Assembly: GCF_013122565.1 (NCBI RefSeq)
Contig: NZ_CP053258.1
Direction: 5' to 3' (one strand)
Length of the DNA: 64,000 nt
Source: Escherichia coli
GTDB lineage: Bacteria; Pseudomonadota; Gammaproteobacteria; Enterobacterales; Enterobacteriaceae
Position 1 is the stretch's first letter. The number at the start of each line of letters is the position of its first letter. Positions 1 to 64,000 of the stretch are shown here, piece after piece. The notes under the pieces are model-generated. The model was not told the origin of the DNA. It did not search any database and was given only the letters and a program-made list of their open reading frames with translations. The position numbers and the translations under genes were made by a program.

Positions 1-825
1 TACGTCAAAGGGAAAGCGGAAAGTTGGCCTGGGCTGTCATTGTATGACAAATATAATACGTTAGCCTGGGAATTAATATCACACCTGTGGTTTTTACTGG
101 TGTTAGTGGTCATGACGACGCTGTGCGTATGGATATTTAAACGCATCAGAAATAATTTAGAAAATTCCGATAAAACGAATAAAAAATTCTCGATGGTAAA
201 ACTATCGGTGATTTTTTTGTGCCTCGGCATCGGTTATGCGGTAATAAGAAGAACGATTTTTATTGTGTATCCGCCCATTCTGAGTAATGGCATGTTCAAT
301 TTTATTGTCATGCAAACGCTATTTTATTTACCGTTCTTTATCCTCGGCGCACTGGCTTTCATTTTCCCTCATCTTAAAGCCTTGTTTACCACGCCGTCTC
401 GTGGCTGTACCCTCGCTGCAGCATTGGCGTTTGTCGCTTATTTACTCAACCAGCGCTATGGCAGTGGCGATGCCTGGATGTACGAAACCGAGTCGGTGAT
501 CACCATGGTCCTCGGTCTGTGGATGGTGAATGTGGTCTTCTCCTTTGGCCACCGTTTGCTTAACTTCCAGTCAGCGCGGGTGACTTACTTTGTTAACGCA
601 TCGCTGTTTATCTATCTGGTTCACCACCCGTTAACGCTGTTTTTCGGCGCGTACATTACACCGCACATCACCTCCAACTGGCTTGGTTTTCTCTGTGGCC
701 TGATATTCGTAGTAGGGATTGCGATAATTCTGTATGAAATTCATTTACGCATCCCGTTACTGAAGTTTTTGTTCTCTGGGAAACCGGTTGTTAAGCGTGA
801 GAACGATAAAGCACCAGCCCGTTAA
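1..825 (+). CDS. opgC: OpgC/MdoC-type membrane acyltransferase, 5' end outside window
   Basis: Frame 1 is open from base 1 with no stop before the ORF-track Met at 40. Very hydrophobic multi-TM sequence. Lies next to clsC-ymdB-ymdA-csg as in K-12. Confidence 0.75.
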
Positions 826-832
826 GCCACGC

Positions 833-2263
833 TTACAATAACCATTCCACGGGCAATATCGACGCCAGTCTGACCATAACCCGCTTCCAGAAACTGGTGG
901 CGGGTTCTTTTTTGAGAATAATCTCTTTCTTTGCATGACGATCAACCCAGTTGATCCGTCCCCACCTGTCCAGACGGAGCTGCCAGGCCGCATCATACTG
1001 GCTCTGAATAAAGCGTTTATCAATTAACTGTGCCAGCGTTTCGCTCTCTATCACGAAGCCCATTTCAGTATTGAGCAATGTTGAACGCGGATCGAAATTG
1101 AAAGAGCCGATAAACACCGTTTTACCATCGATGCTAAAGGTTTTAGCATGCAGGCTGGCACCGGAATTACCGGTTATGCCGCGATCGTGTAACGTACTAC
1201 TTTGTTCACGCGTCGGCTTGAGTTCATATAATTCCACGCCATAGCGGAGCAATTTTTTGCGCCAGCGCGCGTATCCGGCATGGACGACAGCAACATCGTT
1301 AGCGGCAAGAGAATTGGTTAGGATCGCAATCTTTACCCCTTTTCTCACCATCCGTAAGAGTTGCGCCACACCTGCGCGTGTCGGTACAAAATAGGAAGAG
1401 ATAATATCGATGCGTTCACTGGGTGAGCCCATGATATCGAACAGGCGCTGCGGTAACAGTGAATGCCGTTTTGCCTTGCCCTCCCCTTTCGCCGGATCAT
1501 CACTTAATAAACGTGTTTTCGCCCAGATAAGCGGCAACGTTCCATCAACCAGATGATTTATAAACGGACTGGATTCCATTTTGCGTAAATAACGATGCGT
1601 CATGGCATCGTTATGCCAGGAGGCGGGTAACTCGATGCGATCCGCCATTTCACCTTCCGGGACATCCAGCACCTGCTGTAAGGGTGAAACCGATTTGCAA
1701 TACCAGTAGCGGGCGAAATCATCGGCAACGTCCTCTACAACTGGTCCTATTGCCATGACATCTAAATCCGAAAAAAGTGGCTCTTCCCCTGCCCCAAAAT
1801 AGGCATCACCAATATTTCGTCCTCCCACCAGCGTCACCACACCATCGACAGTGAAACTTTTATTGTGCATACGGCGATTGAGACGGGAAAAGTCGGTGAT
1901 ATAACCAAGCGGACGCAGCAAGCGAAACGAGAAAGGATTAAAAAGCCGGACTTCAATGCGGGGATGACTGTCAAGCAAGCGTAAAATGTCGTCAAGTCCG
2001 GGCGTATTGTTGTCGTCCAGCAACAAACGGACGCGAACGCCACGCTTTGCTGCGGCTAACAGGGCGGAAAACAGTAACCGACCCGACATATCGTCCTGCC
2101 AGATGTAATACTGAACATCCAGCGTATGCTCTGCCATTTCGGCCAGACGATACCGGGCGGCAAACGCATCCAGACTTTTCTCCAGAGGAAAAAGGCCACA
2201 CTGACCGGGATGTTGCGAACACAGTGGCAGCACCGCGCTCGCCAGCCGGGGCAAATCATTCAT
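833..2263 (-). CDS. clsC: Cardiolipin synthase C (phospholipase D family)
   Basis: Two HKD motifs ([10 protein letters not shown]...GGRNIGD and [10 protein letters not shown]...GSFNFD). Start placed at the ATG at 2263, which overlaps the ymdB stop; the ORF-track start at 2323 lies inside ymdB. K-12 ymdB-clsC synteny. Confidence 0.85.
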
Positions 2264-2789
2264 CTCCTTGTTGGGTAAGGAGTCTTTCGTATAGGTGGGC
2301 GTTTTCTTCATCATAACAGACAAAGTATACCTGTTCGGGTAAAGCGTGACGGGTAATAAATTCTGAAACGGTTTTTACTGCGATTTCAGCCGCTGCCGCA
2401 CGAGGGTAACCATAAACCCCAGTACTGATTGCAGGAAAAGCCACTGACGTATAGCTGTTTGCCGCCACCAGTCGTAGGCTATTGAGATAGGCATCCTGCA
2501 AAAGCTGGTCTTCGTTTTGTTCACCACCACGCCAGACTGGCCCGACGGTGTGCACTACGGCTTTAGCGGGAAGATCGCCTGCAAGCGTAATAACGGCATG
2601 CCCCGTAGGGCAATCGCCCTGTTGTTGCCTGACTTTTAAACATGCATCAAGCAGGGCCGGACCCGCTGCGCGATGAATGGCCCCATCGACGCCGCCGCCT
2701 CCCATTAATGACGGATTAGCCGCATTCACAATCACATCAACGGCCAGTTTGGTAATATCACCCTGCACAACATGAATACGCGTTTTCAT
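2256..2789 (-). CDS. ymdB: Macrodomain O-acetyl-ADP-ribose deacetylase
   Basis: 177 aa macrodomain with [14 protein letters not shown]. Same length and position as K-12 YmdB. Confidence 0.9.
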
Positions 2790-2883
2790 AACGCCTCCTT
2801 ACACCTTCTTGTTTCTTAAGTGTACAGCAGGCTTTTTGGTTAAATCGCATTTTTCTGCTCAGCAACGTGAGTTGTTCAGAAAC

Positions 2884-3226
<343 letters not shown>

Positions 3227-3244
3227 TGAGGGTTGTGTTATCCC

Positions 3245-3648
<404 letters not shown>

Positions 3649-3658
3649 ATTCTTCTCC

Positions 3659-3688
3659 CGAAAAAAAACAGGGCTTACGCCCTGTTTC
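3659..3688 (-). terminator. Hairpin plus U-run downstream of csgA
   Basis: Minus strand reads aacagggc-gtaa-gccctgtt followed by tttttttt, about 20 nt after the csgA stop. Confidence 0.6.
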
Positions 3689-3706
3689 TGTAATACAAAT
3701 GATGTA

Positions 3707-4162
3707 TTAGTACTGATGAGCGGTCGCGTTGTTACCAAAGCCAACCTGAGTCACGTTGACGGAGGAGTTAGATGCAGTCTGGTCAACTGCAGCACCGTTG
3801 CCACCACCGAACTGTTTAACCGTCATTTCAGAATTTTTGCCGTTCCACTGATCAAGAGTAGCGCTGTTACCGAAGCCACGTTGGGTCAGATCGATTGAGC
3901 TGTCATCCGAGCCCTGACCAACATCTGCACCATTACCGCCGCCATGCTGGGTAATAGTCAAGTCAGAGTTACGGGCATCAGTTTGCAGAGCAAGTGCAGA
4001 GTTACCGCCACCGTACTGGTAAATGTTCAGCTCAGAATTTGGGCCGCTATTATTACCGCCACCACCGTGGTTACCGCCGCCGCCGTACTGAGGAACAACA
4101 CCTGCCAGAGCGCTACCGGAGAATACGATTGCTGCAATTGCTGCTACTTTTAAAAGTTTCAT
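3707..4162 (-). CDS. csgA: Major curlin subunit CsgA
   Basis: 151 aa, signal peptide, five imperfect S-x5-Q-x-G-x-G-N-x-A repeats. Matches recalled K-12 CsgA. Confidence 0.97.
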   Translation of the reverse strand: MKLLKVAAIAAIVFSGSALAGVVPQYGGGGNHGGGGNNSGPNSELNIYQYGGGNSALALQTDARNSDLTITQHGGGNGADVGQGSDDSSIDLTQRGFGNSATLDQWNGKNSEMTVKQFGGGNGAAVDQTASNSSVNVTQVGFGNNATAHQY

Positions 4163-4202
4163 GTAAAACCCCCATCGGATTGATTTAAAAGTCGAATGGA
4201 AA

Positions 4203-4658
4203 TTAACGTTGTGTCACGCGAATAGCCATTTGCGACTGTCTCTGCACTACAATTGCCGTTTTTTGAGTACCATACTGTGTAATATTTGCTTTATTACCAG
4301 AACCTTTCTGGATAATCATCGCAGTATTACCATAAGCACCTTGCGAAATACTGGCATCGTTGGCACTGCCCGCCTGATCAATATATGCAAGGTTATAATC
4401 TCCTGTCTGGTCAATCTTTGCCCGGTTGCTACTACCTTCTTGCGCAACAACCGCCAAAAGTTTTGAGCCTCCCTGCCGTAACTGAGCACTATTATTAGTC
4501 CCAGCTTGACCAATTATGGCTGCCTGATTAAATGAAGACTTACTCAATTCATTTACCGCGAAGTTATATTCTGAATTAGCTAAATCATAACCTGCTGCGG
4601 CTGCAATCCCAGGCGCACCCAGTATTGTTAACATCATAAATAACAATTTGTTTTTCAT
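4203..4658 (-). CDS. csgB: Minor curlin/nucleator CsgB
   Basis: Start at MKNKLLFMMLTILG gives the 151-aa K-12 CsgB. Curlin repeats are present. Confidence 0.95.
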   Translation of the reverse strand: MKNKLLFMMLTILGAPGIAAAAGYDLANSEYNFAVNELSKSSFNQAAIIGQAGTNNSAQLRQGGSKLLAVVAQEGSSNRAKIDQTGDYNLAYIDQAGSANDASISQGAYGNTAMIIQKGSGNKANITQYGTQKTAIVVQRQSQMAIRVTQR

Positions 4659-5410
4659 GTTGTCACCCTGGACCTGGTCGTACATTTAAGAAATTAAATC
4701 ATTTCAACTTGGTTGTTAACGCAACCTGTATTTTGTTAACGCTGCGTTACGATGGAAAGTATGTCTGCGGAAATATTTTTAATAACTCACCCGCGCGTTG
4801 TATTTTTCTTTTTTTGTTCATACCAAAGTATTAAAAGCCACGTAAATACGCTGTTATCTACGCAAAAAATATTTTGTTTTCTTTTAAATCTCCGTTTCCG
4901 CTATCAAAAATCACCAGACAGTCATTCTTCTTGCCCGTCGCTGATTGCTGCGATATGTCTTGCGCACAAGCCGTGACAAACCTCGTCTTTTTGCAGTAAA
5001 AAATTGTCCACGGAGGTGTGGAGAAAAAACAACAACTTTTTACATGACGAAAGGACTACACCGAAATATTTTTTATATGCATTATTAGTAAGTTATCACC
5101 ATTTGTATGATTTTTTAAAATTGTGCAATAAAAACCAAATGTACAACTTTTCTATCATTTCTAAACTTAATAAAACCTTAAGGTTAACATTTTAATATAA
5201 CGAGTTACATTTAGTTACATGTTTAACACTTGATTTAAGATTTGTAATGGCTAGATTGAAATCAGATGTAATCCATTAGTTTTATATTTTACCCATTTAG
5301 GGCTGATTTATTACTACACACAGCAGTGCAACATCTGTCAGTACTTCTGGTGCTTCTATTTTAGAGGCAGCTGTCAGGTGTGCGATCAATAAAAAAAGCG
5401 GGGTTTCATC
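4659..5410. promoter_or_regulatory. Divergent csgB / csgD intergenic regulatory region
   Basis: ~750 bp AT-rich spacer between the divergent csgBAC and csgDEFG operons. From established knowledge this is a multi-regulator hub (OmpR, CpxR, IHF, H-NS, MlrA, RpoS). Confidence 0.85.
5204..5229 (+). promoter_or_regulatory. Probable OmpR-binding box of the csgD promoter
   Basis: Tandem GTTACAT repeats (gttacatttagttacatgtttaacac) about 180 bp upstream of the csgD ATG. Matches my recollection of the csgD OmpR site. Confidence 0.5.
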
Positions 5411-6061
<651 letters not shown>

Positions 6062-6065
6062 AGCC

Positions 6066-6455
6066 ATGAAACGTTATTTACGCTGGATTGTGGCGGCAGA
6101 ATTTCTGTTCGCCGCAGGGAATCTTCACGCCGTTGAGGTAGAAGTCCCGGGATTGCTAACTGACCATACTGTTTCATCTATTGGCCATGATTTTTACCGA
6201 GCCTTTAGTGATAAATGGGAAAGTGACTATACGGGTAACTTAACGATTAATGAAAGGCCCAGTGCACGATGGGGAAGTTGGATCACTATAACGGTCAATC
6301 AGGACGTTATTTTCCAGACTTTTTTATTTCCGTTGAAAAGAGACTTCGAGAAAACTGTCGTCTTTGCACTGATTCAAACTGAAGAAGCACTAAATCGTCG
6401 CCAGATAAATCAGGCGTTATTAAGTACGGGCGATTTGGCGCATGATGAATTCTAA
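6066..6455 (+). CDS. csgE: Curli secretion specificity factor CsgE
   Basis: 129 aa with signal peptide. Second gene of csgDEFG. Confidence 0.95.
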
Positions 6456-6479
6456 ATAAAAAATTGTTCGGAGGCTGCA

Positions 6480-6896
6480 ATGCGTGTCAAACATGCAGTA
6501 GTTCTACTCATGCTTATTTCGCCATTAAGTTGGGCTGGAACCATGACTTTCCAGTTCCGTAATCCAAACTTTGGTGGTAACCCAAATAATGGCGCTTTTT
6601 TATTAAATAGCGCTCAGGCCCAAAACTCTTATAAAGATCCGAGCTATAACGATGACTTTGGTATTGCAACACCCTCAGCGTTAGATAACTTTACTCAGGC
6701 CATCCAGTCACAAATTTTAGGTGGGCTACTGTCGAATATTAATACCGGCAAACCGGGCCGCATGGTGACCAACGATTATATCGTTGATATTGCTAACCGC
6801 GATGGTCAATTGCAGTTGAACGTGACAGATCGTAAAACCGGACAAACCTCGACTATCCAGGTTTCGGGTTTACAAAATAACTCAACCGATTTTTAA
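6480..6896 (+). CDS. csgF: Curli nucleation/assembly factor CsgF
   Basis: 138 aa with signal peptide. Third gene of csgDEFG. Confidence 0.95.
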
Positions 6897-6922
6897 GCCC
6901 CAGCTTCATAAGGAAAATAATC

Positions 6923-7756
6923 ATGCAGCGCTTATTTCTTTTGGTTGCCGTCATGTTACTGAGCGGATGCTTAACCGCCCCGCCTAAAGAAGCCGCCAGA
7001 CCGACATTAATGCCTCGTGCTCAGAGCTACAAAGATTTGACCCATCTGCCAGCGCCGACGGGTAAGATCTTTGTTTCGGTATACAACATTCAGGACGAAA
7101 CCGGGCAATTTAAACCCTACCCGGCAAGTAACTTCTCCACTGCTGTTCCGCAAAGCGCCACGGCAATGCTGGTCACGGCATTGAAAGATTCTCGCTGGTT
7201 TATACCGCTGGAGCGCCAGGGCTTACAAAACCTGCTTAACGAGCGCAAGATTATTCGTGCGGCACAAGAAAACGGCACGGTTGCCATTAATAACCGAATC
7301 CCGCTGCAATCTTTAACGGCGGCAAATATCATGGTTGAAGGTTCGATTATCGGTTATGAAAGCAACGTCAAATCTGGCGGGGTTGGGGCAAGATATTTTG
7401 GGATCGGTGCCGACACGCAATACCAGCTCGATCAGATTGCCGTGAACCTGCGCGTCGTCAATGTGAGTACCGGTGAGATCCTCTCCTCGGTGAACACCAG
7501 TAAGACGATACTTTCCTATGAAGTTCAGGCCGGGGTTTTCCGCTTTATTGACTACCAGCGCTTGCTGGAAGGGGAAGTGGGTTACACCTCGAACGAACCC
7601 GTTATGCTGTGCCTGATGTCGGCTATCGAAACAGGGGTCATTTTCCTGATTAATGATGGTATCGACCGTGGTCTGTGGGATTTGCAGAACAAAGCAGAAC
7701 GGCAGAATGACATTCTGGTTAAATACCGCCATATGTCGGTTCCACCAGAATCCTGA
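6923..7756 (+). CDS. csgG: Curli outer-membrane secretion channel lipoprotein CsgG
   Basis: 277 aa with a lipobox (LLSGC). Fourth gene of csgDEFG. Confidence 0.97.
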   Translation: MQRLFLLVAVMLLSGCLTAPPKEAARPTLMPRAQSYKDLTHLPAPTGKIFVSVYNIQDETGQFKPYPASNFSTAVPQSATAMLVTALKDSRWFIPLERQGLQNLLNERKIIRAAQENGTVAINNRIPLQSLTAANIMVEGSIIGYESNVKSGGVGARYFGIGADTQYQLDQIAVNLRVVNVSTGEILSSVNTSKTILSYEVQAGVFRFIDYQRLLEGEVGYTSNEPVMLCLMSAIETGVIFLINDGIDRGLWDLQNKAERQNDILVKYRHMSVPPES

Positions 7757-7762
7757 CAGATA

Positions 7763-7792
7763 AAAATGCCGGAATTAATAATCCGGCATTTT
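7763..7792. terminator. Bidirectional hairpin terminator between csgG and ycdZ
   Basis: aaaatgccgga-attaataa-tccggcatttt, with A/T runs on both sides, between convergent genes. Confidence 0.7.
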
Positions 7793-7820
7793 ACTGTTTA
7801 AGCGAAAGCGTGAGTGCCCC

Positions 7821-8312
7821 TCACGCTTTATTTTTGATTTCCTGCTCACGGTGAGCCGTCTTTGCACTACGCGCCGCCAGCCACAGGCCGCTGTTTTTCA
7901 TTGCGTAACCAAATACCAGCCCAAGCGCCAGCGAAGGTAACACCAGTTTCCAGTCACCCTGCCCGGCAAACGTCGCGCATGCGCCTATAAACGTCCCCGG
8001 AACAAATGAAAGCAGCAGCTGTTTGGCCTGAATACACATCAGAAACGCGACAATACCGGTTATGACATAACCGAGAATTTCCAGATGTGGTGCCAGTGCA
8101 CTACCGTAAATAATGACCATCGCCCACACCACGCCACTAAGCAGGGTTGCAGCGGAGATCGCCAGCCCTTTCAGCCCACCTTGCGGGCAGGCAAAGTAGG
8201 CCGTACAGCCCAGGAAGCCCGCCCAGCTTAGTAAGCCCAGGGAAACAGCCACCCATCCCCAGATACCGGAGAGAATGCCTGTTGTGATTGCAATAGAGAG
8301 AAGTATGTTCAT
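7821..8312 (-). CDS. ycdZ: Inner-membrane protein YcdZ (DUF1097-like)
   Basis: The internal Met (MNILLSIAITTG...) gives the 163-aa K-12 length. Multi-TM protein. Confidence 0.85.
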   Translation of the reverse strand: MNILLSIAITTGILSGIWGWVAVSLGLLSWAGFLGCTAYFACPQGGLKGLAISAATLLSGVVWAMVIIYGSALAPHLEILGYVITGIVAFLMCIQAKQLLLSFVPGTFIGACATFAGQGDWKLVLPSLALGLVFGYAMKNSGLWLAARSAKTAHREQEIKNKA

Positions 8313-8413
8313 GCCGCGCATGATAGCAGAAAACGCGGCCATGAATGAGATCGAGCACACATTTTATGCAACAACAAATTATCCGTTGCAGTCATGAGTG
8401 ACGAAGATCACAT

Positions 8414-8968
8414 TTACTCTTCAGAATCCTCTTCCAGCTCGTCCCACATTGCACTAATGGCATCGCGGGTTAGCGGTGCCATGGTGCGCCAGAAAGGCGT
8501 GGTTGCATGGGCCTCCACTTTGCCAAGGAACGCGCCACACCAGGGTAACAGATACTCACTGAACAGTGTTTCCAGTGCTTCGCTCTCATCTTCCGTTGAC
8601 TGATCTTCCAGCCAGGAAGCCGCAAGCAGCAATGTGCCGATGTGATCGGCTGGCGTATCTGCTAATGGCATCCCTCGTTCAGAAAGAAAAGCGCGCACTT
8701 CCGCTTCCGTTGCGTCCTCAACCCATGCGCTACGATATGGCGGCACGGCACATTCATCGCCGATAAACAACGCATTGTAATCGGCAGAGACTTGCGCCAT
8801 ATCACAGCTTTTCTGTAAACGTGTCAGTAACTCATCCTGCTCCAGTGGCCAGTTCGCAGCCAGTTTCCCCTCACGAATCAGGGTAAACAACGGCACCAGT
8901 AAAGGATCTTGCGGTTGGCGGTAATAGAGCGAACCCAGCACACGACAGAGGATAGAAAACTCGTTCAT
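8414..8968 (-). CDS. ycdY: TorD-family redox-enzyme maturation chaperone YcdY
   Basis: 184 aa, in the K-12 position and operon with ycdX. Confidence 0.85.
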   Translation of the reverse strand: MNEFSILCRVLGSLYYRQPQDPLLVPLFTLIREGKLAANWPLEQDELLTRLQKSCDMAQVSADYNALFIGDECAVPPYRSAWVEDATEAEVRAFLSERGMPLADTPADHIGTLLLAASWLEDQSTEDESEALETLFSEYLLPWCGAFLGKVEAHATTPFWRTMAPLTRDAISAMWDELEEDSEE

Positions 8969-8991
8969 TAATATATTTCCATTACTAGTAA

Positions 8992-9729
8992 TTAAAGGTC
9001 TGCAAATTCCGCAATCGGTGCCATACCGCGAGATTCAAGGAAGTTCAGTAAGCGGCGCGGAGAAACATTCAAAATGCGCTCTGGCGGAAAATCTACCGCG
9101 TCGAGGATTTTAAGACACTCTTCAAATTCCCCCATGGTAAACGCGGTGTGAGAATCCGAGCCTAATGCCACCCAACCTCCAGCATCACGTACCGCTGCGG
9201 CTACCGCACGACAGTTGTCTTCACTGCCCTTACGTGAGTGTAAAAATGAGGAATTATTGATTTCCAGCGCCACCTGATGTTTCGCGGCTGCTTCAGCAAC
9301 GGCTTTAACATCTATTTCATATTTCGGATTTCCGGGATGGCTTATTATATGCACATTGCCGCTGGCGATAGTGGCGATCATCGCTTGTGTATTGGTCGCT
9401 TTATCATGTGGCGCAAAAACCGGCTCATGAAAACCGGCAATAATCAGATCCAGCGAGTCAAACATTTTACCGCTGCAATCAATTTCACCATCAACATTTT
9501 TAATGTTAGCTTCGATACCGCGCAGGATCCCTACCCCATCAACCACTCGCGGCCAGATACGCATGTTAATGAAGTGCCAGTGATGCGGCGCATCTTCCAT
9601 ATCCGGGCCATGATCGGTGATCGCAAAAAGTTTAATGCCCTTTTGTTTGGCCTGGGCAATGTAATCACTCAATGTGCTATATGCATGTGTGCTGGCAACG
9701 GTATGCATATGAAGGTCGACGGGATACAT
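8992..9729 (-). CDS. ycdX: PHP-family zinc phosphoesterase YcdX
   Basis: 245 aa with the N-terminal DLHMHT PHP motif. K-12 position. Confidence 0.9.
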
Positions 9730-9783
9730 AACTCTCTCCTGTATTCAATTCCCGCCAAGGATAGCAGGAATCCTGATGCTTTA

Positions 9784-10761
<978 letters not shown>

Positions 10762-10955
10762 TTATCGTTATCATCTACAAAGACCACCAGCATAACAAAT
10801 CCGTGGTCGGTGGCAAAAAAAGCAGATTTCGCTTATTAAAACTGCATATTGATTGAAGTTTGAATAAACGCGCGATTTTTTAAAAAAGTTTGTTGACCTC
10901 AGGTCATGATTTCCCTAAATTAGCGCCCGTTCCAGCAAGACAGGAACGACAATTT

Positions 10956-11043
10956 GGTGAGGTGTCCGAGTGGCTGAAGGAGCACGCCTGGAAAGTGTGT
11001 ATACGGCAACGTATCGGGGGTTCGAATCCCCCCCTCACCGCCA
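10956..11043 (+). tRNA. serX: tRNA-Ser (anticodon GGA)
   Basis: 88 nt: GGTGAGGTG acceptor, long variable arm, anticodon loop cCTGGAAAg, T-arm GGTTCGAATCC, terminal CCA. K-12 position beside ghrA. Confidence 0.95.
11030..11043 (+). repeat. attL core: 14-bp direct repeat (ccccctcaccgcca) forming the 3' end of serX
   Basis: An identical 14-mer recurs at 42413-42426 on the same strand. Confidence 0.8.
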
Positions 11044-11049
11044 GATTAC

Positions 11050-11084
11050 AAGCGCATGTTATTGTTTAACATGCGCTTTTTTAT
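11050..11084 (+). terminator. Island-borne hairpin terminator directly after serX
   Basis: aagcgcatgtta-ttgtt-taacatgcgctt followed by a T-run. Confidence 0.7.
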
Positions 11085-11099
11085 TTATCCTTCCAGACA

Positions 11100-11119
11100 G
11101 TATGCCACCGGGTATGCCA
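11100..11119 (+). repeat. Tandem GTATGCCA boxes near attL
   Basis: gtatgcca at 11100-11107 and 11112-11119. The same motif is paired near the other island end (42274-42294). Confidence 0.45.
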
Positions 11120-11192
11120 TCTGAAACCGGTTTATATGCCCCACGATCATATCTTATCGGACAATTTCCGATCTTTGAGCATACTGGCAAAG

Positions 11193-12038
11193 CTATACTG
11201 CCAGCATGTCAGGATAGTGTTTTGCGATAATATCATTCAGTCTGTCAACCAGTTCTGGCTTCCTGAACGTGATGTGCGCAGAGCCCTTCTTAAAGTATTT
11301 AATAATGAACATCTCATCTTCATAGCATTCTTTTCCCTGAAGAGACCGGATGTGATCGTCCAGATGAATAGTTATGTTTTCCCTGTTGTCGGGGATCGGT
11401 TTGCCGCTGAACAGATGCAGCATTCTTTCCAGGTCGGCAAGTCTATCTGCCTGTTGCCCGGTGATAAGATGCAATCCCCACCGGTCCCACCTCACCAGAT
11501 TGTTGACGATAATTTTATTGCCAAATTTACAGGGGCAATTGGTTTTGTAATTCCAGCTCAACCCTCTGAAGAGGTTGATCACTCCTCGCTCAAACACTTC
11601 ATCCTTATTCTGGTGTAGCTGCTCAAACGTACTCAGAATATTCTCTTCACTGATTTCCGGAAAATTATCGTACTCCAGTGATCGGTACCATGTATCACGG
11701 GCCTGTGCATCCATTAAGGAAAGCATCCCGGAGCATTGCATCAGGTCACGCCAGATTTCGCGATCGAGATTGCGGGTGATAGCTTTCATTGCTGTATCAG
11801 GTTTATCCATGAGCCAGCAGCCGCAGCGAAAATCCTGTTTCATGGCCCAGTCCAGTGCGGTTTTACCGCCAATACTTTCTGTCATTGCTGATATTTCAGT
11901 CAGTTGCCGGATAAGTGTGTCGATTTGCAGCAGTGTAGTCTTTCGCACAGCCAGAATGTGGCTGACTGAGGTGGAGCAGATAATGTCCGTATGTCCGTTG
12001 ACCACTTCCAGGCGGGAGATTGTGATATCTGACATCAT
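11193..12038 (-). CDS. Conserved island-end protein (DUF4942-like, from recall)
   Basis: 281-aa ORF, last gene before attL, downstream of the yeeW-like gene as in other CP4-type islands. No catalytic motif recognised. Confidence 0.55.
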   Translation of the reverse strand: MMSDITISRLEVVNGHTDIICSTSVSHILAVRKTTLLQIDTLIRQLTEISAMTESIGGKTALDWAMKQDFRCGCWLMDKPDTAMKAITRNLDREIWRDLMQCSGMLSLMDAQARDTWYRSLEYDNFPEISEENILSTFEQLHQNKDEVFERGVINLFRGLSWNYKTNCPCKFGNKIIVNNLVRWDRWGLHLITGQQADRLADLERMLHLFSGKPIPDNRENITIHLDDHIRSLQGKECYEDEMFIIKYFKKGSAHITFRKPELVDRLNDIIAKHYPDMLAV

Positions 12039-12079
12039 CGTTTTTCCTTTTGGTTTATAAACGAAAACGCCAGCCCTGT

Positions 12080-12535
12080 TCAGGCTGACGTCATTGGAAT
12101 GAGACTGACGCCATAACGTCGGATGAGTGTGACAACCAGACGGCGGAACGTTTTTGACAGGCCCAGGCGTTTAAGCCGCAGAACCGGGTATGACCACGCA
12201 TCGGTACGTAACAGATATCCGCTGCCTGTAAAATGAATCCATTCTGATTCGCCGGTGTCATTCGTCTGATGCGACAGCGAGTACAGCCAGGCGTTGTCTT
12301 TTGCCGTGATATGCGCGGTACTGCAGCGTATGCCGGTCAGGGCAGCAAATGGTGGCGTGCAGTCTGTTGAGGCTCGGTCAGATTCATCAACAACACGAAG
12401 GGAGTGACCGTTATCGCAGACCACGTTAATCAGTTCAGCAAGCTCAATACCATCGACGTCAACGACAATGCGCCCCATGTTCAGTGCCTGTACGTTAACG
12501 CTGTCGGCTTCCAGCGTCAGGGCCAGTTTCATCAT
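12080..12535 (-). CDS. YeeW-like protein
   Basis: 151 aa. Its start overlaps the cbtA-family stop by 4 nt, the position of yeeW in CP4-44. Confidence 0.6.
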   Translation of the reverse strand: MMKLALTLEADSVNVQALNMGRIVVDVDGIELAELINVVCDNGHSLRVVDESDRASTDCTPPFAALTGIRCSTAHITAKDNAWLYSLSHQTNDTGESEWIHFTGSGYLLRTDAWSYPVLRLKRLGLSKTFRRLVVTLIRRYGVSLIPMTSA

Positions 12536-12906
12536 TTCGCCTGCGGATGCTTACCCAGGGTTATGTTATTTACCGTTCTGTAATTGTCGCGGGTCATCAG
12601 GCCGGTCGCCCTGCGAGCCCGGAGGATATCGATGCTGTTTATTAACTGAGAGCGGGTACAGGCGCTGAATCCCGGCTGGTCGGTACGCACCAGCGCGTAT
12701 TTTTCCACGAGAAAGTTCACCGCAACACACAGTGAAATACCTGCCTCAATATGCTGCTCAATCACACGTTCATCAGCGAACGGTGTGTCATTCAGCGTGA
12801 GGCCGTAGTGCTGGTCCAGCAGACGGCCAAGCAGTATCTGCCAGATGGTGACGGGAGACGGGCAGCGCGATGCCTCCCGTACGTATGTATCGGGTAATGT
12901 TTTCAT
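12532..12906 (-). CDS. CbtA/YeeV-family type IV toxin (cytoskeleton inhibitor)
   Basis: 124 aa. MKTLPDTYVREASRCPSPVTIWQ...LVEKYALVRTDQPGFSA closely matches recalled YeeV/YkfI/YpjF. Confidence 0.9.
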   Translation of the reverse strand: MKTLPDTYVREASRCPSPVTIWQILLGRLLDQHYGLTLNDTPFADERVIEQHIEAGISLCVAVNFLVEKYALVRTDQPGFSACTRSQLINSIDILRARRATGLMTRDNYRTVNNITLGKHPQAK

Positions 12907-12995
12907 ACTAAAGTTTTTCCTGATATGCAGAGATGAGAAATGGGGAAGTGGCGTGGTGAAAACACCAGGCCGGAGCAGAAGGTTATTCTGATGAT

Positions 12996-13364
12996 TTACT
13001 TTTTCGTTTCGGGCGTCGGATAAACAGCCATATAAACGTAACCTCGACTGCCGAGGGTATCGGCTTTGCAGGTCAGCCCTTTTGCATACAGCGTGACGGT
13101 ATGCTGATGGCGGGGATTCAGCTCACCGCTGGTGAGCATGAGTTCCAGTTGTTTCATCAGTAGCGGAAAGGCCTGGTCCAGATGGTACGCATCCGCGTCG
13201 CTGAACCGGCCTCTGATACCGGCGCGGTCGGCAAGGTAATGCAACCGGTTACTCTCCTGCACCAGACGTGCCCCGAAACAGGGCGTCACGGTGCAGGGCA
13301 GCCCCCACCAGGGGTGGCTGTTGTTGTCATCGGGATGAGTTGTCCCGGAGAGTGTGTCTGACAC
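12996..13364 (-). CDS. CbeA/YeeU-family antitoxin
   Basis: 122 aa. ...WWGLPCTVTPCFGARLVQE...YLADRAG... is typical of YeeU/YafW/YfjZ. Lies directly upstream of the toxin. Confidence 0.9.
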   Translation of the reverse strand: MSDTLSGTTHPDDNNSHPWWGLPCTVTPCFGARLVQESNRLHYLADRAGIRGRFSDADAYHLDQAFPLLMKQLELMLTSGELNPRHQHTVTLYAKGLTCKADTLGSRGYVYMAVYPTPETKK

Positions 13365-13384
13365 GATAAAATCCTCACAAATAA

Positions 13385-13666
13385 TCAGTTAAGAATGGTC
13401 CGGTAGCGGCGATAATTCTGTTCATCAGAATGCCAGTCCTGATTCAGTACAGGGTGACGCTCATCAGCCGGACATACGGGCCAAAAACTGTCCTTACGGC
13501 GTTCAGCAAACACGGCCAGCACACCGGGAATATCCTGTACTTCACTACCGGTATACGTCTCAGCACTGCCGTGCCAGCGGTACTTACCGGTGCAGAACGG
13601 AAAAAGACGGGATGCAGGATGCTGTTGGTGAATACGCATGGCTTCACCACGGGTGATAATTTTCAT
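13385..13666 (-). pseudogene. YeeT/YkfH-like (DUF987) gene with a frameshifted C-terminus
   Basis: The N-terminal ~60 aa match YeeT. The expected tail FGPYVRLMSVTL is found in the overlapping frame (ORF 13444..13650), so a 1-nt indel lies near codon 60. Confidence 0.65.
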
Positions 13667-13728
13667 AATGGGATACCTCTGAAGACAGAAGATAAAAGTG
13701 AAAACAGGTGTGATGTGGTTGTGACGGG

Positions 13729-14205
13729 TTAAAGCAGACCATGTTCGGCAAAGGAGAAAACCTGGCTGCCACCGACTATCAGATGGTCCGGCACCCGGAT
13801 ATCAACCAGGGCCAGTGCCTGAACCAGACGTTCAGTAATAAGCCGGTCAGCCTTACTGGGTGTGACTTCACCGGACGGGTGATTGTGCGCCAGTATCACG
13901 GCAGCGGCATTGTGGCACAGGGCGCGTTTAATGACCTCCCGAGGATGAACTTCCGTACGGTTGATGGTGCCGGTGAAGAGGGTTTCACCGGCAATCAGCT
14001 GATTCTGGTTGTTCAGATACAGCACCCGGAACTCTTCCCGCTCCAGTCCCGCCATGTTCAGAATCAGCCATTCCCGTGCCGCACGGGTGGAGGTGAAGGC
14101 CACTCCGGGTTCATGAAGATGGCGGTCCAGGGTTTTCAGGGCCCGCAGAATGAGGCTGCGCTCGCCGGGCGTCATCTCTCCAGGCAGAAAGGAAAGTTGC
14201 TGCAT
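13729..14205 (-). CDS. RadC-like JAB-domain protein (YeeS/YkfG/YfjY family)
   Basis: Contains HNHPSGEVTPSKAD (JAMM-like). Start taken at MQQLSFLPGEM. Confidence 0.85.
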   Translation of the reverse strand: MQQLSFLPGEMTPGERSLILRALKTLDRHLHEPGVAFTSTRAAREWLILNMAGLEREEFRVLYLNNQNQLIAGETLFTGTINRTEVHPREVIKRALCHNAAAVILAHNHPSGEVTPSKADRLITERLVQALALVDIRVPDHLIVGGSQVFSFAEHGLL

Positions 14206-14220
14206 TGTCCCTGCCTCCAT

Positions 14221-14700
14221 TCAGTCGATGATGCGCATAATGGCGCTGCATTCCGGATGCTGCAGGGCGTAATCCCGCAGCCGGTAATAATGGACCGTCA
14301 TGGCATAACACTCCGTACGACAGGCGTGATGACTGTACGTCATCAGACAGGCGGCAATGCCGGCGGCTTCCGGGCTCATTTCAGCGCGGTTACCGTTCAT
14401 GGCATTGAACAGTACCCATGTTTCGTCATCATCGTCATCCGGTTCGGGTGCCATAAATGCCCCACCGTTGTTCAGGGTGTACAGATTCCAGATACCACCG
14501 CAGTAGTCTTCACACAGACGGTCCATCCAGCCGAAGACACGGGGCTCCAGGGTCACCCATTGTGGAATGAGGCCAAAATACTGCGGCCAGAAGCTGATGC
14601 GCTGTTCATCAGGGATGAGGGTGGCAACAAGTCGGGACTGGTCATTCTCTGGTGCTGTGGTTGAAGAAAGAGCAGTTGTGTTCTGAGAAGCGATTTTCAT
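14221..14700 (-). CDS. Antirestriction protein (YafX/YfjX, ArdB/KlcA-like)
   Basis: Start at MKIASQNTT gives 159 aa. Acidic DDDDDE patch. Position between DUF932 and radC as in CP4 islands. Confidence 0.75.
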   Translation of the reverse strand: MKIASQNTTALSSTTAPENDQSRLVATLIPDEQRISFWPQYFGLIPQWVTLEPRVFGWMDRLCEDYCGGIWNLYTLNNGGAFMAPEPDDDDDETWVLFNAMNGNRAEMSPEAAGIAACLMTYSHHACRTECYAMTVHYYRLRDYALQHPECSAIMRIID

Positions 14701-14793
14701 GAGTGAAATCCTTACAATGTGTATAAATGAGAGGAAATAAAGGCCGGGGGCTGACAACATCACGTTCATCACTGACCGTGAGACCCGGTAATA

Positions 14794-15039
14794 TCAGGGA
14801 TGAATGATATTCGGCTGAAATTCCGGACAGCCGTACGCGTAATCGTTCCGGTCACAGACGGATGGCCAGATGCCATTGCCTGTACTCAGTCTGCACAGAC
14901 TGAGTTCTCCGGGACGGTAAAGCAGACGGGTACACCAGGCGCACAGGTCATCATCAGAAATGGAACGACACCCCGGCAGCGCCTCCGGGGCGTCGGGTGA
15001 TTCTGGTACCTGAATCACGCCTTCAGGGACAGGCTGCAT
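14794..15039 (-). CDS. Small Cys-rich island protein
   Basis: 81 aa with six Cys. Its ATG overlaps the upstream DUF932 stop (ATGA). The ORF-track start at 15078 lies inside that gene. Confidence 0.5.
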   Translation of the reverse strand: MQPVPEGVIQVPESPDAPEALPGCRSISDDDLCAWCTRLLYRPGELSLCRLSTGNGIWPSVCDRNDYAYGCPEFQPNIIHP

Positions 15040-15857
15040 CAGCGCAGGCTCTCCAGCAGCGTTTCTGCCATCACCCACAACGCCCGGTTGAGCTTAATAT
15101 CGGTGTCGATGCTGTGAATGGCACGGGTGTGGATACGTTTTCCTCTGGCACTGCGACCGGAAATCCCGCCTTTCAGCATATTCTCCTGGATGGTCTGATA
15201 AGCACTCCACAGGTCCATACCGTAATCCTCCCTGCGTCGTGGCGTCAGAATGTCGGCGGTGGTGACGGGCTGATGTTCGTCACCATAACGGTAAGTCAGT
15301 GCCGCCTGTGCCAGCGCCTGGCGTGCCGGTGGCGGCAGGACCAGCGACTGCATGGCATCACGCTTCTCCTCTATCCGGTCAAACACGCCCACCACCTCGT
15401 AAGCCCCTTCAATGACTCTGTCCACCACATTTCCCCGGTGCGGAACACGCACTTCCCCCAGAGACTGACCACAGACGCACCCGTTCTGACACACAAATCT
15501 GAAGTAACCCGGCAGCATCTGGTAGCTGGAGGTACCGTCATGGGAGTTCAGCAGGATGATTTCAGGGACATGCTGTCCGTTTATCTCCCCGTCACGGCGC
15601 AGACGCAGCATGTGTTTGGTGTATCCCCGGCGGCCCGAGTCGCGCACTCGGGTCTGGCAGGCGAAAAAGGGCTGAAAACCTTCCCGCTGCAGGCTTTCCA
15701 GCACGATGATGGTGGGGATGTACGCGTAGTTTTCGCTTCTGGAGGTGTGTTTGTCTTCCCCGAATACGCTGGGGACGACCTGCATTAATTCTTCTTGGGT
15801 CAGTGGGCGGTCCCGGCGTATCTGATTAATCCGTCCGAAGCGACTGGCTAATCGCAT
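15039..15857 (-). CDS. DUF932 protein (YfjQ/YafZ family)
   Basis: Start at MRLASRFGRINQIRRDRPLT, preceded by aaggag. 272 aa, matching recalled YfjQ/YafZ. Confidence 0.8.
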   Translation of the reverse strand: MRLASRFGRINQIRRDRPLTQEELMQVVPSVFGEDKHTSRSENYAYIPTIIVLESLQREGFQPFFACQTRVRDSGRRGYTKHMLRLRRDGEINGQHVPEIILLNSHDGTSSYQMLPGYFRFVCQNGCVCGQSLGEVRVPHRGNVVDRVIEGAYEVVGVFDRIEEKRDAMQSLVLPPPARQALAQAALTYRYGDEHQPVTTADILTPRRREDYGMDLWSAYQTIQENMLKGGISGRSARGKRIHTRAIHSIDTDIKLNRALWVMAETLLESLR

Positions 15858-15946
15858 AAATAACTCCTTATCTGATAATGAAATAAAAGCAAAAAGGCCA
15901 TGTCCCCGGAGGAACATGGCCTGATGGAATATGTTATAGCTGATAA

Positions 15947-16885
15947 TTAATGTTGCTGATTTTTCTCTTTAACTTTTGACCATGAGGGGCGTCGGTTACC
16001 GGAAAATTCCTTCTGCATTGACCAGTAACCAATCGGGAACTGCTTCACCATCACCCCGTTGATACCAATATCGACGGACAGATACTGGCCGTTGTTGATG
16101 CTGCCCTTGCGGATATACGCATCCGCGCTGCAGGTACCGGTATCGTACTGCTGCCATGTTGCGGTATCGCGGGCAGCAACATAAAAATCACCGAAAGCAC
16201 AGCCCGTCGCTGATTTGCGGTTCAGTATGGCAACGTAGTACTTAGTGTTGGCGATAATGGCGCAAGTGCTGCTCTGGCCGCCGCAGACCTGCCATAACGT
16301 TTTGCCACTGTCCCCCTTAAAGGTCCAGACAGTATTTGCCGGTGCGTCGTTTGCAGGTGTTACAGGCATTGCCGGTGGCTGCTGCACTGATGTAGCGTTG
16401 GGTACATCGCGGCGTAATATTTGTGCTTCTGCATCCCCGACATCGCCAAACATGTTTTCCTCTCCGCTGTTGTAATAAAAACCGGCAATAACATGCTCTG
16501 AGGGGATATACAGTATTTTAAGATAATGGTCACCGCAATTACCCCGCTCACAGACAGCCCCCAACAGCCACTTCTCGCCACCTACATCCACCGGTATTAA
16601 ACCACTGTCCGGGCCGTTCATTGCACCCTGCCTCCCTGTTAACCCGGAAAGTCCTGCTGACTTTAGCGCATCATCAAGGTCTTTCTTAAATACCGGATCC
16701 GCATCGTAAATGTTGCCCAGAAGAGGGCAAGAACCGTATCCGTTTTCATAATCACCTGCGTCAGGATCACAGCGCATTGCATCTGCTGCCGTTTTTGCAA
16801 CACCGGCGGCGTAAACTCCGGCGGAAATCAAACAAAGCGACGATATCAGCATTACCTGATTAAATGTACGTAAAACAAGAGACAT
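15947..16885 (-). CDS. Secreted protein with an Ivy-like (lysozyme-inhibitor family) N-terminal region
   Basis: 312 aa with signal peptide. VDVGGEKWLLGAVCERGNCGDHYLKILY resembles E. coli Ivy TLGDETYQVMSACKPHDCGSQRIAVMW. The C-terminal half is unassigned. Confidence 0.4.
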   Translation of the reverse strand: MSLVLRTFNQVMLISSLCLISAGVYAAGVAKTAADAMRCDPDAGDYENGYGSCPLLGNIYDADPVFKKDLDDALKSAGLSGLTGRQGAMNGPDSGLIPVDVGGEKWLLGAVCERGNCGDHYLKILYIPSEHVIAGFYYNSGEENMFGDVGDAEAQILRRDVPNATSVQQPPAMPVTPANDAPANTVWTFKGDSGKTLWQVCGGQSSTCAIIANTKYYVAILNRKSATGCAFGDFYVAARDTATWQQYDTGTCSADAYIRKGSINNGQYLSVDIGINGVMVKQFPIGYWSMQKEFSGNRRPSWSKVKEKNQQH

Positions 16886-16950
16886 GATTACTTTTATTCC
16901 ATCCTGTTTATATAAAAGAAACGGGCTCGGTTAAGAGCCCTGTAAAAGAT

Positions 16951-17361
16951 TTAAAAGTCAATGGTATTAAGACCGACATTCTTTTTGATGGAGGGGTCGT
17001 AAATAACAACGGTAAGATGGTCTTTGTCGGAAGAACGGACAAACTTAGCGGTGGCCTCACCACTGCATGTTGCATGACGGTTATAATCCATCATTTTACC
17101 TTTGCTGGTAGCAAGATTGACAACGATGATATAAGGATCATAACAGGCCGAACCTCCCGGACTGCTCAGCAAGGCATATTTGCCATCATCAGAGACACCA
17201 ATGAGGCTGCATATCCCGTCTTTTACATCCTCACTTCCGCACATCAGCTCACTTCCATCTTTCACACCAATTATAGTACGGGGTAATTTAACCTCTGTGG
17301 CATTAACTGATGCACTCAACAACAAACCTGAAACCATTAATGGAAATATGAATGCTTTCAT
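16951..17361 (-). CDS. Small secreted protein, unknown function
   Basis: 136 aa with signal peptide (LLLSASVNA-TEV) and 5 Cys. Same strand as flanking island genes. Confidence 0.5.
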   Translation of the reverse strand: MKAFIFPLMVSGLLLSASVNATEVKLPRTIIGVKDGSELMCGSEDVKDGICSLIGVSDDGKYALLSSPGGSACYDPYIIVVNLATSKGKMMDYNRHATCSGEATAKFVRSSDKDHLTVVIYDPSIKKNVGLNTIDF

Positions 17362-17466
17362 ATATTCATCCTGTTTATTTTTTTGAATGAAAATGATTGT
17401 GTGGTGGAAAGGCTGCCGCCCTGTATCTAAACGCCAGACAGGGCCTGCACAGACCCTGTGGCATAA

Positions 17467-17682
17467 TCAGAGCTCGGCCCGGCCACGTAAAACCTTGCGT
17501 GCCAGCCGCTTCTCCGTTTCCGTTGCGCTGCTGAACATACCGTTGTCGCTGATTATCCTTCTCAGCTCTGCGCTACTCCTGCTCTCCAGCCGGTCATGAA
17601 TCGCTCTTACCTCCTGGGCACTGTACAGAGCGTCTTTTGCAACTTCTTTAGCCAGTTTTCCTGCGGTATCCCAGAATCCCAT
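17467..17682 (-). CDS. Small helical protein, unknown function
   Basis: 71-aa ORF beginning 12 nt after the stop of the upstream zinc-ribbon ORF. No homolog recognised. Confidence 0.4.
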   Translation of the reverse strand: MGFWDTAGKLAKEVAKDALYSAQEVRAIHDRLESRSSAELRRIISDNGMFSSATETEKRLARKVLRGRAEL

Positions 17683-17694
17683 CTTATTTCCCCT

Positions 17695-17841
17695 TTACAG
17701 GTAACCGTTATCTTTGCCCCACTCACACCCGCAGTCCCTGCACATCCAGCCATCGGACCAAGGAATAGTGTCGTAAGAGCCACAGTCCGGGCAGCGTTTG
17801 CCGGAAGTCGGGTTACCGGGGATGATACGTCTGATTTTCAT
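17695..17841 (-). CDS. 48-aa zinc-ribbon protein, absent from the ORF track (below 60 aa)
   Basis: Hand translation: MKIRRIIPGNPTSGKRCPDCGSYDTIPWSDGWMCRDCGCEWGKDNGYL. Two CxxC pairs. The ATG lies 3 nt after the stop of the YfjR-like gene. Confidence 0.55.
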   Translation of the reverse strand: MKIRRIIPGNPTSGKRCPDCGSYDTIPWSDGWMCRDCGCEWGKDNGYL

Positions 17842-17844
17842 ATG

Positions 17845-18552
17845 TTATCCTTCTGTTGCGGGTTGATGTGGTTCAGGGACGAAGCCGGAAAGCACTTCGC
17901 CAATGAACCGGAAATGAGGTAATGCCTGTAAAAAATCCGGACGGGACAAGATGTCACGCACGGTGGTGTCGGGGGTAAAAATGTCGGGATGAAGTGTGAC
18001 GCCCCGGATATCAGCCAGTGGCAATGCGATGATGCGTGTCTGACGTGCCCCTGTCAGATACCAACTACCGGCATGAAGAACCAGGCGGTAGGGTGAGATA
18101 TCCGTATGGTTGCATCCGTTGCCGCGCAGTGTCACTTTCCGGCATTCCTGGACAGCATTTACCAGCCGGATAAAGACCTCACTGTCGGTGACGGGCTGTG
18201 CAGAATCCCCCTGCCAGATAAGGCAGGGGGATTCACCCGCCCCCCCCAAAAGTGAGCTGACCAGATGTCCGTCAAGTCCCGGAAACAGGGACTTAACGCC
18301 CGACTTACGGGCAAAAGTCATCACCGCCAGCTCTCGCTGACGGCTGCCGGACAGCAGACGGTACTGGCCCTGTCGATACTCCAGGTCTAGGTACATCAGT
18401 CGTTCACGAAAGTCCCGACGCAGGGTGCGAACTGACACATCAAACTCAGCTGCCAGTTTGCGTATATCCAGCGTTTCACCTGCCACCAGACGACTTATAA
18501 TTATCGACAGTCTGACGGCAAGCCGGTCATGGCGACGCTCAGCCTGAGTCAT
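17845..18552 (-). CDS. YfjR-like HTH (DeoR-N) / WYL-type transcriptional regulator
   Basis: 235 aa. The N-terminal HTH is RLSIIISRLVAGETLDIRKLAAEFDVSVRTLRRDF. Length and position resemble K-12 YfjR. Confidence 0.7.
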   Translation of the reverse strand: MTQAERRHDRLAVRLSIIISRLVAGETLDIRKLAAEFDVSVRTLRRDFRERLMYLDLEYRQGQYRLLSGSRQRELAVMTFARKSGVKSLFPGLDGHLVSSLLGGAGESPCLIWQGDSAQPVTDSEVFIRLVNAVQECRKVTLRGNGCNHTDISPYRLVLHAGSWYLTGARQTRIIALPLADIRGVTLHPDIFTPDTTVRDILSRPDFLQALPHFRFIGEVLSGFVPEPHQPATEG

Positions 18553-18766
18553 AAGGCTTCGTTCTCCGGTAAGCTAATTCAATGAAAAGATGAGGGTAAT
18601 ATTAACGAGGACGAGAGGCAGGGTATGGACATAGAAAGACGATTTTTAAAAATGCTCAGTGTCAGGAATGGCGGGGGCCACGGAGGGACGTAGCTCTTTT
18701 CTCTCTGAGTATAGGTCTGCAAACGGACAGGATGCGTCCGCACGTTAGCAAAATACCTTCTCAGTA

Positions 18767-19642
18767 TCAGAAGAAAATCCAGTCCCAGATGGTCCGCGCA
18801 ACTGACACCACTACATCACGCACGGTACGTAGCACCACTTTCAGTGTTGTCGGCAGGAACGACGATAATTCTACCCGATCCATGACCTGCCCCACCGCTT
18901 CACCAAAGCCATGACGGGCCTGCGACCGGACCTGTTCGGTACAGAGCCTCCCATGTAACTGCGTCGCCACCGGACTGGTGGCCCTGTCCGGCAGACAACG
19001 CATCATGGTTGACACCATCTCTTCAATGCCCCAGTCGAACAACGCTGACACCACGCAGACTGGATGACGGGGAGTGAACATCGTGGTAATGACGGCCTGC
19101 TTCGCCTTCAGGTTAGTCTGCTGCTGTGGCGAGGGGGTAGCGGTACGGATATCCCATTCGTGGCAGGGTTCGATTTTGTCGGCCTGGTTCAGCACAAACA
19201 GCACCTGGTGCTGGTAAGGTTGCATCACCCCATGCCAGAACTGCTCGTCCACTGACAGCGCCCGGTCGTCGGCTTTAATGACCCACAGCACCAGGTCCAG
19301 CCCCGGCAGCATACGCCGGTACAGGGCACGGTATTCATGGTCCTGTTGCCCGTTTTCGCCCACGCCCGGCAAATCAACAATCACCAGACTGTGACGCCCG
19401 CTGCGCAGCCGGAAGCGCAGCACCTCACGAGTACAGGCGTTCACATCACTGACGGGGGAGACTTCCCCCCGGAATAGTTCATTACAGAGCGAGGATTTGC
19501 CGACCCCAGTCTTGCCCATGATGCCTATCATCGGCTCGTAGTGGGTGAGGTTCTGAATACGTTCAAAAATTAGCTGGCGAAGCGTATCGGGAAGCGCCGA
19601 CAGCGGTTGTTCAAGGGCCTTAAGGCCGTGAGGTTTAGTCAT
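18767..19642 (-). CDS. YeeP/YkfA/YfjP-family GTPase
   Basis: G1 GKTGVGKSS and G3 DLPGVGE motifs. Start at MTKPHGLKAL gives 291 aa. Confidence 0.85.
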   Translation of the reverse strand: MTKPHGLKALEQPLSALPDTLRQLIFERIQNLTHYEPMIGIMGKTGVGKSSLCNELFRGEVSPVSDVNACTREVLRFRLRSGRHSLVIVDLPGVGENGQQDHEYRALYRRMLPGLDLVLWVIKADDRALSVDEQFWHGVMQPYQHQVLFVLNQADKIEPCHEWDIRTATPSPQQQTNLKAKQAVITTMFTPRHPVCVVSALFDWGIEEMVSTMMRCLPDRATSPVATQLHGRLCTEQVRSQARHGFGEAVGQVMDRVELSSFLPTTLKVVLRTVRDVVVSVARTIWDWIFF

Positions 19643-19711
19643 AAAGAGGTCTCTGCGTGTAAAACATAAAACCCGCACTCCGGTCAGTGAGGCGGGGATT
19701 CACGGAGATAA

Positions 19712-19882
<171 letters not shown>

Positions 19883-20167
19883 TAAACGATATTCTCGTCT
19901 TCAAATTACTGATATCAGTTGTTCATCATTACGGCATGCGTCATCACATACATTCAACAGGAGGCAGCCCATCATTGAAAACATCATTCAATATATTTAA
20001 TTAAATCAGGACAACTGATAAATCTAATTTAACAACAAAACAGAATGATGAAGTAAAGATATATAACACAATATTTCAGAGATCAACTCAATTATTCTCA
20101 TCTTCAAACTAGCTGGCTCCTACAAAATCACTCAAAGATAGCAGGATACCTGCCCTTTCTTCTAAGG

Positions 20168-20656
20168 TTAGTTGTTTTTGACACAAATAAATGAAGGAAG
20201 TGTTTCGCCACCAAAAATGAAAGTGTTATTATGTTTACTGACCACGATCCTGTCGCTATCAAAATTAATAACATTGACTACATACCCTGCAAATTCAAAC
20301 GCAGGAACGTTATCACCTGGATGAGCAATAGTTTTCACTTCACTAATATAAAAAGTATTCTTTTTGAAATCCATCACATCAAAGGTTATATCACGGTTAA
20401 CGCGATAGTGGTTGACACCAGAGGTCGATGATTTGGTCGTAACAGAACCAAAAACCCTGATTATACCTACACTATCTGATTGAATATCCATTGATAATGT
20501 TCCAGAAAAGAAATCATCAGGGTTTTCCAGCTTATTAGTCAACAAGGCTCCAACACAATCAATTTTTATGTTTTCATTGATAATTAAAATCGCATAAAAT
20601 AAAAAAGAAGATGGCAAAATAAAAAACACGAGCAACCAAAAATATTTATTATTCAT
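20168..20656 (-). CDS. Bitopic membrane protein, ToxS-like partner of the upstream regulator
   Basis: 162 aa with an N-terminal TM (YFWLLVFFILPSSFLFYAILII). Overlaps the upstream gene by 8 nt. AT-rich. Confidence 0.55.
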   Translation of the reverse strand: MNNKYFWLLVFFILPSSFLFYAILIINENIKIDCVGALLTNKLENPDDFFSGTLSMDIQSDSVGIIRVFGSVTTKSSTSGVNHYRVNRDITFDVMDFKKNTFYISEVKTIAHPGDNVPAFEFAGYVVNVINFDSDRIVVSKHNNTFIFGGETLPSFICVKNN

Positions 20657-21521
20657 AATAGTAGATACTCTTACACTCTGATAAATTTACTGTATCATTG
20701 ATTTCAAAAAAGCAACGACTTATAAAAACCCTACCTTTACCATCAAATACGAGGCTCTCATCCTGCTGTGTAACATAAAACCCTCCTTTTATACATGGTA
20801 TATACTTTTCTGCTATACTTCTTGAAATTTCCTGCCGCGCAGAGTGTACACTTGGATTTTTACGATTAAATACATAAATTGGACAAGAGTCGATCATTCC
20901 TGTTTTATATATTTTTTCTTGTTTAACTTTATTATCATTCAAAGCATAAAAATAACAATACGAAAAGCTAATTATTAAAACCAAGAAAAAAAGCATGAAA
21001 TGATACTTACCACTTATAAAACGTTTTTTTTGTTTAGTTTCTGTGGTTAGATTTACGATCGATTCTGGAGAATATACTTCCATTTGTAAATCCTCCGACA
21101 ACTTATTTATCTCACTATCAACTTCAACTGGACAAAGTTCTTTAGGAACACTATCGCTAGTTTCAATTAAATCTATTTCAATAATCTCTGGAATAAGAAA
21201 ACCAGATTTTGGAACTGTTACAATAATATCCCCAGGAACGCCAAGTAGTTTAAAGTTCTTTCTAAGCAAAGATACATACTGTGCCAATGTATTGTTAGAG
21301 ATATTATAGCCATATTTATCCCAGACATAATTCAATATTTCATCCCGAGAGATTATTGTACCATGGTACTTTATAAACAACGCTAACAACCTCGCTGCAG
21401 TGGCTGGAAGCAATATTTCATCATGCGTTTCGACATTAGATACAGAATATCTTATCTCATCATACATAATCTGTCCATTGATTATATGGCTCATATTTTT
21501 CTCATATTTATTTATTTTCAT
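20649..21521 (-). CDS. ToxR/CadC-like membrane-anchored winged-helix regulator
   Basis: OmpR/PhoB-type DNA-binding region (LLALFIKYHGTIISRDEILNYVWDKYGYNISNNTLAQYVSLLRKNF), then a TM (FMLFFLVLIISFSYCYFYAL) and a periplasmic domain. Reminiscent of K-12 yqeI-yqeJ (from recall). Confidence 0.7.
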   Translation of the reverse strand: MKINKYEKNMSHIINGQIMYDEIRYSVSNVETHDEILLPATAARLLALFIKYHGTIISRDEILNYVWDKYGYNISNNTLAQYVSLLRKNFKLLGVPGDIIVTVPKSGFLIPEIIEIDLIETSDSVPKELCPVEVDSEINKLSEDLQMEVYSPESIVNLTTETKQKKRFISGKYHFMLFFLVLIISFSYCYFYALNDNKVKQEKIYKTGMIDSCPIYVFNRKNPSVHSARQEISRSIAEKYIPCIKGGFYVTQQDESLVFDGKGRVFISRCFFEINDTVNLSECKSIYYYE

Positions 21522-21779
21522 TTAGATATTACACAGATAAACAAGAATGCAACAATATCACAACGACCCCATAATGCACGAGACAGTTTAGCTTTTAAAC
21601 ATATAACACATAAAGAAGTATGTCCGCAACTGAGAATAATACAAAAAAATTCCAAAGCCATTATCCCCTCAAAATCGCCAACTTATATATTTTTTAAGTA
21701 TCGCCTTAGTATCGTCCTAGCAAAACCTAAAATTCCTGAGGGGATAGTGTACACCAAATATTGTGTCCACTATCCATGA

Positions 21780-22800
21780 AATCATTAATCGCAGTGCGTA
21801 AAAAGCCCTTATTTTCCCGTTGAGTTCATAATCAAAATGGTTGTACTCTCGTATCGGCCAGAAACCACCGTAGCGAAACTTACTCGTGAGCATGGGATCA
21901 ACAATAATCTACTGTTCAGGTGATACCAGTACTGCTACAAAGGAAAACTACGCCTCCTTCAGCAATAGAAAACAACGTGGCAGCACAGCTCCCCATAACA
22001 CTTAATGCCGAATAGCTTGTCCCTACAACATTCTCCTGGTCACAACTTGTAGCTGCTGAGGCGCCCAAATCACTCAATATCAGCTGTAAAGCGACATTCC
22101 GGCACCGATCACTCCGGCTAAATGGTTCCGTCAGGGACAAAGATCTAGCAGGTCGCTGGCATCACCGATATGAGAAACGGCTTCAACACTGTTCTGCAGG
22201 TGGATATGTACGCCGTGTTCAACGAGCTGTACCACGATGGGCAGATAACGGAAACAGCCTGCTGGGCTCACGTCGTCGCAAGCTCCACGATGCGCACATT
22301 CGCACTCCGTCTGCGTTGACGGAGGAATCCCTGAAACAGATCGGCGAGTTGTATGCCATTGAGGCGGAAATAAAGGAGGATGCCGACAAAACTAAACCGT
22401 GCAGAACGTTAGCAAAAAGCTAAAGTGCGACTGATATCCCTAGCAAGAAGCTGGCTGAGTAAAAAGATGAAAACGTTATCGCGGCTGGCGAAAGTGTTCA
22501 CGTATTTACTGAATCAGCAGCCGGCGCAGGCTAACAATACTGAAGGTGAAAGATCCGAAGCAAATAACAACATTGCTGATAATGGCCAGTCTAGACCACA
22601 AAAACTAACTATTCTTCAGTTCGGAGCACGGGGAAAGCGATGAGCTCTGCTGTACAGTCTCATCAGGGCGATCAAACTGAACGATATTAATCAACGGCGC
22701 AACCTGAGTTATGTGCTTGACGTAATCGCCGACTATCTTATACACCGGGTCACTAAACTACTCCCCTAGCGCATAGCACTGCCAACTGATTAACATATCT
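21780..22800 (+). pseudogene. IS66-family remnant (tnpA fragment plus degenerate 3' half of tnpC)
   Basis: Reads ...LTREHGINNNLLF (tnpA-like), then LQVDMYAVFNELYHDGQITETACWAHV...RTPSALTEESLKQIGELYAIEAEIK (tnpC motifs), broken by many stops. Confidence 0.6.
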
Positions 22801-23992
22801 CCCTCAATATGGTTCTCGCTACACGCTTACATATATTTAAGTATAAAATATAAACATATAAACTAAAAACATTAAACACCAAAAAAAACAAAAAAAACAT
22901 ATACATATAAATTTAAAATCTTTTAAAGTGTAAGAAATCAGAATAAAAACCTGATCTTATAAAGATGGAAACTATAATATTCCAAATTAAAAAATAAAGG
23001 AGTAAATTAACAAACAAGCTAAACAAACCATCAAATTCCGCATAATACACAGCATGGAAATAGATATTGAATGAGCATGCCAATATTGGTATGCGAATGC
23101 TGGCGGTAGCAGTAAAAAAGAAAAATGGTGGGGCGGATGTAGCAGGAGAGCCATATAAAATGCAAATAAAAGACTACCAATATGATAATCAAGGAAAGAT
23201 CAGTAATGATTCCAAATATTCATATTCATATTCATATGCTGACATGATGTCGACTTCTCCTTTTTTCAACCCATTTTTGATACGAAAGCATTGTATTATT
23301 GGTGCTGAAATCTTATGCAGAGTTCAAACGCAAAACAGTTATATATTAAATCAGTTTCATAGCATGAGATTTAAAGACTGAAATTTGGATGTTTATGCTG
23401 TACAGTCGCTATCTAAAACTAGAGAGCATTTATGTGAAAATGAATATCATCTTCCTTAAGGTTTTACTATTACATTAAATGTTACGAGTTCACAAGTTTG
23501 CTCTCCTTTAATAAGAAAGATAGTGCTTTATTTTAACAAAAGATTCACCTCAGGCATCTTCATTATATTTGAGCCTATGGTAGAAAATTCAGTGAGCAGC
23601 ACGTATACAAGGTTATATCTTCACCGGATCATTGGCTGTAAGTGGTATCTTATTTTAGAGTCAGAAAAAAGACATTGGTACGATAAAGGGCTTTCTTATA
23701 AACATTGATACAATTTCACCTGCAAAAATTATTATGCTAAGTTTCATCGAACGCCTTGTCTCTCGTTCTTTCTCTTTTTTCAAAGACGGCAATCCTGTCT
23801 TACACAGAAGATTAAATCTTCATGACAAAAATACAAGTTATTTCAAGAGAGGTGCATATCAGAAAATAATGATTGAGAGTGATAGTTAAGCATATTTCAT
23901 CACTAAGGCGATGAATAATATCTGTGGAGATATTGTTAAATAGTTAACTTTTTAGCAATAATTATTGTTTCATATACTTTAAGGATAATGTT

Positions 23993-24550
23993 ATGAATAA
24001 ATCTAATATTGTATTAACTCTTGTAGCAACCGTTGGAATTATCAGTACAGCCCACTCGGCTTCAACCGGTACAATCACATTTAATGGCGAATTGACTGCT
24101 AATACCTGTGATGCGGTTGTAGATAACCAGAATGCAGATGCAATAGTTACGTTACCTACTGTTGGTATTAATCAACTGGAAAATCAGGGTCAGACTGCTG
24201 GTCGTACAGGCTTTAATATCGCACTGACTAACTGTGCCAGTGCGCTGACAGCTGCTTCCGCTTTCTTTGCCGCTGGCCCCAGTGTGGATTTTGCAAGTGG
24301 TCACCTGAAAAACACGGATGAATCTGATGGTGGAGCAAAGCTAGTCAGCCTGCAGTTACGCGATGAGGCTCCCGGTGCAGGTAGTAAAATTATCCAAGCC
24401 GGTAATGGTAATCAGGCTACAAGTACTCAATATGTAGATGTAATTTCGGGTACTGCAAACCTGCCTTACTCAGTTGAATATTTTGCAGATGGTACGGCCA
24501 CCGCGGGTAATGTAACCAGTAATGTAGTCTATTTCATCCAGTACAAATAA
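23993..24550 (+). CDS. Chaperone-usher fimbrial major subunit
   Basis: 185 aa with signal peptide, GTITFNGELTANTCD, a Cys pair, and a C-terminal beta-strand ending YFIQYK. Confidence 0.85.
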   Translation: MNKSNIVLTLVATVGIISTAHSASTGTITFNGELTANTCDAVVDNQNADAIVTLPTVGINQLENQGQTAGRTGFNIALTNCASALTAASAFFAAGPSVDFASGHLKNTDESDGGAKLVSLQLRDEAPGAGSKIIQAGNGNQATSTQYVDVISGTANLPYSVEYFADGTATAGNVTSNVVYFIQYK

Positions 24551-24651
24551 TCACACAAAGATAATATATCAATAACGTATTTAAGGAGGGCCCCCCCTCC
24601 TTATTAAGAGGTCTCAAAATGTTTACCAGATGTTATTTAAACCACAACCTG

Positions 24652-25329
24652 ATGAAATCTTTACCTCTGCTATTTGTGACTTTATTCAGCCTACATTCAG
24701 AAGCCAGTATAGTTATTACGGGAACCCGGGTAATCTATCCCGCCGGGGAACATTCCGTCAGCGTGAAACTGAATAACAATGGCAAGCTTCCGGTGTTGAT
24801 TCAAAGTTGGGTGGATAATGGTGACCCAGATAAAAAACCAGATGATTCTCAGGCCCCATTTATTATTACCCCCCCGATTAACAGAGTTGATCCCGGAAAA
24901 GGACAGACCTTAAGAGTTACCTTCACTGACCTTCCATTACCCACCGATCGTGAGTCTGTCTTCTGGTTAAACGTGCTGGAAATCCCAACCAGATATGAAC
25001 CAAAATCAAATGATAATTATCTTCAGGTAGCATTTCGTACCAGGATAAAGCTTTTTTACCGACCAGAAAATTTACCAGGAAAATCTCTGGAGGCACCGAA
25101 TACACTCATCTGGAAGATTTCTAGTGGGCAACTGATGGCATCAAATAATTCGGCATGGAACGTATCTCTTTCCAGTATTTCAGTTTGCGGAAAGAAAGTC
25201 GAGGGAAAAATGGTCAGCCCAAGAGGATCTGAAATTTTCCCACTAAAAGTATCCCCGGGTATGCGGGTAAGCTTTGAAGCTGTCAATGACTACGGAGCAA
25301 TCATGAAGAAAACAGCAACCGTACAGTAA
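24652..25329 (+). CDS. Periplasmic fimbrial chaperone (PapD-like)
   Basis: Motifs GTRVIYP, FLIQSW-like (VLIQSWV), TPPxxR (ITPPINRVDP) and NVLEIP. Start taken at MKSLPLL. Confidence 0.88.
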   Translation: MKSLPLLFVTLFSLHSEASIVITGTRVIYPAGEHSVSVKLNNNGKLPVLIQSWVDNGDPDKKPDDSQAPFIITPPINRVDPGKGQTLRVTFTDLPLPTDRESVFWLNVLEIPTRYEPKSNDNYLQVAFRTRIKLFYRPENLPGKSLEAPNTLIWKISSGQLMASNNSAWNVSLSSISVCGKKVEGKMVSPRGSEIFPLKVSPGMRVSFEAVNDYGAIMKKTATVQ

Positions 25330-25353
25330 TAAATATACATAAAGGTTAATACC

Positions 25354-27957
25354 GTGGAAAACAGAATATTTAAACCACACATTATTGCCGTAACGATAGC
25401 AGGACTGTATGGCTTTTCTGTTCATGCTGTCTTTGCGAATGATACTATAAACTCGTCGGACAGCCCGGTCGCTCAAGAAAATACGAAGAAATCCCTACCA
25501 TCCCCAACGTCTGAGCGTATTGAATTTGCCACTGAGGTACTCGAACTAAAAAACAAACAATCAATTGATTTAAGTCGTTTTTCTTCCGGAAACTATTCTC
25601 TACCAGGAAAATATCAGGCAGGCATATGGATTAATGATAGTTTTCTTGGAAACCAAGACATTGAAGTCAAAGGGCATACAGATGGTTCTTCTTATGTCTG
25701 TATAACGCCTGATCTGCTGAAGATACTTCCATTATCTTGGGACAGATTAAGTGAGTATAAATTCAATCAGGCCCCCGAATCTACCAACTGTTCTGATGTT
25801 TTAGCCAGTATACCGGATTCCCGTGTAACGTTTGATAGCGGAGAACAACGTCTTGATGTTGCTATTCCTCAGAAATTCATTATCCATCAGGCTCGCGGAA
25901 GTGTCAGTCCTGATTTATGGGACAGTGGAATACCCGCAGCTTTTCTCAGCTACAACATGAACAGCTGGGCAAGTCAGTCACGTGGGTATGATTATAAATC
26001 TCTTTATACCTCGGTTAACTCCGGTATGAATATTGGTGCATGGTATTTCCGTCATAATGGTTCTTACACATGGTCTGAATCTGGCGAGAAAGATTATCAG
26101 TCGATTAATACCTATGCACAGCGTGATATTCTTTCCATTAAGGGACGATTACTCATTGGCCAGTCAAATACTACCGGTCGACTGTTTGATACCGTCCCCT
26201 TTTCCGGGGTGCAACTGGCAAGTGATGAGAGAATGTATCCCTCATCGCAACGTGGTTATGCCCCGGAGATACATGGTATAGCTAAGACTCACGCTAAAGT
26301 GACTGTCCGCCAGAATAGTGTGGTCATTTATGAGACAACAGTTTCACCGGGTGAATTCGTTATTGATGATTTATACCCGACGGGATTTGGTGGAGATCTC
26401 ATGGTCAATATTCATGAAGCAGATGGGCAGGAAAGATATTTCACAGTGCCTTTTGCCTCAACACCGCAATTGCTGAGGCCTGGATCATATCGTTACTCAT
26501 TCACCGGGGGAAAGTTACGCCAAATTTCACTGTCAGAAAAACCACAGTTTTATGAAGCAACATGGCAACACGGGTTGACAAACTTTCTTTCAGGTTATCT
26601 GGGGTGGCAGCAGAGTGAGAACTATTATGCAGCTCAGGCCGGTTTAGCTGTTGGCTCACTGGCAGGCTCCCTGTCTTTCGATATCACTCAGTCCCACGCT
26701 ACTTTTGATAAATCCGGACGAAATACCGGTCCATTATCAGGTAATGACAGCTCTTCATCAGGTCAAAGTTACCGGCTCAGCTATTCAAAATTAATTCAGA
26801 ATACAGGAACGTCCATAAACCTAGCTGCCTATCGTTTTTCAACAGAAGGGTATTATGACTTCACTACTGCGATGATGACCCGTGAGGCGATTAAACGTGG
26901 TTACGATTCGAACGTCATTAAAAGAGCGAAAAGTCGTTACACTCTGAGCGTGAACCAGTCATTGGCGGAAAGTCTGGGACAGCTTTACGCTAGTGCTTCA
27001 CTGCAAAAATACTGGAACAGTGACGATTCAGATAAACAGTATCAGCTTGGTTACAGCAATCACAGGAAATTAGTTTCATACGGAATAAGTGTCAGCCGAA
27101 GCTATTCCTGGTATGGAAAAAGTGATACCAGTTGGATGGCATCCGTGAGCTTTCCCCTTGGGAATGTCAGTGAGGAGCATACACCAAATATTCGCTTTGA
27201 TGCCGTACGTACGTCAGGTGGCCATTACTCAGAGTCGGCCTCAATCTCTGGAAATGCGGGGGTCGAAAACCAGTATAGCTATGGAGTGACAGCCAGCAAT
27301 GCCGGCGGAGATACCGGGAGCAGTCTGTTTGTTAACGGGCAATGGCGTACGCCTTATACATACCTGAGCGGTAGCAATAGTAATGGCAGGAATTACCGGA
27401 GCCAGTCTCTTGGTGCCAGTGGTTCACTGATTGCGCATTCCGGTGGAGTGACACTCAGCCCGTACATATCAGATACCTGGGCACTGGTTGAAGCCAAGGG
27501 CGCAAAGGGAGCCAGAGTATCATCATATCCGGGGGTTATGGTCGATCGCGTTGGATATGCAGCAGTTCCCTATCTTAATGCCTACGAACTTAATGAAGTG
27601 GCTATAGATCCAAATAATGCCGATAATGACGTTGGTTTTGAGAACACATCCCGTAAGGTAGCTCCCTATTCTGGCGCAATTGTGAAGGTCAAATATGATA
27701 CACAGACCGGGGTTCCAGTATTGATTGATGCAGGATGGAAAGGACAACCTATACCATTCGGTGCCGATGTTATTGATGAGAGCGGTAATTATATGGCGAC
27801 TGCAGGTCAGGCAGGACAAATTTTTACAAGGCTTGAACCCGGCAGGCATGTGCTGAAGTTAAAAGCAGGAAGCCAGGGCAGTTGCAGTCTCCCCGTTGAA
27901 ATCCCCGAGACCGTATCGCCGTCAAACCTGCTCAGATTTAAAGTTACGTGCTTATAA
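25354..27957 (+). CDS. Fimbrial outer-membrane usher
   Basis: 867 aa with a GTG start after aaagg. Usher hallmarks include FNxxFL-type N-terminus, YAPEIHGIA and VTVRQNSVVIYETTVSPGEFVIDDL. Confidence 0.9.
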   Translation: MENRIFKPHIIAVTIAGLYGFSVHAVFANDTINSSDSPVAQENTKKSLPSPTSERIEFATEVLELKNKQSIDLSRFSSGNYSLPGKYQAGIWINDSFLGNQDIEVKGHTDGSSYVCITPDLLKILPLSWDRLSEYKFNQAPESTNCSDVLASIPDSRVTFDSGEQRLDVAIPQKFIIHQARGSVSPDLWDSGIPAAFLSYNMNSWASQSRGYDYKSLYTSVNSGMNIGAWYFRHNGSYTWSESGEKDYQSINTYAQRDILSIKGRLLIGQSNTTGRLFDTVPFSGVQLASDERMYPSSQRGYAPEIHGIAKTHAKVTVRQNSVVIYETTVSPGEFVIDDLYPTGFGGDLMVNIHEADGQERYFTVPFASTPQLLRPGSYRYSFTGGKLRQISLSEKPQFYEATWQHGLTNFLSGYLGWQQSENYYAAQAGLAVGSLAGSLSFDITQSHATFDKSGRNTGPLSGNDSSSSGQSYRLSYSKLIQNTGTSINLAAYRFSTEGYYDFTTAMMTREAIKRGYDSNVIKRAKSRYTLSVNQSLAESLGQLYASASLQKYWNSDDSDKQYQLGYSNHRKLVSYGISVSRSYSWYGKSDTSWMASVSFPLGNVSEEHTPNIRFDAVRTSGGHYSESASISGNAGVENQYSYGVTASNAGGDTGSSLFVNGQWRTPYTYLSGSNSNGRNYRSQSLGASGSLIAHSGGVTLSPYISDTWALVEAKGAKGARVSSYPGVMVDRVGYAAVPYLNAYELNEVAIDPNNADNDVGFENTSRKVAPYSGAIVKVKYDTQTGVPVLIDAGWKGQPIPFGADVIDESGNYMATAGQAGQIFTRLEPGRHVLKLKAGSQGSCSLPVEIPETVSPSNLLRFKVTCL

Positions 27958-28041
27958 TCTATTAAAGAAAGTTTTCTATCAATACGGGTAATAAATATCT
28001 CTTTTTCATTACCCGTCCTTTTTACACAAAGGGATTCCCCC

Positions 28042-29190
28042 ATGCAAAATTTAATTCATAGAAATATTTTTTTGGTATTAATATTTATCACCGTCATAAT
28101 TTTTGCCTATTCAGGAAAAAGTATTGCGGCAAGATGTAAGTTCCAGATAGATGGTTCAAGTCCGTCAAAAAAATACATATTACCATTCTCAGCCCGAGAT
28201 ATCACAGCCGGAGCCGACATCAATACCGGTACGGTTCTCTCAACCGTCAGATATAATAAACCTATTCAAATACAGTGTGAGCCAACATCCGGCGCACCAT
28301 CTGATGAAGAAATAACAATTAAGTACTATCTTCAGGTGTTGACTACCCCTTACCCGTCATCAGGAATGATTGCTGCCAATGGATTACCAGTATATAACAC
28401 ACCGATTTCAGGAATTGGATTTGCTCTCGACTCAGCAAATCCTGTAGCTACACCAACATATCCTGCATTAATGGACGTACAGACAATTGCGGCTAACATA
28501 TCTGATGTCAGGTATATCTTTGGTACCAACGCCCTATTAATGCGGTTATATAAAACGGGGGCACCAGGGAGTGGAGCTATAAATGGGGAAGATTTACCCA
28601 CTTTAAAAACATTTATTACAACCGAATCGAATTATGATCCAGTCCCTAAGCAAGAGGATATGGCCTTCATTTCATTTTCAGGTGTTATGAACGTGGTCTC
28701 CTATACTTGCAGAACACCAGATGTTGTAGTTTCATTAGGCGAGCATGAGACCAATATATTTACAACCCCAGGAACTTCGACTCAATGGGTTGATTCATCT
28801 ATCCAGTTACTTGATTGCCCTACTAATTATTTTGGTTATACTGATAAGGGTACTTTTATCTCTGACTCAGGTGTAATTACAGGCACCCCTCCATTAACAC
28901 CGAACAAATATACTATTGAATTATCACCTAAATACGGAGTTAAAGATGCTGCTACAGGTATAATTAATATTAACAGTGGCACAGGCATGGCATCGGGAGT
29001 CGGAATTCAGGTAGCCTCAGGCAATAGTATAACAAACACACCGGCCAAATTTAATATCGCAACTGAGATGACCCCGGAGTCTAATACTTCTCAAAAAATT
29101 CCATTGGTTGCACGATTGATACAAACAGACACTAACGTTACACCAGGGAAAATAGAGTCAGTTATAACTTTTACAATTAATTATTATTAA
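28042..29190 (+). CDS. Fimbrial tip adhesin / minor subunit (two-domain)
   Basis: 382 aa with signal peptide. The C-terminal pilin-like domain ends ITFTINYY. Last gene of the operon. Confidence 0.65.
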   Translation: MQNLIHRNIFLVLIFITVIIFAYSGKSIAARCKFQIDGSSPSKKYILPFSARDITAGADINTGTVLSTVRYNKPIQIQCEPTSGAPSDEEITIKYYLQVLTTPYPSSGMIAANGLPVYNTPISGIGFALDSANPVATPTYPALMDVQTIAANISDVRYIFGTNALLMRLYKTGAPGSGAINGEDLPTLKTFITTESNYDPVPKQEDMAFISFSGVMNVVSYTCRTPDVVVSLGEHETNIFTTPGTSTQWVDSSIQLLDCPTNYFGYTDKGTFISDSGVITGTPPLTPNKYTIELSPKYGVKDAATGIININSGTGMASGVGIQVASGNSITNTPAKFNIATEMTPESNTSQKIPLVARLIQTDTNVTPGKIESVITFTINYY

Positions 29191-29577
29191 CACAACTGTT
29201 TCATGATGGGAGGTGGTAAATATGAACCATTTCAAATATAAAAGAGTGTCAGCTCTAACATAGATGCGCGATATATGTTTAGGAACAGCACCACATAAAT
29301 TTTTATGCAATGCAGACATTGCCCCACTTTATCGTCTGTTACGTTGGCAAATTTTTATAGGAATTGTTTCGGTTATGCTGCGTATTATCTTGTACAAAAA
29401 ATCTCACACTGGCAATGCCATGTCTTTTCTAGCGGGGATTTCCTCGTGGTGATTTAGGATTTGCTTTATCAGGATTTTTTACAAGGCATTTCATTACCAA
29501 CAGGCCACAAAATACAATACAAATAACAAATTGTGAATATAAAGTATTAAAGAAGCATCTATTCCCAAGGAGATAAA

Positions 29578-30399
29578 ATGTCACTCATTTGTTCTATTAA
29601 ATTCATTCAACATGAATTTAATGCATATATTTTAGATAACAACTACGCCTTCTCTGACGGTGAGGTTCTGATGGTAGATAGTGCTGTTAATTTATATTTT
29701 AAACCTTATGAACGATATTTCAAAGAAATCAAACTCAATGAAAAAATCATCAAAAGATACCTACAATACACTAACATTCAGATAGAGACAATGTCTGCTC
29801 CTACAAAGTTTTTACGTGTTTCTAATGTACCGACTGGATTGCTTAATGAAATGATTATTTATCTCAACTCGGAAGAAAATAATCATCATGATTTCTCTGA
29901 AGTTTTGCTTTTATCTTGCCTATCTATTTTTTCCGAATGCAAAGGTTTCATTACATTGCTTAATAACGGTGTATTATCCGTTTCCGGAAAAGTGAGGAAC
30001 ATTGTCAATATGAAGTTATCCCATTCATGGAAACTAAAAGACATTTGTGACTGCCTGTGCATGAGTGAAAGCTTGCTGAAGAAAAAACTAAAACAAGAGC
30101 AAACAACATTCTCACAGATTCTTTTAGATGCCAGAATGCAGCACGCTAATAAATTGATGCGGATAGAAGGCTCAGTCAATAAAATTGCCGAACAATGTGG
30201 TTATGCCAGTACATCTTATTTTATTTATACTTTCCGAAATTATTTCGGCAACAGTCCAAAGAGATTTTCTAAGGAAAAAGGTATCCACCCGCATAGCCAT
30301 CTTGCAGACTTCAGCGGTATTCTGCAGACGGATGCGAACGCTGGGTTCATGCCCGCAACAAGAACCATGGTGTGCATGTCCGCACGCCGTCGGCGCTGA
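29578..30399 (+). CDS. AraC/Rns-type regulator whose last ~35 codons derive from an IS66-family tnpC fragment
   Basis: AraC HTH region (ILLDARMQHANKLM...IAEQCGYASTSYFIYTFRNYFGNSPKRF). From ...HLADFSGILQTDANAGF onward the frame reads an IS66 tnpC motif. Confidence 0.7.
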   Translation: MSLICSIKFIQHEFNAYILDNNYAFSDGEVLMVDSAVNLYFKPYERYFKEIKLNEKIIKRYLQYTNIQIETMSAPTKFLRVSNVPTGLLNEMIIYLNSEENNHHDFSEVLLLSCLSIFSECKGFITLLNNGVLSVSGKVRNIVNMKLSHSWKLKDICDCLCMSESLLKKKLKQEQTTFSQILLDARMQHANKLMRIEGSVNKIAEQCGYASTSYFIYTFRNYFGNSPKRFSKEKGIHPHSHLADFSGILQTDANAGFMPATRTMVCMSARRRR

Positions 30400-30800
30400 C
30401 GGATGAAGCACTGAAAGGGGTCTGTGGGATGTATACCAACGAGTCGGAAATAAAGGGAATGCCGGCGGAGTAACGTCTTGCTGAATGTCAGCAGAAAGCG
30501 AAACTACTGCTGAAATCCTTGGAAAGCTGACTGCGTGAAAAGATGAAAACCCTGCCACGACACTCAGAACTGGCGAAAGCGCTCGTGTACTGGCGATACG
30601 AATGGAATGACGAGGCTGCCTGTCAGTCACAGGGAGCTTTTGGCACAAAATCAACGGAAAGGCCGCCAGCACTGGAATTAAGTTGTACTGTCCCCGTACT
30701 GGCAAGCCATACCCGGAACAACCTCACCGCAAACTGCGCCCGGGAGCAACCATTACAGCCTCTGCACTGGATTTGCAGCCCCGGCATCTTTCGGCGGTGC
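30290..30800 (+). pseudogene. Second IS66-family tnpC remnant
   Basis: DFSGILQTDANAGF, then (frame-shifted) VRTPSALTDEALKGVCGMYTNESEIKG, paralogous to the remnant at 22190-22400. Many stops. Confidence 0.55.
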
Positions 30801-30884
30801 CTCCTGCCGTTCTCCATCTCTGCTGTATACCCCAGCACTTCTGAGCCTCATAATCTTCGTCACACATCACACAAAACCACTTTC

Positions 30885-31148
30885 TCATTTCACCATATAA
30901 TCCGGAACCGTCATGCCCTGCAGATGCAAACGACGGGCCTCTTTCTCTACCATGTCAGGCCTGGTGCATCGCAGGAGGATTTTCTCAGCGACAGTTATCT
31001 GGTCATGCTCAAATCACGGCGGTTGTCCGTCATTGCCCCGCTTAAGTGTTAATGGATAACCACAGAACACGTAGCACATAACGTCCTGGCGGCTGTGCTT
31101 CGCGGCTTCTTTCGCTGTTACAAAATGACCTTTGCTGTCATTTGTCAT
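30885..31148 (-). pseudogene. 87-codon Cys-containing gene with an in-frame TGA (codon 45)
   Basis: Hand translation: MTNDSKGHFVTAKEAAKHSRQDVMCYVFCGYPLTLKRGNDGQPP*FEHDQITVAEKILLRCTRPDMVEKEARRLHLQGMTVPDYMVK. The stop is at 31014-31016. Confidence 0.45.
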
Positions 31149-31156
31149 ATAACAGT

Positions 31157-31650
31157 TCAGAATTCATATATTTCCTCCTGAGTTGTCCGGGGAATACTGC
31201 ATCCTCCGGTCTGGCAGTGTAGGCAGTACCGCTCCCCATAATAATCGTGGCGACATTGTCTGCAGTGCCAGCTGGCTTTACGCACCACGGGTAAGGCATT
31301 CGGTATCAATTGCTGTAAGCGTTTAATCAACTGTACTTTACTGCGTTCCGGTCTGACATGAGGGCACTCGTGACCATGCTCAGTCAGCCATTTGACGGTG
31401 TGTTCAAATCAGCGACGTTCAGTATCGTATTCCGGATGGTATTTGAGTGCACTAGCGCAAGGATGGCCGGTGTAGCGATCGCAAGGTGCGGTCTGTGCAG
31501 TACGGGCATCAATCAGACGATCATTCCCTTTGAAAGCGATAAAGTTTTTTGCGTATATAGTGTAGTTCCTTACCGCCAGACGACACGCAGACGTTAGCCG
31601 TCCCGCTACGGGTAGCGTGGTCAGGGTGTGAATGGCGGATTAGTGAAGTG
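31157..31650 (-). pseudogene. Cys-rich gene fragment with an in-frame TGA and no canonical start
   Basis: One frame reads ...NFIAFKGNDRLIDARTAQTAPCDRYTGHPCASALKYHPEYDTERR*FEHTVKWLTEHGHECPH...WHCRQCRHDYYGERYCLHCQTGG... The stop is at 31409-31411. Confidence 0.35.
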
Positions 31651-31916
31651 TTATCAAAAGGAGGTAAAGTAAGCCGGTGCAGTCTGTCGTTATTGTTGCG
31701 TGGTTGTCACACTATGGGGCACTGACGTAAAAAATAATCGACATCTGCGTCGTGGCCCCACGTCAGTGAATTCGGGGGACGTTGATACAGCCAGACTGCT
31801 GAGCTCTGGTCACTGACGGATACCAACGTGTCGTAACGTACAGGGACCGGAGATTTACCTGCTCATACCGCTATGAACGTTCCACTAAAGGCGATATAGT
31901 TCTTATAAACCACTTA

Positions 31917-32510
31917 TCAGCAGATACGAGTAACACCGTTACCGCGCTGTCGTGGCCTGCCTCTGTTACTTTTCTCCGGTACCGTACTTCGCCCCACAAT
32001 AGCGCCATGCTCTTTCTGTTTAACTTTCGCTAGATAACTGATGGCATACCGAAGGTCATTCATTGCCGCGGTATCTGCATAGTGGATAACCTAGTCGATT
32101 CGGACCGGATAATTTTCTTTAGCACGGCACAGGTGGTGGTATCCGTCTCCTTCTGTTGCCCGTTCCCAGACATCTCCCATCAAACGGGAAAGCTGGTAAG
32201 GGTTCTGGTGATACTGGCCGTTCAGATAACCGAGTAGATGGATATGCAGACCTTTCTTCACTGTGTATTCCATCACCCAGTAATAACCGGCCATCGCGTT
32301 TTCTGTTTCGGTCAACAGGTGTAGTATTTCTGTACACATGGTGTGTTTACAGACATGCCCGAAACTGGCGGTATTTTTCCGGTAAGCGAAATCAATTCTG
32401 AAGGGTAACAGCTTAGCGAAACGCTGAAACATCGCTTCCATGTGGGCGTTGATGTCCTCCAGAATCTGACCATTCATTACGTAGTTAGGATTGGCGTTGT
32501 AAGGCTTCAT
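31917..32510 (-). pseudogene. YfjJ/YagK-like (inovirus Gp2-type) gene with an in-frame TAG
   Basis: MKPYNANPNYV...HIHLLGYLNG...VRID*VIHYADTAAMNDLRYAISYLAKVKQKEHG. The amber codon is at 32091-32093 and the same frame continues for 57 more codons. Confidence 0.6.
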
Positions 32511-32894
32511 TTGTCTTCCTCTTGTTGAGTCAGAGGAAGACGTTGTTACGTAATTTTTACACAGGCCGATTGACCTCACATTCACCTGTAGCTTCCCCTA
32601 GGGAACCAGCAACATGTACTACTCATGGCGAGACTGACGGATACCATTGATATGAGGAGAGCAGATTGTTATCAGATAAGGGGGATGGATCTGTCCTGTA
32701 TGATCTCAGCAGGCAGAACTGACAGCACGGGAGAGAGCAAGTAGCATACCAGGATAAGACAACATAACTATCACTACGTCACGATATAACTTCTGCAAAT
32801 AATACTAATTAACCTTAATTTATCTGTCTTGATCCCATCACGTAATGTCACGAACGGTGCAAAAGTGGCTCTTCCGCAACTTGGGTGGAGATTT

Positions 32895-34385
32895 TCATGC
32901 CAATGGACTCATTACCCTCTGCCTGAGTAGTTCAAATCCAGCTTGACCATACATCTGGCGTTTGAGCATCTTCAGGCGATTTACATGACTTTCGACAACA
33001 CCATTACTCCAGCGACTGCTGACTGCCTCACATATAGCCGCAGCATCGGCTTCCATCACCGCAGCCACGCGCCGAAGTTCTGCTGAATCGATTTCGTGGA
33101 CTCGAGTGAACCAGCTGCTTAGCCGTGATTTAGTTTGGGTTTTCAGAATACGGTAGAACTCTAGTGCCAGTTGATGCGCTATTTTCAGCTCCGGTTCTTT
33201 TTCACACATCAGACTAATAAATCGGGAAGCATAATTTTCTTCACCCCTGATTATTCTCCAGGGCATCAACCAGCGGCTTACCCGGTACACTGAAAGAAGT
33301 CTGGCAGCAGTAGTCACCAGCGGGATCCAGCCTTTACGCCATTTGGCAACAGCATCCCTGACGATGTTTTCACTGCCTGTAACCCCCCGGGTCACCATTT
33401 CCCGCATATCCGGCTGGCATTATAATTACCACTTTCTCATTGCTCTTTTAACCACTCCCTCCAAGGGTCCAGAAGTCCTCGCTTTGGAGGCCGGGTTGAC
33501 ATTTCAGGGAATGTTCCTGAACGCGCCCAGCGACTGACTGTCACTCGCGACAGGCCTGTAATACGGGATATTTCCCTGAAACTACATCCCTTGTTATGCA
33601 GGGCCATAACCTCTGTCCAACGCTGATGCCGTTTTTTGCGGATTTGCTGTTTAAGGCGTTCCGGACGACGGAGCGATGCTGCAGGCACAGACAGTTCTGG
33701 CTCAGGTGATTTCTTTGGTGACAACTCACTGGCAACAAGACGTATCAGATGCCTATGTCTGTACATCAATCGTTCAAGCGCATCGCCAATATTTTTTAGC
33801 AGATGCTATCGATCAGCCACCTGTCTGACCTGAGGTGCACCTTCACGTGCTGCTGTCGCATAGGTTCCACTGCGATCACGCGAGACAACCTGTATTTCCG
33901 GATATTTTCTGAACCAGGTCGCCAGCGTACGCTGATCGCGGTCGGGAAGCAGGACAGTGAGTATCAAGATTGACTATTAACGTACCGTAACGGTGGCCCC
34001 GATGCCACGCCCACTCATCAATACCGACATGGGGTGAGCCTGACAGTTTCGTCTCCGGGGTATTGATAACTCTGCGAAGAAGAGTATCTGCACTGCAACA
34101 GAGACCCACTGCCGTTGCTGCCCGTTTTCCAGCCTCACCTCCAGCTATTAATCCCAGTTGACGTTGTAAATTTTGTAACGCCTGTGAAGACTGCTGGTGT
34201 GAACCAGCGAAGGGAGTAAGCGACTCGGCAAAAATTTTACGTGAACAAGCTGGGTTACGGCAGTACCAGTGGCGGGCGGAAAATACAAGCCATAGCGTCT
34301 GCCCTGTGTTGAATATTGGCATGCAAAAAATTGGATTGCGCTCGCGCCCTTAATTACCCGGCGATGGGGAATAAGCTTCATCAGC
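32895..34385 (-). pseudogene. ISL3-family transposase gene, split over at least 3 frames
   Basis: N-terminal piece ...HWYCRNPACSRKIFAE...VGIDEWAWHRGHRYGT, a middle piece, and a C-terminal piece ...SNGVVESHVNRLKMLKRQMYGQAGFELLRQRV, in different frames. Confidence 0.7.
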
Positions 34386-34469
34386 CGTTGTCCCCGGGTG
34401 TAGCGTGCACAGTTGCATATCATTCTCAGACGAACCGATGGCTGGAGGGATGGTCGCCGCAGCCTGCCA

Positions 34470-35790
34470 TGAGACTGTAATTAAAATTGTGTAATTGCCT
34501 GTTTTTGATATGTTCACTCCAATAACGGAGACAGGCAAATTATGGACGAAAAGAAACTCAAAGCACTGGCGGCTGAACTGGCTAAGGACCTTAAAACCGA
34601 AGCCGACCTCAATCAGTTTTTCCGTATGCTGACGAAATTAGCCGTCGAAACAGCGCTCAATGCGGAGCTGACTGACCACCTCGGACATGAGAAAAATGCG
34701 CCAAAAACAGGTTCAAACACCCGCAATGGCTACTCGTCAAAAACGGTGTTATGCGATGATAGCGAGATCGAACTGAACACGCCGCGTGACCGTGAAAACA
34801 CCTTCGAGCCGCAGCTGATTAAGAAGCACCAGACGCGCATTACTCAGATGGACAGCAACATTTTATCCCTTTACGCCAAAGGCATGACTACCCGAGAAAT
34901 CGTCGCCACCTTCAAAGAAATGTCCGACGAAGATGTGTCACCCACGCTGATATCTAAGGTCACCGACGCGGTAAAAGAACAGGTTACTGAGTGGCAAAAC
35001 CGACAGCTGGATGCGCTGTATCCCATTGTTTACATGGACTGTATCGTCGTAAAAGTCCGTCAGAATGGGAGTGTGATAAACAAGGCCGTCTTCCTGGTGC
35101 TGGGGATCAATACCGAAGGCCAGAAAGAGTTGCTGGGCATGTGGCTGACCGAAAACGAAGGCGCAAAGTTCTGGCTGAGTGTGCTGACGGAGCTGAAAAA
35201 CCGTGGCCTCCAGGACATTCTTATAGCCTGTGTGGACGGTCTTAAGGGCTTCCCGGATGCGATAAACAGCGTCTTCCCGCAGCCCCATATCCAGCTGTGC
35301 AGCATCCATGTGGCGCGTAACAGCCTGAAATACGTGTCCAAGAAGGACTACAAAGCCGTCACCAGCGGCTTGAAGACTGTCTATCAGGTCCGGACCGAAG
35401 AGGCGGCACTGATGGCGCTCGATGCGTTCGCGGAAGTCTGGGACGATAAATATCCGCAAATCAGCAAAAGCTGGTATGCGCACTGGGAAAACCTCAATAC
35501 GCTCTTCAGTTATCCGCCGGATATCCGCAAGGCCATCTACACCACGAACGCAATCGAATCGCTTATCAGTATGATCCGAGCTGCGATTAAGAAACGCAAA
35601 GTGTTCCCGACGGATGACTCGGTACGAAAGGTTATTTATCTGGCGACCAAAGATGCGTCGAAAAAATAGAGTATGCCGATCCAGAACTGGCGGTTAGCAA
35701 TGAGCCGTTTTATTATCGAGTTCGGTGATCGCCTGAGCGATCACCTTTAATACATTGGCAGTTACACACAATTACTGACAGGCTCCCTGC
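34470..35790 (+). mobile_element. IS256-family (IS1414-like) insertion sequence
   Basis: Mutator-type transposase flanked by imperfect inverted ends (aattgtgtaattgcc at ~34485 versus ggcagttacacacaatt at ~35757). It abuts the 5' end of the ISL3 remnant. Confidence 0.7.
34542..35750 (+). pseudogene. IS256-family transposase with an in-frame TAG replacing the expected Trp codon 376
   Basis: 375 aa, then tag at 35667-35669; the same frame continues SMPIQNWRLAMSRFIIEFGDRLSDHL*. The recalled family consensus here is KKWSMPIQNW. Confidence 0.75.
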
Positions 35791-35840
35791 CATAAGTTAA
35801 TAAAAAATTAACGCATATATAAATAAAAATCACCATAAAG

Positions 35841-37367
35841 TTATTCTTTCAGAGGGGGGTAGCTAAATACACTTCCGACACAGTGATATGCCGGTTTTCC
35901 TGACAGCATGTTGTGTTTTGCGTCCAGCTCTGAAGGCGTCATTTCGGAAGCAAGATATTTGACATAATGTGTTCCACTTTCATCTTCCCATAACTGAACT
36001 TTGCCTTCCTCAGCAAGCTGTTCCAGAACAGGCTCAAGATCAGCTTTTTTTCTGAGTGAACGATGCAAGCCCTGCATCATGTCACGCCTTAAAAAATCAT
36101 AAGATCCATTTTTAACAAGATGGTTTTCGAGCCACCAGATAACTCTTTCAGAATGCGAAGGCCCTCTGACAGCATCCATTTTTACAATAAAATGGTTAAG
36201 ATACCATTCTGATATTAACAACGCCGCTTCCAACGTTTCGAGCGTAATAACAGTTGAGTCAGGAGTAATAAACAACTGCATCACAGCGGCATTCCTTGCT
36301 GTATGTTCAATGTATCGTGCTGCCCAGTCGCTGTGATGGTACAACTTTTTCCCTGGTTGCATCAGATGTTTTACGTACCTGCCAACATCATGTAGCCGTT
36401 TCTTTGCATCAGGTGAAAAAGTCATACAGATACGGGGGTGATTTTTTTCCCTGCGTTCAATCCCTGCAAGTAAATGTTTTTTCTGAATAGAATAAAACGT
36501 TTCCAGGTCGGACTCATCGCCAGATACCAGCTCATCAATATCAATTAGTCTGCTGAGTAACGTAAGATCCATGGTTAACGTCCGCGCATATACTCCCGTA
36601 GCCCGTACTGTATTGCCCAGCGATTTCAGTGTGCTATCGTGTGGTTCCGGTTGCGTCATCAGCAGCATACCAAGCCGTGGATCCTTAATATCGTAACAGC
36701 CCGTTGACACACGGCTGACCCGATAATCATCACCACACCACAACGTATTAGGAACTGCTGTCTTACGGCGCATAATGCTTTCATGCAGAGCACTTCCCTC
36801 GTCAGACGTGATACCCAGACTGGGATATTCCCCTAGCTCTTTCAAAAGTGCTTCAGCCGTAGGATCCGTTACCGTGAGACGCACTCTCACGGGTTTAATG
36901 GGCTGATTTTTAAGACATTCCTCCAGTTCGTTTCTGGCTTTATCCACTCCATCTTTCTGACGCACTGCTTTCTGAAGCAATTTCTTAAGACTCTTACATT
37001 CTTCATCCCATAGTACGTATTGCCGCTCATACTCCTTCAGCCTAACTGAGAACACATCAGCCAGCTCTCTCTCAATTTGATGAATTTGCGCCATGATGAG
37101 CCTGTATACTGTCGTTTTTCTGCTTCCTGATCTCGCCAGTATTATGTGAAATTGTGACACAGGAACGATAACGCCATCATCAATTTCAACATCATACATA
37201 TCCTGACAGGCCAAGGCCATGCTCCCCTGAAGCGTCGCAAAGATAAGCTCCACCGCTGCTCTTGTTTTGCCATATATACAAAATATAACTTTTTGAAAAA
37301 AATACAAAATCGCTCTGGCGCTCAGATTAACATCATGATTTTCAGTTTTTTTATATGTGAGTTTCAT
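35841..37367 (-). CDS. YfjI-like protein (DUF3987-type, P-loop-like)
   Basis: 508 aa, immediately downstream of alpA as yfjI is in CP4-57. ILARSGSRKTT is a P-loop-like motif. Confidence 0.6.
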   Translation of the reverse strand: MKLTYKKTENHDVNLSARAILYFFQKVIFCIYGKTRAAVELIFATLQGSMALACQDMYDVEIDDGVIVPVSQFHIILARSGSRKTTVYRLIMAQIHQIERELADVFSVRLKEYERQYVLWDEECKSLKKLLQKAVRQKDGVDKARNELEECLKNQPIKPVRVRLTVTDPTAEALLKELGEYPSLGITSDEGSALHESIMRRKTAVPNTLWCGDDYRVSRVSTGCYDIKDPRLGMLLMTQPEPHDSTLKSLGNTVRATGVYARTLTMDLTLLSRLIDIDELVSGDESDLETFYSIQKKHLLAGIERREKNHPRICMTFSPDAKKRLHDVGRYVKHLMQPGKKLYHHSDWAARYIEHTARNAAVMQLFITPDSTVITLETLEAALLISEWYLNHFIVKMDAVRGPSHSERVIWWLENHLVKNGSYDFLRRDMMQGLHRSLRKKADLEPVLEQLAEEGKVQLWEDESGTHYVKYLASEMTPSELDAKHNMLSGKPAYHCVGSVFSYPPLKE

Positions 37368-37391
37368 TGCATAATCTCTCTTTAGAAAAAA

Positions 37392-37616
37392 TTAAACACT
37401 TCTGGATGCAATCCACTCATCAACGGAAGTGGAACGACATCCAACGGAGGCAGCACCGAGTCTGACGGGCTTTGGAAACGTTTCGTCGTAATACCTGGAT
37501 TCAGGGTTTAGCTTTTCATAGATAGTTGACCGGGACAGACCGACTATTTTCGTCAGTTCTCTCATACGCAGAATACGTTGCTGTGGCTCTGGTTGGGTGG
37601 TTTGAAAAGATGACAT
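37392..37616 (-). CDS. alpA: AlpA-family phage/island transcriptional regulator
   Basis: Start at MSSFQTT, preceded by aggag, gives 74 aa. LRMRELTKIVGLSRSTIYEKL...FPKPVRLG is the AlpA HTH. The ORF-track N-terminal extension is unlikely. Confidence 0.85.
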   Translation of the reverse strand: MSSFQTTQPEPQQRILRMRELTKIVGLSRSTIYEKLNPESRYYDETFPKPVRLGAASVGCRSTSVDEWIASRSV

Positions 37617-37716
37617 TATCGATTCTCCTGTGAATGTCCGGATGTGACCGAACTTTGGCACAGGATTTGGAATAATGTCCCCGTAAAAGAAACGAAACCA
37701 ACTGCAGGGAGTGACT

Positions 37717-39561
37717 ATGCATACGTTTGCCAATCTGATGTATGATGTTTACCAATCCTTTGGCTTATTCAGTAAAGGGGACCGGCAAGGCGAGATACGG
37801 GCATCTGCAACCTTTTCAGGTCATCAGCGATTTTTTGGTAATCGTGATGATGAAAGACATCAGGAACAAAAACGCTATGATGAAATCATAAGAATTATTG
37901 ATGTAGAAAAGGTGTTCAGTACAGTTCAACGAAGGGAAATCTTTTATAAATATGAGCAACTTTATAATGCGCTGATGGCTCGACCGAGCTTTACCAAACT
38001 GAGTCGAAAACAAGTACAAAAGCAGTATGCTCTGCATATCATCCCCAGACTAATCGCACTTGACATATATAAAACGTATAAAATTCAAAATAAAAACAGT
38101 TTTTATCATCATATACATCTGTTTCTGAAAGAGGACTATTGCCCATGTGGAGCAGATAAAAAAAAAGGAACTTACTCTGCAGTACGGCAGTATCTCAAAA
38201 ACCTTATAAGAAATTTAAAATTATCTTATCCAGAAAACTTGCTTCCTGTTTATCGCGTAATTGAAAACATCCGTGAGAGTTCATCACAGAAAGCAGGTGC
38301 GCTGAATGCTCCCATACAAGAGAGCATTGAGGCTTACGAAGCCATTGTTACACCAGAAGAGATTAAATACATCAGAACTGGTCTGGAAGAATTAAAAACC
38401 GCACATTATTCACTGACCGTACTCCTTAACCTTGAACGTCTATTCTCTGTTGTTAATATAATCTCGTCATATTACAGAAAGTATCTTAACGATGGAATAA
38501 GGCCAAATAATATCTCGTCTATGCTATGCAGGTATCTTTATGAACCCCAAAGTAATGACATCTTCTGTCACAGTAACATCATTAATTCAATTGTGGAGTA
38601 CTACTACGTGCGGGCAATAAAACCCCTATCACTGAATGTAAGCAATGATGTTATGCTGTGCGTGGATAAATTAAAAGACATTGTATTTAATTTTAATAAC
38701 AAAACCATTATTTCTGAAGCGGATTTAATAAATATTGCAGTTGTATTAAAAAAAGAACCTGACAATCATTGTCTGATGCCATATCTTGAACTGCATATGG
38801 TGATACATTTAATCAGCCATGGAGAAACTGACGAAGCTTATGAGATGCTTAAACGGGTTTCTCTGGATGATTTACCTTCAGGATATCTGACAGCTGCTTT
38901 TTTAATTCTCCGTACTGCATTACGAATAAAGAGAGAAAGGAAAAAAATCAAAAATGGTGTTTTCTCCTCGGATATAACAGCAATACTGGAAAGTCAGGGG
39001 ATCTATACTGACTATGTCCCTGTCATTAAGGACTATACAAACAACGGCATTGATGGGTCTCTTACGAAAAATTCATTTTTATCTGGCACCATTTTACCAG
39101 ATGCCAACAATCTGACCATCATGCGTATAGTAAGAATGTATAATAATATGGTCAGAAGAATAAGTCACTGGAATGACCTTTATCATGACGGTGTTTTTCC
39201 GGAGTCTGTTTATGGGCTCCTTGATAAAGTTGATGCCATTCTTGGTAAGATACTCAATATTATCTTTTTTGAAAATATCACATCCAGACGGAATTTAGCC
39301 TTCATCCTGAAAAATAAAAAAATCCTTACCACAAGTGAGCTGAATGATAACCTCATTGGTATACTGATTAACTGTCCACTTATAACGTGCGTACAAAACC
39401 TCGAAATTTTAATACAATACCTTCGCTGTCCGGGAGAGGAGTTAAGAAATATAATTATTTCAATTGACAGGAAATCATGGAATTTGATATGCGGAGCCCT
39501 GAAAATCCTGGAGGAAGACAGAACAGGACGAGCAGAAATAACACAGAAAGATGGGAAATAA
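37717..39561 (+). CDS. ~615-aa AT-rich orphan protein, predicted all-helical, no recognisable domain
   Basis: Long uninterrupted ORF (the track starts at GTG 37711; ATG 37717 follows aggga). Divergent from alpA by ~100 bp. A 20-bp perfect palindrome follows. Confidence 0.7.
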   Translation: MHTFANLMYDVYQSFGLFSKGDRQGEIRASATFSGHQRFFGNRDDERHQEQKRYDEIIRIIDVEKVFSTVQRREIFYKYEQLYNALMARPSFTKLSRKQVQKQYALHIIPRLIALDIYKTYKIQNKNSFYHHIHLFLKEDYCPCGADKKKGTYSAVRQYLKNLIRNLKLSYPENLLPVYRVIENIRESSSQKAGALNAPIQESIEAYEAIVTPEEIKYIRTGLEELKTAHYSLTVLLNLERLFSVVNIISSYYRKYLNDGIRPNNISSMLCRYLYEPQSNDIFCHSNIINSIVEYYYVRAIKPLSLNVSNDVMLCVDKLKDIVFNFNNKTIISEADLINIAVVLKKEPDNHCLMPYLELHMVIHLISHGETDEAYEMLKRVSLDDLPSGYLTAAFLILRTALRIKRERKKIKNGVFSSDITAILESQGIYTDYVPVIKDYTNNGIDGSLTKNSFLSGTILPDANNLTIMRIVRMYNNMVRRISHWNDLYHDGVFPESVYGLLDKVDAILGKILNIIFFENITSRRNLAFILKNKKILTTSELNDNLIGILINCPLITCVQNLEILIQYLRCPGEELRNIIISIDRKSWNLICGALKILEEDRTGRAEITQKDGK

Positions 39562-39579
39562 TTGCATATTTCCACCTCT

Positions 39580-39621
39580 CTCCCGGCTACACTGGCTACG
39601 TGTAGCCAGTGTAGCCGGGAG
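39580..39621. repeat. Perfect 20-bp inverted repeat 18 nt after the orphan's stop
   Basis: ctcccggctacactggctac-gt-gtagccagtgtagccgggag. No flanking T-run. Confidence 0.9.
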
Positions 39622-41047
39622 TCACACCCTGAAAGTAACAATGCGAAAACCAGGAGCTTGTCCCAACAGGATTTTATTCCAGATGATTAGGCCGCTGGTA
39701 ATATACAGCAGAGCCTTATAACTTCAGTTCTTTTCCCATCAGCTCAGTATCTGACGAAAACAATGAATCCAGCTATAAACCCTACCTACTATCCACAGGC
39801 GAGCTTTCCTCCTTCTGGTATCTTCCCCTGTTTACTCGACTGAATATGAGGTTCACAGCATCGCTGCCTCCAGATAATTGCTCAACCATTCGTCATCAGC
39901 AACCTTTTCACTTTGAAAACAACATCGATAACCCCCTGCATATATTATATACTGAAATTATTACTCTTTATTTAGAAAATATAGAAAAAATGAACCTTGA
40001 AAGTTATAATTCGCAAATAAAATTAACCTAATCTTAAACCGCGGCATCAACTTTAACATTTCACAGCCAAAGATAATACTTATGCAAAACATTACGCTGG
40101 GATGCATTATGGAAGATAATTTTTGATTTCATTCGCGATAAAAACAATACTGTAAAAATTTGAATACGCAAAAAATAAATATGTAAAAGCAGATGATATT
40201 TCCATTTATGTCGAGCGCCAGCGTTATGCATAGAAGACTTATAAAAAGTAACGGTATTTTCATTGACGTTCTGTAACACAGATATAAAATAACAGGTATT
40301 CATAAAGAATAAATCATTAATACAGCTATTGCCCCAATATCTATACGACGTGTAATTATTATCAGGCAGCGCTAGCAAGGCGGACATTACAAGCACAAAG
40401 AAATAATATATCTTCGGTTTTCTACAATCACCGTAAATCGTCCCTCTTCCACTTTAAGGCCTGAAAAAATATGGCGCCAACATCATACAAACGAAGAAAT
40501 TAAATATTCTACACAACCACAGCGAATTTTCTCATTTATGACATTACTCTAATTTTATTTCTCCACTAAGCATATGCGTCAAACAATAAATACCCTCCAG
40601 CCACAGAGTCTAAACTGATATACAATATCGCTGTTTGCTTTATCGCCCCTCTTCCAATATAGAACGCATACCATTAAATCATTTACCTCTTTCCAGATAC
40701 AAGTCATGATTATACGTCCCATTGAGTTCTTATTCTCATGCAGAAATTGTGACTCAATAAATGCAGAATTAAAGCCTGTTAATATTCATGGTATAGCCAG
40801 ATTTTCTCTCTGTCTTCTTTTGTCTCCGAACAACTCATATACCATTATCCTGATTAATCTTCGCGTACTCATACGACGTCTTCCCCCTTCAACTATACCC
40901 TATTGAAATGATTTTATTGCTTTTGTTCAGACAACAAAAAAATGCGAGCTCTGACACAACAGTAAAAACCAACCGTTAAAGTATCTCTGTGTTTCCACAC
41001 TCTCCCTTGCTGAGAGGGAATTCTGAGCCCGGTCACTTGAGCTTGAT

Positions 41048-42251
41048 TCACCATCTTTTTGGATTACTGGGAAGTTGTGACATCACATAATCCGCCCACG
41101 CCTGCATCATCGGTATATGCTGATCCAGTAGATCAGTCCGGTGATATGCTGCCTCAACCTTATTTTTCAGCGTGTGGGCAAGCGCCCTTTCCGCCAAATC
41201 CCTGTTCACTACACCAGTCCCTGAATGTTGAACGAAAACCATGTGCTGTTGCCACCCGTCCGGGTATATCACTGATGGCATTCTTTTTACGCAGAAAACT
41301 CGTCAACACCATATCTGAAAGGATCTGCTGCTTTCTGGGAGAAGGAAACACCAGTTCATCATGCAAACCACGTATATTTTCCAGAACGTGAATGGCCTGC
41401 CGGGATAAAGGAATACGATGCTGTATCCTAGCTTTCATTCTTTCTGCTGGTATCGTCCATATCCGCTTATGAAAATCAATTTCAGCCCAGCGCATTCCCC
41501 TGGCTTCGCCCGAACGGGTTGCTGTAAGTATCACCATTAATAACAGTGCTCGGGTAACATTATAAGGTTCATCTGTATACACGCTTGTCGCCACAAACAG
41601 CGGTAATTGCCTCCAGGGCATTGCCGGCTGATGTTCATCACGTCCTCTTGATTGCTGTGGAAGCAAATGTTCAACCACATCAACAGGATTTGCCACACAA
41701 AAACCATGCGCCCAGCCCCACTGCATAACAACATGAATACGCTGTTTAATCCGGCTTGCCGTTTCTGATAAGGTCAACCAGATTGGACGCAGTGTCTCTG
41801 CCACGTCCGCAGCCGTAATCTCATTCAGCGTTTTTGCTCCCAATTGAGGAAACACGTAATTTTCAAGCGTCGACAACCACTGCCTGACATGCTTTGGATT
41901 TTCCCATCCCGGTGACAATTCTGCATGTACACGCATGGCTGCATCGGCAAATGTTGGGATAACAACTTTTTCAGCTTCAGCCTTTTTGATCTCCAGAGGA
42001 TCATCACCTGCAGCAAGTTGCTCTCGCATTATCCGGGCAGTACGTGCAGCTTCGGCAATACTGACCTCAGGGTAAGTTCCCAATCCAGCATTACGCCTTT
42101 TTTGTGTCACCGGACTTACATAACGAAAAACCCATTTACCCCGCCCCTTTACTGAAGAAGGATGAAGGGTCAGCCCTGTAATTCCCCCATGAGGCAATGG
42201 TTTGTCATCAGGTTTGATATGCCTTGCTTTTGTATCAGTCAATACTGCCAT
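41048..42251 (-). pseudogene. P4-type tyrosine integrase, frameshifted before the catalytic Tyr region
   Basis: The 363-aa frame carries R (TATRSGEARGMRW) and HGFRSTFRDW, then goes out of frame near 41200-41215. A second frame (41048..41281) carries RDLAERALAHTLKNKVEAAYHRTDLL. Confidence 0.8.
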
Positions 42252-42273
42252 ACGCTAATTCCTGTTTCTCTAG

Positions 42274-42294
42274 TATGCCATCCAGTATGCCCTT
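42274..42294 (+). repeat. Tandem GTATGCC(A/C) boxes between int and attR
   Basis: gtatgcca at 42274-42281 and gtatgccc at 42287-42294, in the same orientation as the pair at 11100-11119. Confidence 0.45.
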
Positions 42295-42412
42295 ATTCTC
42301 ACACTTCACTAAGCATACATTAGATAATATCGGACAGAAAAAATTTGTAATGTATTGTTTATAATTAAATTATACAACGCCTCTGGATTAAGTCAGATTT
42401 ATTTCAGGCGGT

Positions 42413-42426
42413 CCCCCTCACCGCCA
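42413..42426 (+). repeat. attR core: displaced copy of the serX 3' end (ccccctcaccgcca)
   Basis: 14/14 identity with 11030-11043. Followed by its own terminator hairpin. Confidence 0.8.
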
Positions 42427-42441
42427 TATTTAAATAAATAT

Positions 42442-42465
42442 CCTCCGGCATAGCCGGAGGTTTTT
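42442..42465 (+). terminator. Hairpin terminator after the displaced serX 3' end, probably the original serX terminator
   Basis: cctccggc-ata-gccggagg followed by ttttt. Confidence 0.65.
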
Positions 42466-42508
42466 CAAATGCGCCTATAAGGCTCTCTTACCAGCCGCGC
42501 CCTAACAG

Positions 42509-43213
42509 GCGCACACGATCTGACATTTGCATCCAACTTCGTTACTTACGGCCCGTAAACGGGCTGCCCGGATAGGGAATCGATAACTGCTCTCCCATTT
42601 CATCCTCTTCAAGCTGGTGCTTTATGTAATCCTGTATCTTCGCCGTGTTCTTACCCACCGTATCGACGTAATACCCTCTGCACCAGAACTCCCTGTTCCT
42701 GTATTTGAATTTCAAATCCCCAAACTGCTCATAAAGCATCAGACTGCTTTTCCCTTTCAGATATCCCATAAAGCCGGATACGCTCATTTTGGGCGGGATC
42801 TCCACAAGCATATGGATATGATCTGCACAGCATTCAGCTTCAAGAATCCGTACGCTTTTCCACTCACACAGCTTTCTCAAAATACTGCCTATTGCTCTAC
42901 GCTTCTCTCTGTAGAACACTTGTCTTCGGTATTTTGGCGCAAAAACTATGTGATATTTACAGTTCCATCGGGTGTGCGCTAAGCTCTTTTCGTTCCCCAT
43001 TGGGACCCCCTTTTGATTTCTTGTTTGACACTTGCAGTTGCCAGACCGCAAGGTGTTTTAACAAATCAAAAGGGGTTTTAATAACTGGCTCAAAGCTGAA
43101 AGCTTTCCGGAACCCCCAGTCTAGCTGGGGGTTTTCTGTGCACAAGAAGAGCCCGTACGAAAGTACGGGCTTTTTTTTCGTATATTGCACACACCGGGTG
43201 CCCCCGCCCACGT
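42509..43213 (-). mobile_element. IS200 copy (boundaries approximate)
   Basis: 152-aa Y1/HUH transposase. Upstream hairpins gcccgtac-gaaa-gtacgggc plus T-run and aacccccag...ctgggggtt are typical of the IS200 left end. The span between flanking complementary 11-mers is 705 bp. Confidence 0.6.
42542..43000 (-). CDS. tnpA: IS200 transposase TnpA (HUH/Y1)
   Basis: MGNEKSLAHTRWNCKYHIVFAPKYRR...ADHIHMLVEIPP...GYYVDTVG, 152 aa. The ORF-track N-terminal extension is not used. Confidence 0.9.
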   Translation of the reverse strand: MGNEKSLAHTRWNCKYHIVFAPKYRRQVFYREKRRAIGSILRKLCEWKSVRILEAECCADHIHMLVEIPPKMSVSGFMGYLKGKSSLMLYEQFGDLKFKYRNREFWCRGYYVDTVGKNTAKIQDYIKHQLEEDEMGEQLSIPYPGSPFTGRK

Positions 43214-43329
43214 CTGTTAGGGCGAGGGGAAATCGTACACATCAACTGTCTGATTGCTCAGTCAACAATCAAAATGCGCAAGAGAGTACAGAACATATAT
43301 GCGCTATCTGGTCACTTCCTGTAACTTCC

Positions 43330-44316
43330 TCACTTATTAAAATGCCCCCAACGGAAATACATGTCACATGCCATCATAAAATCGTTATGCCAGAGGAACC
43401 GACAATGGAAAAAATAGTAAATTAAGCACGGTACATAGCAGAGTAAAAAATAGGCTTCAAACCAAATCCGCCATTCCACAAGCGTTGCCAATACCGACAC
43501 CAGCGTAATCCACATCACTTCAATAACCAGCAATATGAATAACCGAAGCCAAAGCGGCTTGGCAAAAAAGGTCGACAACGCATTTTCACTGGAGAAAAAC
43601 AGATCGATTTCCTGCAAAAAAAGCCTGCCCAGAAAAGCGTACCGCTTGGAGAAGCGCAGAAAAAACAGATTAATCGCCAACACTACGCCACAAAGAATGA
43701 GCAATGCAATTATCGATTTAAACGTTAACCACTGCCCCTCTGTCACAAAAGAGTTACTGTTACGCAACGGGCTGATAGTAAGCAGGTTAACAACCGTTGA
43801 GATACACACCGAAAGCAGCACATAGCGAGTCAGACTTTTATATTTTACTTTTTTCGCTACTGAAATAGCGACCTGCTTGACATAACTGGTGCGGATCATC
43901 CGAAACAACAGAAAGATGACCAACGGCCCAAGTAACGAAATCAGGAACAGCGCATATAACGAGGGTAGAAGCTGGTATAGCCCCCAACTCATTGCACTCA
44001 ACATGATTAACGACAGAAATCCTGCCACCAGAGGTTGTGTAAGAAATAATTCTATTTTGTGGTTCTGCTTTTTCTTAAACCACGAAAAATCGATATTCTT
44101 CGTGACGCATTTATAAGCCCAGTACGCCTTGAGATCAAAAATAAAATTATACAGCACCAGGACCAGAATCCCACTAACTACACCAATATCCTCTGATGGA
44201 AAAGTAAACCCTGCATTTTTCCAATAAAAGCCTATCAGAATAAGTCCAATAGCATAAATGTATATCAGATTTCGTTTATCCTGAAAGCGAATAAAAGTTA
44301 AATAATCAGGAATCAT
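43330..44316 (-). CDS. ycdU: Polytopic inner-membrane protein YcdU
   Basis: 328 aa (the K-12 YcdU length), many TM segments. Its start overlaps the upstream stop by 4 nt. Last gene of the array. Confidence 0.75.
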
Positions 44317-45257
44317 TTGAATACCTTCGCATCACTAAATGCTTTACGACAATGCATAACTCGTTGCTGATCCACGCCAGCAAAATCATTTAACATATTC
44401 CCCAAATAGGGCTTATTACTTATTTCAAGGAAAGCTACCGGGGTTGGCATATTCAGAAATGTATCGAGAGATTCAGTCCATTTCACCGTATGAGTTAAGT
44501 GTAATGAGAGATTTTCTTTGATAATTGACGGAGCGACCTCGCTTTTTGCTGTTACGTTCATCAGAACCTGATGCTCTGGCGAAGCGATATCCAGTCCGGC
44601 AAGATAATCGCGCATTGCCTGAACGCCGTCTTCCATCAAACGCGTGTGCCAGGCACCGCTCACACCGAGTTTAACCGGTTCGTACCCAGCGGCCATCAGC
44701 AGCGTGGCAAATTCATTCAACGCAGTCTGCGTTCCCCCAATAACCTGCTGGCGCGGCGTGTTATCACAGCTAATATCCAGCGCAATGCCTGATTCCGTAA
44801 TCATCGTCTGCAGTTGTTCGCGGTTGATGCCTTTAACCGCCAGCATTGCGCCTTTATTTCTCTGGCTTTCGTCATGCATCAGGCTGGCTCTGAAGTGAAT
44901 CATGCCAAATAGCGTCTCAAGAGAAATAGCTCCAGCGGCGTAGAGCGCACTGTATTCACCAACGCTGTGTCCGCAGGAGCCCACAACCGTTAAATTCTCA
45001 AGACGCTCGCGGCACAGGGTATAGAGCGTTACATTAATTGCGGTCACCGCCAGTTGTTGTACCGTCGTTTGAATAAGGCGATTCATCGGCCCTTTCTGAC
45101 ACAGGCGACGCAGGTTCAGTCCGGAAATATCGCTGGCACAATCCCAGATATGTTTTGTACTGGCGTTGAGATCCCAAAGATCGCTGCCCATACCAATAAC
45201 CGGATTACCCTGACCGGCAAAAAGCAGTACTGTCGGTTGTGAAGCATTATTCATCAT
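44313..45257 (-). CDS. ymdE: FabD-like malonyl-CoA:ACP transacylase, apparently the intact form of K-12 pseudogene ymdE
   Basis: 314 aa. LFAGQGN oxyanion motif, active-site [14 protein letters not shown], and a downstream His (SGAWHTRLM). Confidence 0.8.
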
Positions 45258-45267
45258 CTCTTTATCC

Positions 45268-46656
45268 TTATAGATAGTATTTAAAGCCCAAATAAAGGCC
45301 TAACGTGTCGCCAAAAAGCGCAAATTCAGAATACCGACTTCCCAGCGCGCTATAGCCACCGGCATAGGCTTCAAGCTGGTTACTGATAGCGCTGAGCGGC
45401 GTGGAATAATGCAGGCCCAGCAACGTACTGCCATCAATGAGATTGACCACCAGCGAAGGCTGCAGCGTCGACTCTCCCGCCAGCGGCAGACTGGCCCAGG
45501 CGTTCAGATAGTGCTTACCCTGCAGCATCCCCTGATTGGCGGTATTGCTGATTTCTGAAGCCATCAGGTATTTGTAAGAATCAAATGCCTGATCCAGTGG
45601 CGCATAGCCGGTTGTGGTATTGAGGAAGTCAATTAACTCGCGCTGCTGACGCTGTTCAGCGCGCGAATAACCCTCGCTCTGAAAGTAATACTCAACGCCA
45701 AACACGCTGAAATTATCACTGGTGTACTGCCCACCCAGCGCCAGCTCCACGCCGCTTTCATCTTTCGTTTCATAGAGCGAATCCGGAAACTGATATTCCT
45801 CGACCTGCGCCGTCTCACGGTGGGAAAGATGCCGCCATTGCTGGGAGCGGTGGTAGGCTGCGTCGACATTCAGCGTAAGCTGCGGGGTGTAGTGATAACT
45901 GTCAGACAGCGCGAGTGACGGCGATGGTCCGAGCCGCACATTGACTGTCGGCGTGTGCTCACCAAAGCGATGATCGCTGAAGCTCAGCAGATAGGCTTCG
46001 TCGCTGTTTCCCTGCTGATTAGCCGACCAGTTGCCAGACGTCACATAGCGTTTGTCGATGGTGGCTAACTTCGGTATGACACTCGCCGAAAACGCATAAT
46101 CGCGTGTATCCACGCTCATTTTTGCGCCCCACGATGACGCCTGATACGCCGATGTCATTTTGGGATCGTGCAAACGCGTCGACTGGAATCCAGTGTAATA
46201 ATGCGTTTGCAAATCAGAAGGCGAACGCAAAAAGAACATTCCTGACGGCGCGGCAAATTTGCCTGCTTCAAATTGAACGCTGTCCGAGGCACTATAGACC
46301 AGACTGAAGCGGTTAATTAACGCACGCGTGCGGCTATCATCCGTTTCGAATTTCCCTGCAGGTTTAAGCGCATATTCGTTTATTCCATACAGATTGAGCT
46401 TAAGGTCCAGCGTATTGTCGATTATTGAACAACCACTATTGATGCCAATCCCCGCCTCCTGATAACCGTTGTGACGTGTGTAGGGATTTTTGCCTGCAAT
46501 CTGCCAGGCCGAAGCCTGTTTATTGACATAAGACACCTGCTCGTAGAGCGTCACATCGCTGTTTTGTGCCACCTCGTCACCTGACAGGCAATCCGCCTGT
46601 ACCGTCAACGGCAGCGCAACACACAGCAACGAAGAGATCTTCAGCGTGCGTTTCAT
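45268..46656 (-). CDS. Putative outer-membrane beta-barrel protein
   Basis: 462 aa with signal peptide (LPLTVQA-DC). Tyr/Gly/Ser-rich alternating strands and a C-terminal LGLYLGFKYYL. No family recognised. Confidence 0.5.
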   Translation of the reverse strand: MKRTLKISSLLCVALPLTVQADCLSGDEVAQNSDVTLYEQVSYVNKQASAWQIAGKNPYTRHNGYQEAGIGINSGCSIIDNTLDLKLNLYGINEYALKPAGKFETDDSRTRALINRFSLVYSASDSVQFEAGKFAAPSGMFFLRSPSDLQTHYYTGFQSTRLHDPKMTSAYQASSWGAKMSVDTRDYAFSASVIPKLATIDKRYVTSGNWSANQQGNSDEAYLLSFSDHRFGEHTPTVNVRLGPSPSLALSDSYHYTPQLTLNVDAAYHRSQQWRHLSHRETAQVEEYQFPDSLYETKDESGVELALGGQYTSDNFSVFGVEYYFQSEGYSRAEQRQQRELIDFLNTTTGYAPLDQAFDSYKYLMASEISNTANQGMLQGKHYLNAWASLPLAGESTLQPSLVVNLIDGSTLLGLHYSTPLSAISNQLEAYAGGYSALGSRYSEFALFGDTLGLYLGFKYYL

Positions 46657-47441
46657 TTCGCACCTCGCTGAATATACTCTTTGGTGAAATGAAACTCTGG
46701 CAGCGATTCCAGACGAACATCGCTGTACTCCATCACTGAATAGTTATTGCCGTGACGGACATCGGTAACGGTTATTTTCATGGGTCGCGTTTTCCCCAGC
46801 ACCGGCTGGAAATCCTGATACAACACTTCTTTTATTAACTGGTCATCCTGCGAGTAATAGGCCGCCTTCCACGGGCGATTATCACCGTCTTTTTCAACGT
46901 AATAGATAACCTTCGGCCAGGTGATATCCGCCGATTTACGCACAAGCGCCAGCTTGTAACACTGCTTTTCAGCACAAGAGACTTCCCCCACAAGGGTCGA
47001 GTCATAGGCATATTCAAAGTTAGTGACAATGACATCGCCGTTAGAGATTTGCCCAATTAATCTTTGTTGCCGTGAAATAGGCATCGGACGTCGCAGTTCC
47101 GGCGTGTAAAACCATAAATCGTACCAGTCGGAAAGCATGACTTTTCCTTTATCTCGCGGCGGATAAATAAAACGCACCAGCGAGCGCGCATCCGCTTTTT
47201 CATTACCCAGCGGTTTCATAAAACGCATGGAAATATCGAGGACCTGTTTATTCTCTGGCTGGGTTACGCCCGCTTTATATTCCGTTACCGTCAGCGTGTA
47301 ACGAAACGGTTTATTCGGCGAACGAATTTCGTCAGCGCGACGAATTATATCCAGCGCCTTATTATCTGTGCTCGCCGCCTGAACGCACGACGTAGCGAGC
47401 CACAGGCAAGCAAACCACTTGCCGTAAAAAGCCATATTCAT
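46653..47441 (-). CDS. LolA-like outer-membrane lipoprotein-sorting/carrier protein
   Basis: 262 aa with signal peptide. ALDIIRRADEIRSPNKPF...TLTVTEYK resembles recalled LolA-like proteins encoded beside FtsX-type permeases. Confidence 0.5.
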   Translation of the reverse strand: MNMAFYGKWFACLWLATSCVQAASTDNKALDIIRRADEIRSPNKPFRYTLTVTEYKAGVTQPENKQVLDISMRFMKPLGNEKADARSLVRFIYPPRDKGKVMLSDWYDLWFYTPELRRPMPISRQQRLIGQISNGDVIVTNFEYAYDSTLVGEVSCAEKQCYKLALVRKSADITWPKVIYYVEKDGDNRPWKAAYYSQDDQLIKEVLYQDFQPVLGKTRPMKITVTDVRHGNNYSVMEYSDVRLESLPEFHFTKEYIQRGAK

Positions 47442-47449
47442 AATCAGTC

Positions 47450-48760
47450 CTACGAGAATTTAAATGCGTCAGAAATATTCAGCCGGGAAGCACGTAAAGC
47501 CGGTAACACAGAGGCACCTGTTGCTGTCAAAATAGGTAATACCACCGTCACCCAAATCAATTCCGGGTTACTGGTTTTTATAAAGGCGGTATAGCCGATG
47601 GTTTGTCCCGGCGATGGCGGCATCGCAATACCATAAAGATTAATAATCCAGGCTAGCGCCCCCCCCACCAGTAGGCTACCGACTGCGCCAATCACACCAA
47701 TAAAAATGCCTTCCGTCAGAAACAAGCGCGTGACGTGAAGCGGCTTCAGGCCTATGGCACGCAGAGTGGTAATTTCACGGGTGCGTTCAGCAATGTTCAT
47801 TGCCATCGAATTGCTGATCATGAAGATGACAATCAGCGCAACAATCAGCTTGATGAAGAAATAGATCCCCGACAGTAACCCCTCAACCTGTTGATAAAAG
47901 AGTGAAACATCACGCCAGTCTTTGACCACCAGCGGCAAATGATTGCGTTCAATAAACTGACGCAGCTTAGCGCTAAACGCCGCGGTGTCATCCTCTTTTA
48001 GCAGGATAAGCACTTTGCTGACGCCATCCGTACCCATCATGCGCTGCGCGGTGTCCAGCGGGATCTTCATCGCGACATCGTCATAATCTTTAATGCCTGA
48101 CTCAAAAATGCCACGCAGTTTTAGCGACAATGCGCCCTGCCCGCCCGCCGTGTTGACGACCATCACATCCAGCCAGTCGTCATATTTCGCATTCAACGTT
48201 TTCGCCAGACCGCTGCCCAGGGTGATTTCATCACCTTTTACCCGGGAAAGATCGCTCCCCGCGATAATCTTATCGAACGAGCCCAGCTTTAAAGCGGGTA
48301 ACGGCTCCACCCCTAGCGCGGAGAAATAGCTGGAGGTTTCGCTCTCGTAATGTGAAATTACGCCAGTAAACTCCAGTTGCCCGGAGAGCGTGGAAATATC
48401 CGCCGCCAGCGTCGGGTCCGACAAAATAGCTTTCTTTAACGCCGCATAATCGGCAATCAGGCTCTTATTTTTATTCGACGTTTCAAAATAGTGCTGATTG
48501 TAAATCTGTACATGACCAATATTGGTACGAATCGTCTGCTCTTTCAGGATCCAGAAAGAGTAATCAATAAATCCGCCATATAAAAAAATTGCCACGCCAC
48601 CCAATACAATGGCGGTTATAGTAGAAAAAGAGCGACGCTTGTGGCGAAAGAGATTCAAAAATGCAAATTTGACATCTCGTGAATAAAACAGAAGCTGATA
48701 AAACACAAAAAACAGAATCAGCAGCAGAACGCAATTAACAGCTAAAATTTCCCCGGACAT
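47450..48760 (-). CDS. FtsX/LolCE/MacB-type ABC transporter permease
   Basis: 436 aa: TM1, a ~230-aa periplasmic loop, then 3 C-terminal TMs (...ITTLRAIGLKPLHVTRLFLTEG...). Confidence 0.75.
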   Translation of the reverse strand: MSGEILAVNCVLLLILFFVFYQLLFYSRDVKFAFLNLFRHKRRSFSTITAIVLGGVAIFLYGGFIDYSFWILKEQTIRTNIGHVQIYNQHYFETSNKNKSLIADYAALKKAILSDPTLAADISTLSGQLEFTGVISHYESETSSYFSALGVEPLPALKLGSFDKIIAGSDLSRVKGDEITLGSGLAKTLNAKYDDWLDVMVVNTAGGQGALSLKLRGIFESGIKDYDDVAMKIPLDTAQRMMGTDGVSKVLILLKEDDTAAFSAKLRQFIERNHLPLVVKDWRDVSLFYQQVEGLLSGIYFFIKLIVALIVIFMISNSMAMNIAERTREITTLRAIGLKPLHVTRLFLTEGIFIGVIGAVGSLLVGGALAWIINLYGIAMPPSPGQTIGYTAFIKTSNPELIWVTVVLPILTATGASVLPALRASRLNISDAFKFS

Positions 48761-49417
48761 TTACTCACCTTTCATCAGCGGCAGCAGTACCTGGGTTAAC
48801 TCTTCACTATCCCATTCTGGTACAACATTAAAATCATGCGTCAGCGACTGCGCTAGCGCGGTGTTTTGCCCTTTAATTTGCGCCAACAACGCATTCGCGC
48901 GGGTGGTGTCCTTGCAGTGACGTAATGCGCGATAACGCATCGCCAGAATATGGTCGCGGATCGTTGTCGTCCATATCGCCGGGTCAGCCAGCATGTGTTC
49001 GGTATCTTTGACTGTCACCACGCAACGCCCTGAATCTGCGGGTAAATAGGCATCTACGCGGGCACGTAAATACCGTACGCGTTGATTTTTCTCCTGCAAA
49101 TCCACCGCTTCATCCAGCCAGAAAAAGCCGCTTTTGGCGTATTCTGAGGCATGGATAAAATCGTTTGTTGCCGCATAACTGTCTGCCTGACGCAGTAAGC
49201 CATAGGCATAAAAAACCAGCGCCACCACATTGTGCCTGGCGTCATACTCTTTCTTTAACGCCTCGGTCAGCATCGCCAGCGCGGCAGGCTGCGCCGGGAG
49301 CCCCTGTTGCAGAACCTGGTTAACGGCGTCGGGTGTTGCCGCGTAAATCTTCGGGGCCAAAAACGCCGCGTACAAAAAGACGCCGATGAGCAAAAATCCT
49401 TTATGCATCTGAGTCAT
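48761..49417 (-). CDS. Exported helical protein, unknown function
   Basis: 218 aa with signal peptide (FLAPKIYA-ATP). Its stop abuts the permease start and its start overlaps the ATPase stop by 17 nt. Confidence 0.5.
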   Translation of the reverse strand: MTQMHKGFLLIGVFLYAAFLAPKIYAATPDAVNQVLQQGLPAQPAALAMLTEALKKEYDARHNVVALVFYAYGLLRQADSYAATNDFIHASEYAKSGFFWLDEAVDLQEKNQRVRYLRARVDAYLPADSGRCVVTVKDTEHMLADPAIWTTTIRDHILAMRYRALRHCKDTTRANALLAQIKGQNTALAQSLTHDFNVVPEWDSEELTQVLLPLMKGE

Positions 49418-50108
49418 GAATCAATACTCCATCCTGAATTTCAACCACTCGCCGTGCCCGCGCTTTTAATTCGCTGGAGTGCGTGGAAATAACAAATGTG
49501 GTGCCTGTCTGCTGATTAATCGTCAACAGCAGGTCCAAAATAGCCTCGCCGGTTGACAGGTCTAAATTTCCCGTCGGTTCATCGGCAATGACCACCATCG
49601 GTTCGTGTGCCAGTGCCCGGGCGATGGCGACACGCTGTTGTTGACCGCCCGATAGTTGCCCAGGTTTGCGATCGCCAAAACCGCTTAATCCGACGCTATC
49701 GAGATAATGCAGCGTCCGTTCAGTGGCTTCTTTTTTACTGAACTGGCCATTAAGCACCAATGGGAAATAAACGTTATCGAAAACATTTAATACCGGCATA
49801 AGATTAAAAAACTGAAAAATAAAACCCAGATGTTTTCCACGAATCACAGCTAACTGCTCTTCCGGCAGTTGGTTCAGTAATTTATTTAAAAATATCACCG
49901 TTCCGCTGGTCGGTTTATCAATACCCGAGAGAATATTCAACAGAGTACTTTTACCACTGCCTGATGGCCCACACAGTGCGAGAAATTCGCCTTTATTGAT
50001 ATCAAGATTAATGCTTTTAAGCGCATCAACCTTTCCTGCCCCGGCACCATAACACTTGTAAATGTTGCTAAGCGAAATAGCGGGCAACGATTTAATAGTA
50101 GATTGCAT
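49401..50108 (-). CDS. ABC transporter ATP-binding protein (LolD/MacB-NBD type)
   Basis: Walker [10 protein letters not shown], signature [15 protein letters not shown], Walker [13 protein letters not shown]. Start taken at MQSTIKSL; the track start lies inside the upstream gene. Confidence 0.88.
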
Positions 50109-50118
50109 ACGACTGTCG

Positions 50119-51072
50119 TTATCCTTCAAGGTATTCAAGGTCAAAGTAGTGATAACCAAACTGTTTATCGGCAATGACCGTACGCATTTTTCCACCGGGC
50201 TGAATATGACGGGTTAAATAATCCATACTCAGCGCGGGCGTCAGACAACCGCTTTCTCCGTAATGGGCTACCAGGTCGATAACGCCAGCAGCAGGCCGGG
50301 ACGGCATTTGTCGCCGTTCGCTGAAGGCCATGACATCAATATCCGTAGCATGCTGTGGCGCAGTGCCGGAATGATATTCCCCGCATTGCAGCCTGATGGC
50401 GCTCTCACGCTGGCTGAGAATAAAACAACCCACGCGTTCAACAGATAAATTCACCTCATCAGCACGACGGGGGAATAAACGCTTAGGCGGTTTACCCACA
50501 TCCTCTTCAGAGAATACCAGTACCGGAATTGCCCGATAGGCAGCGCAAATCACCACGTTATCGAATACATCCCAGGCGAGATAATCCTGCGCCATACGCA
50601 GCGCCTGAACGAATGCCTGTTTTTCGCCACGAATTTTGCAAGTCGGCTCAGTTATCGAAAACTTCTTAAGTAAATTCTTGGGAAGCGTATCAATAGTGGC
50701 GATATGCAGCGCACTGGAAATTTTTTCAAACGGACCGGATTCGCCCCAGGAATCGGCATAAATAAATGCCGTGCGCGATTTCATTAACTTCATGCGTTCT
50801 TTAGTCGGCATTTGTTGTAATGCAGAATCGGTCACCTGCTCCATCGCCTCAAGGTAAGGCATATATTGCGGATTACGGATCCGTTCCGGCGCATAAATAT
50901 CGTTCTCAACGCCAAAGCGCTTCAGCCCCCAGCCATTAGCACGGGTGCCATATAATCCTCTTTCGTACATATGTGCTTCCCAGGCGTTGAGCCAGGTCGG
51001 CTGATAAAAATAAAAAATGTCGTCCGGTTCCGTAAGCGCCCAGGAAGACAGGTAGATACTCTTTTCCGTCAT
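50119..51072 (-). CDS. Unassigned 317-aa protein, possibly a KS N-terminal-like/thiolase-fold accessory
   Basis: ATGA overlap with the upstream KS gene. The N-terminal IYLSSWAL strand resembles KS-N-like accessory proteins (weak, from recall). No active-site motif seen. Confidence 0.3.
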   Translation of the reverse strand: MTEKSIYLSSWALTEPDDIFYFYQPTWLNAWEAHMYERGLYGTRANGWGLKRFGVENDIYAPERIRNPQYMPYLEAMEQVTDSALQQMPTKERMKLMKSRTAFIYADSWGESGPFEKISSALHIATIDTLPKNLLKKFSITEPTCKIRGEKQAFVQALRMAQDYLAWDVFDNVVICAAYRAIPVLVFSEEDVGKPPKRLFPRRADEVNLSVERVGCFILSQRESAIRLQCGEYHSGTAPQHATDIDVMAFSERRQMPSRPAAGVIDLVAHYGESGCLTPALSMDYLTRHIQPGGKMRTVIADKQFGYHYFDLEYLEG

Positions 51073-52292
51073 TTCGCGCGCCCCGCTTGCATATTTGACA
51101 TAACAACGCCAATAACCGAACCATCGACACCCACACCAACCTTCAGCAAATGGCGTTTGCTATGGTTTGTCACGCTGCCGTCCGTAAGTACCAGCGAAGC
51201 CATGCTGTCGATAATGACGTCGTTACCAACAGGTGCGATCAGTTGATGATGCGTCAACGAATGGTGGCCAATGATCAGATCGACAACACCGGATCCGGTT
51301 GCGGTATAGCCGATCTGCCCTTTATAGGCGAGAACGGGGATCTGCCGCTCCCCTGCGAACATGGTGATGGCTTTGGCTTCCGCGTTATCGCTCACTGCCG
51401 AACCGTTGCCGTGTGGAAGAATGGCTGCAAGATCATCCAGCGCAATTTCAGCCTGCTTCATCGCGGCCTGCATGACCTTGTGCACGTTAGTGCTAAGCCA
51501 GGAGGCATCGTTGCTGCGGCCCGCGCTGATTTGGGTGTAAGTCGTTTGCACCCTTACGCCCTCACTTTGTTGACGCGCCCGGCGGTGATGAGCGCTTTCC
51601 AGTAGGAGCGCGCTAAAACCTTCTGCGAACGCCACACCTTTACTGTTTTCACCAAACGGCTGAACCTGTTCGCTGTCCAGCATCGATTGCGTTTCCAGGA
51701 ACCAGATATCCTGGGTTTTAATTTTCGAACAGTTCAGCACAATCGCGAGATCAATCCCGCCCTGCTCAATGCCCTGCGTCGCCAGATGCACCGCAGTCAG
51801 TGACGAGTTACTGGTGCAGTTCATGTTAGGCGGCAAATACTGCAAGCGATATTTGCGCGCAAGATGGCTTGAAATCGTGTCCTGCGACATCTTTGAGGCA
51901 TGCAGATTTGTGATGGATTGCGTTAAGTTGATATCTTCTACATCGTTGTAATTATAGAAAGATTTGTAATCCAGCCCGTCGATACGCGGCCCAATACCGG
52001 TCAGATAAACGCGAACGTTGCGCCCGGCCAGGCAATGCTTATCCAGCATTGCCTGTTCCAGGGCTTCGTCGATCAACTGAGACAGCAGGTCCAATGCGCT
52101 ATCGTCCACCTGTTTCAACGTCGCCACTGACGGATTACCCTTAAACCCGCATTTAATGGCTTCCTCGTTGGAGGTAAACCAGGGTGTACGCGCAACGCGT
52201 TTCCCCTGTTTCAGATTGTCAATTAACTGCGAACAGTCTTCGGCATACGGCATCCACACGCTGTAACCCGAAATAATAGCGGCATTGTCCAC
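51069..52292 (-). CDS. Beta-ketoacyl synthase-like protein with a Cys-His-Tyr triad
   Basis: NMNCTSNSSLTAVHLA (Cys), LPHGNGSAVSDNAE (His), KGQIGYTATGSG (Tyr where the second His is expected). GTG start at 52292 after aaggga; the track ATG lies inside the upstream gene. Confidence 0.7.
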   Translation of the reverse strand: MDNAAIISGYSVWMPYAEDCSQLIDNLKQGKRVARTPWFTSNEEAIKCGFKGNPSVATLKQVDDSALDLLSQLIDEALEQAMLDKHCLAGRNVRVYLTGIGPRIDGLDYKSFYNYNDVEDINLTQSITNLHASKMSQDTISSHLARKYRLQYLPPNMNCTSNSSLTAVHLATQGIEQGGIDLAIVLNCSKIKTQDIWFLETQSMLDSEQVQPFGENSKGVAFAEGFSALLLESAHHRRARQQSEGVRVQTTYTQISAGRSNDASWLSTNVHKVMQAAMKQAEIALDDLAAILPHGNGSAVSDNAEAKAITMFAGERQIPVLAYKGQIGYTATGSGVVDLIIGHHSLTHHQLIAPVGNDVIIDSMASLVLTDGSVTNHSKRHLLKVGVGVDGSVIGVVMSNMQAGRAK

Positions 52293-52296
52293 AGTC

Positions 52297-64000: not shown

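Follow-up and report, generated by a model that had tools for sequence, protein, structure and literature searches.

Do two in-frame TGA codons that occupy the same position in neighboring paralogous genes reflect an unusual mode of decoding, or have both genes simply been lost? We considered this question for a locus within a 64,000-nucleotide stretch of Escherichia coli DNA (contig NZ_CP053258.1; the whole stretch is referred to here as the window), where translation of the minus strand reveals two adjacent paralogues, each presenting an in-frame TGA right before the tripeptide F-E-H. We refer to the upstream gene as A and to the downstream gene as B (genes 2 and 1, respectively, in a preliminary description of this DNA). 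When the codons were re-checked, A was found to read ...CDRYTGHPCASALKYHPEYDTERR-TGA-TTT-GAA-CAC, with the TGA at 31409-31411 (minus strand), and B to read ...CYVFCGYPLTLKRGNDGQPP-TGA-TTT-GAG-CAT, with the TGA at 31014-31016 (minus strand); both peptides given in the preliminary description were reproduced exactly. Past the TGA, the frame remains open for 83 codons in A and for 42 codons in B. The evidence presented below strongly favors A and B being long-dead tandem pseudogenes that arose by ordinary decay, rather than genes subject to recoding.

Pseudogene A occupies positions 31157..31558 of the minus strand, with 133 codons followed by a natural TGA stop at 31157-31159, and aligns end to end with an intact protein of 133 residues, WP_000270974.1. 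Pseudogene B occupies positions 30780..31169 of the same strand, its 3' end being approximate, and consists of a DUF7828 N-terminal domain and a wrecked C-terminal ribbon; intact B was placed by tblastn at 31163-30786 of the window, and a usable ATG is found at 31146-31148. Domains in the window copies were scored on repaired proteins, in which the stop was read as Trp. Against Pfam DUF7828 (PF25165, gathering cut-off 25.7 bits), repaired A scored 66.0 bits (E 2.4e-18) and repaired B 74.3 bits (E 6.2e-21), both matches spanning the stop position, while intact homologues scored 106-108 bits and all 88 of the 88 aligned family members exceeded the cut-off. Against Zn_ribbon_11 (PF11682; cut-off 24 bits, with CxxC...CxxC required), repaired A scored 30.8 bits (E 2.3e-07) and intact B 64.4 bits; in the window copy of B this domain is destroyed, the second CxxC having gone with a 17-nt deletion. 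A and B are members of a two-zinc-ribbon family (DUF7828 + Zn_ribbon_11) and share a layout of a CxxC knuckle, the invariant WFEH motif, a conserved Cys and a CxxC...CxxC ribbon. The earlier view of them as diverged paralogues holds, as they present 25-30% protein identity and the same architecture, with the two stops falling in one column of the alignment.

RefSeq lists intact proteins of this family as 'putative zinc ribbon protein' (WP_000270974.1, 133 aa) and 'zinc-ribbon domain-containing protein' (WP_001221623.1, 135 aa). Intact A and B gave no significant match in NCBIfam, PADLOC or PHROGs, and a PDB sequence search with the intact family returned only generic eL43-type zinc ribbons, with E values of at least 0.17. 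For an AlphaFold2 model (pLDDT 75, pTM 0.47), Foldseek found no PDB match better than E 0.4, and the pieces that were retrieved were only rubredoxin-like or MCM zinc-knuckle-like and not significant. Our literature search found no reports on DUF7828 and nothing functional on YfjJ/YagK, the family of the neighboring gene discussed below.

The column in which both stops fall is that of the W of the WFEH motif. Codon checks and DNA alignment revealed that the in-frame TGA at 31409..31411 (minus strand) in A stands for the conserved Trp codon (TGG) and that the TGA at 31014..31016 (minus strand) in B stands for the homologous one, as an intact copy presents TGG at both sites and reads ...ELPWFEH and ...GQPPWFEH. 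The suggestion that TGA had replaced a Trp codon was thus correct. Sequencing error was considered as a source of the stops and rejected, as three complete genomes, independent of one another, carry both TGAs. In addition, both stops were seen directly in all three draft contigs that were read, and the stop in B is implied by an exact truncated ORF of 44 residues on 47 draft contigs (9 carrying the window variant and 38 a sister variant), all named E. coli. One further member of the same cluster, a partial sequence of 30 residues from an Enterobacter contig, ends before the stop site.

To tabulate the codon at each site, we searched 5,426 complete E. coli genomes by megablast with 55-nt queries that carried the variant base at position 28. 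As every 28-nt seed contains the variant base, only records with that exact allele can match, and the counts refer to the common allele background. For B, TGG was found at 4,962 places in 3,385 genomes, and TGA gave 0 matches on that background in the 5,426 genomes. For A, TGG was found at 4,988 places in 3,365 genomes (4,988 of 4,990 places), with TGA in only two genomes, namely those of the chicken isolates AH62 and AH65; in AH62, PGAP marks A as a pseudogene ('internal stop') and B is intact. At the protein level, 85 of 88 aligned family members (about 97%) have Trp here, and of the 120 family clusters that matched best, 115 carry WFEH. The exceptions in the Trp column are W>R in P0008 (1,707 members), W>C in P0025 (1,631 members) and W>Y in P0113. 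A separate search of species-representative genomes relied on the pattern [NY]D[GT][QE][PLR][PR]WFE, which itself contains the Trp and hence is biased towards TGG; the three loci it returned were used only as intact references for dN/dS and not for tabulating codons. With TGG close to universal and TGA confined to this lineage, the census points to simple decay, which is what the preliminary description had said that such a distribution would indicate.

DNA similar to the 0.9-kb stretch spanning the locus is found in 3,714 of the 5,426 complete genomes; a single genome may hold as many as six such places, and identity is mostly about 86%. In these genomes of about 86% identity, RefSeq shows the intact proteins of 133 and 135 residues encoded downstream of a YagK/YfjJ gene that it labels 'inovirus Gp2 family'. 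The window allele itself is rare, being found in 3 of 5,426 complete genomes, those of PapRG-06-5, A30 and JNE23-001, with 99.2% identity. These three (L001, L007 and L008 here) are mutually identical across the locus and carry both TGAs. Among the best 60 matches listed, identity drops directly from 99.2% to 86.9%. An apparent band at 90-95% identity was examined as a possible source of intermediate alleles and discarded, as it consists of short partial matches (e.g., a 53-base match in H30). In the three relatives, PGAP annotates both genes as pseudogenes, A with 'internal stop' and B as 'frameshifted; internal stop'. RefSeq already records both genes as disabled in these near-identical strains.

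The stops are not the only lesions. In A, the start codon at 31556..31558 (minus strand) is lost, reading ATA for ATG in a column that is 91% Met in the family, as seen from DNA alignment and codon check. The first Cys of the CxxC knuckle of A has become Gly (GGC at 31466..31468, minus strand; family column 98% C), and the Pro before the Trp has become Arg (31412-31414, minus strand; family column 99% P). In B, the first Cys of the same knuckle has become Tyr (TAC at 31071..31073, minus strand; family column 98% C), and the equivalent of the upstream start has changed from ATGCGA to ATATGA (31164-31169, minus strand, by DNA alignment). B further presents two deletions on the minus strand. Alignment to an intact locus (L002) revealed a 17-nt deletion at 30833..30834, which takes out the CPSC pair of the C-terminal ribbon, puts what follows out of frame, and is common to all three complete relatives. 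A 1-nt deletion at 30888..30889 causes a frameshift and creates a stop after ...DYMVK; it is specific to the sub-lineage of the window, being absent from the three complete relatives and present in three drafts (L009-L011). With intact orthologues in thousands of genomes and disabling mutations in the window copies, A and B bear the marks of pseudogenes.

Substitution patterns are consistent with relaxed selection. The dN/dS of window A against the intact locus L002 is 0.51, as compared with 0.14-0.18 for pairs of intact genes; with dS equal, the dN of A exceeds that of the intact pairs about threefold (0.157 vs 0.052). The corresponding dN/dS of B, 0.26, is less clear than that of A. Between the window and its three relatives, all four of the four coding substitutions are nonsynonymous. 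Moreover, A tolerates an insertion in a sister strain, as an IS21-family element of about 1.95 kb lies inside A in draft GCA_018578695.1, which belongs to the sub-lineage of the window. The closest intact protein to repaired A presents 74-78% identity, with none closer among 5.8 billion clusters. Across E. coli, the DUF7828 family also decays through internal deletions, frameshifts and fusions or chimeras.

The surroundings of the pair fit the same picture. The window is collinear with the annotated relative L001 over 12.9 kb, with 99.47% identity, and the minus-strand order in that annotation is a HTH regulator, a YfjI family protein, IS256, IS3 and ISL3 transposase pseudogenes, YagK/YfjJ, A and B, followed beyond B by an IS66 fragment, a truncated ydeO and a fimbrial operon. 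When transferred to the window, this annotation places the IS256, IS3 and ISL3 pseudogenes at about 32894-35750 (approximate), an IS66 transposase fragment at about 30240-30603 (plus strand) and, abutting it, the truncated ydeO at about 29578-30236 (plus strand), with the flanking debris extending over 29578..30603. The YagK/YfjJ gene (inovirus Gp2 family; 31917..32510, minus strand) is broken by a CAG>TAG change at 32091-32093, as seen by comparison to the intact 197-aa protein of L001; this nonsense mutation is absent from the relatives, and the truncated 139-aa product is found on one other public contig. Accordingly, all three genes of the module (YagK/YfjJ, A and B) are broken in the window. 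The neighbors annotated as a YfjI family protein and a YagK/YfjJ domain-containing protein agree with the CP4-type island setting assumed earlier and, more specifically, with a CP4-57-like one.

A probable course of events can be proposed on this basis. The pair sits downstream of YagK/YfjJ, on what IS elements have left of a CP4-57-like island, and belongs to a rare lineage of E. coli. Each gene probably underwent its own G>A transition, turning the Trp codon of WFEH from TGG to TGA. Termination at TGA, mediated by RF2, would then leave a fragment of 44 residues for B and, if translation starts at all, of 49 residues for A. As A naturally ends with TGA, this codon works as a stop in A itself. 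That the same codon was hit in both genes would be a coincidence, with TGG being among the few codons that a common transition turns into a stop. The independence and neutrality of these two transitions are inferred, and so is their order relative to the other lesions. Decay was judged to be ongoing, given the IS21-family insertion in A, the YagK/YfjJ nonsense mutation seen only in the window and the surrounding IS256, IS3, ISL3 and IS66 debris.

How unusual is such a coincidence? With the intact alleles taken as ancestors and one nonsense mutation allowed per gene, the probability that both mutations fall on a homologous codon is 0.010-0.025 for transition:transversion weights between 1 and 10, and reaches 0.04 when the calculation is limited to G:C>A:T changes; it should be noted that the observation was made post hoc. 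A double hit on the same codon is unusual but not extreme in a pseudogene-rich genome.

The alternative that fares best, although we consider it unlikely, is that the Trp codon of WFEH is a preferred target, either as a local mutational hotspot or because selection favored knocking out the N-terminal knuckle and WFEH, for example if the proteins became costly or toxic once the island was crippled. Three independent TGG>TGA changes at the homologous codon (in window A, in window B and in A of AH62/AH65) are in line with such a preference, as are the zero matches obtained for three control nonsense paths (A W97>TGA, B W98>TGA and A Q64>TAG). The same Trp is also affected by missense changes in the large A-type clusters P0008 and P0025, as well as in P0113, and the same Cys of the CxxC knuckle was lost in both window copies. 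These numbers are, however, tiny: a single event was found among five tested paths, of which two were the codons for the W before FEH, and this is expected by chance with P = 0.4 and is thus uninformative; the controls, all of them empty, speak neither for nor against a hotspot. Loss of the Cys is, moreover, to be expected given the 16-37% residue divergence in these regions, and the many other routes of decay in the family present no preference for the WFEH Trp codon.

Two specific mutational sources were examined and rejected. Deamination at a Dcm site (CCWGG) at CCCTGG would give TAG and not TGA; the intact A context, CCCTGG, holds such a site, while the B context, CGTGG, does not. In the fold, the G>A change in A was seen to perfect a 6-bp inverted repeat (ATTTGA/TCAAAT). 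Templating by quasi-palindromes was not significant, as such inverted repeats cover 11-42% of the neighboring positions and none comparable was found for B or AH62.

A variant to which we assign only a very small probability is that the WFEH Trp codon is a recurrent target of inactivation and that TGG>TGA would act as a leaky, reversible 'dimmer', with read-through restoring the wild-type residue. With Trp-tRNA reading UGA at a few per cent, the change would not amount to a clean knockout. If true, such a change might be favored when the island proteins become costly, and the three independent TGG>TGA events, along with the several missense changes at the same Trp, would be the trace it left.

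Slightly less probable still is that the TGAs are tolerated or functional, either by read-through by near-cognate Trp-tRNA or by selenocysteine insertion, such that a little full-length protein would still be made and the genes would be attenuated, not dead. In E. coli K-12 reporters, read-through of UGA by Trp-tRNA(Trp) amounts to about 2-4% and would put back the original Trp (PMC10570021). In the window, the frames are open beyond both TGAs, as such a reading would require. Nonetheless, the TGA is not conserved, being found at 0 of 4,962 places for B and at 2 of 4,990 for A, and the residue found at the site in homologues is Trp, not Cys or Sec. Beyond its TGA, B carries two frameshifts, and A has lost its ATG and a zinc ligand, so that read-through cannot rescue either gene; the elevated dN/dS of A and the tolerated IS21-family insertion likewise argue against a retained function. 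A UGA-U context is not known to be leaky, which was also counted against read-through. The tolerated read-through by tRNA-Trp raised in the preliminary description is, therefore, contradicted by the further disabling lesions, and, with the stop unconserved and the downstream frame of B broken by two deletions, programmed read-through is not supported.

As for selenocysteine, a search of Rfam at permissive thresholds returned nothing SECIS-like; the sole match was a weak snoRNA (E 5.3) at the extreme 3' end of what remains of B, over 120 nt past its TGA. The 67-nt folds downstream of the TGAs presented z values of -0.58 and -0.93, no better than those of shuffled sequences or of the TGG alleles. 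The homologues present neither Cys nor Sec at the site, save for one C (Trp in 85 of 88, R in 1 and Y in 1). The earlier judgment that selenocysteine is unlikely is supported by both the Rfam search and the folds.

Finally, we give practically no weight to a single event behind both TGAs, whether gene conversion from one paralogue to the other or duplication of an already-stopped gene. The two genes do share an identical TGATTTGA octamer at the site, but their protein identity is just 25-30%, and intact orthologues with TGG number in the thousands for either gene. The bases shared by A and B around the site number 30 of 63 in the window as compared with 31 of 63 in the intact lineage, and their longest shared run, 8 nt in the former and 11 nt in the latter, does not reach the length that homologous recombination needs. 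As intact TGG orthologues of each paralogue exist by the thousands, the duplication long predates the stops, and duplication of an already-dead gene, put forward in the preliminary description, is thus excluded. No gene-conversion tract is visible in the comparison of A and B around the site; together with the old duplication, this indicates that the two G>A transitions were independent.

Ordinary decay thus remains our preferred reading of A and B, and it bears on annotation, in that both ORFs should be considered as DUF7828/Zn_ribbon_11 pseudogenes and not as candidates for recoding. The locus can also serve as a calibration case, as a double stop at the same codon can arise by chance in paralogues with a conserved TGG, and a population census of TGG vs TGA suffices to settle such a case. 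About two thirds of the complete E. coli genomes carry the intact module of YagK/YfjJ, A and B, which could deserve study, although the dead copies of the window add nothing to it.

Comparison with known systems places these genes more precisely. Bacterial selenoprotein genes (e.g., fdhF) and genes with programmed read-through resemble A and B in that the reading frame contains a UGA and stays open past it; A and B differ in lacking a SECIS, in that their stop is unconserved and their homologues carry Trp, and in the downstream frameshifts of B. The CoiA N-terminal domain also presents a Cys knuckle followed, some 15-20 residues on, by aromatic-F-x-H, and the CoiA-like resemblance proposed earlier stands at the level of this motif and of weak CoiA_N matches in B-type proteins. 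These matches (PF25164) are nonetheless below threshold, with best scores of 14.3-14.5 bits and E 0.025 at best as compared with a gathering cut-off of 26.3 bits, and they were found over residues 18-55 in 5 of 88 family members, all of the B-type subfamily and none of the A-type. DUF7828 proteins differ from CoiA in being only 133-135 residues long, with the remainder being a zinc ribbon rather than a nuclease domain, and A and B matched no CoiA nuclease-domain family in Pfam at E values up to 10. A CoiA-like competence nuclease was thus rejected, given sub-threshold CoiA_N scores, no nuclease family and no PDB fold match.

The closest functional counterparts are the intact DUF7828 + Zn_ribbon_11 proteins, which present the same domain order and are encoded by the same tandem A-B pair downstream of YagK/YfjJ. 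The window copies share with them 74% (A) and about 85% (B) protein identity and about 86% DNA identity, and differ in being disabled by TGA at the Trp codon, start loss, loss of Cys ligands and deletions. Closest of all is the pseudogene pair of PapRG-06-5, A30 and JNE23-001 (e.g., G3M73_RS05210 and G3M73_RS23350), which has in common with the window both TGAs, the 17-nt deletion and the flanking IS debris, and from which the window differs by six more substitutions, the extra 1-nt deletion in B and the YagK/YfjJ nonsense mutation.

The Trp codon of the WFEH motif, which reads TGA at 31409-31411 in the window's gene A (31157-31558, minus strand; a DUF7828 and Zn_ribbon_11 pseudogene), is altered in other E. 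coli lineages as well. In AH62, gene A (positions 1379-1780 of its locus on NZ_CP055259.1) carries TGG>TGA at the same codon, in the background of the ~86%-identical intact alleles found in most E. coli, and gene A of AH65 (NZ_CP058302.1) carries the same change. This mutation is independent of the one in the window. Both isolates come from chicken and are probably one clone; in AH62, gene B is intact and gene A is marked as a pseudogene by PGAP. Missense changes at the same Trp are found in large clusters of A-type proteins, namely W>R in P0008 (1,707 members, which are also without the first Cys of the N-terminal CxxC knuckle), W>C in P0025 (1,631 members) and W>Y in P0113 (88 members). Such proteins imply either that this Trp can to some extent be dispensed with or that those alleles are decaying too.

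Templated mutagenesis was considered as a source of the stop in the window's gene A, as the mutated A perfects a 6-bp inverted repeat in the RNA fold (AUUUGA ... UCAAAU, with an 8-nt spacer; 31386-31409, minus strand), which the ancestral G would leave with a mismatch. Repeats of such a length are, however, locally common, occurring at 11% of positions, and because of this we do not take this one as evidence of templating.

Damage to the three-gene module, in which genes A and B (the latter at 30780-31169, minus strand) lie downstream of a YagK/YfjJ gene of the inovirus Gp2 family, is not restricted to the Trp codon. The YagK/YfjJ gene (31917-32510, minus strand) has a nonsense change, CAG>TAG at 32091-32093, which is specific to the window, three 99%-identical E. 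coli genomes keeping an intact product of 197 aa; apart from the window, the truncated product of 139 aa is recorded on a single public contig. In GCA_018578695.1, a draft assembly from the window's sub-lineage, an IS21-family element of ~1.95 kb with istA and istB (923-2874 of that locus) lies inside gene A, at a point corresponding to about 31268-31274 of the window, and its flanks share an overlap of ~7 bp, as a target duplication would produce. E. coli assemblies also contain the module in many rearranged forms (P0151, P0153, P0154, P0140, P0143, P0009 and P0041), including fusions of the N-terminus of B or of YagK to the C-terminus of A, internal deletions and frameshifted A-B read-throughs. 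These forms suggest that recombination and decay are frequent within the module.

On the plus strand, an AraC-type ORF of 273 aa (29578-30399) corresponds to a truncated ydeO that continues past the ydeO break point into an IS66 fragment, the two together spanning 29578-30603. The edge of the island remnant, which adjoins a fimbrial operon, is thus an IS-mediated truncation of this chromosomal regulator.

A30, one of the three strains that carry the dead A-B pair, has elsewhere on its chromosome a distant intact member of the DUF7828/Zn_ribbon_11 family (P0090; 130 aa, 37% identical to B), so a strain with the dead pair need not lack the family altogether. The 64-kb window itself contains no second copy. 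Roughly two in three complete E. coli genomes have the module, at a median of 2 and up to 6 places per genome. Compared with an anti-phage defence library it gave no match, and it is also found in Salmonella, Citrobacter, Enterobacter, Serratia and Edwardsiella.

Follow-up and report, generated by a model that had tools for sequence, protein, structure and literature searches.

The open reading frame at positions 37717..39561 of the window (the whole analysed stretch of 64,000 nucleotides of Escherichia coli DNA), labelled X in the following, is a real gene and, on comparison of homologous loci, a conserved backbone element of its genomic island. It ranks among the core genes of a self-contained cassette that consists of a palindrome, X and, divergently, alpA-yfjI(-yfjJ). 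Since X is invariably found back-to-back with alpA, it is most likely part of the island's own control machinery. The best explanation, to which we assign a rough probability of 35%, is that X acts as a non-enzymatic, α-helical and partly TPR-like regulatory or adaptor scaffold of an AlpA-controlled excision/replication switch. A regulator had been listed among several possible functions in the original prediction, which was made from the sequence alone; it is now our best guess, and is not counted among the established facts. The elements of the locus are as follows.

37717..39561, plus strand: X, with an ATG start, 614 aa, 71 kDa, pI 8.8, predicted to be all-alpha; 36.5% GC
37707..37711, plus strand: Shine-Dalgarno sequence GGGAG of X, 5 nt 5' of the ATG
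37392..37616, minus strand: alpA, 74 aa, Phage_AlpA family (Pfam PF05930, E 9e-16)
35841..37367, minus strand: yfjI, 508 aa, DUF3987 (Pfam PF13148, E 4e-67), downstream of alpA on the same strand
37617..37716, no strand assigned: alpA-X intergenic region, 100 bp, which must hold both divergent promoters
37676..37684, plus strand: invariant block TGTCCCCGT (TGTCCSCGT), within GATAsTGTCCsCGT...GAAACCAAC
39580..39621, no strand assigned: palindrome after X with perfect 19-bp arms, CTCCCGGCTACACTGGCTAC GT GTAGCCAGTGTAGCCGGGAG, 18 nt past the stop codon of X

The ORF listing gives an alternative GTG start at 37711 in addition to the ATG at 37717, with a shared end at 39561; the RefSeq annotation in a 99% identical genome is the ATG form of 614 aa. 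An equivalent of the Shine-Dalgarno sequence (GGAG or GGGAG) was found in all homologues checked. At a GC content of 36.5%, about 6.9% of random codons are stop codons, so that a run of 614 stop-free codons has a chance probability of ~1e-19. The single long ORF that had been described is thus not a chance ORF. The marked AT-richness relative to the island backbone was likewise confirmed, with GC values of 0.35-0.38 along X versus 0.44-0.49 for yfjI, alpA and the integrase gene int. At every locus, Aeromonas included, X exceeds all other genes of the module in AT content (0.27-0.39 GC versus 0.39-0.54 for alpA).

The description of X as an orphan was contradicted by its homologues, which group into 119 clusters at an identity threshold of 90% and into 76 at one of 50% and, as judged from these alignments, make X a member of an unnamed family. 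The 119 clusters were obtained at E <= 1e-71, most of them covering 94-100% of the query, and an exhaustive profile search returned 76 representatives at E <= 1e-3, with 31 at E <= 1e-30. The taxonomic range comprises Enterobacterales and Aeromonas, plus one Shewanella metagenome-assembled genome. The ORF is intact, with conserved motifs, across very deep divergence, and it is under purifying selection (dN/dS 0.11-0.27). Positive selection was considered and rejected, as segment-wise dN/dS values ranged from 0.07 to 0.59 and exceeded 1 in no segment; an arms-race signature is therefore absent, and the uneven dS across segments indicates intragenic recombination instead.

The original prediction had placed X in a variable cargo slot between int and alpA. 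Its statement that X diverges from alpA at a distance of ~100 bp proved accurate, the gap being exactly 100 bp with the genes on opposite strands. The cargo assignment was not supported. X is the immediate divergent neighbour of alpA-yfjI in 26 of the 26 other homologue-bearing loci, down to 23-30% identity, and this synteny spans E. coli, Morganella, Providencia, Xenorhabdus and Aeromonas. Among complete E. coli genomes, this type of alpA-yfjI is present in 43 and X in 46, and the two occur together. Wherever the fetched DNA reaches int (which leaves aside the two Aeromonas loci and three shorter ones), int is located on the far side of yfjI, except in the window and a near-identical sister (strain A30, locus L001), so that X mostly does not lie between int and alpA. 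The cassette was seen in both orientations relative to int and hence behaves as one unit. The truly variable slots are the int-yfjJ interval and the region downstream of the palindrome. Variability was borne out in a different sense: X is present as a homologue everywhere and is not variable cargo, but it is hypervariable in sequence, its alleles being 32-55% identical between islands whose integrases are 86-99% identical.

Cargo near X includes a reverse transcriptase with an AAA_15 ATPase between int and yfjJ, as well as BrxC/TerB/helicase genes downstream of X; CP4-57 carries AbpAB. The presence of such defence genes in the islands is one of the points that favour X as a stand-alone anti-phage or abortive-infection factor, whose helical repeats would sense a phage protein and block infection alone or via a host partner. 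Defence cargo is also borne by similar tmRNA islands (PMC12595487), and X itself is hypervariable between islands with near-identical integrases and is AT-rich and basic, as are many accessory genes. We nevertheless regard this function, which had been proposed originally, as unlikely: X stays constant while the neighbouring cargo varies and is linked to alpA rather than to defence genes, a search of PADLOC-DB 2.0.0 yielded 0 families at E <= 10, X lacks conserved catalytic residues as well as any effector, NTPase, nuclease or TM domain, and its dN/dS is below 1 in every segment. An unannotated AT-rich gene beside an integrase need not be defence cargo; here, comparative synteny puts the real slots one gene further out on both sides.

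The AlphaFold2 model of X (mean pLDDT 81.4, pTM 0.81) contains ~30 helices and 0 strands, in agreement with the all-helical protein anticipated from the sequence, and the predicted richness in Ile, Asn, Lys and Leu was also found, these being the four commonest residues. The absence of a recognisable motif or TM segment was verified as well: searches of Pfam, PADLOC and NCBIfam gave 0 matches at E <= 10, neither the single sequence nor the family profile matched a PDB sequence at E < 0.1, and the maximum of the Kyte-Doolittle plot (19-residue window) was 1.59. The best PHROGs match reached only E 0.046, and Foldseek comparisons of the model with the PDB and with BFVD viral models returned nothing at E < 0.8; the TPR-like similarity is weak and generic. 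Neither an HTH nor any other DNA-binding domain was detected by Pfam or NCBIfam in the enterobacterial X proteins, the window copy included. No publication was retrieved by a literature search with the RefSeq accessions of X and YfjI.

Among close members of the family, H36, D62, E80, D116, H132 and H134 are invariant His, Asp or Glu residues. An enzymatic function was rejected, as only E80 and, in part, H132 persist once the Aeromonas members are added. In 27 diverse members, only E80, Y356, A374, G389, L402, Y475, N476, L555 and C558 are near-invariant, and a catalytic constellation is absent among the conserved residues. Residues 1-120 are the most conserved and residues 150-360 the most variable, a pattern expected of an anchor combined with a sensor. 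The first 50 residues are conserved and were modelled at low pLDDT.

The divergence of X correlates with that of AlpA with a Spearman coefficient of 0.93, versus 0.56 for YfjI and 0.39 for Int. The strong correlation with AlpA could reflect plain physical linkage. In loci L007 and L021, AlpA is 92% identical but X only 40%, so that the type of X is not strictly bound to the AlpA subtype, which argues against a tight cognate pair. Between L006 and L021, X is 82% identical but YfjI only 34%.

The intergenic region shows a mean column identity of 71% in a comparison of lineages with X proteins of 36-39% identity (alignment A2), with pairwise identities of 57-83%. It is thus far more conserved than X, which suggests a dense cis-regulatory content at the point of divergence between alpA and X. 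The TGTCCSCGT block, which 18 of the 28 fetched loci share at an identical distance upstream of X, is a candidate contact site for a regulator or RNA polymerase. A consensus sigma-70 scan detected no promoter above threshold in this region; overlapping divergent promoters were assigned by eye and are only a lead. It was also considered that the AT-rich 1.8-kb body of X acts in cis, providing a platform for H-NS nucleation and so silencing the adjacent alpA promoter, with the protein being secondary. The low GC content of X at every locus would fit this idea, as would the similarity of the conserved intergenic block (GATAsTG/AATAATG) to the sites, given as GATAATG (PMC5148205), through which H-NS silences the alpA promoter in CP4So. 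However, the protein is under purifying selection, an intact ORF with its conserved motifs has been retained despite very deep divergence, and it is predicted to fold confidently. A role in cis, which could coexist with a role of the protein, is therefore very unlikely to be the main explanation.

In each arm of the palindrome after X there are two GCTAC 5-mers, and a T-run does not follow. A GCTAC palindrome lies within ~120 nt of the X stop codon in nearly all Enterobacterales loci, and the Aeromonas loci have a related palindrome with TGCTA repeats. Covariation analysis showed 89.5% of cells to be paired, with 9 of the 19 pairs changed on both sides, a result reached by 0 of 500 shuffles, whereas the inner GCTAC/GTAGC is invariant. 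The maintenance of symmetry through two-sided changes around an invariant core is more suggestive of a site recognised by its sequence than of a simple terminator. A consensus scan found no canonical terminator after X, and an Rfam search of positions 37300-42600 gave only two sub-threshold chance matches, one of them on the palindrome. The homology of two E. coli alleles of the locus stops just past the palindrome; conservation ends there, and neither a small conserved ORF nor a signalling-peptide gene was found after X.

In three separate Aeromonas lineages (P0136, P0137 and P0146), residue 1 of the X domain follows directly on an added N-terminal domain that combines an HTH with a part resembling IS481 transposases. 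Over their first 260-310 residues, these fusions match NCBIfam NF033577 with E 1e-11 to 4e-22, at scores of 44-79 bits relative to a curated cut-off of 224, and contain Pfam HTH_29. The first catalytic Asp is replaced, as judged from an alignment made by eye; together with the sub-cut-off scores, this suggests that the IS481-like domain is domesticated rather than active. The lineage examined for context (P0137/P0194) has the fusion at the same position, beside alpA-DUF3987-YfjJ. The AlphaFold2 model of P0137 had a mean pLDDT of 39.6, which is too low to be informative. The similarity to IS481-family transposases is confined to the Aeromonas relatives: an HTH plus DDE (rve) domain is wholly missing from the window protein (Pfam, NCBIfam). 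The fusions are an apparent case of a transposase domain taken up as a DNA-binding module.

Both the palindrome and the fusions would be compatible with an accessory role of X in DNA processing, in which X recognises the palindrome as an ori, oriT or dso and helps YfjJ, an inovirus Gp2-like rolling-circle Rep, and YfjI to start replication or mobilisation. The element trails X in nearly all Enterobacterales loci, with its TGCTA version in Aeromonas, and shows paired changes around a fixed core without a T-run; the fusion partner derives from a transposase, a class of proteins that bind terminal inverted repeats, and YfjJ homologues match REP_ORF2-G2P/inovirus Gp2. Against this, YfjI lineages have been swapped independently of X, as in L006 and L021, nuclease, helicase and HUH motifs are absent from X, its DNA binding is putative, and the palindrome could simply form the 3' hairpin of the X transcript. 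We consider such a role possible, at low odds.

According to the preferred reading of X as a regulatory scaffold, the conserved 100-bp region would contain two weak divergent promoters lying close together, one for X and one for the alpA operon. Through its N-terminal part (~residues 1-280), which is basic and conserved, X would be anchored to a conserved component of the island, with the intergenic DNA, the 3' palindrome, AlpA and RNA polymerase as candidates, and the variable central helical repeats would bind a fast-evolving partner, either a phage or a host protein. Whether the alpA operon is kept off or released, and with it excision and replication, would then depend on the occupancy of this sensor part. 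In Aeromonas, the DNA anchor would be supplied in cis by the fused, catalytically degenerate IS481-type HTH/RNase-H-like domain. Contact with DNA or AlpA, sensing and the direction of regulation are all steps that we infer from the invariant synteny with alpA, the co-occurrence in E. coli, the co-divergence of X and AlpA, the conserved intergenic region, the Rosetta-stone fusion in Aeromonas, the lack of a catalytic constellation and the conserved N-terminus combined with a variable centre. They are also in line with the literature, in which the alpA promoter is the decision point in related elements: in CP4So it is silenced by H-NS (PMC5148205), and Gram-negative PICIs have AlpA as their phage-induced master regulator (PMC11773190). 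Counted against this reading were the lack of a detected DNA-binding domain, the weak TPR likeness, the absence of a promoter at the scan threshold, dN/dS values that never exceed 1 and the unrelated protein YfjH at this position in CP4-57 of K-12.

At a greater depth of comparison, the place of X in CP4-57 is taken by the unrelated YfjH (b2623), which resembles X in that it lies between intA and alpA, diverges from alpA-yfjI-yfjJ, is uncharacterised and has no Pfam family. It differs in its length (318 versus 614 aa), and the CP4-57 locus, unlike X loci, does not contain the GCTAC palindrome. Homology between the two proteins was rejected, with a best BLASTP E value of 0.18 and, when YfjH was compared with the family profile by hhalign, a probability of 0.3%.

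Stl proteins, which are a few hundred residues long, are repressors with an HTH. As in the case of X, the Stl-type repressors of SaPIs/PICIs diverge from the excision/replication operon and differ strongly between related islands; in the window, X is on the integrase side of the alpA-yfjI operon, as with Stl-type logic. In contrast to Stl, the Enterobacterales X proteins have no HTH detectable by Pfam or NCBIfam, and the general searches brought up no resemblance to Stl proteins. The RRNPP receptors (NprR/Rap/PlcR/AimR) are set apart from X by their N-terminal HTH, which is missing from Rap as well, and by an adjacent signalling-peptide gene. Gram-negative PICIs have been described as being controlled by AlpA and not by an Stl analogue (PMC11773190). 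X might be the missing phage- or host-sensing switch of the Gram-negative CP4-57-type islands, equivalent in function to SaPI Stl but with a new helical fold that has no HTH, which we hold to be improbable. Its N-terminal part would then keep AlpA or the alpA promoter inactive until the central repeats bind a specific phage protein. If so, the identity of only 32-55% between X proteins of islands with 86-99% identical integrases would represent helper or inducer specificity, and the palindrome and the intergenic block would be the DNA anchors of X.

CP4-57/tmRNA-type islands are common in Enterobacterales, Aeromonas, Shewanella and Pseudomonas and carry much accessory anti-phage and virulence cargo. 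The setting of their excision switch is known only in fragments (AlpA, H-NS, Hha). Should the X family be part of this switch, it would provide a concrete partner of AlpA and two conserved DNA elements for one large lineage of islands, and it would explain why a large, fast-evolving gene is retained beside alpA.

The host element of X is, from its gene content, a CP4-57-like or tmRNA-type integrase island. It contains genes for a tyrosine integrase, AlpA, YfjI, a YfjJ/Gp2-like protein, JAB/RadC, antirestriction, DUF932 and CbtA/CbeA proteins, and has 14-bp direct repeats at serX. Its remaining features in the window are given below.

39640..41047, no strand assigned: the actual occupant of the X-int interval, ~1.4 kb of AT-rich DNA that is free of genes and includes an IS5-transposase remnant at ~39654-39854
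41048..42251, minus strand: tyrosine integrase gene, frameshifted, with 11 bp deleted in comparison with strain A30, whose gene is intact (404 aa)
42413..42426, plus strand: distal att repeat CCCCCTCACCGCCA, a perfect match to the 3' end of tRNA-Ser(GGA) at 11030-11043; int-proximal island end

X had been thought to fill the int-alpA interval by itself, which is incorrect given the additional ~1.4 kb of gene-free DNA. This filler was examined as hidden cargo and rejected, as it contains no credible ORFs and only the remnant, which matches IS5 transposase genes at 68%; it is present at full length only in the three sister genomes. In integrated P4, the gene order is int, a hotspot, psu-delta-sid and, divergently, vis...alpha, with vis corresponding to alpA, and both Sid and Psu are all-helical. 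The order in the window (int, the non-coding filler, X and, divergently, alpA-yfjI) runs parallel to this arrangement and X is likewise predicted to be all-helical, so that, by analogy, X could occupy the place of sid-delta-psu in a satellite-like island and remodel or redirect a helper phage or the machinery of conjugation so that the island is transferred. Related islands are moved by phages (PMC11773190, PMC12595487). We rate such a function as quite unlikely: the PHROGs and BFVD searches described above provided no match to a phage or satellite protein, X-bearing islands comprise at least 30 kb and have no packaging or capsid genes, and the parallel with P4 holds only for a minority of loci, as most of them carry the cassette in inverted orientation with respect to int.

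The core set of the host island corresponds to that listed for the Pseudomonas I23/I44/I55 islands (PMC12595487) and CP4So (PMC5148205). Together with CP4-57, these elements are tRNA/tmRNA-integrated islands with IntY/IntA, AlpA, an inovirus-Gp2-like protein, RadC and YqaJ; an X-like gene is not described in the available parts of the two papers. The search for the att repeat gave two matches, with 0 expected. The AlpA protein of the window carries a W60C exchange at a Trp residue that is invariant in the 11 other loci from which AlpA was extracted and in the sister genome, which, together with the frameshift in int, indicates that the island is decaying in this strain.

The AT-rich gene at 37717-39561 of the window (+ strand; referred to as X, as are its homologues) is carried by a single ORF (37711/37717 to 39561 in the ORF listing of the window), whose ATG form of 614 aa is annotated by RefSeq as 'hypothetical protein' in the 99% identical genome of E. 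coli A30. A GGGAG ribosome-binding site is located 5 nt upstream of the ATG, with an equivalent site in every homologue checked, and by our own arithmetic the chance probability of a 614-codon open frame at this composition is ~1e-19. The GC content of the ORF is 36.5%, compared to 44-49% for yfjI, alpA and int. The divergent alpA (Pfam PF05930, E 9e-16) is located 100 bp from X on the opposite strand, with yfjI (DUF3987, E 4e-67) next in line. The protein (71 kDa, pI 8.8) was modelled confidently with AlphaFold2 from a 29-sequence alignment and is predicted to be all-alpha, with about 30 helices (pLDDT 81.4, pTM 0.81). No TM segment was found in it, searches of Pfam, NCBIfam and PADLOC gave zero matches at E <= 10, PHROGs yielded no credible match, and Foldseek searches of the PDB and BFVD with the model returned no match at E < 0.8. 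The original prediction of a long AT-rich ORF, divergent from alpA by ~100 bp and encoding an all-helical protein without recognisable motif or TM segment, was thus borne out; the PADLOC and Foldseek checks proposed along with it came back empty. When the Aeromonas members are included, only E80, Y356, A374, G389, L402, Y475, N476, L555 and C558 are near-invariant, which is not a catalytic constellation, and X is probably a non-enzymatic helical scaffold. Conservation is highest at residues 1-120 and lowest at residues 150-360. Residues 1-50 are conserved but modelled with low confidence, as would be typical of a segment that becomes ordered on a partner.

The description of X as an orphan did not hold. 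At the 90% identity level, a word-indexed search retrieved 119 clusters with E <= 1e-71, every one named 'hypothetical', from Escherichia, Salmonella, Klebsiella, Enterobacter, Citrobacter, Cronobacter, Serratia, Edwardsiella and other hosts, and a profile search run exhaustively over 1.84 billion representatives retrieved 76 clusters (50% identity) and nothing beyond the X family. Named members stem from Enterobacterales and Aeromonas only, plus Shewanella MAGs. X is an uncharacterised family without sequence or fold relatives, residing in an element of known kind. It is rare in complete E. coli genomes (46/5426; three at 99% and 42 at about 77% nucleotide identity). Disruption in most relatives had originally been named as a refuting outcome; it was found in two of 11 species-representative copies. 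Pairwise dN/dS is 0.11-0.27 wherever divergence suffices, in the range of purifying selection. The disrupted copies, in fetched loci (L-numbers), are:

L005 10001-11841, X homologue of Enterobacter pasteurii, frameshift near codon 150
L012 10001-11735, X homologue of Xenorhabdus sp., stop near codon 280

Segment-wise dN/dS within X ranges from 0.07 to 0.59, and the uneven, mosaic dS indicates intragenic recombination. In every host, Aeromonas included, no other gene of the module is as AT-rich as X; that X serves mainly as a cis-acting H-NS platform is a very improbable alternative.

Synteny was surveyed by tblastn of the X, AlpA, YfjI and Int proteins of the window against all fetched loci. 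In all 26 other loci with a homologue (22 genomes/assemblies, one metagenome and three IMG/VR sequences), X lies immediately divergent from alpA-yfjI. The two are separated by 100-150 bp in Enterobacteriaceae, Serratia, Xenorhabdus and one of the Morganella loci and, going by the tblastn coordinates, by about 300 bp in Providencia and a second Morganella locus. Only in the window and its sister genome is int found on the X side, a gene order like that of the K-12 cryptic prophage CP4-57 (intA, yfjH, alpA, yfjI, yfjJ). The other loci that reach int show the order att, int(+), slot, yfjJ(-), yfjI(-), alpA(-), X(+), slot, backbone; at both Aeromonas loci and at three shorter ones, the fetched DNA stops short of an int. 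Examples of slot contents, both likely to be defence systems, are:

L017-L020 3807-6965, cargo slot between int and yfjJ: reverse transcriptase, AAA_15 ATPase, small ORF
L021-L024 ~12318-21448 (9243-18373 in L024), cargo slot downstream of X: ResIII/DEAD helicase, BrxC_BrxD ATPase, TerB_N protein

Since the context of X is constant and its flanks vary, the term 'variable slot' fits the stretches that flank the cassette rather than X, which had been thought to occupy such a slot. Nor is X the sole content of the int-alpA interval, which it had been said to fill: the remainder (39640-41047) is ~1.4 kb of AT-rich DNA (33-36% GC) without credible ORFs. This stretch contains a ~200-bp IS5 remnant, with 68% similarity to IS5 transposase genes, and only three sister genomes share it. 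Homology between the two E. coli X alleles ends about 80 bp past the stop codon, and the alpA-yfjI type of the window occurs in 43 E. coli genomes, nearly equal to the X count (46). Our strongest statements concern anatomy: X belongs to the core of a portable cassette (palindrome, X, divergent alpA-yfjI-yfjJ), hosted by tyrosine-integrase islands of the CP4-57/tmRNA-island kind. The stand-alone defence role originally considered for X is unlikely, and a role as helper-exploitation factor, for which X would be the positional analogue of P4 sid-delta-psu, is less likely still.

X is flanked by two conserved elements of non-coding DNA. Among lineages that share no more than 36-39% identity in the X protein, the alpA-X intergenic region aligns with a mean column identity of 71% (pairwise 57-83%) and includes the invariant blocks GATAsTGTCCsCGT ... 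GAAACCAAC, and TGTCCSCGT is found at an identical offset in 18 of 28 loci. A consensus scan of this region detected no sigma-70 promoter; reading by eye suggests a pair of weak promoters whose -10 regions overlap, and a GGGAC motif recalls the element bound by AlpA in P. aeruginosa (PMC7969949); both are only leads. Downstream of X, a palindrome not followed by a T-run was identified, with a homologous counterpart of ~40 bp located 12-120 nt past X in nearly all Enterobacterales loci examined. Coordinates, also for the Aeromonas loci L015 and L016, are:

39580-39621, window, perfect palindrome with 19-bp arms, starting 18 nt past the X stop codon
L002 14190-14233; L017 11829-11872; L009 12007-12050; L015 12881-12916; L016 5810-5861; and others, palindromes at other loci

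In an alignment of 13 Enterobacterales sequences, 89.5% of cells pair and 9/19 pairs are changed on both sides, values reached by 0/500 shuffles, and slid controls collapse. No variation is seen in the inner GCTAC/GTAGC, and within each arm a pair of GCTAC 5-mers is spaced by about one helical turn. An equally placed perfect palindrome, there with TGCTA repeats, occurs at both Aeromonas loci. The element may form a hairpin at the transcript 3' end, bind a protein or serve the Gp2-like Rep as an origin. In a possible but doubtful reading, X would be an accessory in DNA processing that works at the palindrome together with the Gp2-like Rep and DUF3987 proteins.

Pairwise identity matrices of X correlated closely with those of AlpA (Spearman 0.93) and less so with those of YfjI (0.56) and Int (0.39). 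Integrases of the ssrA type are 86-99% identical across islands whose X and YfjI proteins share 32-55% and 34-75% identity, respectively. YfjI lineages have been exchanged independently of alpA-X (L006 versus L021: X 82%, YfjI 34%), and the X type is imperfectly tied to the AlpA subtype (L007 versus L021: AlpA 92%, X 40%). Modular shuffling of the cassette was seen in L006/L008 versus L021/L012, and in L007 and L017.

Three Aeromonas lineages encode X proteins with 260-310 additional N-terminal residues (P0136, 865 aa; P0137, 933 aa; P0146, 866 aa). Fusion genes in the fetched loci are:

L015 10001-12850, Aeromonas X fusion gene
L016 2938-5739, Aeromonas X fusion gene

These N-termini match the IS481 transposase family NF033577 (NCBIfam) at E 2.5e-11 to 4e-22, with 44-79 bits against a cut-off of 224, and P0137 passes the Pfam HTH_29 threshold. 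The X domain begins directly behind the transposase-like domain, whose first catalytic Asp is not conserved (by eye), so that the HTH and degenerate IS481-transposase-like parts are regarded as a putative domesticated transposase module. Proteins of the P0137 type are conserved from end to end in A. media and A. salmonicida, at 60-65% identity, and keep the position of X, divergent from alpA-DUF3987-YagK/YfjJ. The AlphaFold2 model of the P0137 fusion was uninformative (pLDDT 39.6).

As X is kept with alpA and conserved flanking sites and, in one clade, has a DNA-binding domain fused to it, we rank first, at a probability of about 0.35, a regulatory or adaptor role in an AlpA-controlled excision/replication switch. 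Reports on related elements show the alpA promoter to be the decision point (PMC5148205, PMC11773190). The family, whose function we infer, provides a solid, testable lead on the control of a widespread island type.

The window island is of the CP4-57/tmRNA-island kind, with JAB/RadC, antirestriction, DUF932, CbtA/CbeA and YfjJ genes and a fimbrial operon. It spans ~31 kb between 14-bp direct repeats of the serX 3' end (11030-11043 and 42413-42426). The integrase gene adjoins the distal partial repeat rather than the intact tRNA gene, the opposite of the usual tRNA-int geometry. Whereas X is intact in this strain, two neighbouring genes carry lesions:

41048-42251, - strand, int, 11-bp deletion by comparison with E. 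coli A30, whose 404-aa gene is intact; frameshifted and split into 363-aa and 77-aa ORFs
37392-37616, - strand, alpA, W60C at codon 60 (SVGWRS to SVGCRS)

The frameshift marks int as a pseudogene in this strain. Trp60 is invariant in A30 and in the 11 other loci from which AlpA was extracted, and W60C is possibly inactivating. Between yfjI and yfjJ (33400-35700), the alpA-yfjI-yfjJ operon is interrupted by relics of transposase genes (ISL3, IS3 and IS256) that contain frameshifts and internal stops. Given these three defects, the island is probably immobile here. An IS200-type tnpA (42542-43051, - strand) lies between the distal att repeat and ycdU, with no counterpart there in A30. Outside the island, by ycdU (44313 onwards, - strand; 18223-26502 in the A30 locus L001), genes for an ACP S-malonyltransferase, beta-ketoacyl synthases, an ABC transporter and a lipoprotein-sorting protein form a cluster suggestive of polyketide or fatty-acid-like biosynthesis.

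Follow-up and report, generated by a model that had tools for sequence, protein, structure and literature searches.

How specialised lipids other than lipoproteins are transferred from the inner to the outer membrane of Gram-negative bacteria is a largely open question. DevBCA, the heterocyst glycolipid exporter, sets a precedent for a type VII transporter dedicated to a PKS-derived glycolipid. The best-known candidates for inner-to-outer membrane transfer are the Lol-like genes proposed for aryl polyenes and flexirubins. In E. coli CFT073 and in OI-138, ApeL (LolA-like), ApeM (RND/MMPL), and ApeN (LolB-like DUF3261) have been proposed to transport aryl polyenes, and LolA2 and LolB2 have been proposed as pathway-specific LolA/LolB-like proteins for flexirubin (PMC8253772; bioRxiv 10.1101/2020.12.19.423268; PMC11885536).

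Here we describe a locus, contained in a 64,000-nucleotide stretch of an Escherichia coli genome (GCF_013122565.1, NZ_CP053258.1; hereafter the window), that is the lipid part of O-island 47 (OI-47) of O157:H7 E. coli. Reviews of OI-47 treat GrvA only (PMC8565820, PMC10877973), and searches for literature on the lipid operon, on PF17131/FtsX cassettes, and on TP0789 found nothing informative. The system occurs in ~7% of complete E. coli genomes, including O157:H7, O55:H7, and O145:H28; K-12 retains only a ymdE'/ycdU stump. The locus is compact and amenable to genetics in E. coli, with K-12 as a natural null host, and it offers a clear parts list that includes two protein families without annotation. 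We consider it probable that five of its genes form a Lol-like route across the envelope that is dedicated to the pathway and serves the hydrophobic product of the type-II FAS/PKS-like operon around them.

Five tightly packed genes in the middle of a lipid operon

The five genes, which a sequence-only reading of the window had described as a consecutive export module, are tightly packed open reading frames on the minus strand at positions 45268-50108, exactly where that reading had placed them, and the same five coding sequences are found in the RefSeq annotation of a 99.9%-identical E. coli chromosome (Table 1). The start of the ATPase gene is the ATG at position 50108, as in RefSeq; a longer GTG open reading frame would overlap the upstream gene, from which the ATPase gene is separated by 10 nt. 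The ATPase and 218-aa genes overlap by 17 nt, the 218-aa gene directly abuts the permease gene (0-nt gap), and 8 nt separate the latter from the LolA-like gene, which shares a 4-nt ATGA overlap with the barrel gene; a further 10-nt gap precedes the fabD-like gene. The spacing of the five genes is compatible with translational coupling. Since tight packing runs through the whole operon of ~15-17 genes, the five do not constitute a separate transcription unit.

Table 1 Genes of the export module and of the surrounding operon, with positions in the window.
Feature	Position	Strand	Evidence or remark
YcdU, polytopic membrane protein	43330-44316	-	At least 6 hydrophobic segments; downstream, same operon
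FabD-like malonyl transacylase	44313-45257	-	PF00698; fabD model 177 bits; downstream, same operon
Predicted 18-stranded outer-membrane beta-barrel, 462 aa	45268..46656	-	Predicted structure; unannotated family
LolA-superfamily periplasmic protein, 262 aa (PF17131 LolA_like / TP_0789-like)	46653..47441	-	PF17131, PDB 3BUU
FtsX/MacB-type permease, 436 aa (type VII ABC transporter membrane subunit)	47450..48760	-	PF02687, PF12704
Predicted secreted protein, putatively with TPR-like helical repeats, 218 aa	48761..49417	-	Without Pfam or NCBIfam family
ABC ATPase, LolD/MacB/DevA-like, 235 aa	49401..50108	-	PF00005, NCBIfam LolD, motifs
Upstream block: AcpS, SDR ketoreductase, FabZ-like dehydratase, ACP, GcvT-like, KS-KS (CLF-like) fusion, KS, 317-aa protein	50119..58123	-	Same operon
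TpsB	58139-59758	-	ShlB/POTRA_2 domains; two-partner secretion pair, head of unit
TpsA	59847-63659	-	TPS/Fil_haemagg domains; two-partner secretion pair, head of unit

Domain and family searches detected no enoyl reductase, thioesterase, or lipid acyltransferase among the upstream operon genes, and recognised no acyltransferase, glycosyltransferase, or thioesterase for membrane-lipid synthesis in the cluster. The 317-aa protein and YcdU gave nothing credible in Pfam at E 10, the former also had no match in a PDB sequence search, and none of the E. coli operon genes clearly codes for a lipoprotein.

All 30 species loci compared show one and the same gene order, acp-gcvT-KSKS-KS-317-ABC-TPR-FtsX-LolA-barrel-fabD-ycdU. 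A metagenome scan with a four-sequence alignment returned two loci, and a diverged metagenomic copy, whose barrel is 30% identical, keeps the operon gene order. The five genes are real and under selection. The module had also been read as dedicated to the lipid cluster, and this is supported by its position in mid-operon, with the 317-aa and KS genes upstream and FabD and YcdU downstream, and by the invariant KS/ACP/FabD synteny in the 30 species and the diverged metagenomic copy.

Linkage to two-partner secretion genes

The genes at the head of the unit would allow for another cargo. In E. coli and in five of five other taxa with a visible flank, acpS is immediately preceded on the same strand by tpsB or tpsA-tpsB, with a gap of ~14-18 nt (tpsB in Neisseria sp., Acinetobacter equi, and Aeromonas veronii; tpsA-tpsB on plasmids of Rahnella sikkimica and Enterobacter bugandensis). 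A pair of identical IS6 transposase genes flanks exactly the segment from tpsA to ycdU in E. bugandensis. The operon tpsA-tpsB-acpS...ycdU travels as one unit, and the link to the TpsA adhesin, which the sequence-only reading had raised in proposing a lipidated TpsA as possible cargo, gains support. The TPS domain resembles both FHA (8e-36) and the lipid-dependent ShlA/HpmA haemolysin class (HpmA 2e-33). The module might serve the co-encoded two-partner secretion system, its cargo being a lipid attached to TpsA or needed for TpsA activity or anchoring, so that the functional unit would be TpsA plus its lipid, with no free outer-membrane lipid. However, Sec and TpsB already provide TpsA with a route, no lipobox cysteine occurs at the TpsA N-terminus, no protein acyltransferase was recognised, and a generic four-gene cassette is found elsewhere without TPS genes (see below); co-location with TpsA is linkage rather than mechanism. 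We regard this explanation as unlikely.

The ATPase and permease are most similar to Lol components

The ATPase matches PF00005 (E 1e-35) and carries all expected motifs: Walker A (GPSGSGKS), Q-loop, signature (LSGGQ), Walker B (VVIADE), and H-loop. Its best NCBIfam match is LolD (227.7 bits, under the cut-off of 307.75), it also scores against the MacB, DarD, and DevA models, and it shares 42% identity with E. coli K-12 LolD. The permease contains an FtsX domain (PF02687, E 7e-18, residues 302-429) and a MacB_PCD domain (PF12704, E 6e-9, residues 44-268), and reaches 91.5 bits against the lolCE model (cut-off 362.45). Its hydrophobic segments fall at residues 47-65, 295-313, 352-370, and 401-419, with an extra N-terminal segment at 5-23, and a large periplasmic domain of ~225-230 residues is placed between the first two FtsX-type segments (47-65 and 295-313). 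The nearest solved chains are LolE (6e-14; 23% identity over 255 residues) and LolF (9e-13), followed by YtrF, LolC, MacB, and FtsX.

The NBD motifs, four-helix FtsX domain, and large periplasmic domain are those of the type VII (MacB/FtsX-fold) ABC superfamily and, judged by sequence similarity, LolD/LolE/LolF are the closest of the solved or curated families to the ATPase and permease. With only one permease gene, a homodimer of the LolF kind is to be expected. Two narrower assignments were rejected: canonical Lol, as the LolD and lolCE scores lie below the equivalog cut-offs and LolB is missing, and MacAB, for which scores are likewise below the equivalog cut-offs and neither an MFP nor TolC is present. 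No HlyD/MFP adaptor or TolC-family duct domains were found in any gene from tpsA to ycdU.

A LolA-superfamily carrier and a TPR-like protein are predicted to be secreted

The 262-aa protein matches PF17131 LolA_like (E 2.6e-36; 125.4 bits against a gathering cut-off of 30) and, over residues 29-259 (231 residues), PDB 3BUU, deposited as "LolA superfamily protein NE2245" (E 3.5e-34). These profile and sequence matches place it in the LolA superfamily. By inspection of the sequences, orthologues share the N-terminal signal peptides of the LolA-like, 218-aa, and barrel proteins, those of the LolA-like orthologues being apparently of type I. A lipoprotein assignment for the LolA-like protein was considered and rejected: "LATSC" in E. 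coli fits a loose lipobox, with the Cys missing in most orthologues. Because Cys19 of the E. coli protein is not conserved, we take the carrier to be soluble.

The 218-aa protein, putatively TPR-like, gave nothing credible in Pfam at E 10 and has no NCBIfam family. Its gene is apparently translationally coupled between those of the ATPase and the permease. In a related cassette on an E. coli IncK plasmid (described below), a 220-aa protein encoded upstream of the ATPase resembles the TPR-like family only weakly (probability 67%).

The 462-aa protein is predicted to be an outer-membrane barrel

Structure prediction models the 462-aa protein confidently as an 18-stranded outer-membrane beta-barrel. 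The model is a closed antiparallel barrel whose predicted periplasmic turns are short and whose external loops are long, alternating as in porins, and which includes a conserved helical hairpin in loop 7 (E322-S331, Y363-N371); the protein itself carries a signal peptide and, at its C-terminus, a beta-signal-like motif. It matches monomeric 18-strand porins rather than TolC; its nearest structural neighbours are the substrate channels Occ/OprD and ChiP and the polysaccharide exporters AlgE and Wzi, with no known lipid inserters among them. By sequence-family profile it falls outside OprD/Occ. It gave nothing credible in Pfam at E 10, and a profile search with the barrel alignment against 1.84 billion representatives returned only 56 matches. 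We presume that a link to DUF1302/DUF1329-type pairs is possible.

Cys23 and Cys76 of the barrel are near-invariant, even in 25%-identical relatives, and this joint conservation favours a disulfide over a lipoprotein. Lipidation of the barrel was judged unlikely: about 9 of 30 orthologues have a lipobox-like A-[GSA]-C, and E. coli and many others have A-D-C, which puts Asp at position -1 of the Cys in the E. coli protein.

With these results, the parts list proposed from the sequence holds for each component: an ABC ATPase with Walker A/B and signature motifs, an FtsX/LolCE-type permease with a large periplasmic loop, a 262-aa protein for which a LolA-type fold had been set as a test, an outer-membrane barrel of 462 aa (here a confident structure model), and signal peptides on the exported components. 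The subcellular logic is complete, comprising a cytoplasmic NBD, an inner-membrane permease, two periplasmic proteins with signal peptides, and the barrel.

The resemblance of the barrel to substrate-specific uptake channels, which are its top structural matches, and a pathway starter unit that is still to be assigned would both fit a role in uptake or salvage, in which the porin-like barrel and the periplasmic protein import an external precursor or starter unit. This is highly unlikely, as the periplasmic partner has a LolA fold and is not a solute-binding protein, and type VII (FtsX/MacB) ABC systems are not known to act as importers.

A four-gene core is shared with distant Proteobacteria

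Remote relatives of the LolA-like protein, at 24-35% identity, are encoded in the order ABC, FtsX, LolA_like, and a hypothetical protein of 400-480 aa in all six contexts inspected, namely Paraburkholderia, the E. coli IncK plasmid, Aliiroseovarius, B. gladioli, Plesiomonas, and Haematospirillum. In the last of these the cassette is degraded, with only a permease fragment, no annotated ATPase gene, and a split downstream gene. All five of the downstream hypothetical proteins tested are remote barrel homologues (hhalign probability 87-98.9%), a wider kinship that emerged only through gene context combined with hhalign. These distant cassettes lend independent support to a joint function of the ATPase, permease, LolA-like protein, and barrel. 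To judge from the literature, the four-gene core across Proteobacteria is apparently new here and undescribed.

The core spans Alpha-, Beta-, and Gammaproteobacteria, and its neighbours are other biosynthetic genes or two-component systems; histidine-kinase/response-regulator genes adjoin three of the six distant cassettes. Since the core also sits beside two-component systems without obvious biosynthetic genes, the core machine is generic and its dedication to a product a matter of context. Such neighbours, often seen with resistance pumps, fit an efflux or stress role equally well and, with structural neighbours of the barrel that are not lipid inserters, count against a lipid route. The module could be an efflux or self-protection pump which, like MacAB-TolC or DevBCA-HgdD, would clear the periplasm of the product (possibly toxic and diffusible) or of other hydrophobics, discharging them through the barrel into the medium. 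The MacB-type architecture, the ATPase scores against MacB, DarD, and DevA models, and the likeness of the barrel to the open channels Occ, ChiP, and AlgE are all in keeping with such a pump. However, neither an MFP adaptor nor a TolC-type duct is encoded, and the soluble LolA-superfamily carrier, which is invariably present, suits the shuttling of an insoluble cargo better than a continuous duct. We therefore consider efflux improbable.

A proposed trans-envelope lipid route

For the pathway-dedicated lipid route that we favour, we infer the direction of transport, the cargo, the order of hand-over, and the role of the TPR-like protein. The product would first be placed in the inner membrane by YcdU or another protein. 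An ATPase dimer would then power a homodimeric permease of the MacB/LolF type that, by analogy with LolCDE and MacB, would not carry its substrate across the bilayer; its periplasmic domain would instead pull a lipidic molecule from the outer leaflet of the inner membrane. The soluble LolA-superfamily protein would receive this cargo, shield it in the periplasm, and hand it to the 18-stranded barrel, which would take the place of LolB by inserting the lipid into the outer membrane or releasing it at the cell surface. The secreted TPR-like protein may be a periplasmic adaptor or scaffold that docks the carrier or the barrel, or a pilotin for the barrel.

A broader synthesis, which we put forward as a rather doubtful one, would see the core cassette as a widespread, hitherto overlooked machine of Proteobacteria for trafficking specialised lipids in parallel to Lol, with the barrel for LolB. 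The OI-47 unit would supply a polyketide-like lipid functionally coupled to TpsA, and its 17 genes, tpsA to ycdU, would form a mobile "lipid-armed two-partner secretion" system in EHEC O157:H7. In such a system the lipid might conceivably activate, anchor, or modify the TpsA exoprotein.

The physical link to an adhesin- or haemolysin-type TpsA means that the product and its export route could bear on surface properties or virulence. Recognition of the core also helps to annotate genes in other Proteobacteria that are labelled "hypothetical protein" or "outer membrane lipoprotein-sorting protein".

Comparison with known systems

The pairing of a TPR module with a barrel recalls the polymer exporters AlgK/AlgE, PgaA, BcsC, and PelB, a likeness that holds at the level of fold only (~10% sequence identity). 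Unlike in AlgK/AlgE-type systems, the TPR gene is coupled here to the ABC genes and not to the barrel, and no polysaccharide synthase is present. MacAB-TolC and DevBCA-HgdD share the type VII ABC architecture, and the ATPase matches the DevA and MacB models, but both are tripartite systems; the membrane-fusion protein and the TolC-type trimeric duct that they employ are not encoded here.

The aryl polyene and flexirubin systems, the closest precedents, are alike in having a LolA-type carrier within a Gram-negative type-II PKS/FAS-like lipid cluster and in the proposed delivery of the product to the outer membrane. The aryl polyene system is energised by an RND/MMPL protein and lacks a TPR protein, and its acceptor is LolB-like; here an ABC/FtsX pair is the energiser and a barrel the acceptor. 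RND/MMPL and DUF3261 domains, which mark an aryl polyene-type set, are both absent from the operon.

The analogy to Lol trafficking that the sequence-only reading had drawn stands for the components, which are Lol-like; it does not extend to membership of Lol or MacAB, given scores below the equivalog cut-offs and no LolB, MFP, or TolC-type partner. With LolCDE-LolA-LolB and LolDF the module shares a separate ATPase and FtsX/MacB_PCD permease and a soluble LolA-superfamily periplasmic partner. Hosts of the module should still keep the canonical, essential lolCDE genes, whose K-12 copies were used here for comparison. In contrast to canonical Lol, the carrier belongs to PF17131 and not to canonical LolA, and there is no LolB-like lipoprotein: the operon holds no LolB/DUF3261-type gene, and the carrier gene is followed by that of the 18-stranded barrel. 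The module further differs in its extra TPR-like protein, in the extra N-terminal helix of its permease, and in its setting inside a biosynthetic operon on a mobile island.

A putative five-gene export block within a longer operon

The sequence-only reading had placed an export module at 45268–50108, and its coordinates and gene list proved right: five consecutive minus-strand ORFs encode an ABC ATPase, a TPR-like protein, an FtsX permease, a 262-aa carrier and a 462-aa protein, all of them also annotated by RefSeq in an E. coli chromosome 99.9% identical to the window. In transcription order, the genes are joined by a 17-nt overlap, an abutment, an 8-nt gap and a 4-nt ATGA overlap, and the flanking genes lie 10 nt away on each side. 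Tight packing is found throughout the operon, and the five genes are therefore a block within a longer transcription unit. Its order is tpsA, tpsB, acpS, SDR ketoreductase, FabZ-like dehydratase, ACP, GcvT-like, a fusion of two ketosynthases (KS-KS, the second CLF-like), KS, a 317-aa protein, the five export genes, FabD-like transacylase and ycdU.

Coordinates of features in the window and protein identities across 30 orthologous loci
Feature	Position	Strand	Identity to window protein	Remarks
ABC ATPase, 235 aa	50108–49401	minus	68–80%	ORF; RefSeq CDS in near-identical chromosome
TPR-like protein, 218 aa	49417–48761	minus	42–57%	ORF; RefSeq CDS
Permease, 436 aa	48760–47450	minus	66–84%	ORF; RefSeq CDS
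Permease residues 1–23	48692–48760			Includes additional N-terminal helix
Carrier, 262 aa	47441–46653	minus		ORF; RefSeq CDS
Barrel, 462 aa	46656–45268	minus	43–64%	ORF; RefSeq CDS
Barrel Cys23 codon	46588–46590			Directly after signal peptide
317-aa protein	50119–51072		48–66%	Between KS and ATPase genes
KS fusion			71–86%
GcvT-family protein	54929–56089
YcdU			39–55%
fabD-like 3′ end and ycdU	43330–44660			99% identical to K-12 locus, 5504–6900
IS200-family transposase gene	42542–43051			Y1_Tnp E 5e-38; IS200C in near-identical genome
18-nt direct repeats	11030–11047; 42413–42430			17/18 identical
P4-type integrase	41160–42251			Inside 31.4-kb insertion
tRNA-Ser(GGA) serX	10956–11043

Nothing recognisable as an enoyl reductase, a thioesterase or a lipid acyltransferase is encoded in the operon, which makes a partly reduced, unsaturated acyl or polyketide chain the probable product. 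The presence of a GcvT-family folate-binding aminomethyltransferase protein within a type-II FAS/PKS-like operon that has neither enoyl reductase nor thioesterase is an unusual combination. The 317-aa protein, present in 30/30 loci, has no relative in Pfam, NCBIfam or PDB; some of its orthologues carry the PGAP label ‘ATP-binding protein’.

Components of the proposed export module

The ATPase contains the full set of ABC motifs and shares 42% identity with E. coli LolD. Its top curated matches are LolD, YbbA, DarD, MacB, FtsE and DevA, every score falling below the equivalog cut-off. The permease contains FtsX and MacB_PCD domains, with hydrophobic segments (47–65, 295–313, 352–370 and 401–419) flanking a ~230-residue periplasmic domain, and its closest solved structures are LolE (6e-14) and homodimeric LolF (9e-13), followed by YtrF, LolC, MacB and FtsX. 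Unlike LolC/E, it has an additional hydrophobic helix (residues 5–23) before the canonical TM1, owing to which its N-terminus would sit in the periplasm. This region is conserved, since the tblastn alignment with a diverged homologue starts at residue 9.

The LolA-like carrier and outer-membrane barrel proposed from sequence are both supported, the former by Pfam and PDB sequence matches and the latter by a predicted structure. The 262-aa protein belongs to PF17131 LolA_like (E 2.6e-36) and aligns over 231 residues with PDB 3BUU, ‘LolA superfamily protein NE2245’ (E 3.5e-34). Ordinary signal peptides with no conserved cysteine in its orthologues mark it as soluble and periplasmic. The 462-aa protein matches nothing in Pfam or NCBIfam, and its AlphaFold2 model is confident (pLDDT 89.3, pTM 0.85; 36-sequence alignment). 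The model contains 18 β-strands with even-numbered connections of 3–7 residues and long odd-numbered loops, an alternation that, as modelled, is the classical outer-membrane-protein pattern, and the sequence has a signal peptide (...VQA|DC) and a C-terminal G-x-x-Y-x-L motif.

Two cysteines of the barrel, C23 and C76, are near-invariant and retained in relatives at 25% identity. A lipobox-like A-[GSA]-C occurs at Cys23 in about 9 of the 30 orthologues; in E. coli, among others, the sequence is A-D-C. A lipid anchor at Cys23 is judged unlikely, as the second cysteine suggests a disulfide instead. The best-conserved sequences (E322-YY-Q-EGYS and Y363-L...E368...N371) map to the end of strand 13 and a two-helix insertion of loop 7, a candidate functional element.

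Conservation and mobility of the operon

A pattern scan of one genome per species recovered 30 loci, including Enterobacter, Kosakonia, Klebsiella, Mixta, Rahnella, Serratia, Izhakiella, Acinetobacter and a Neisseria, and the order acp-gcvT-KSKS-KS-317-ABC-TPR-FtsX-LolA-barrel-fabD-ycdU is identical in all of them. Conservation is lowest in the envelope-exposed components. Only 56 barrel relatives emerged when 1.84 billion representative proteins were searched with a profile; the metagenomic contig of one distant relative encodes a diverged version of this cluster, with an extra SDR gene between permease and carrier.

Two-partner secretion genes are also part of this unit. A ShlB-type tpsB ends 16–18 nt upstream of acpS in Neisseria sp., Acinetobacter equi and Aeromonas veronii, and tpsA-tpsB lies upstream of acpS on Rahnella sikkimica and Enterobacter bugandensis plasmids. 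On the latter, an IncFII plasmid, identical IS6-family transposase genes (291–983 and 22509–23201) flank exactly tpsA...ycdU (17 genes), which suggests that this entire unit moves as a composite transposon. The linkage in these five other taxa and the IS6 bracketing make a TpsA-linked cargo, an aside of the sequence-only reading, a real, though hypothetical, possibility.

In E. coli, to which the window belongs, 380 of 5426 complete genomes carry the 14.5-kb cluster at ≥80% coverage, O145:H28 chromosomes among them, and the barrel and carrier genes also occur in an EDL933 O157:H7 record. The cluster corresponds to the ‘adhesin plus polyketide/fatty-acid’ portion of O-island 47 (OI-47), on which the literature deals with the regulator GrvA (PMC8565820, PMC10877973). 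In K-12, the fabD-like 3′ end and ycdU directly follow IS3D. Pseudogene ymdE (b1028) and ycdU (b1029) are the stump of the lipid operon, and all upstream genes have therefore been lost, the five export genes included. The ymdE-ycdU pair was named as a clade marker in a study of mastitis genomes, without reference to the operon (PMC4951805). In the window, a 31.4-kb insertion, enclosed by direct repeats of the serX 3′ end, separates serX from ycdU; in K-12 the two are just 0.7 kb apart. This insertion, which also carries a DUF3987 gene, is a separate island adjoining the lipid operon, and the IS200-family transposase gene sits between its distal repeat and ycdU.

A recurrent four-gene putative export cassette

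Searching plasmids with tblastn uncovered carrier homologues (24–35% identity) on unrelated replicons. Six contexts were inspected (Paraburkholderia ginsengisoli, an E. coli IncK plasmid, Aliiroseovarius crassostreae, Burkholderia gladioli, Plesiomonas shigelloides and Haematospirillum jordaniae), and each has the carrier gene between an upstream FtsX permease gene and a downstream gene for a 400–480-aa ‘hypothetical protein’. An ABC ATPase gene leads the cassette in the five intact contexts; that of Haematospirillum is degraded, its permease reduced to a fragment. All five hypothetical proteins tested are remote barrel homologues (hhalign probability 87–98.9%, ≤340 aligned columns). Together, this recurrence and homology indicate that ATPase, permease, PF17131 carrier and predicted barrel form a four-part machine conserved across Alpha-, Beta- and Gammaproteobacteria. 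To this core the OI-47-type operon adds the TPR-like gene, of which the IncK plasmid may have a distant counterpart: a protein encoded ahead of the ATPase matches the TPR-like family weakly (probability 67%). Neighbouring genes are either biosynthetic (P450, PPTase, KS, crotonase) or encode two-component systems. No description of the four-gene core, the ABC-plus-barrel solution or the two unannotated protein families was found in the literature searched, and all appear undescribed so far.

The E. coli IncK2/Z plasmid NZ_CP060058.1 (1–8705) encodes a second, unrelated cluster with the same export core: KS-like, PfkB kinase, hypothetical, ABC, FtsX, LolA_like, barrel homologue and crotonase.

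Proposed mechanism

Between them the parts span all compartments of the envelope, and the core is passed on as one unit. We infer that a Lol-like relay is the best reading of the five genes; sequence and predicted structure both support the earlier interpretation. A MacB/LolF-type permease dimer powered by ATP hydrolysis would pull a hydrophobic molecule out of the inner membrane on its periplasmic side, the LolA-fold carrier would ferry it over the periplasm, and the outer-membrane barrel would accept it. The permease would act by mechanotransmission, as is established for MacB and LolCDE. Type VII transporters are not known to flip their substrates, and the product must therefore reach the outer leaflet of the inner membrane by way of another factor; YcdU, a polytopic membrane protein encoded by the invariant terminal gene, is a candidate. 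By analogy with AlgK/AlgE and pilotins, the TPR-like protein may be a docking partner of the carrier or the barrel, or else a chaperone for barrel assembly. Alternative readings are that the cargo is linked to TpsA, that the product is released to the medium by an efflux or self-protection pump or, least likely, that the module serves uptake.

Comparison with known systems

The OI-47 module would work much as Lol does but scores below the cut-offs and so falls outside Lol membership; it also lacks LolB, and its carrier belongs to another family. A tripartite pump of the MacAB-TolC or DevBCA-HgdD type is ruled out, as the unit encodes neither an MFP nor a TolC-like duct. The closest conceptual precedents are aryl-polyene ApeL/ApeM/ApeN and flexirubin LolA2/LolB2, themselves proposed as movers of pigment lipids to the outer membrane (PMC8253772; bioRxiv 10.1101/2020.12.19.423268; PMC11885536). 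In those sets the energiser is an RND protein and the acceptor is LolB-like, whereas the OI-47 module pairs an ABC transporter with a predicted barrel.
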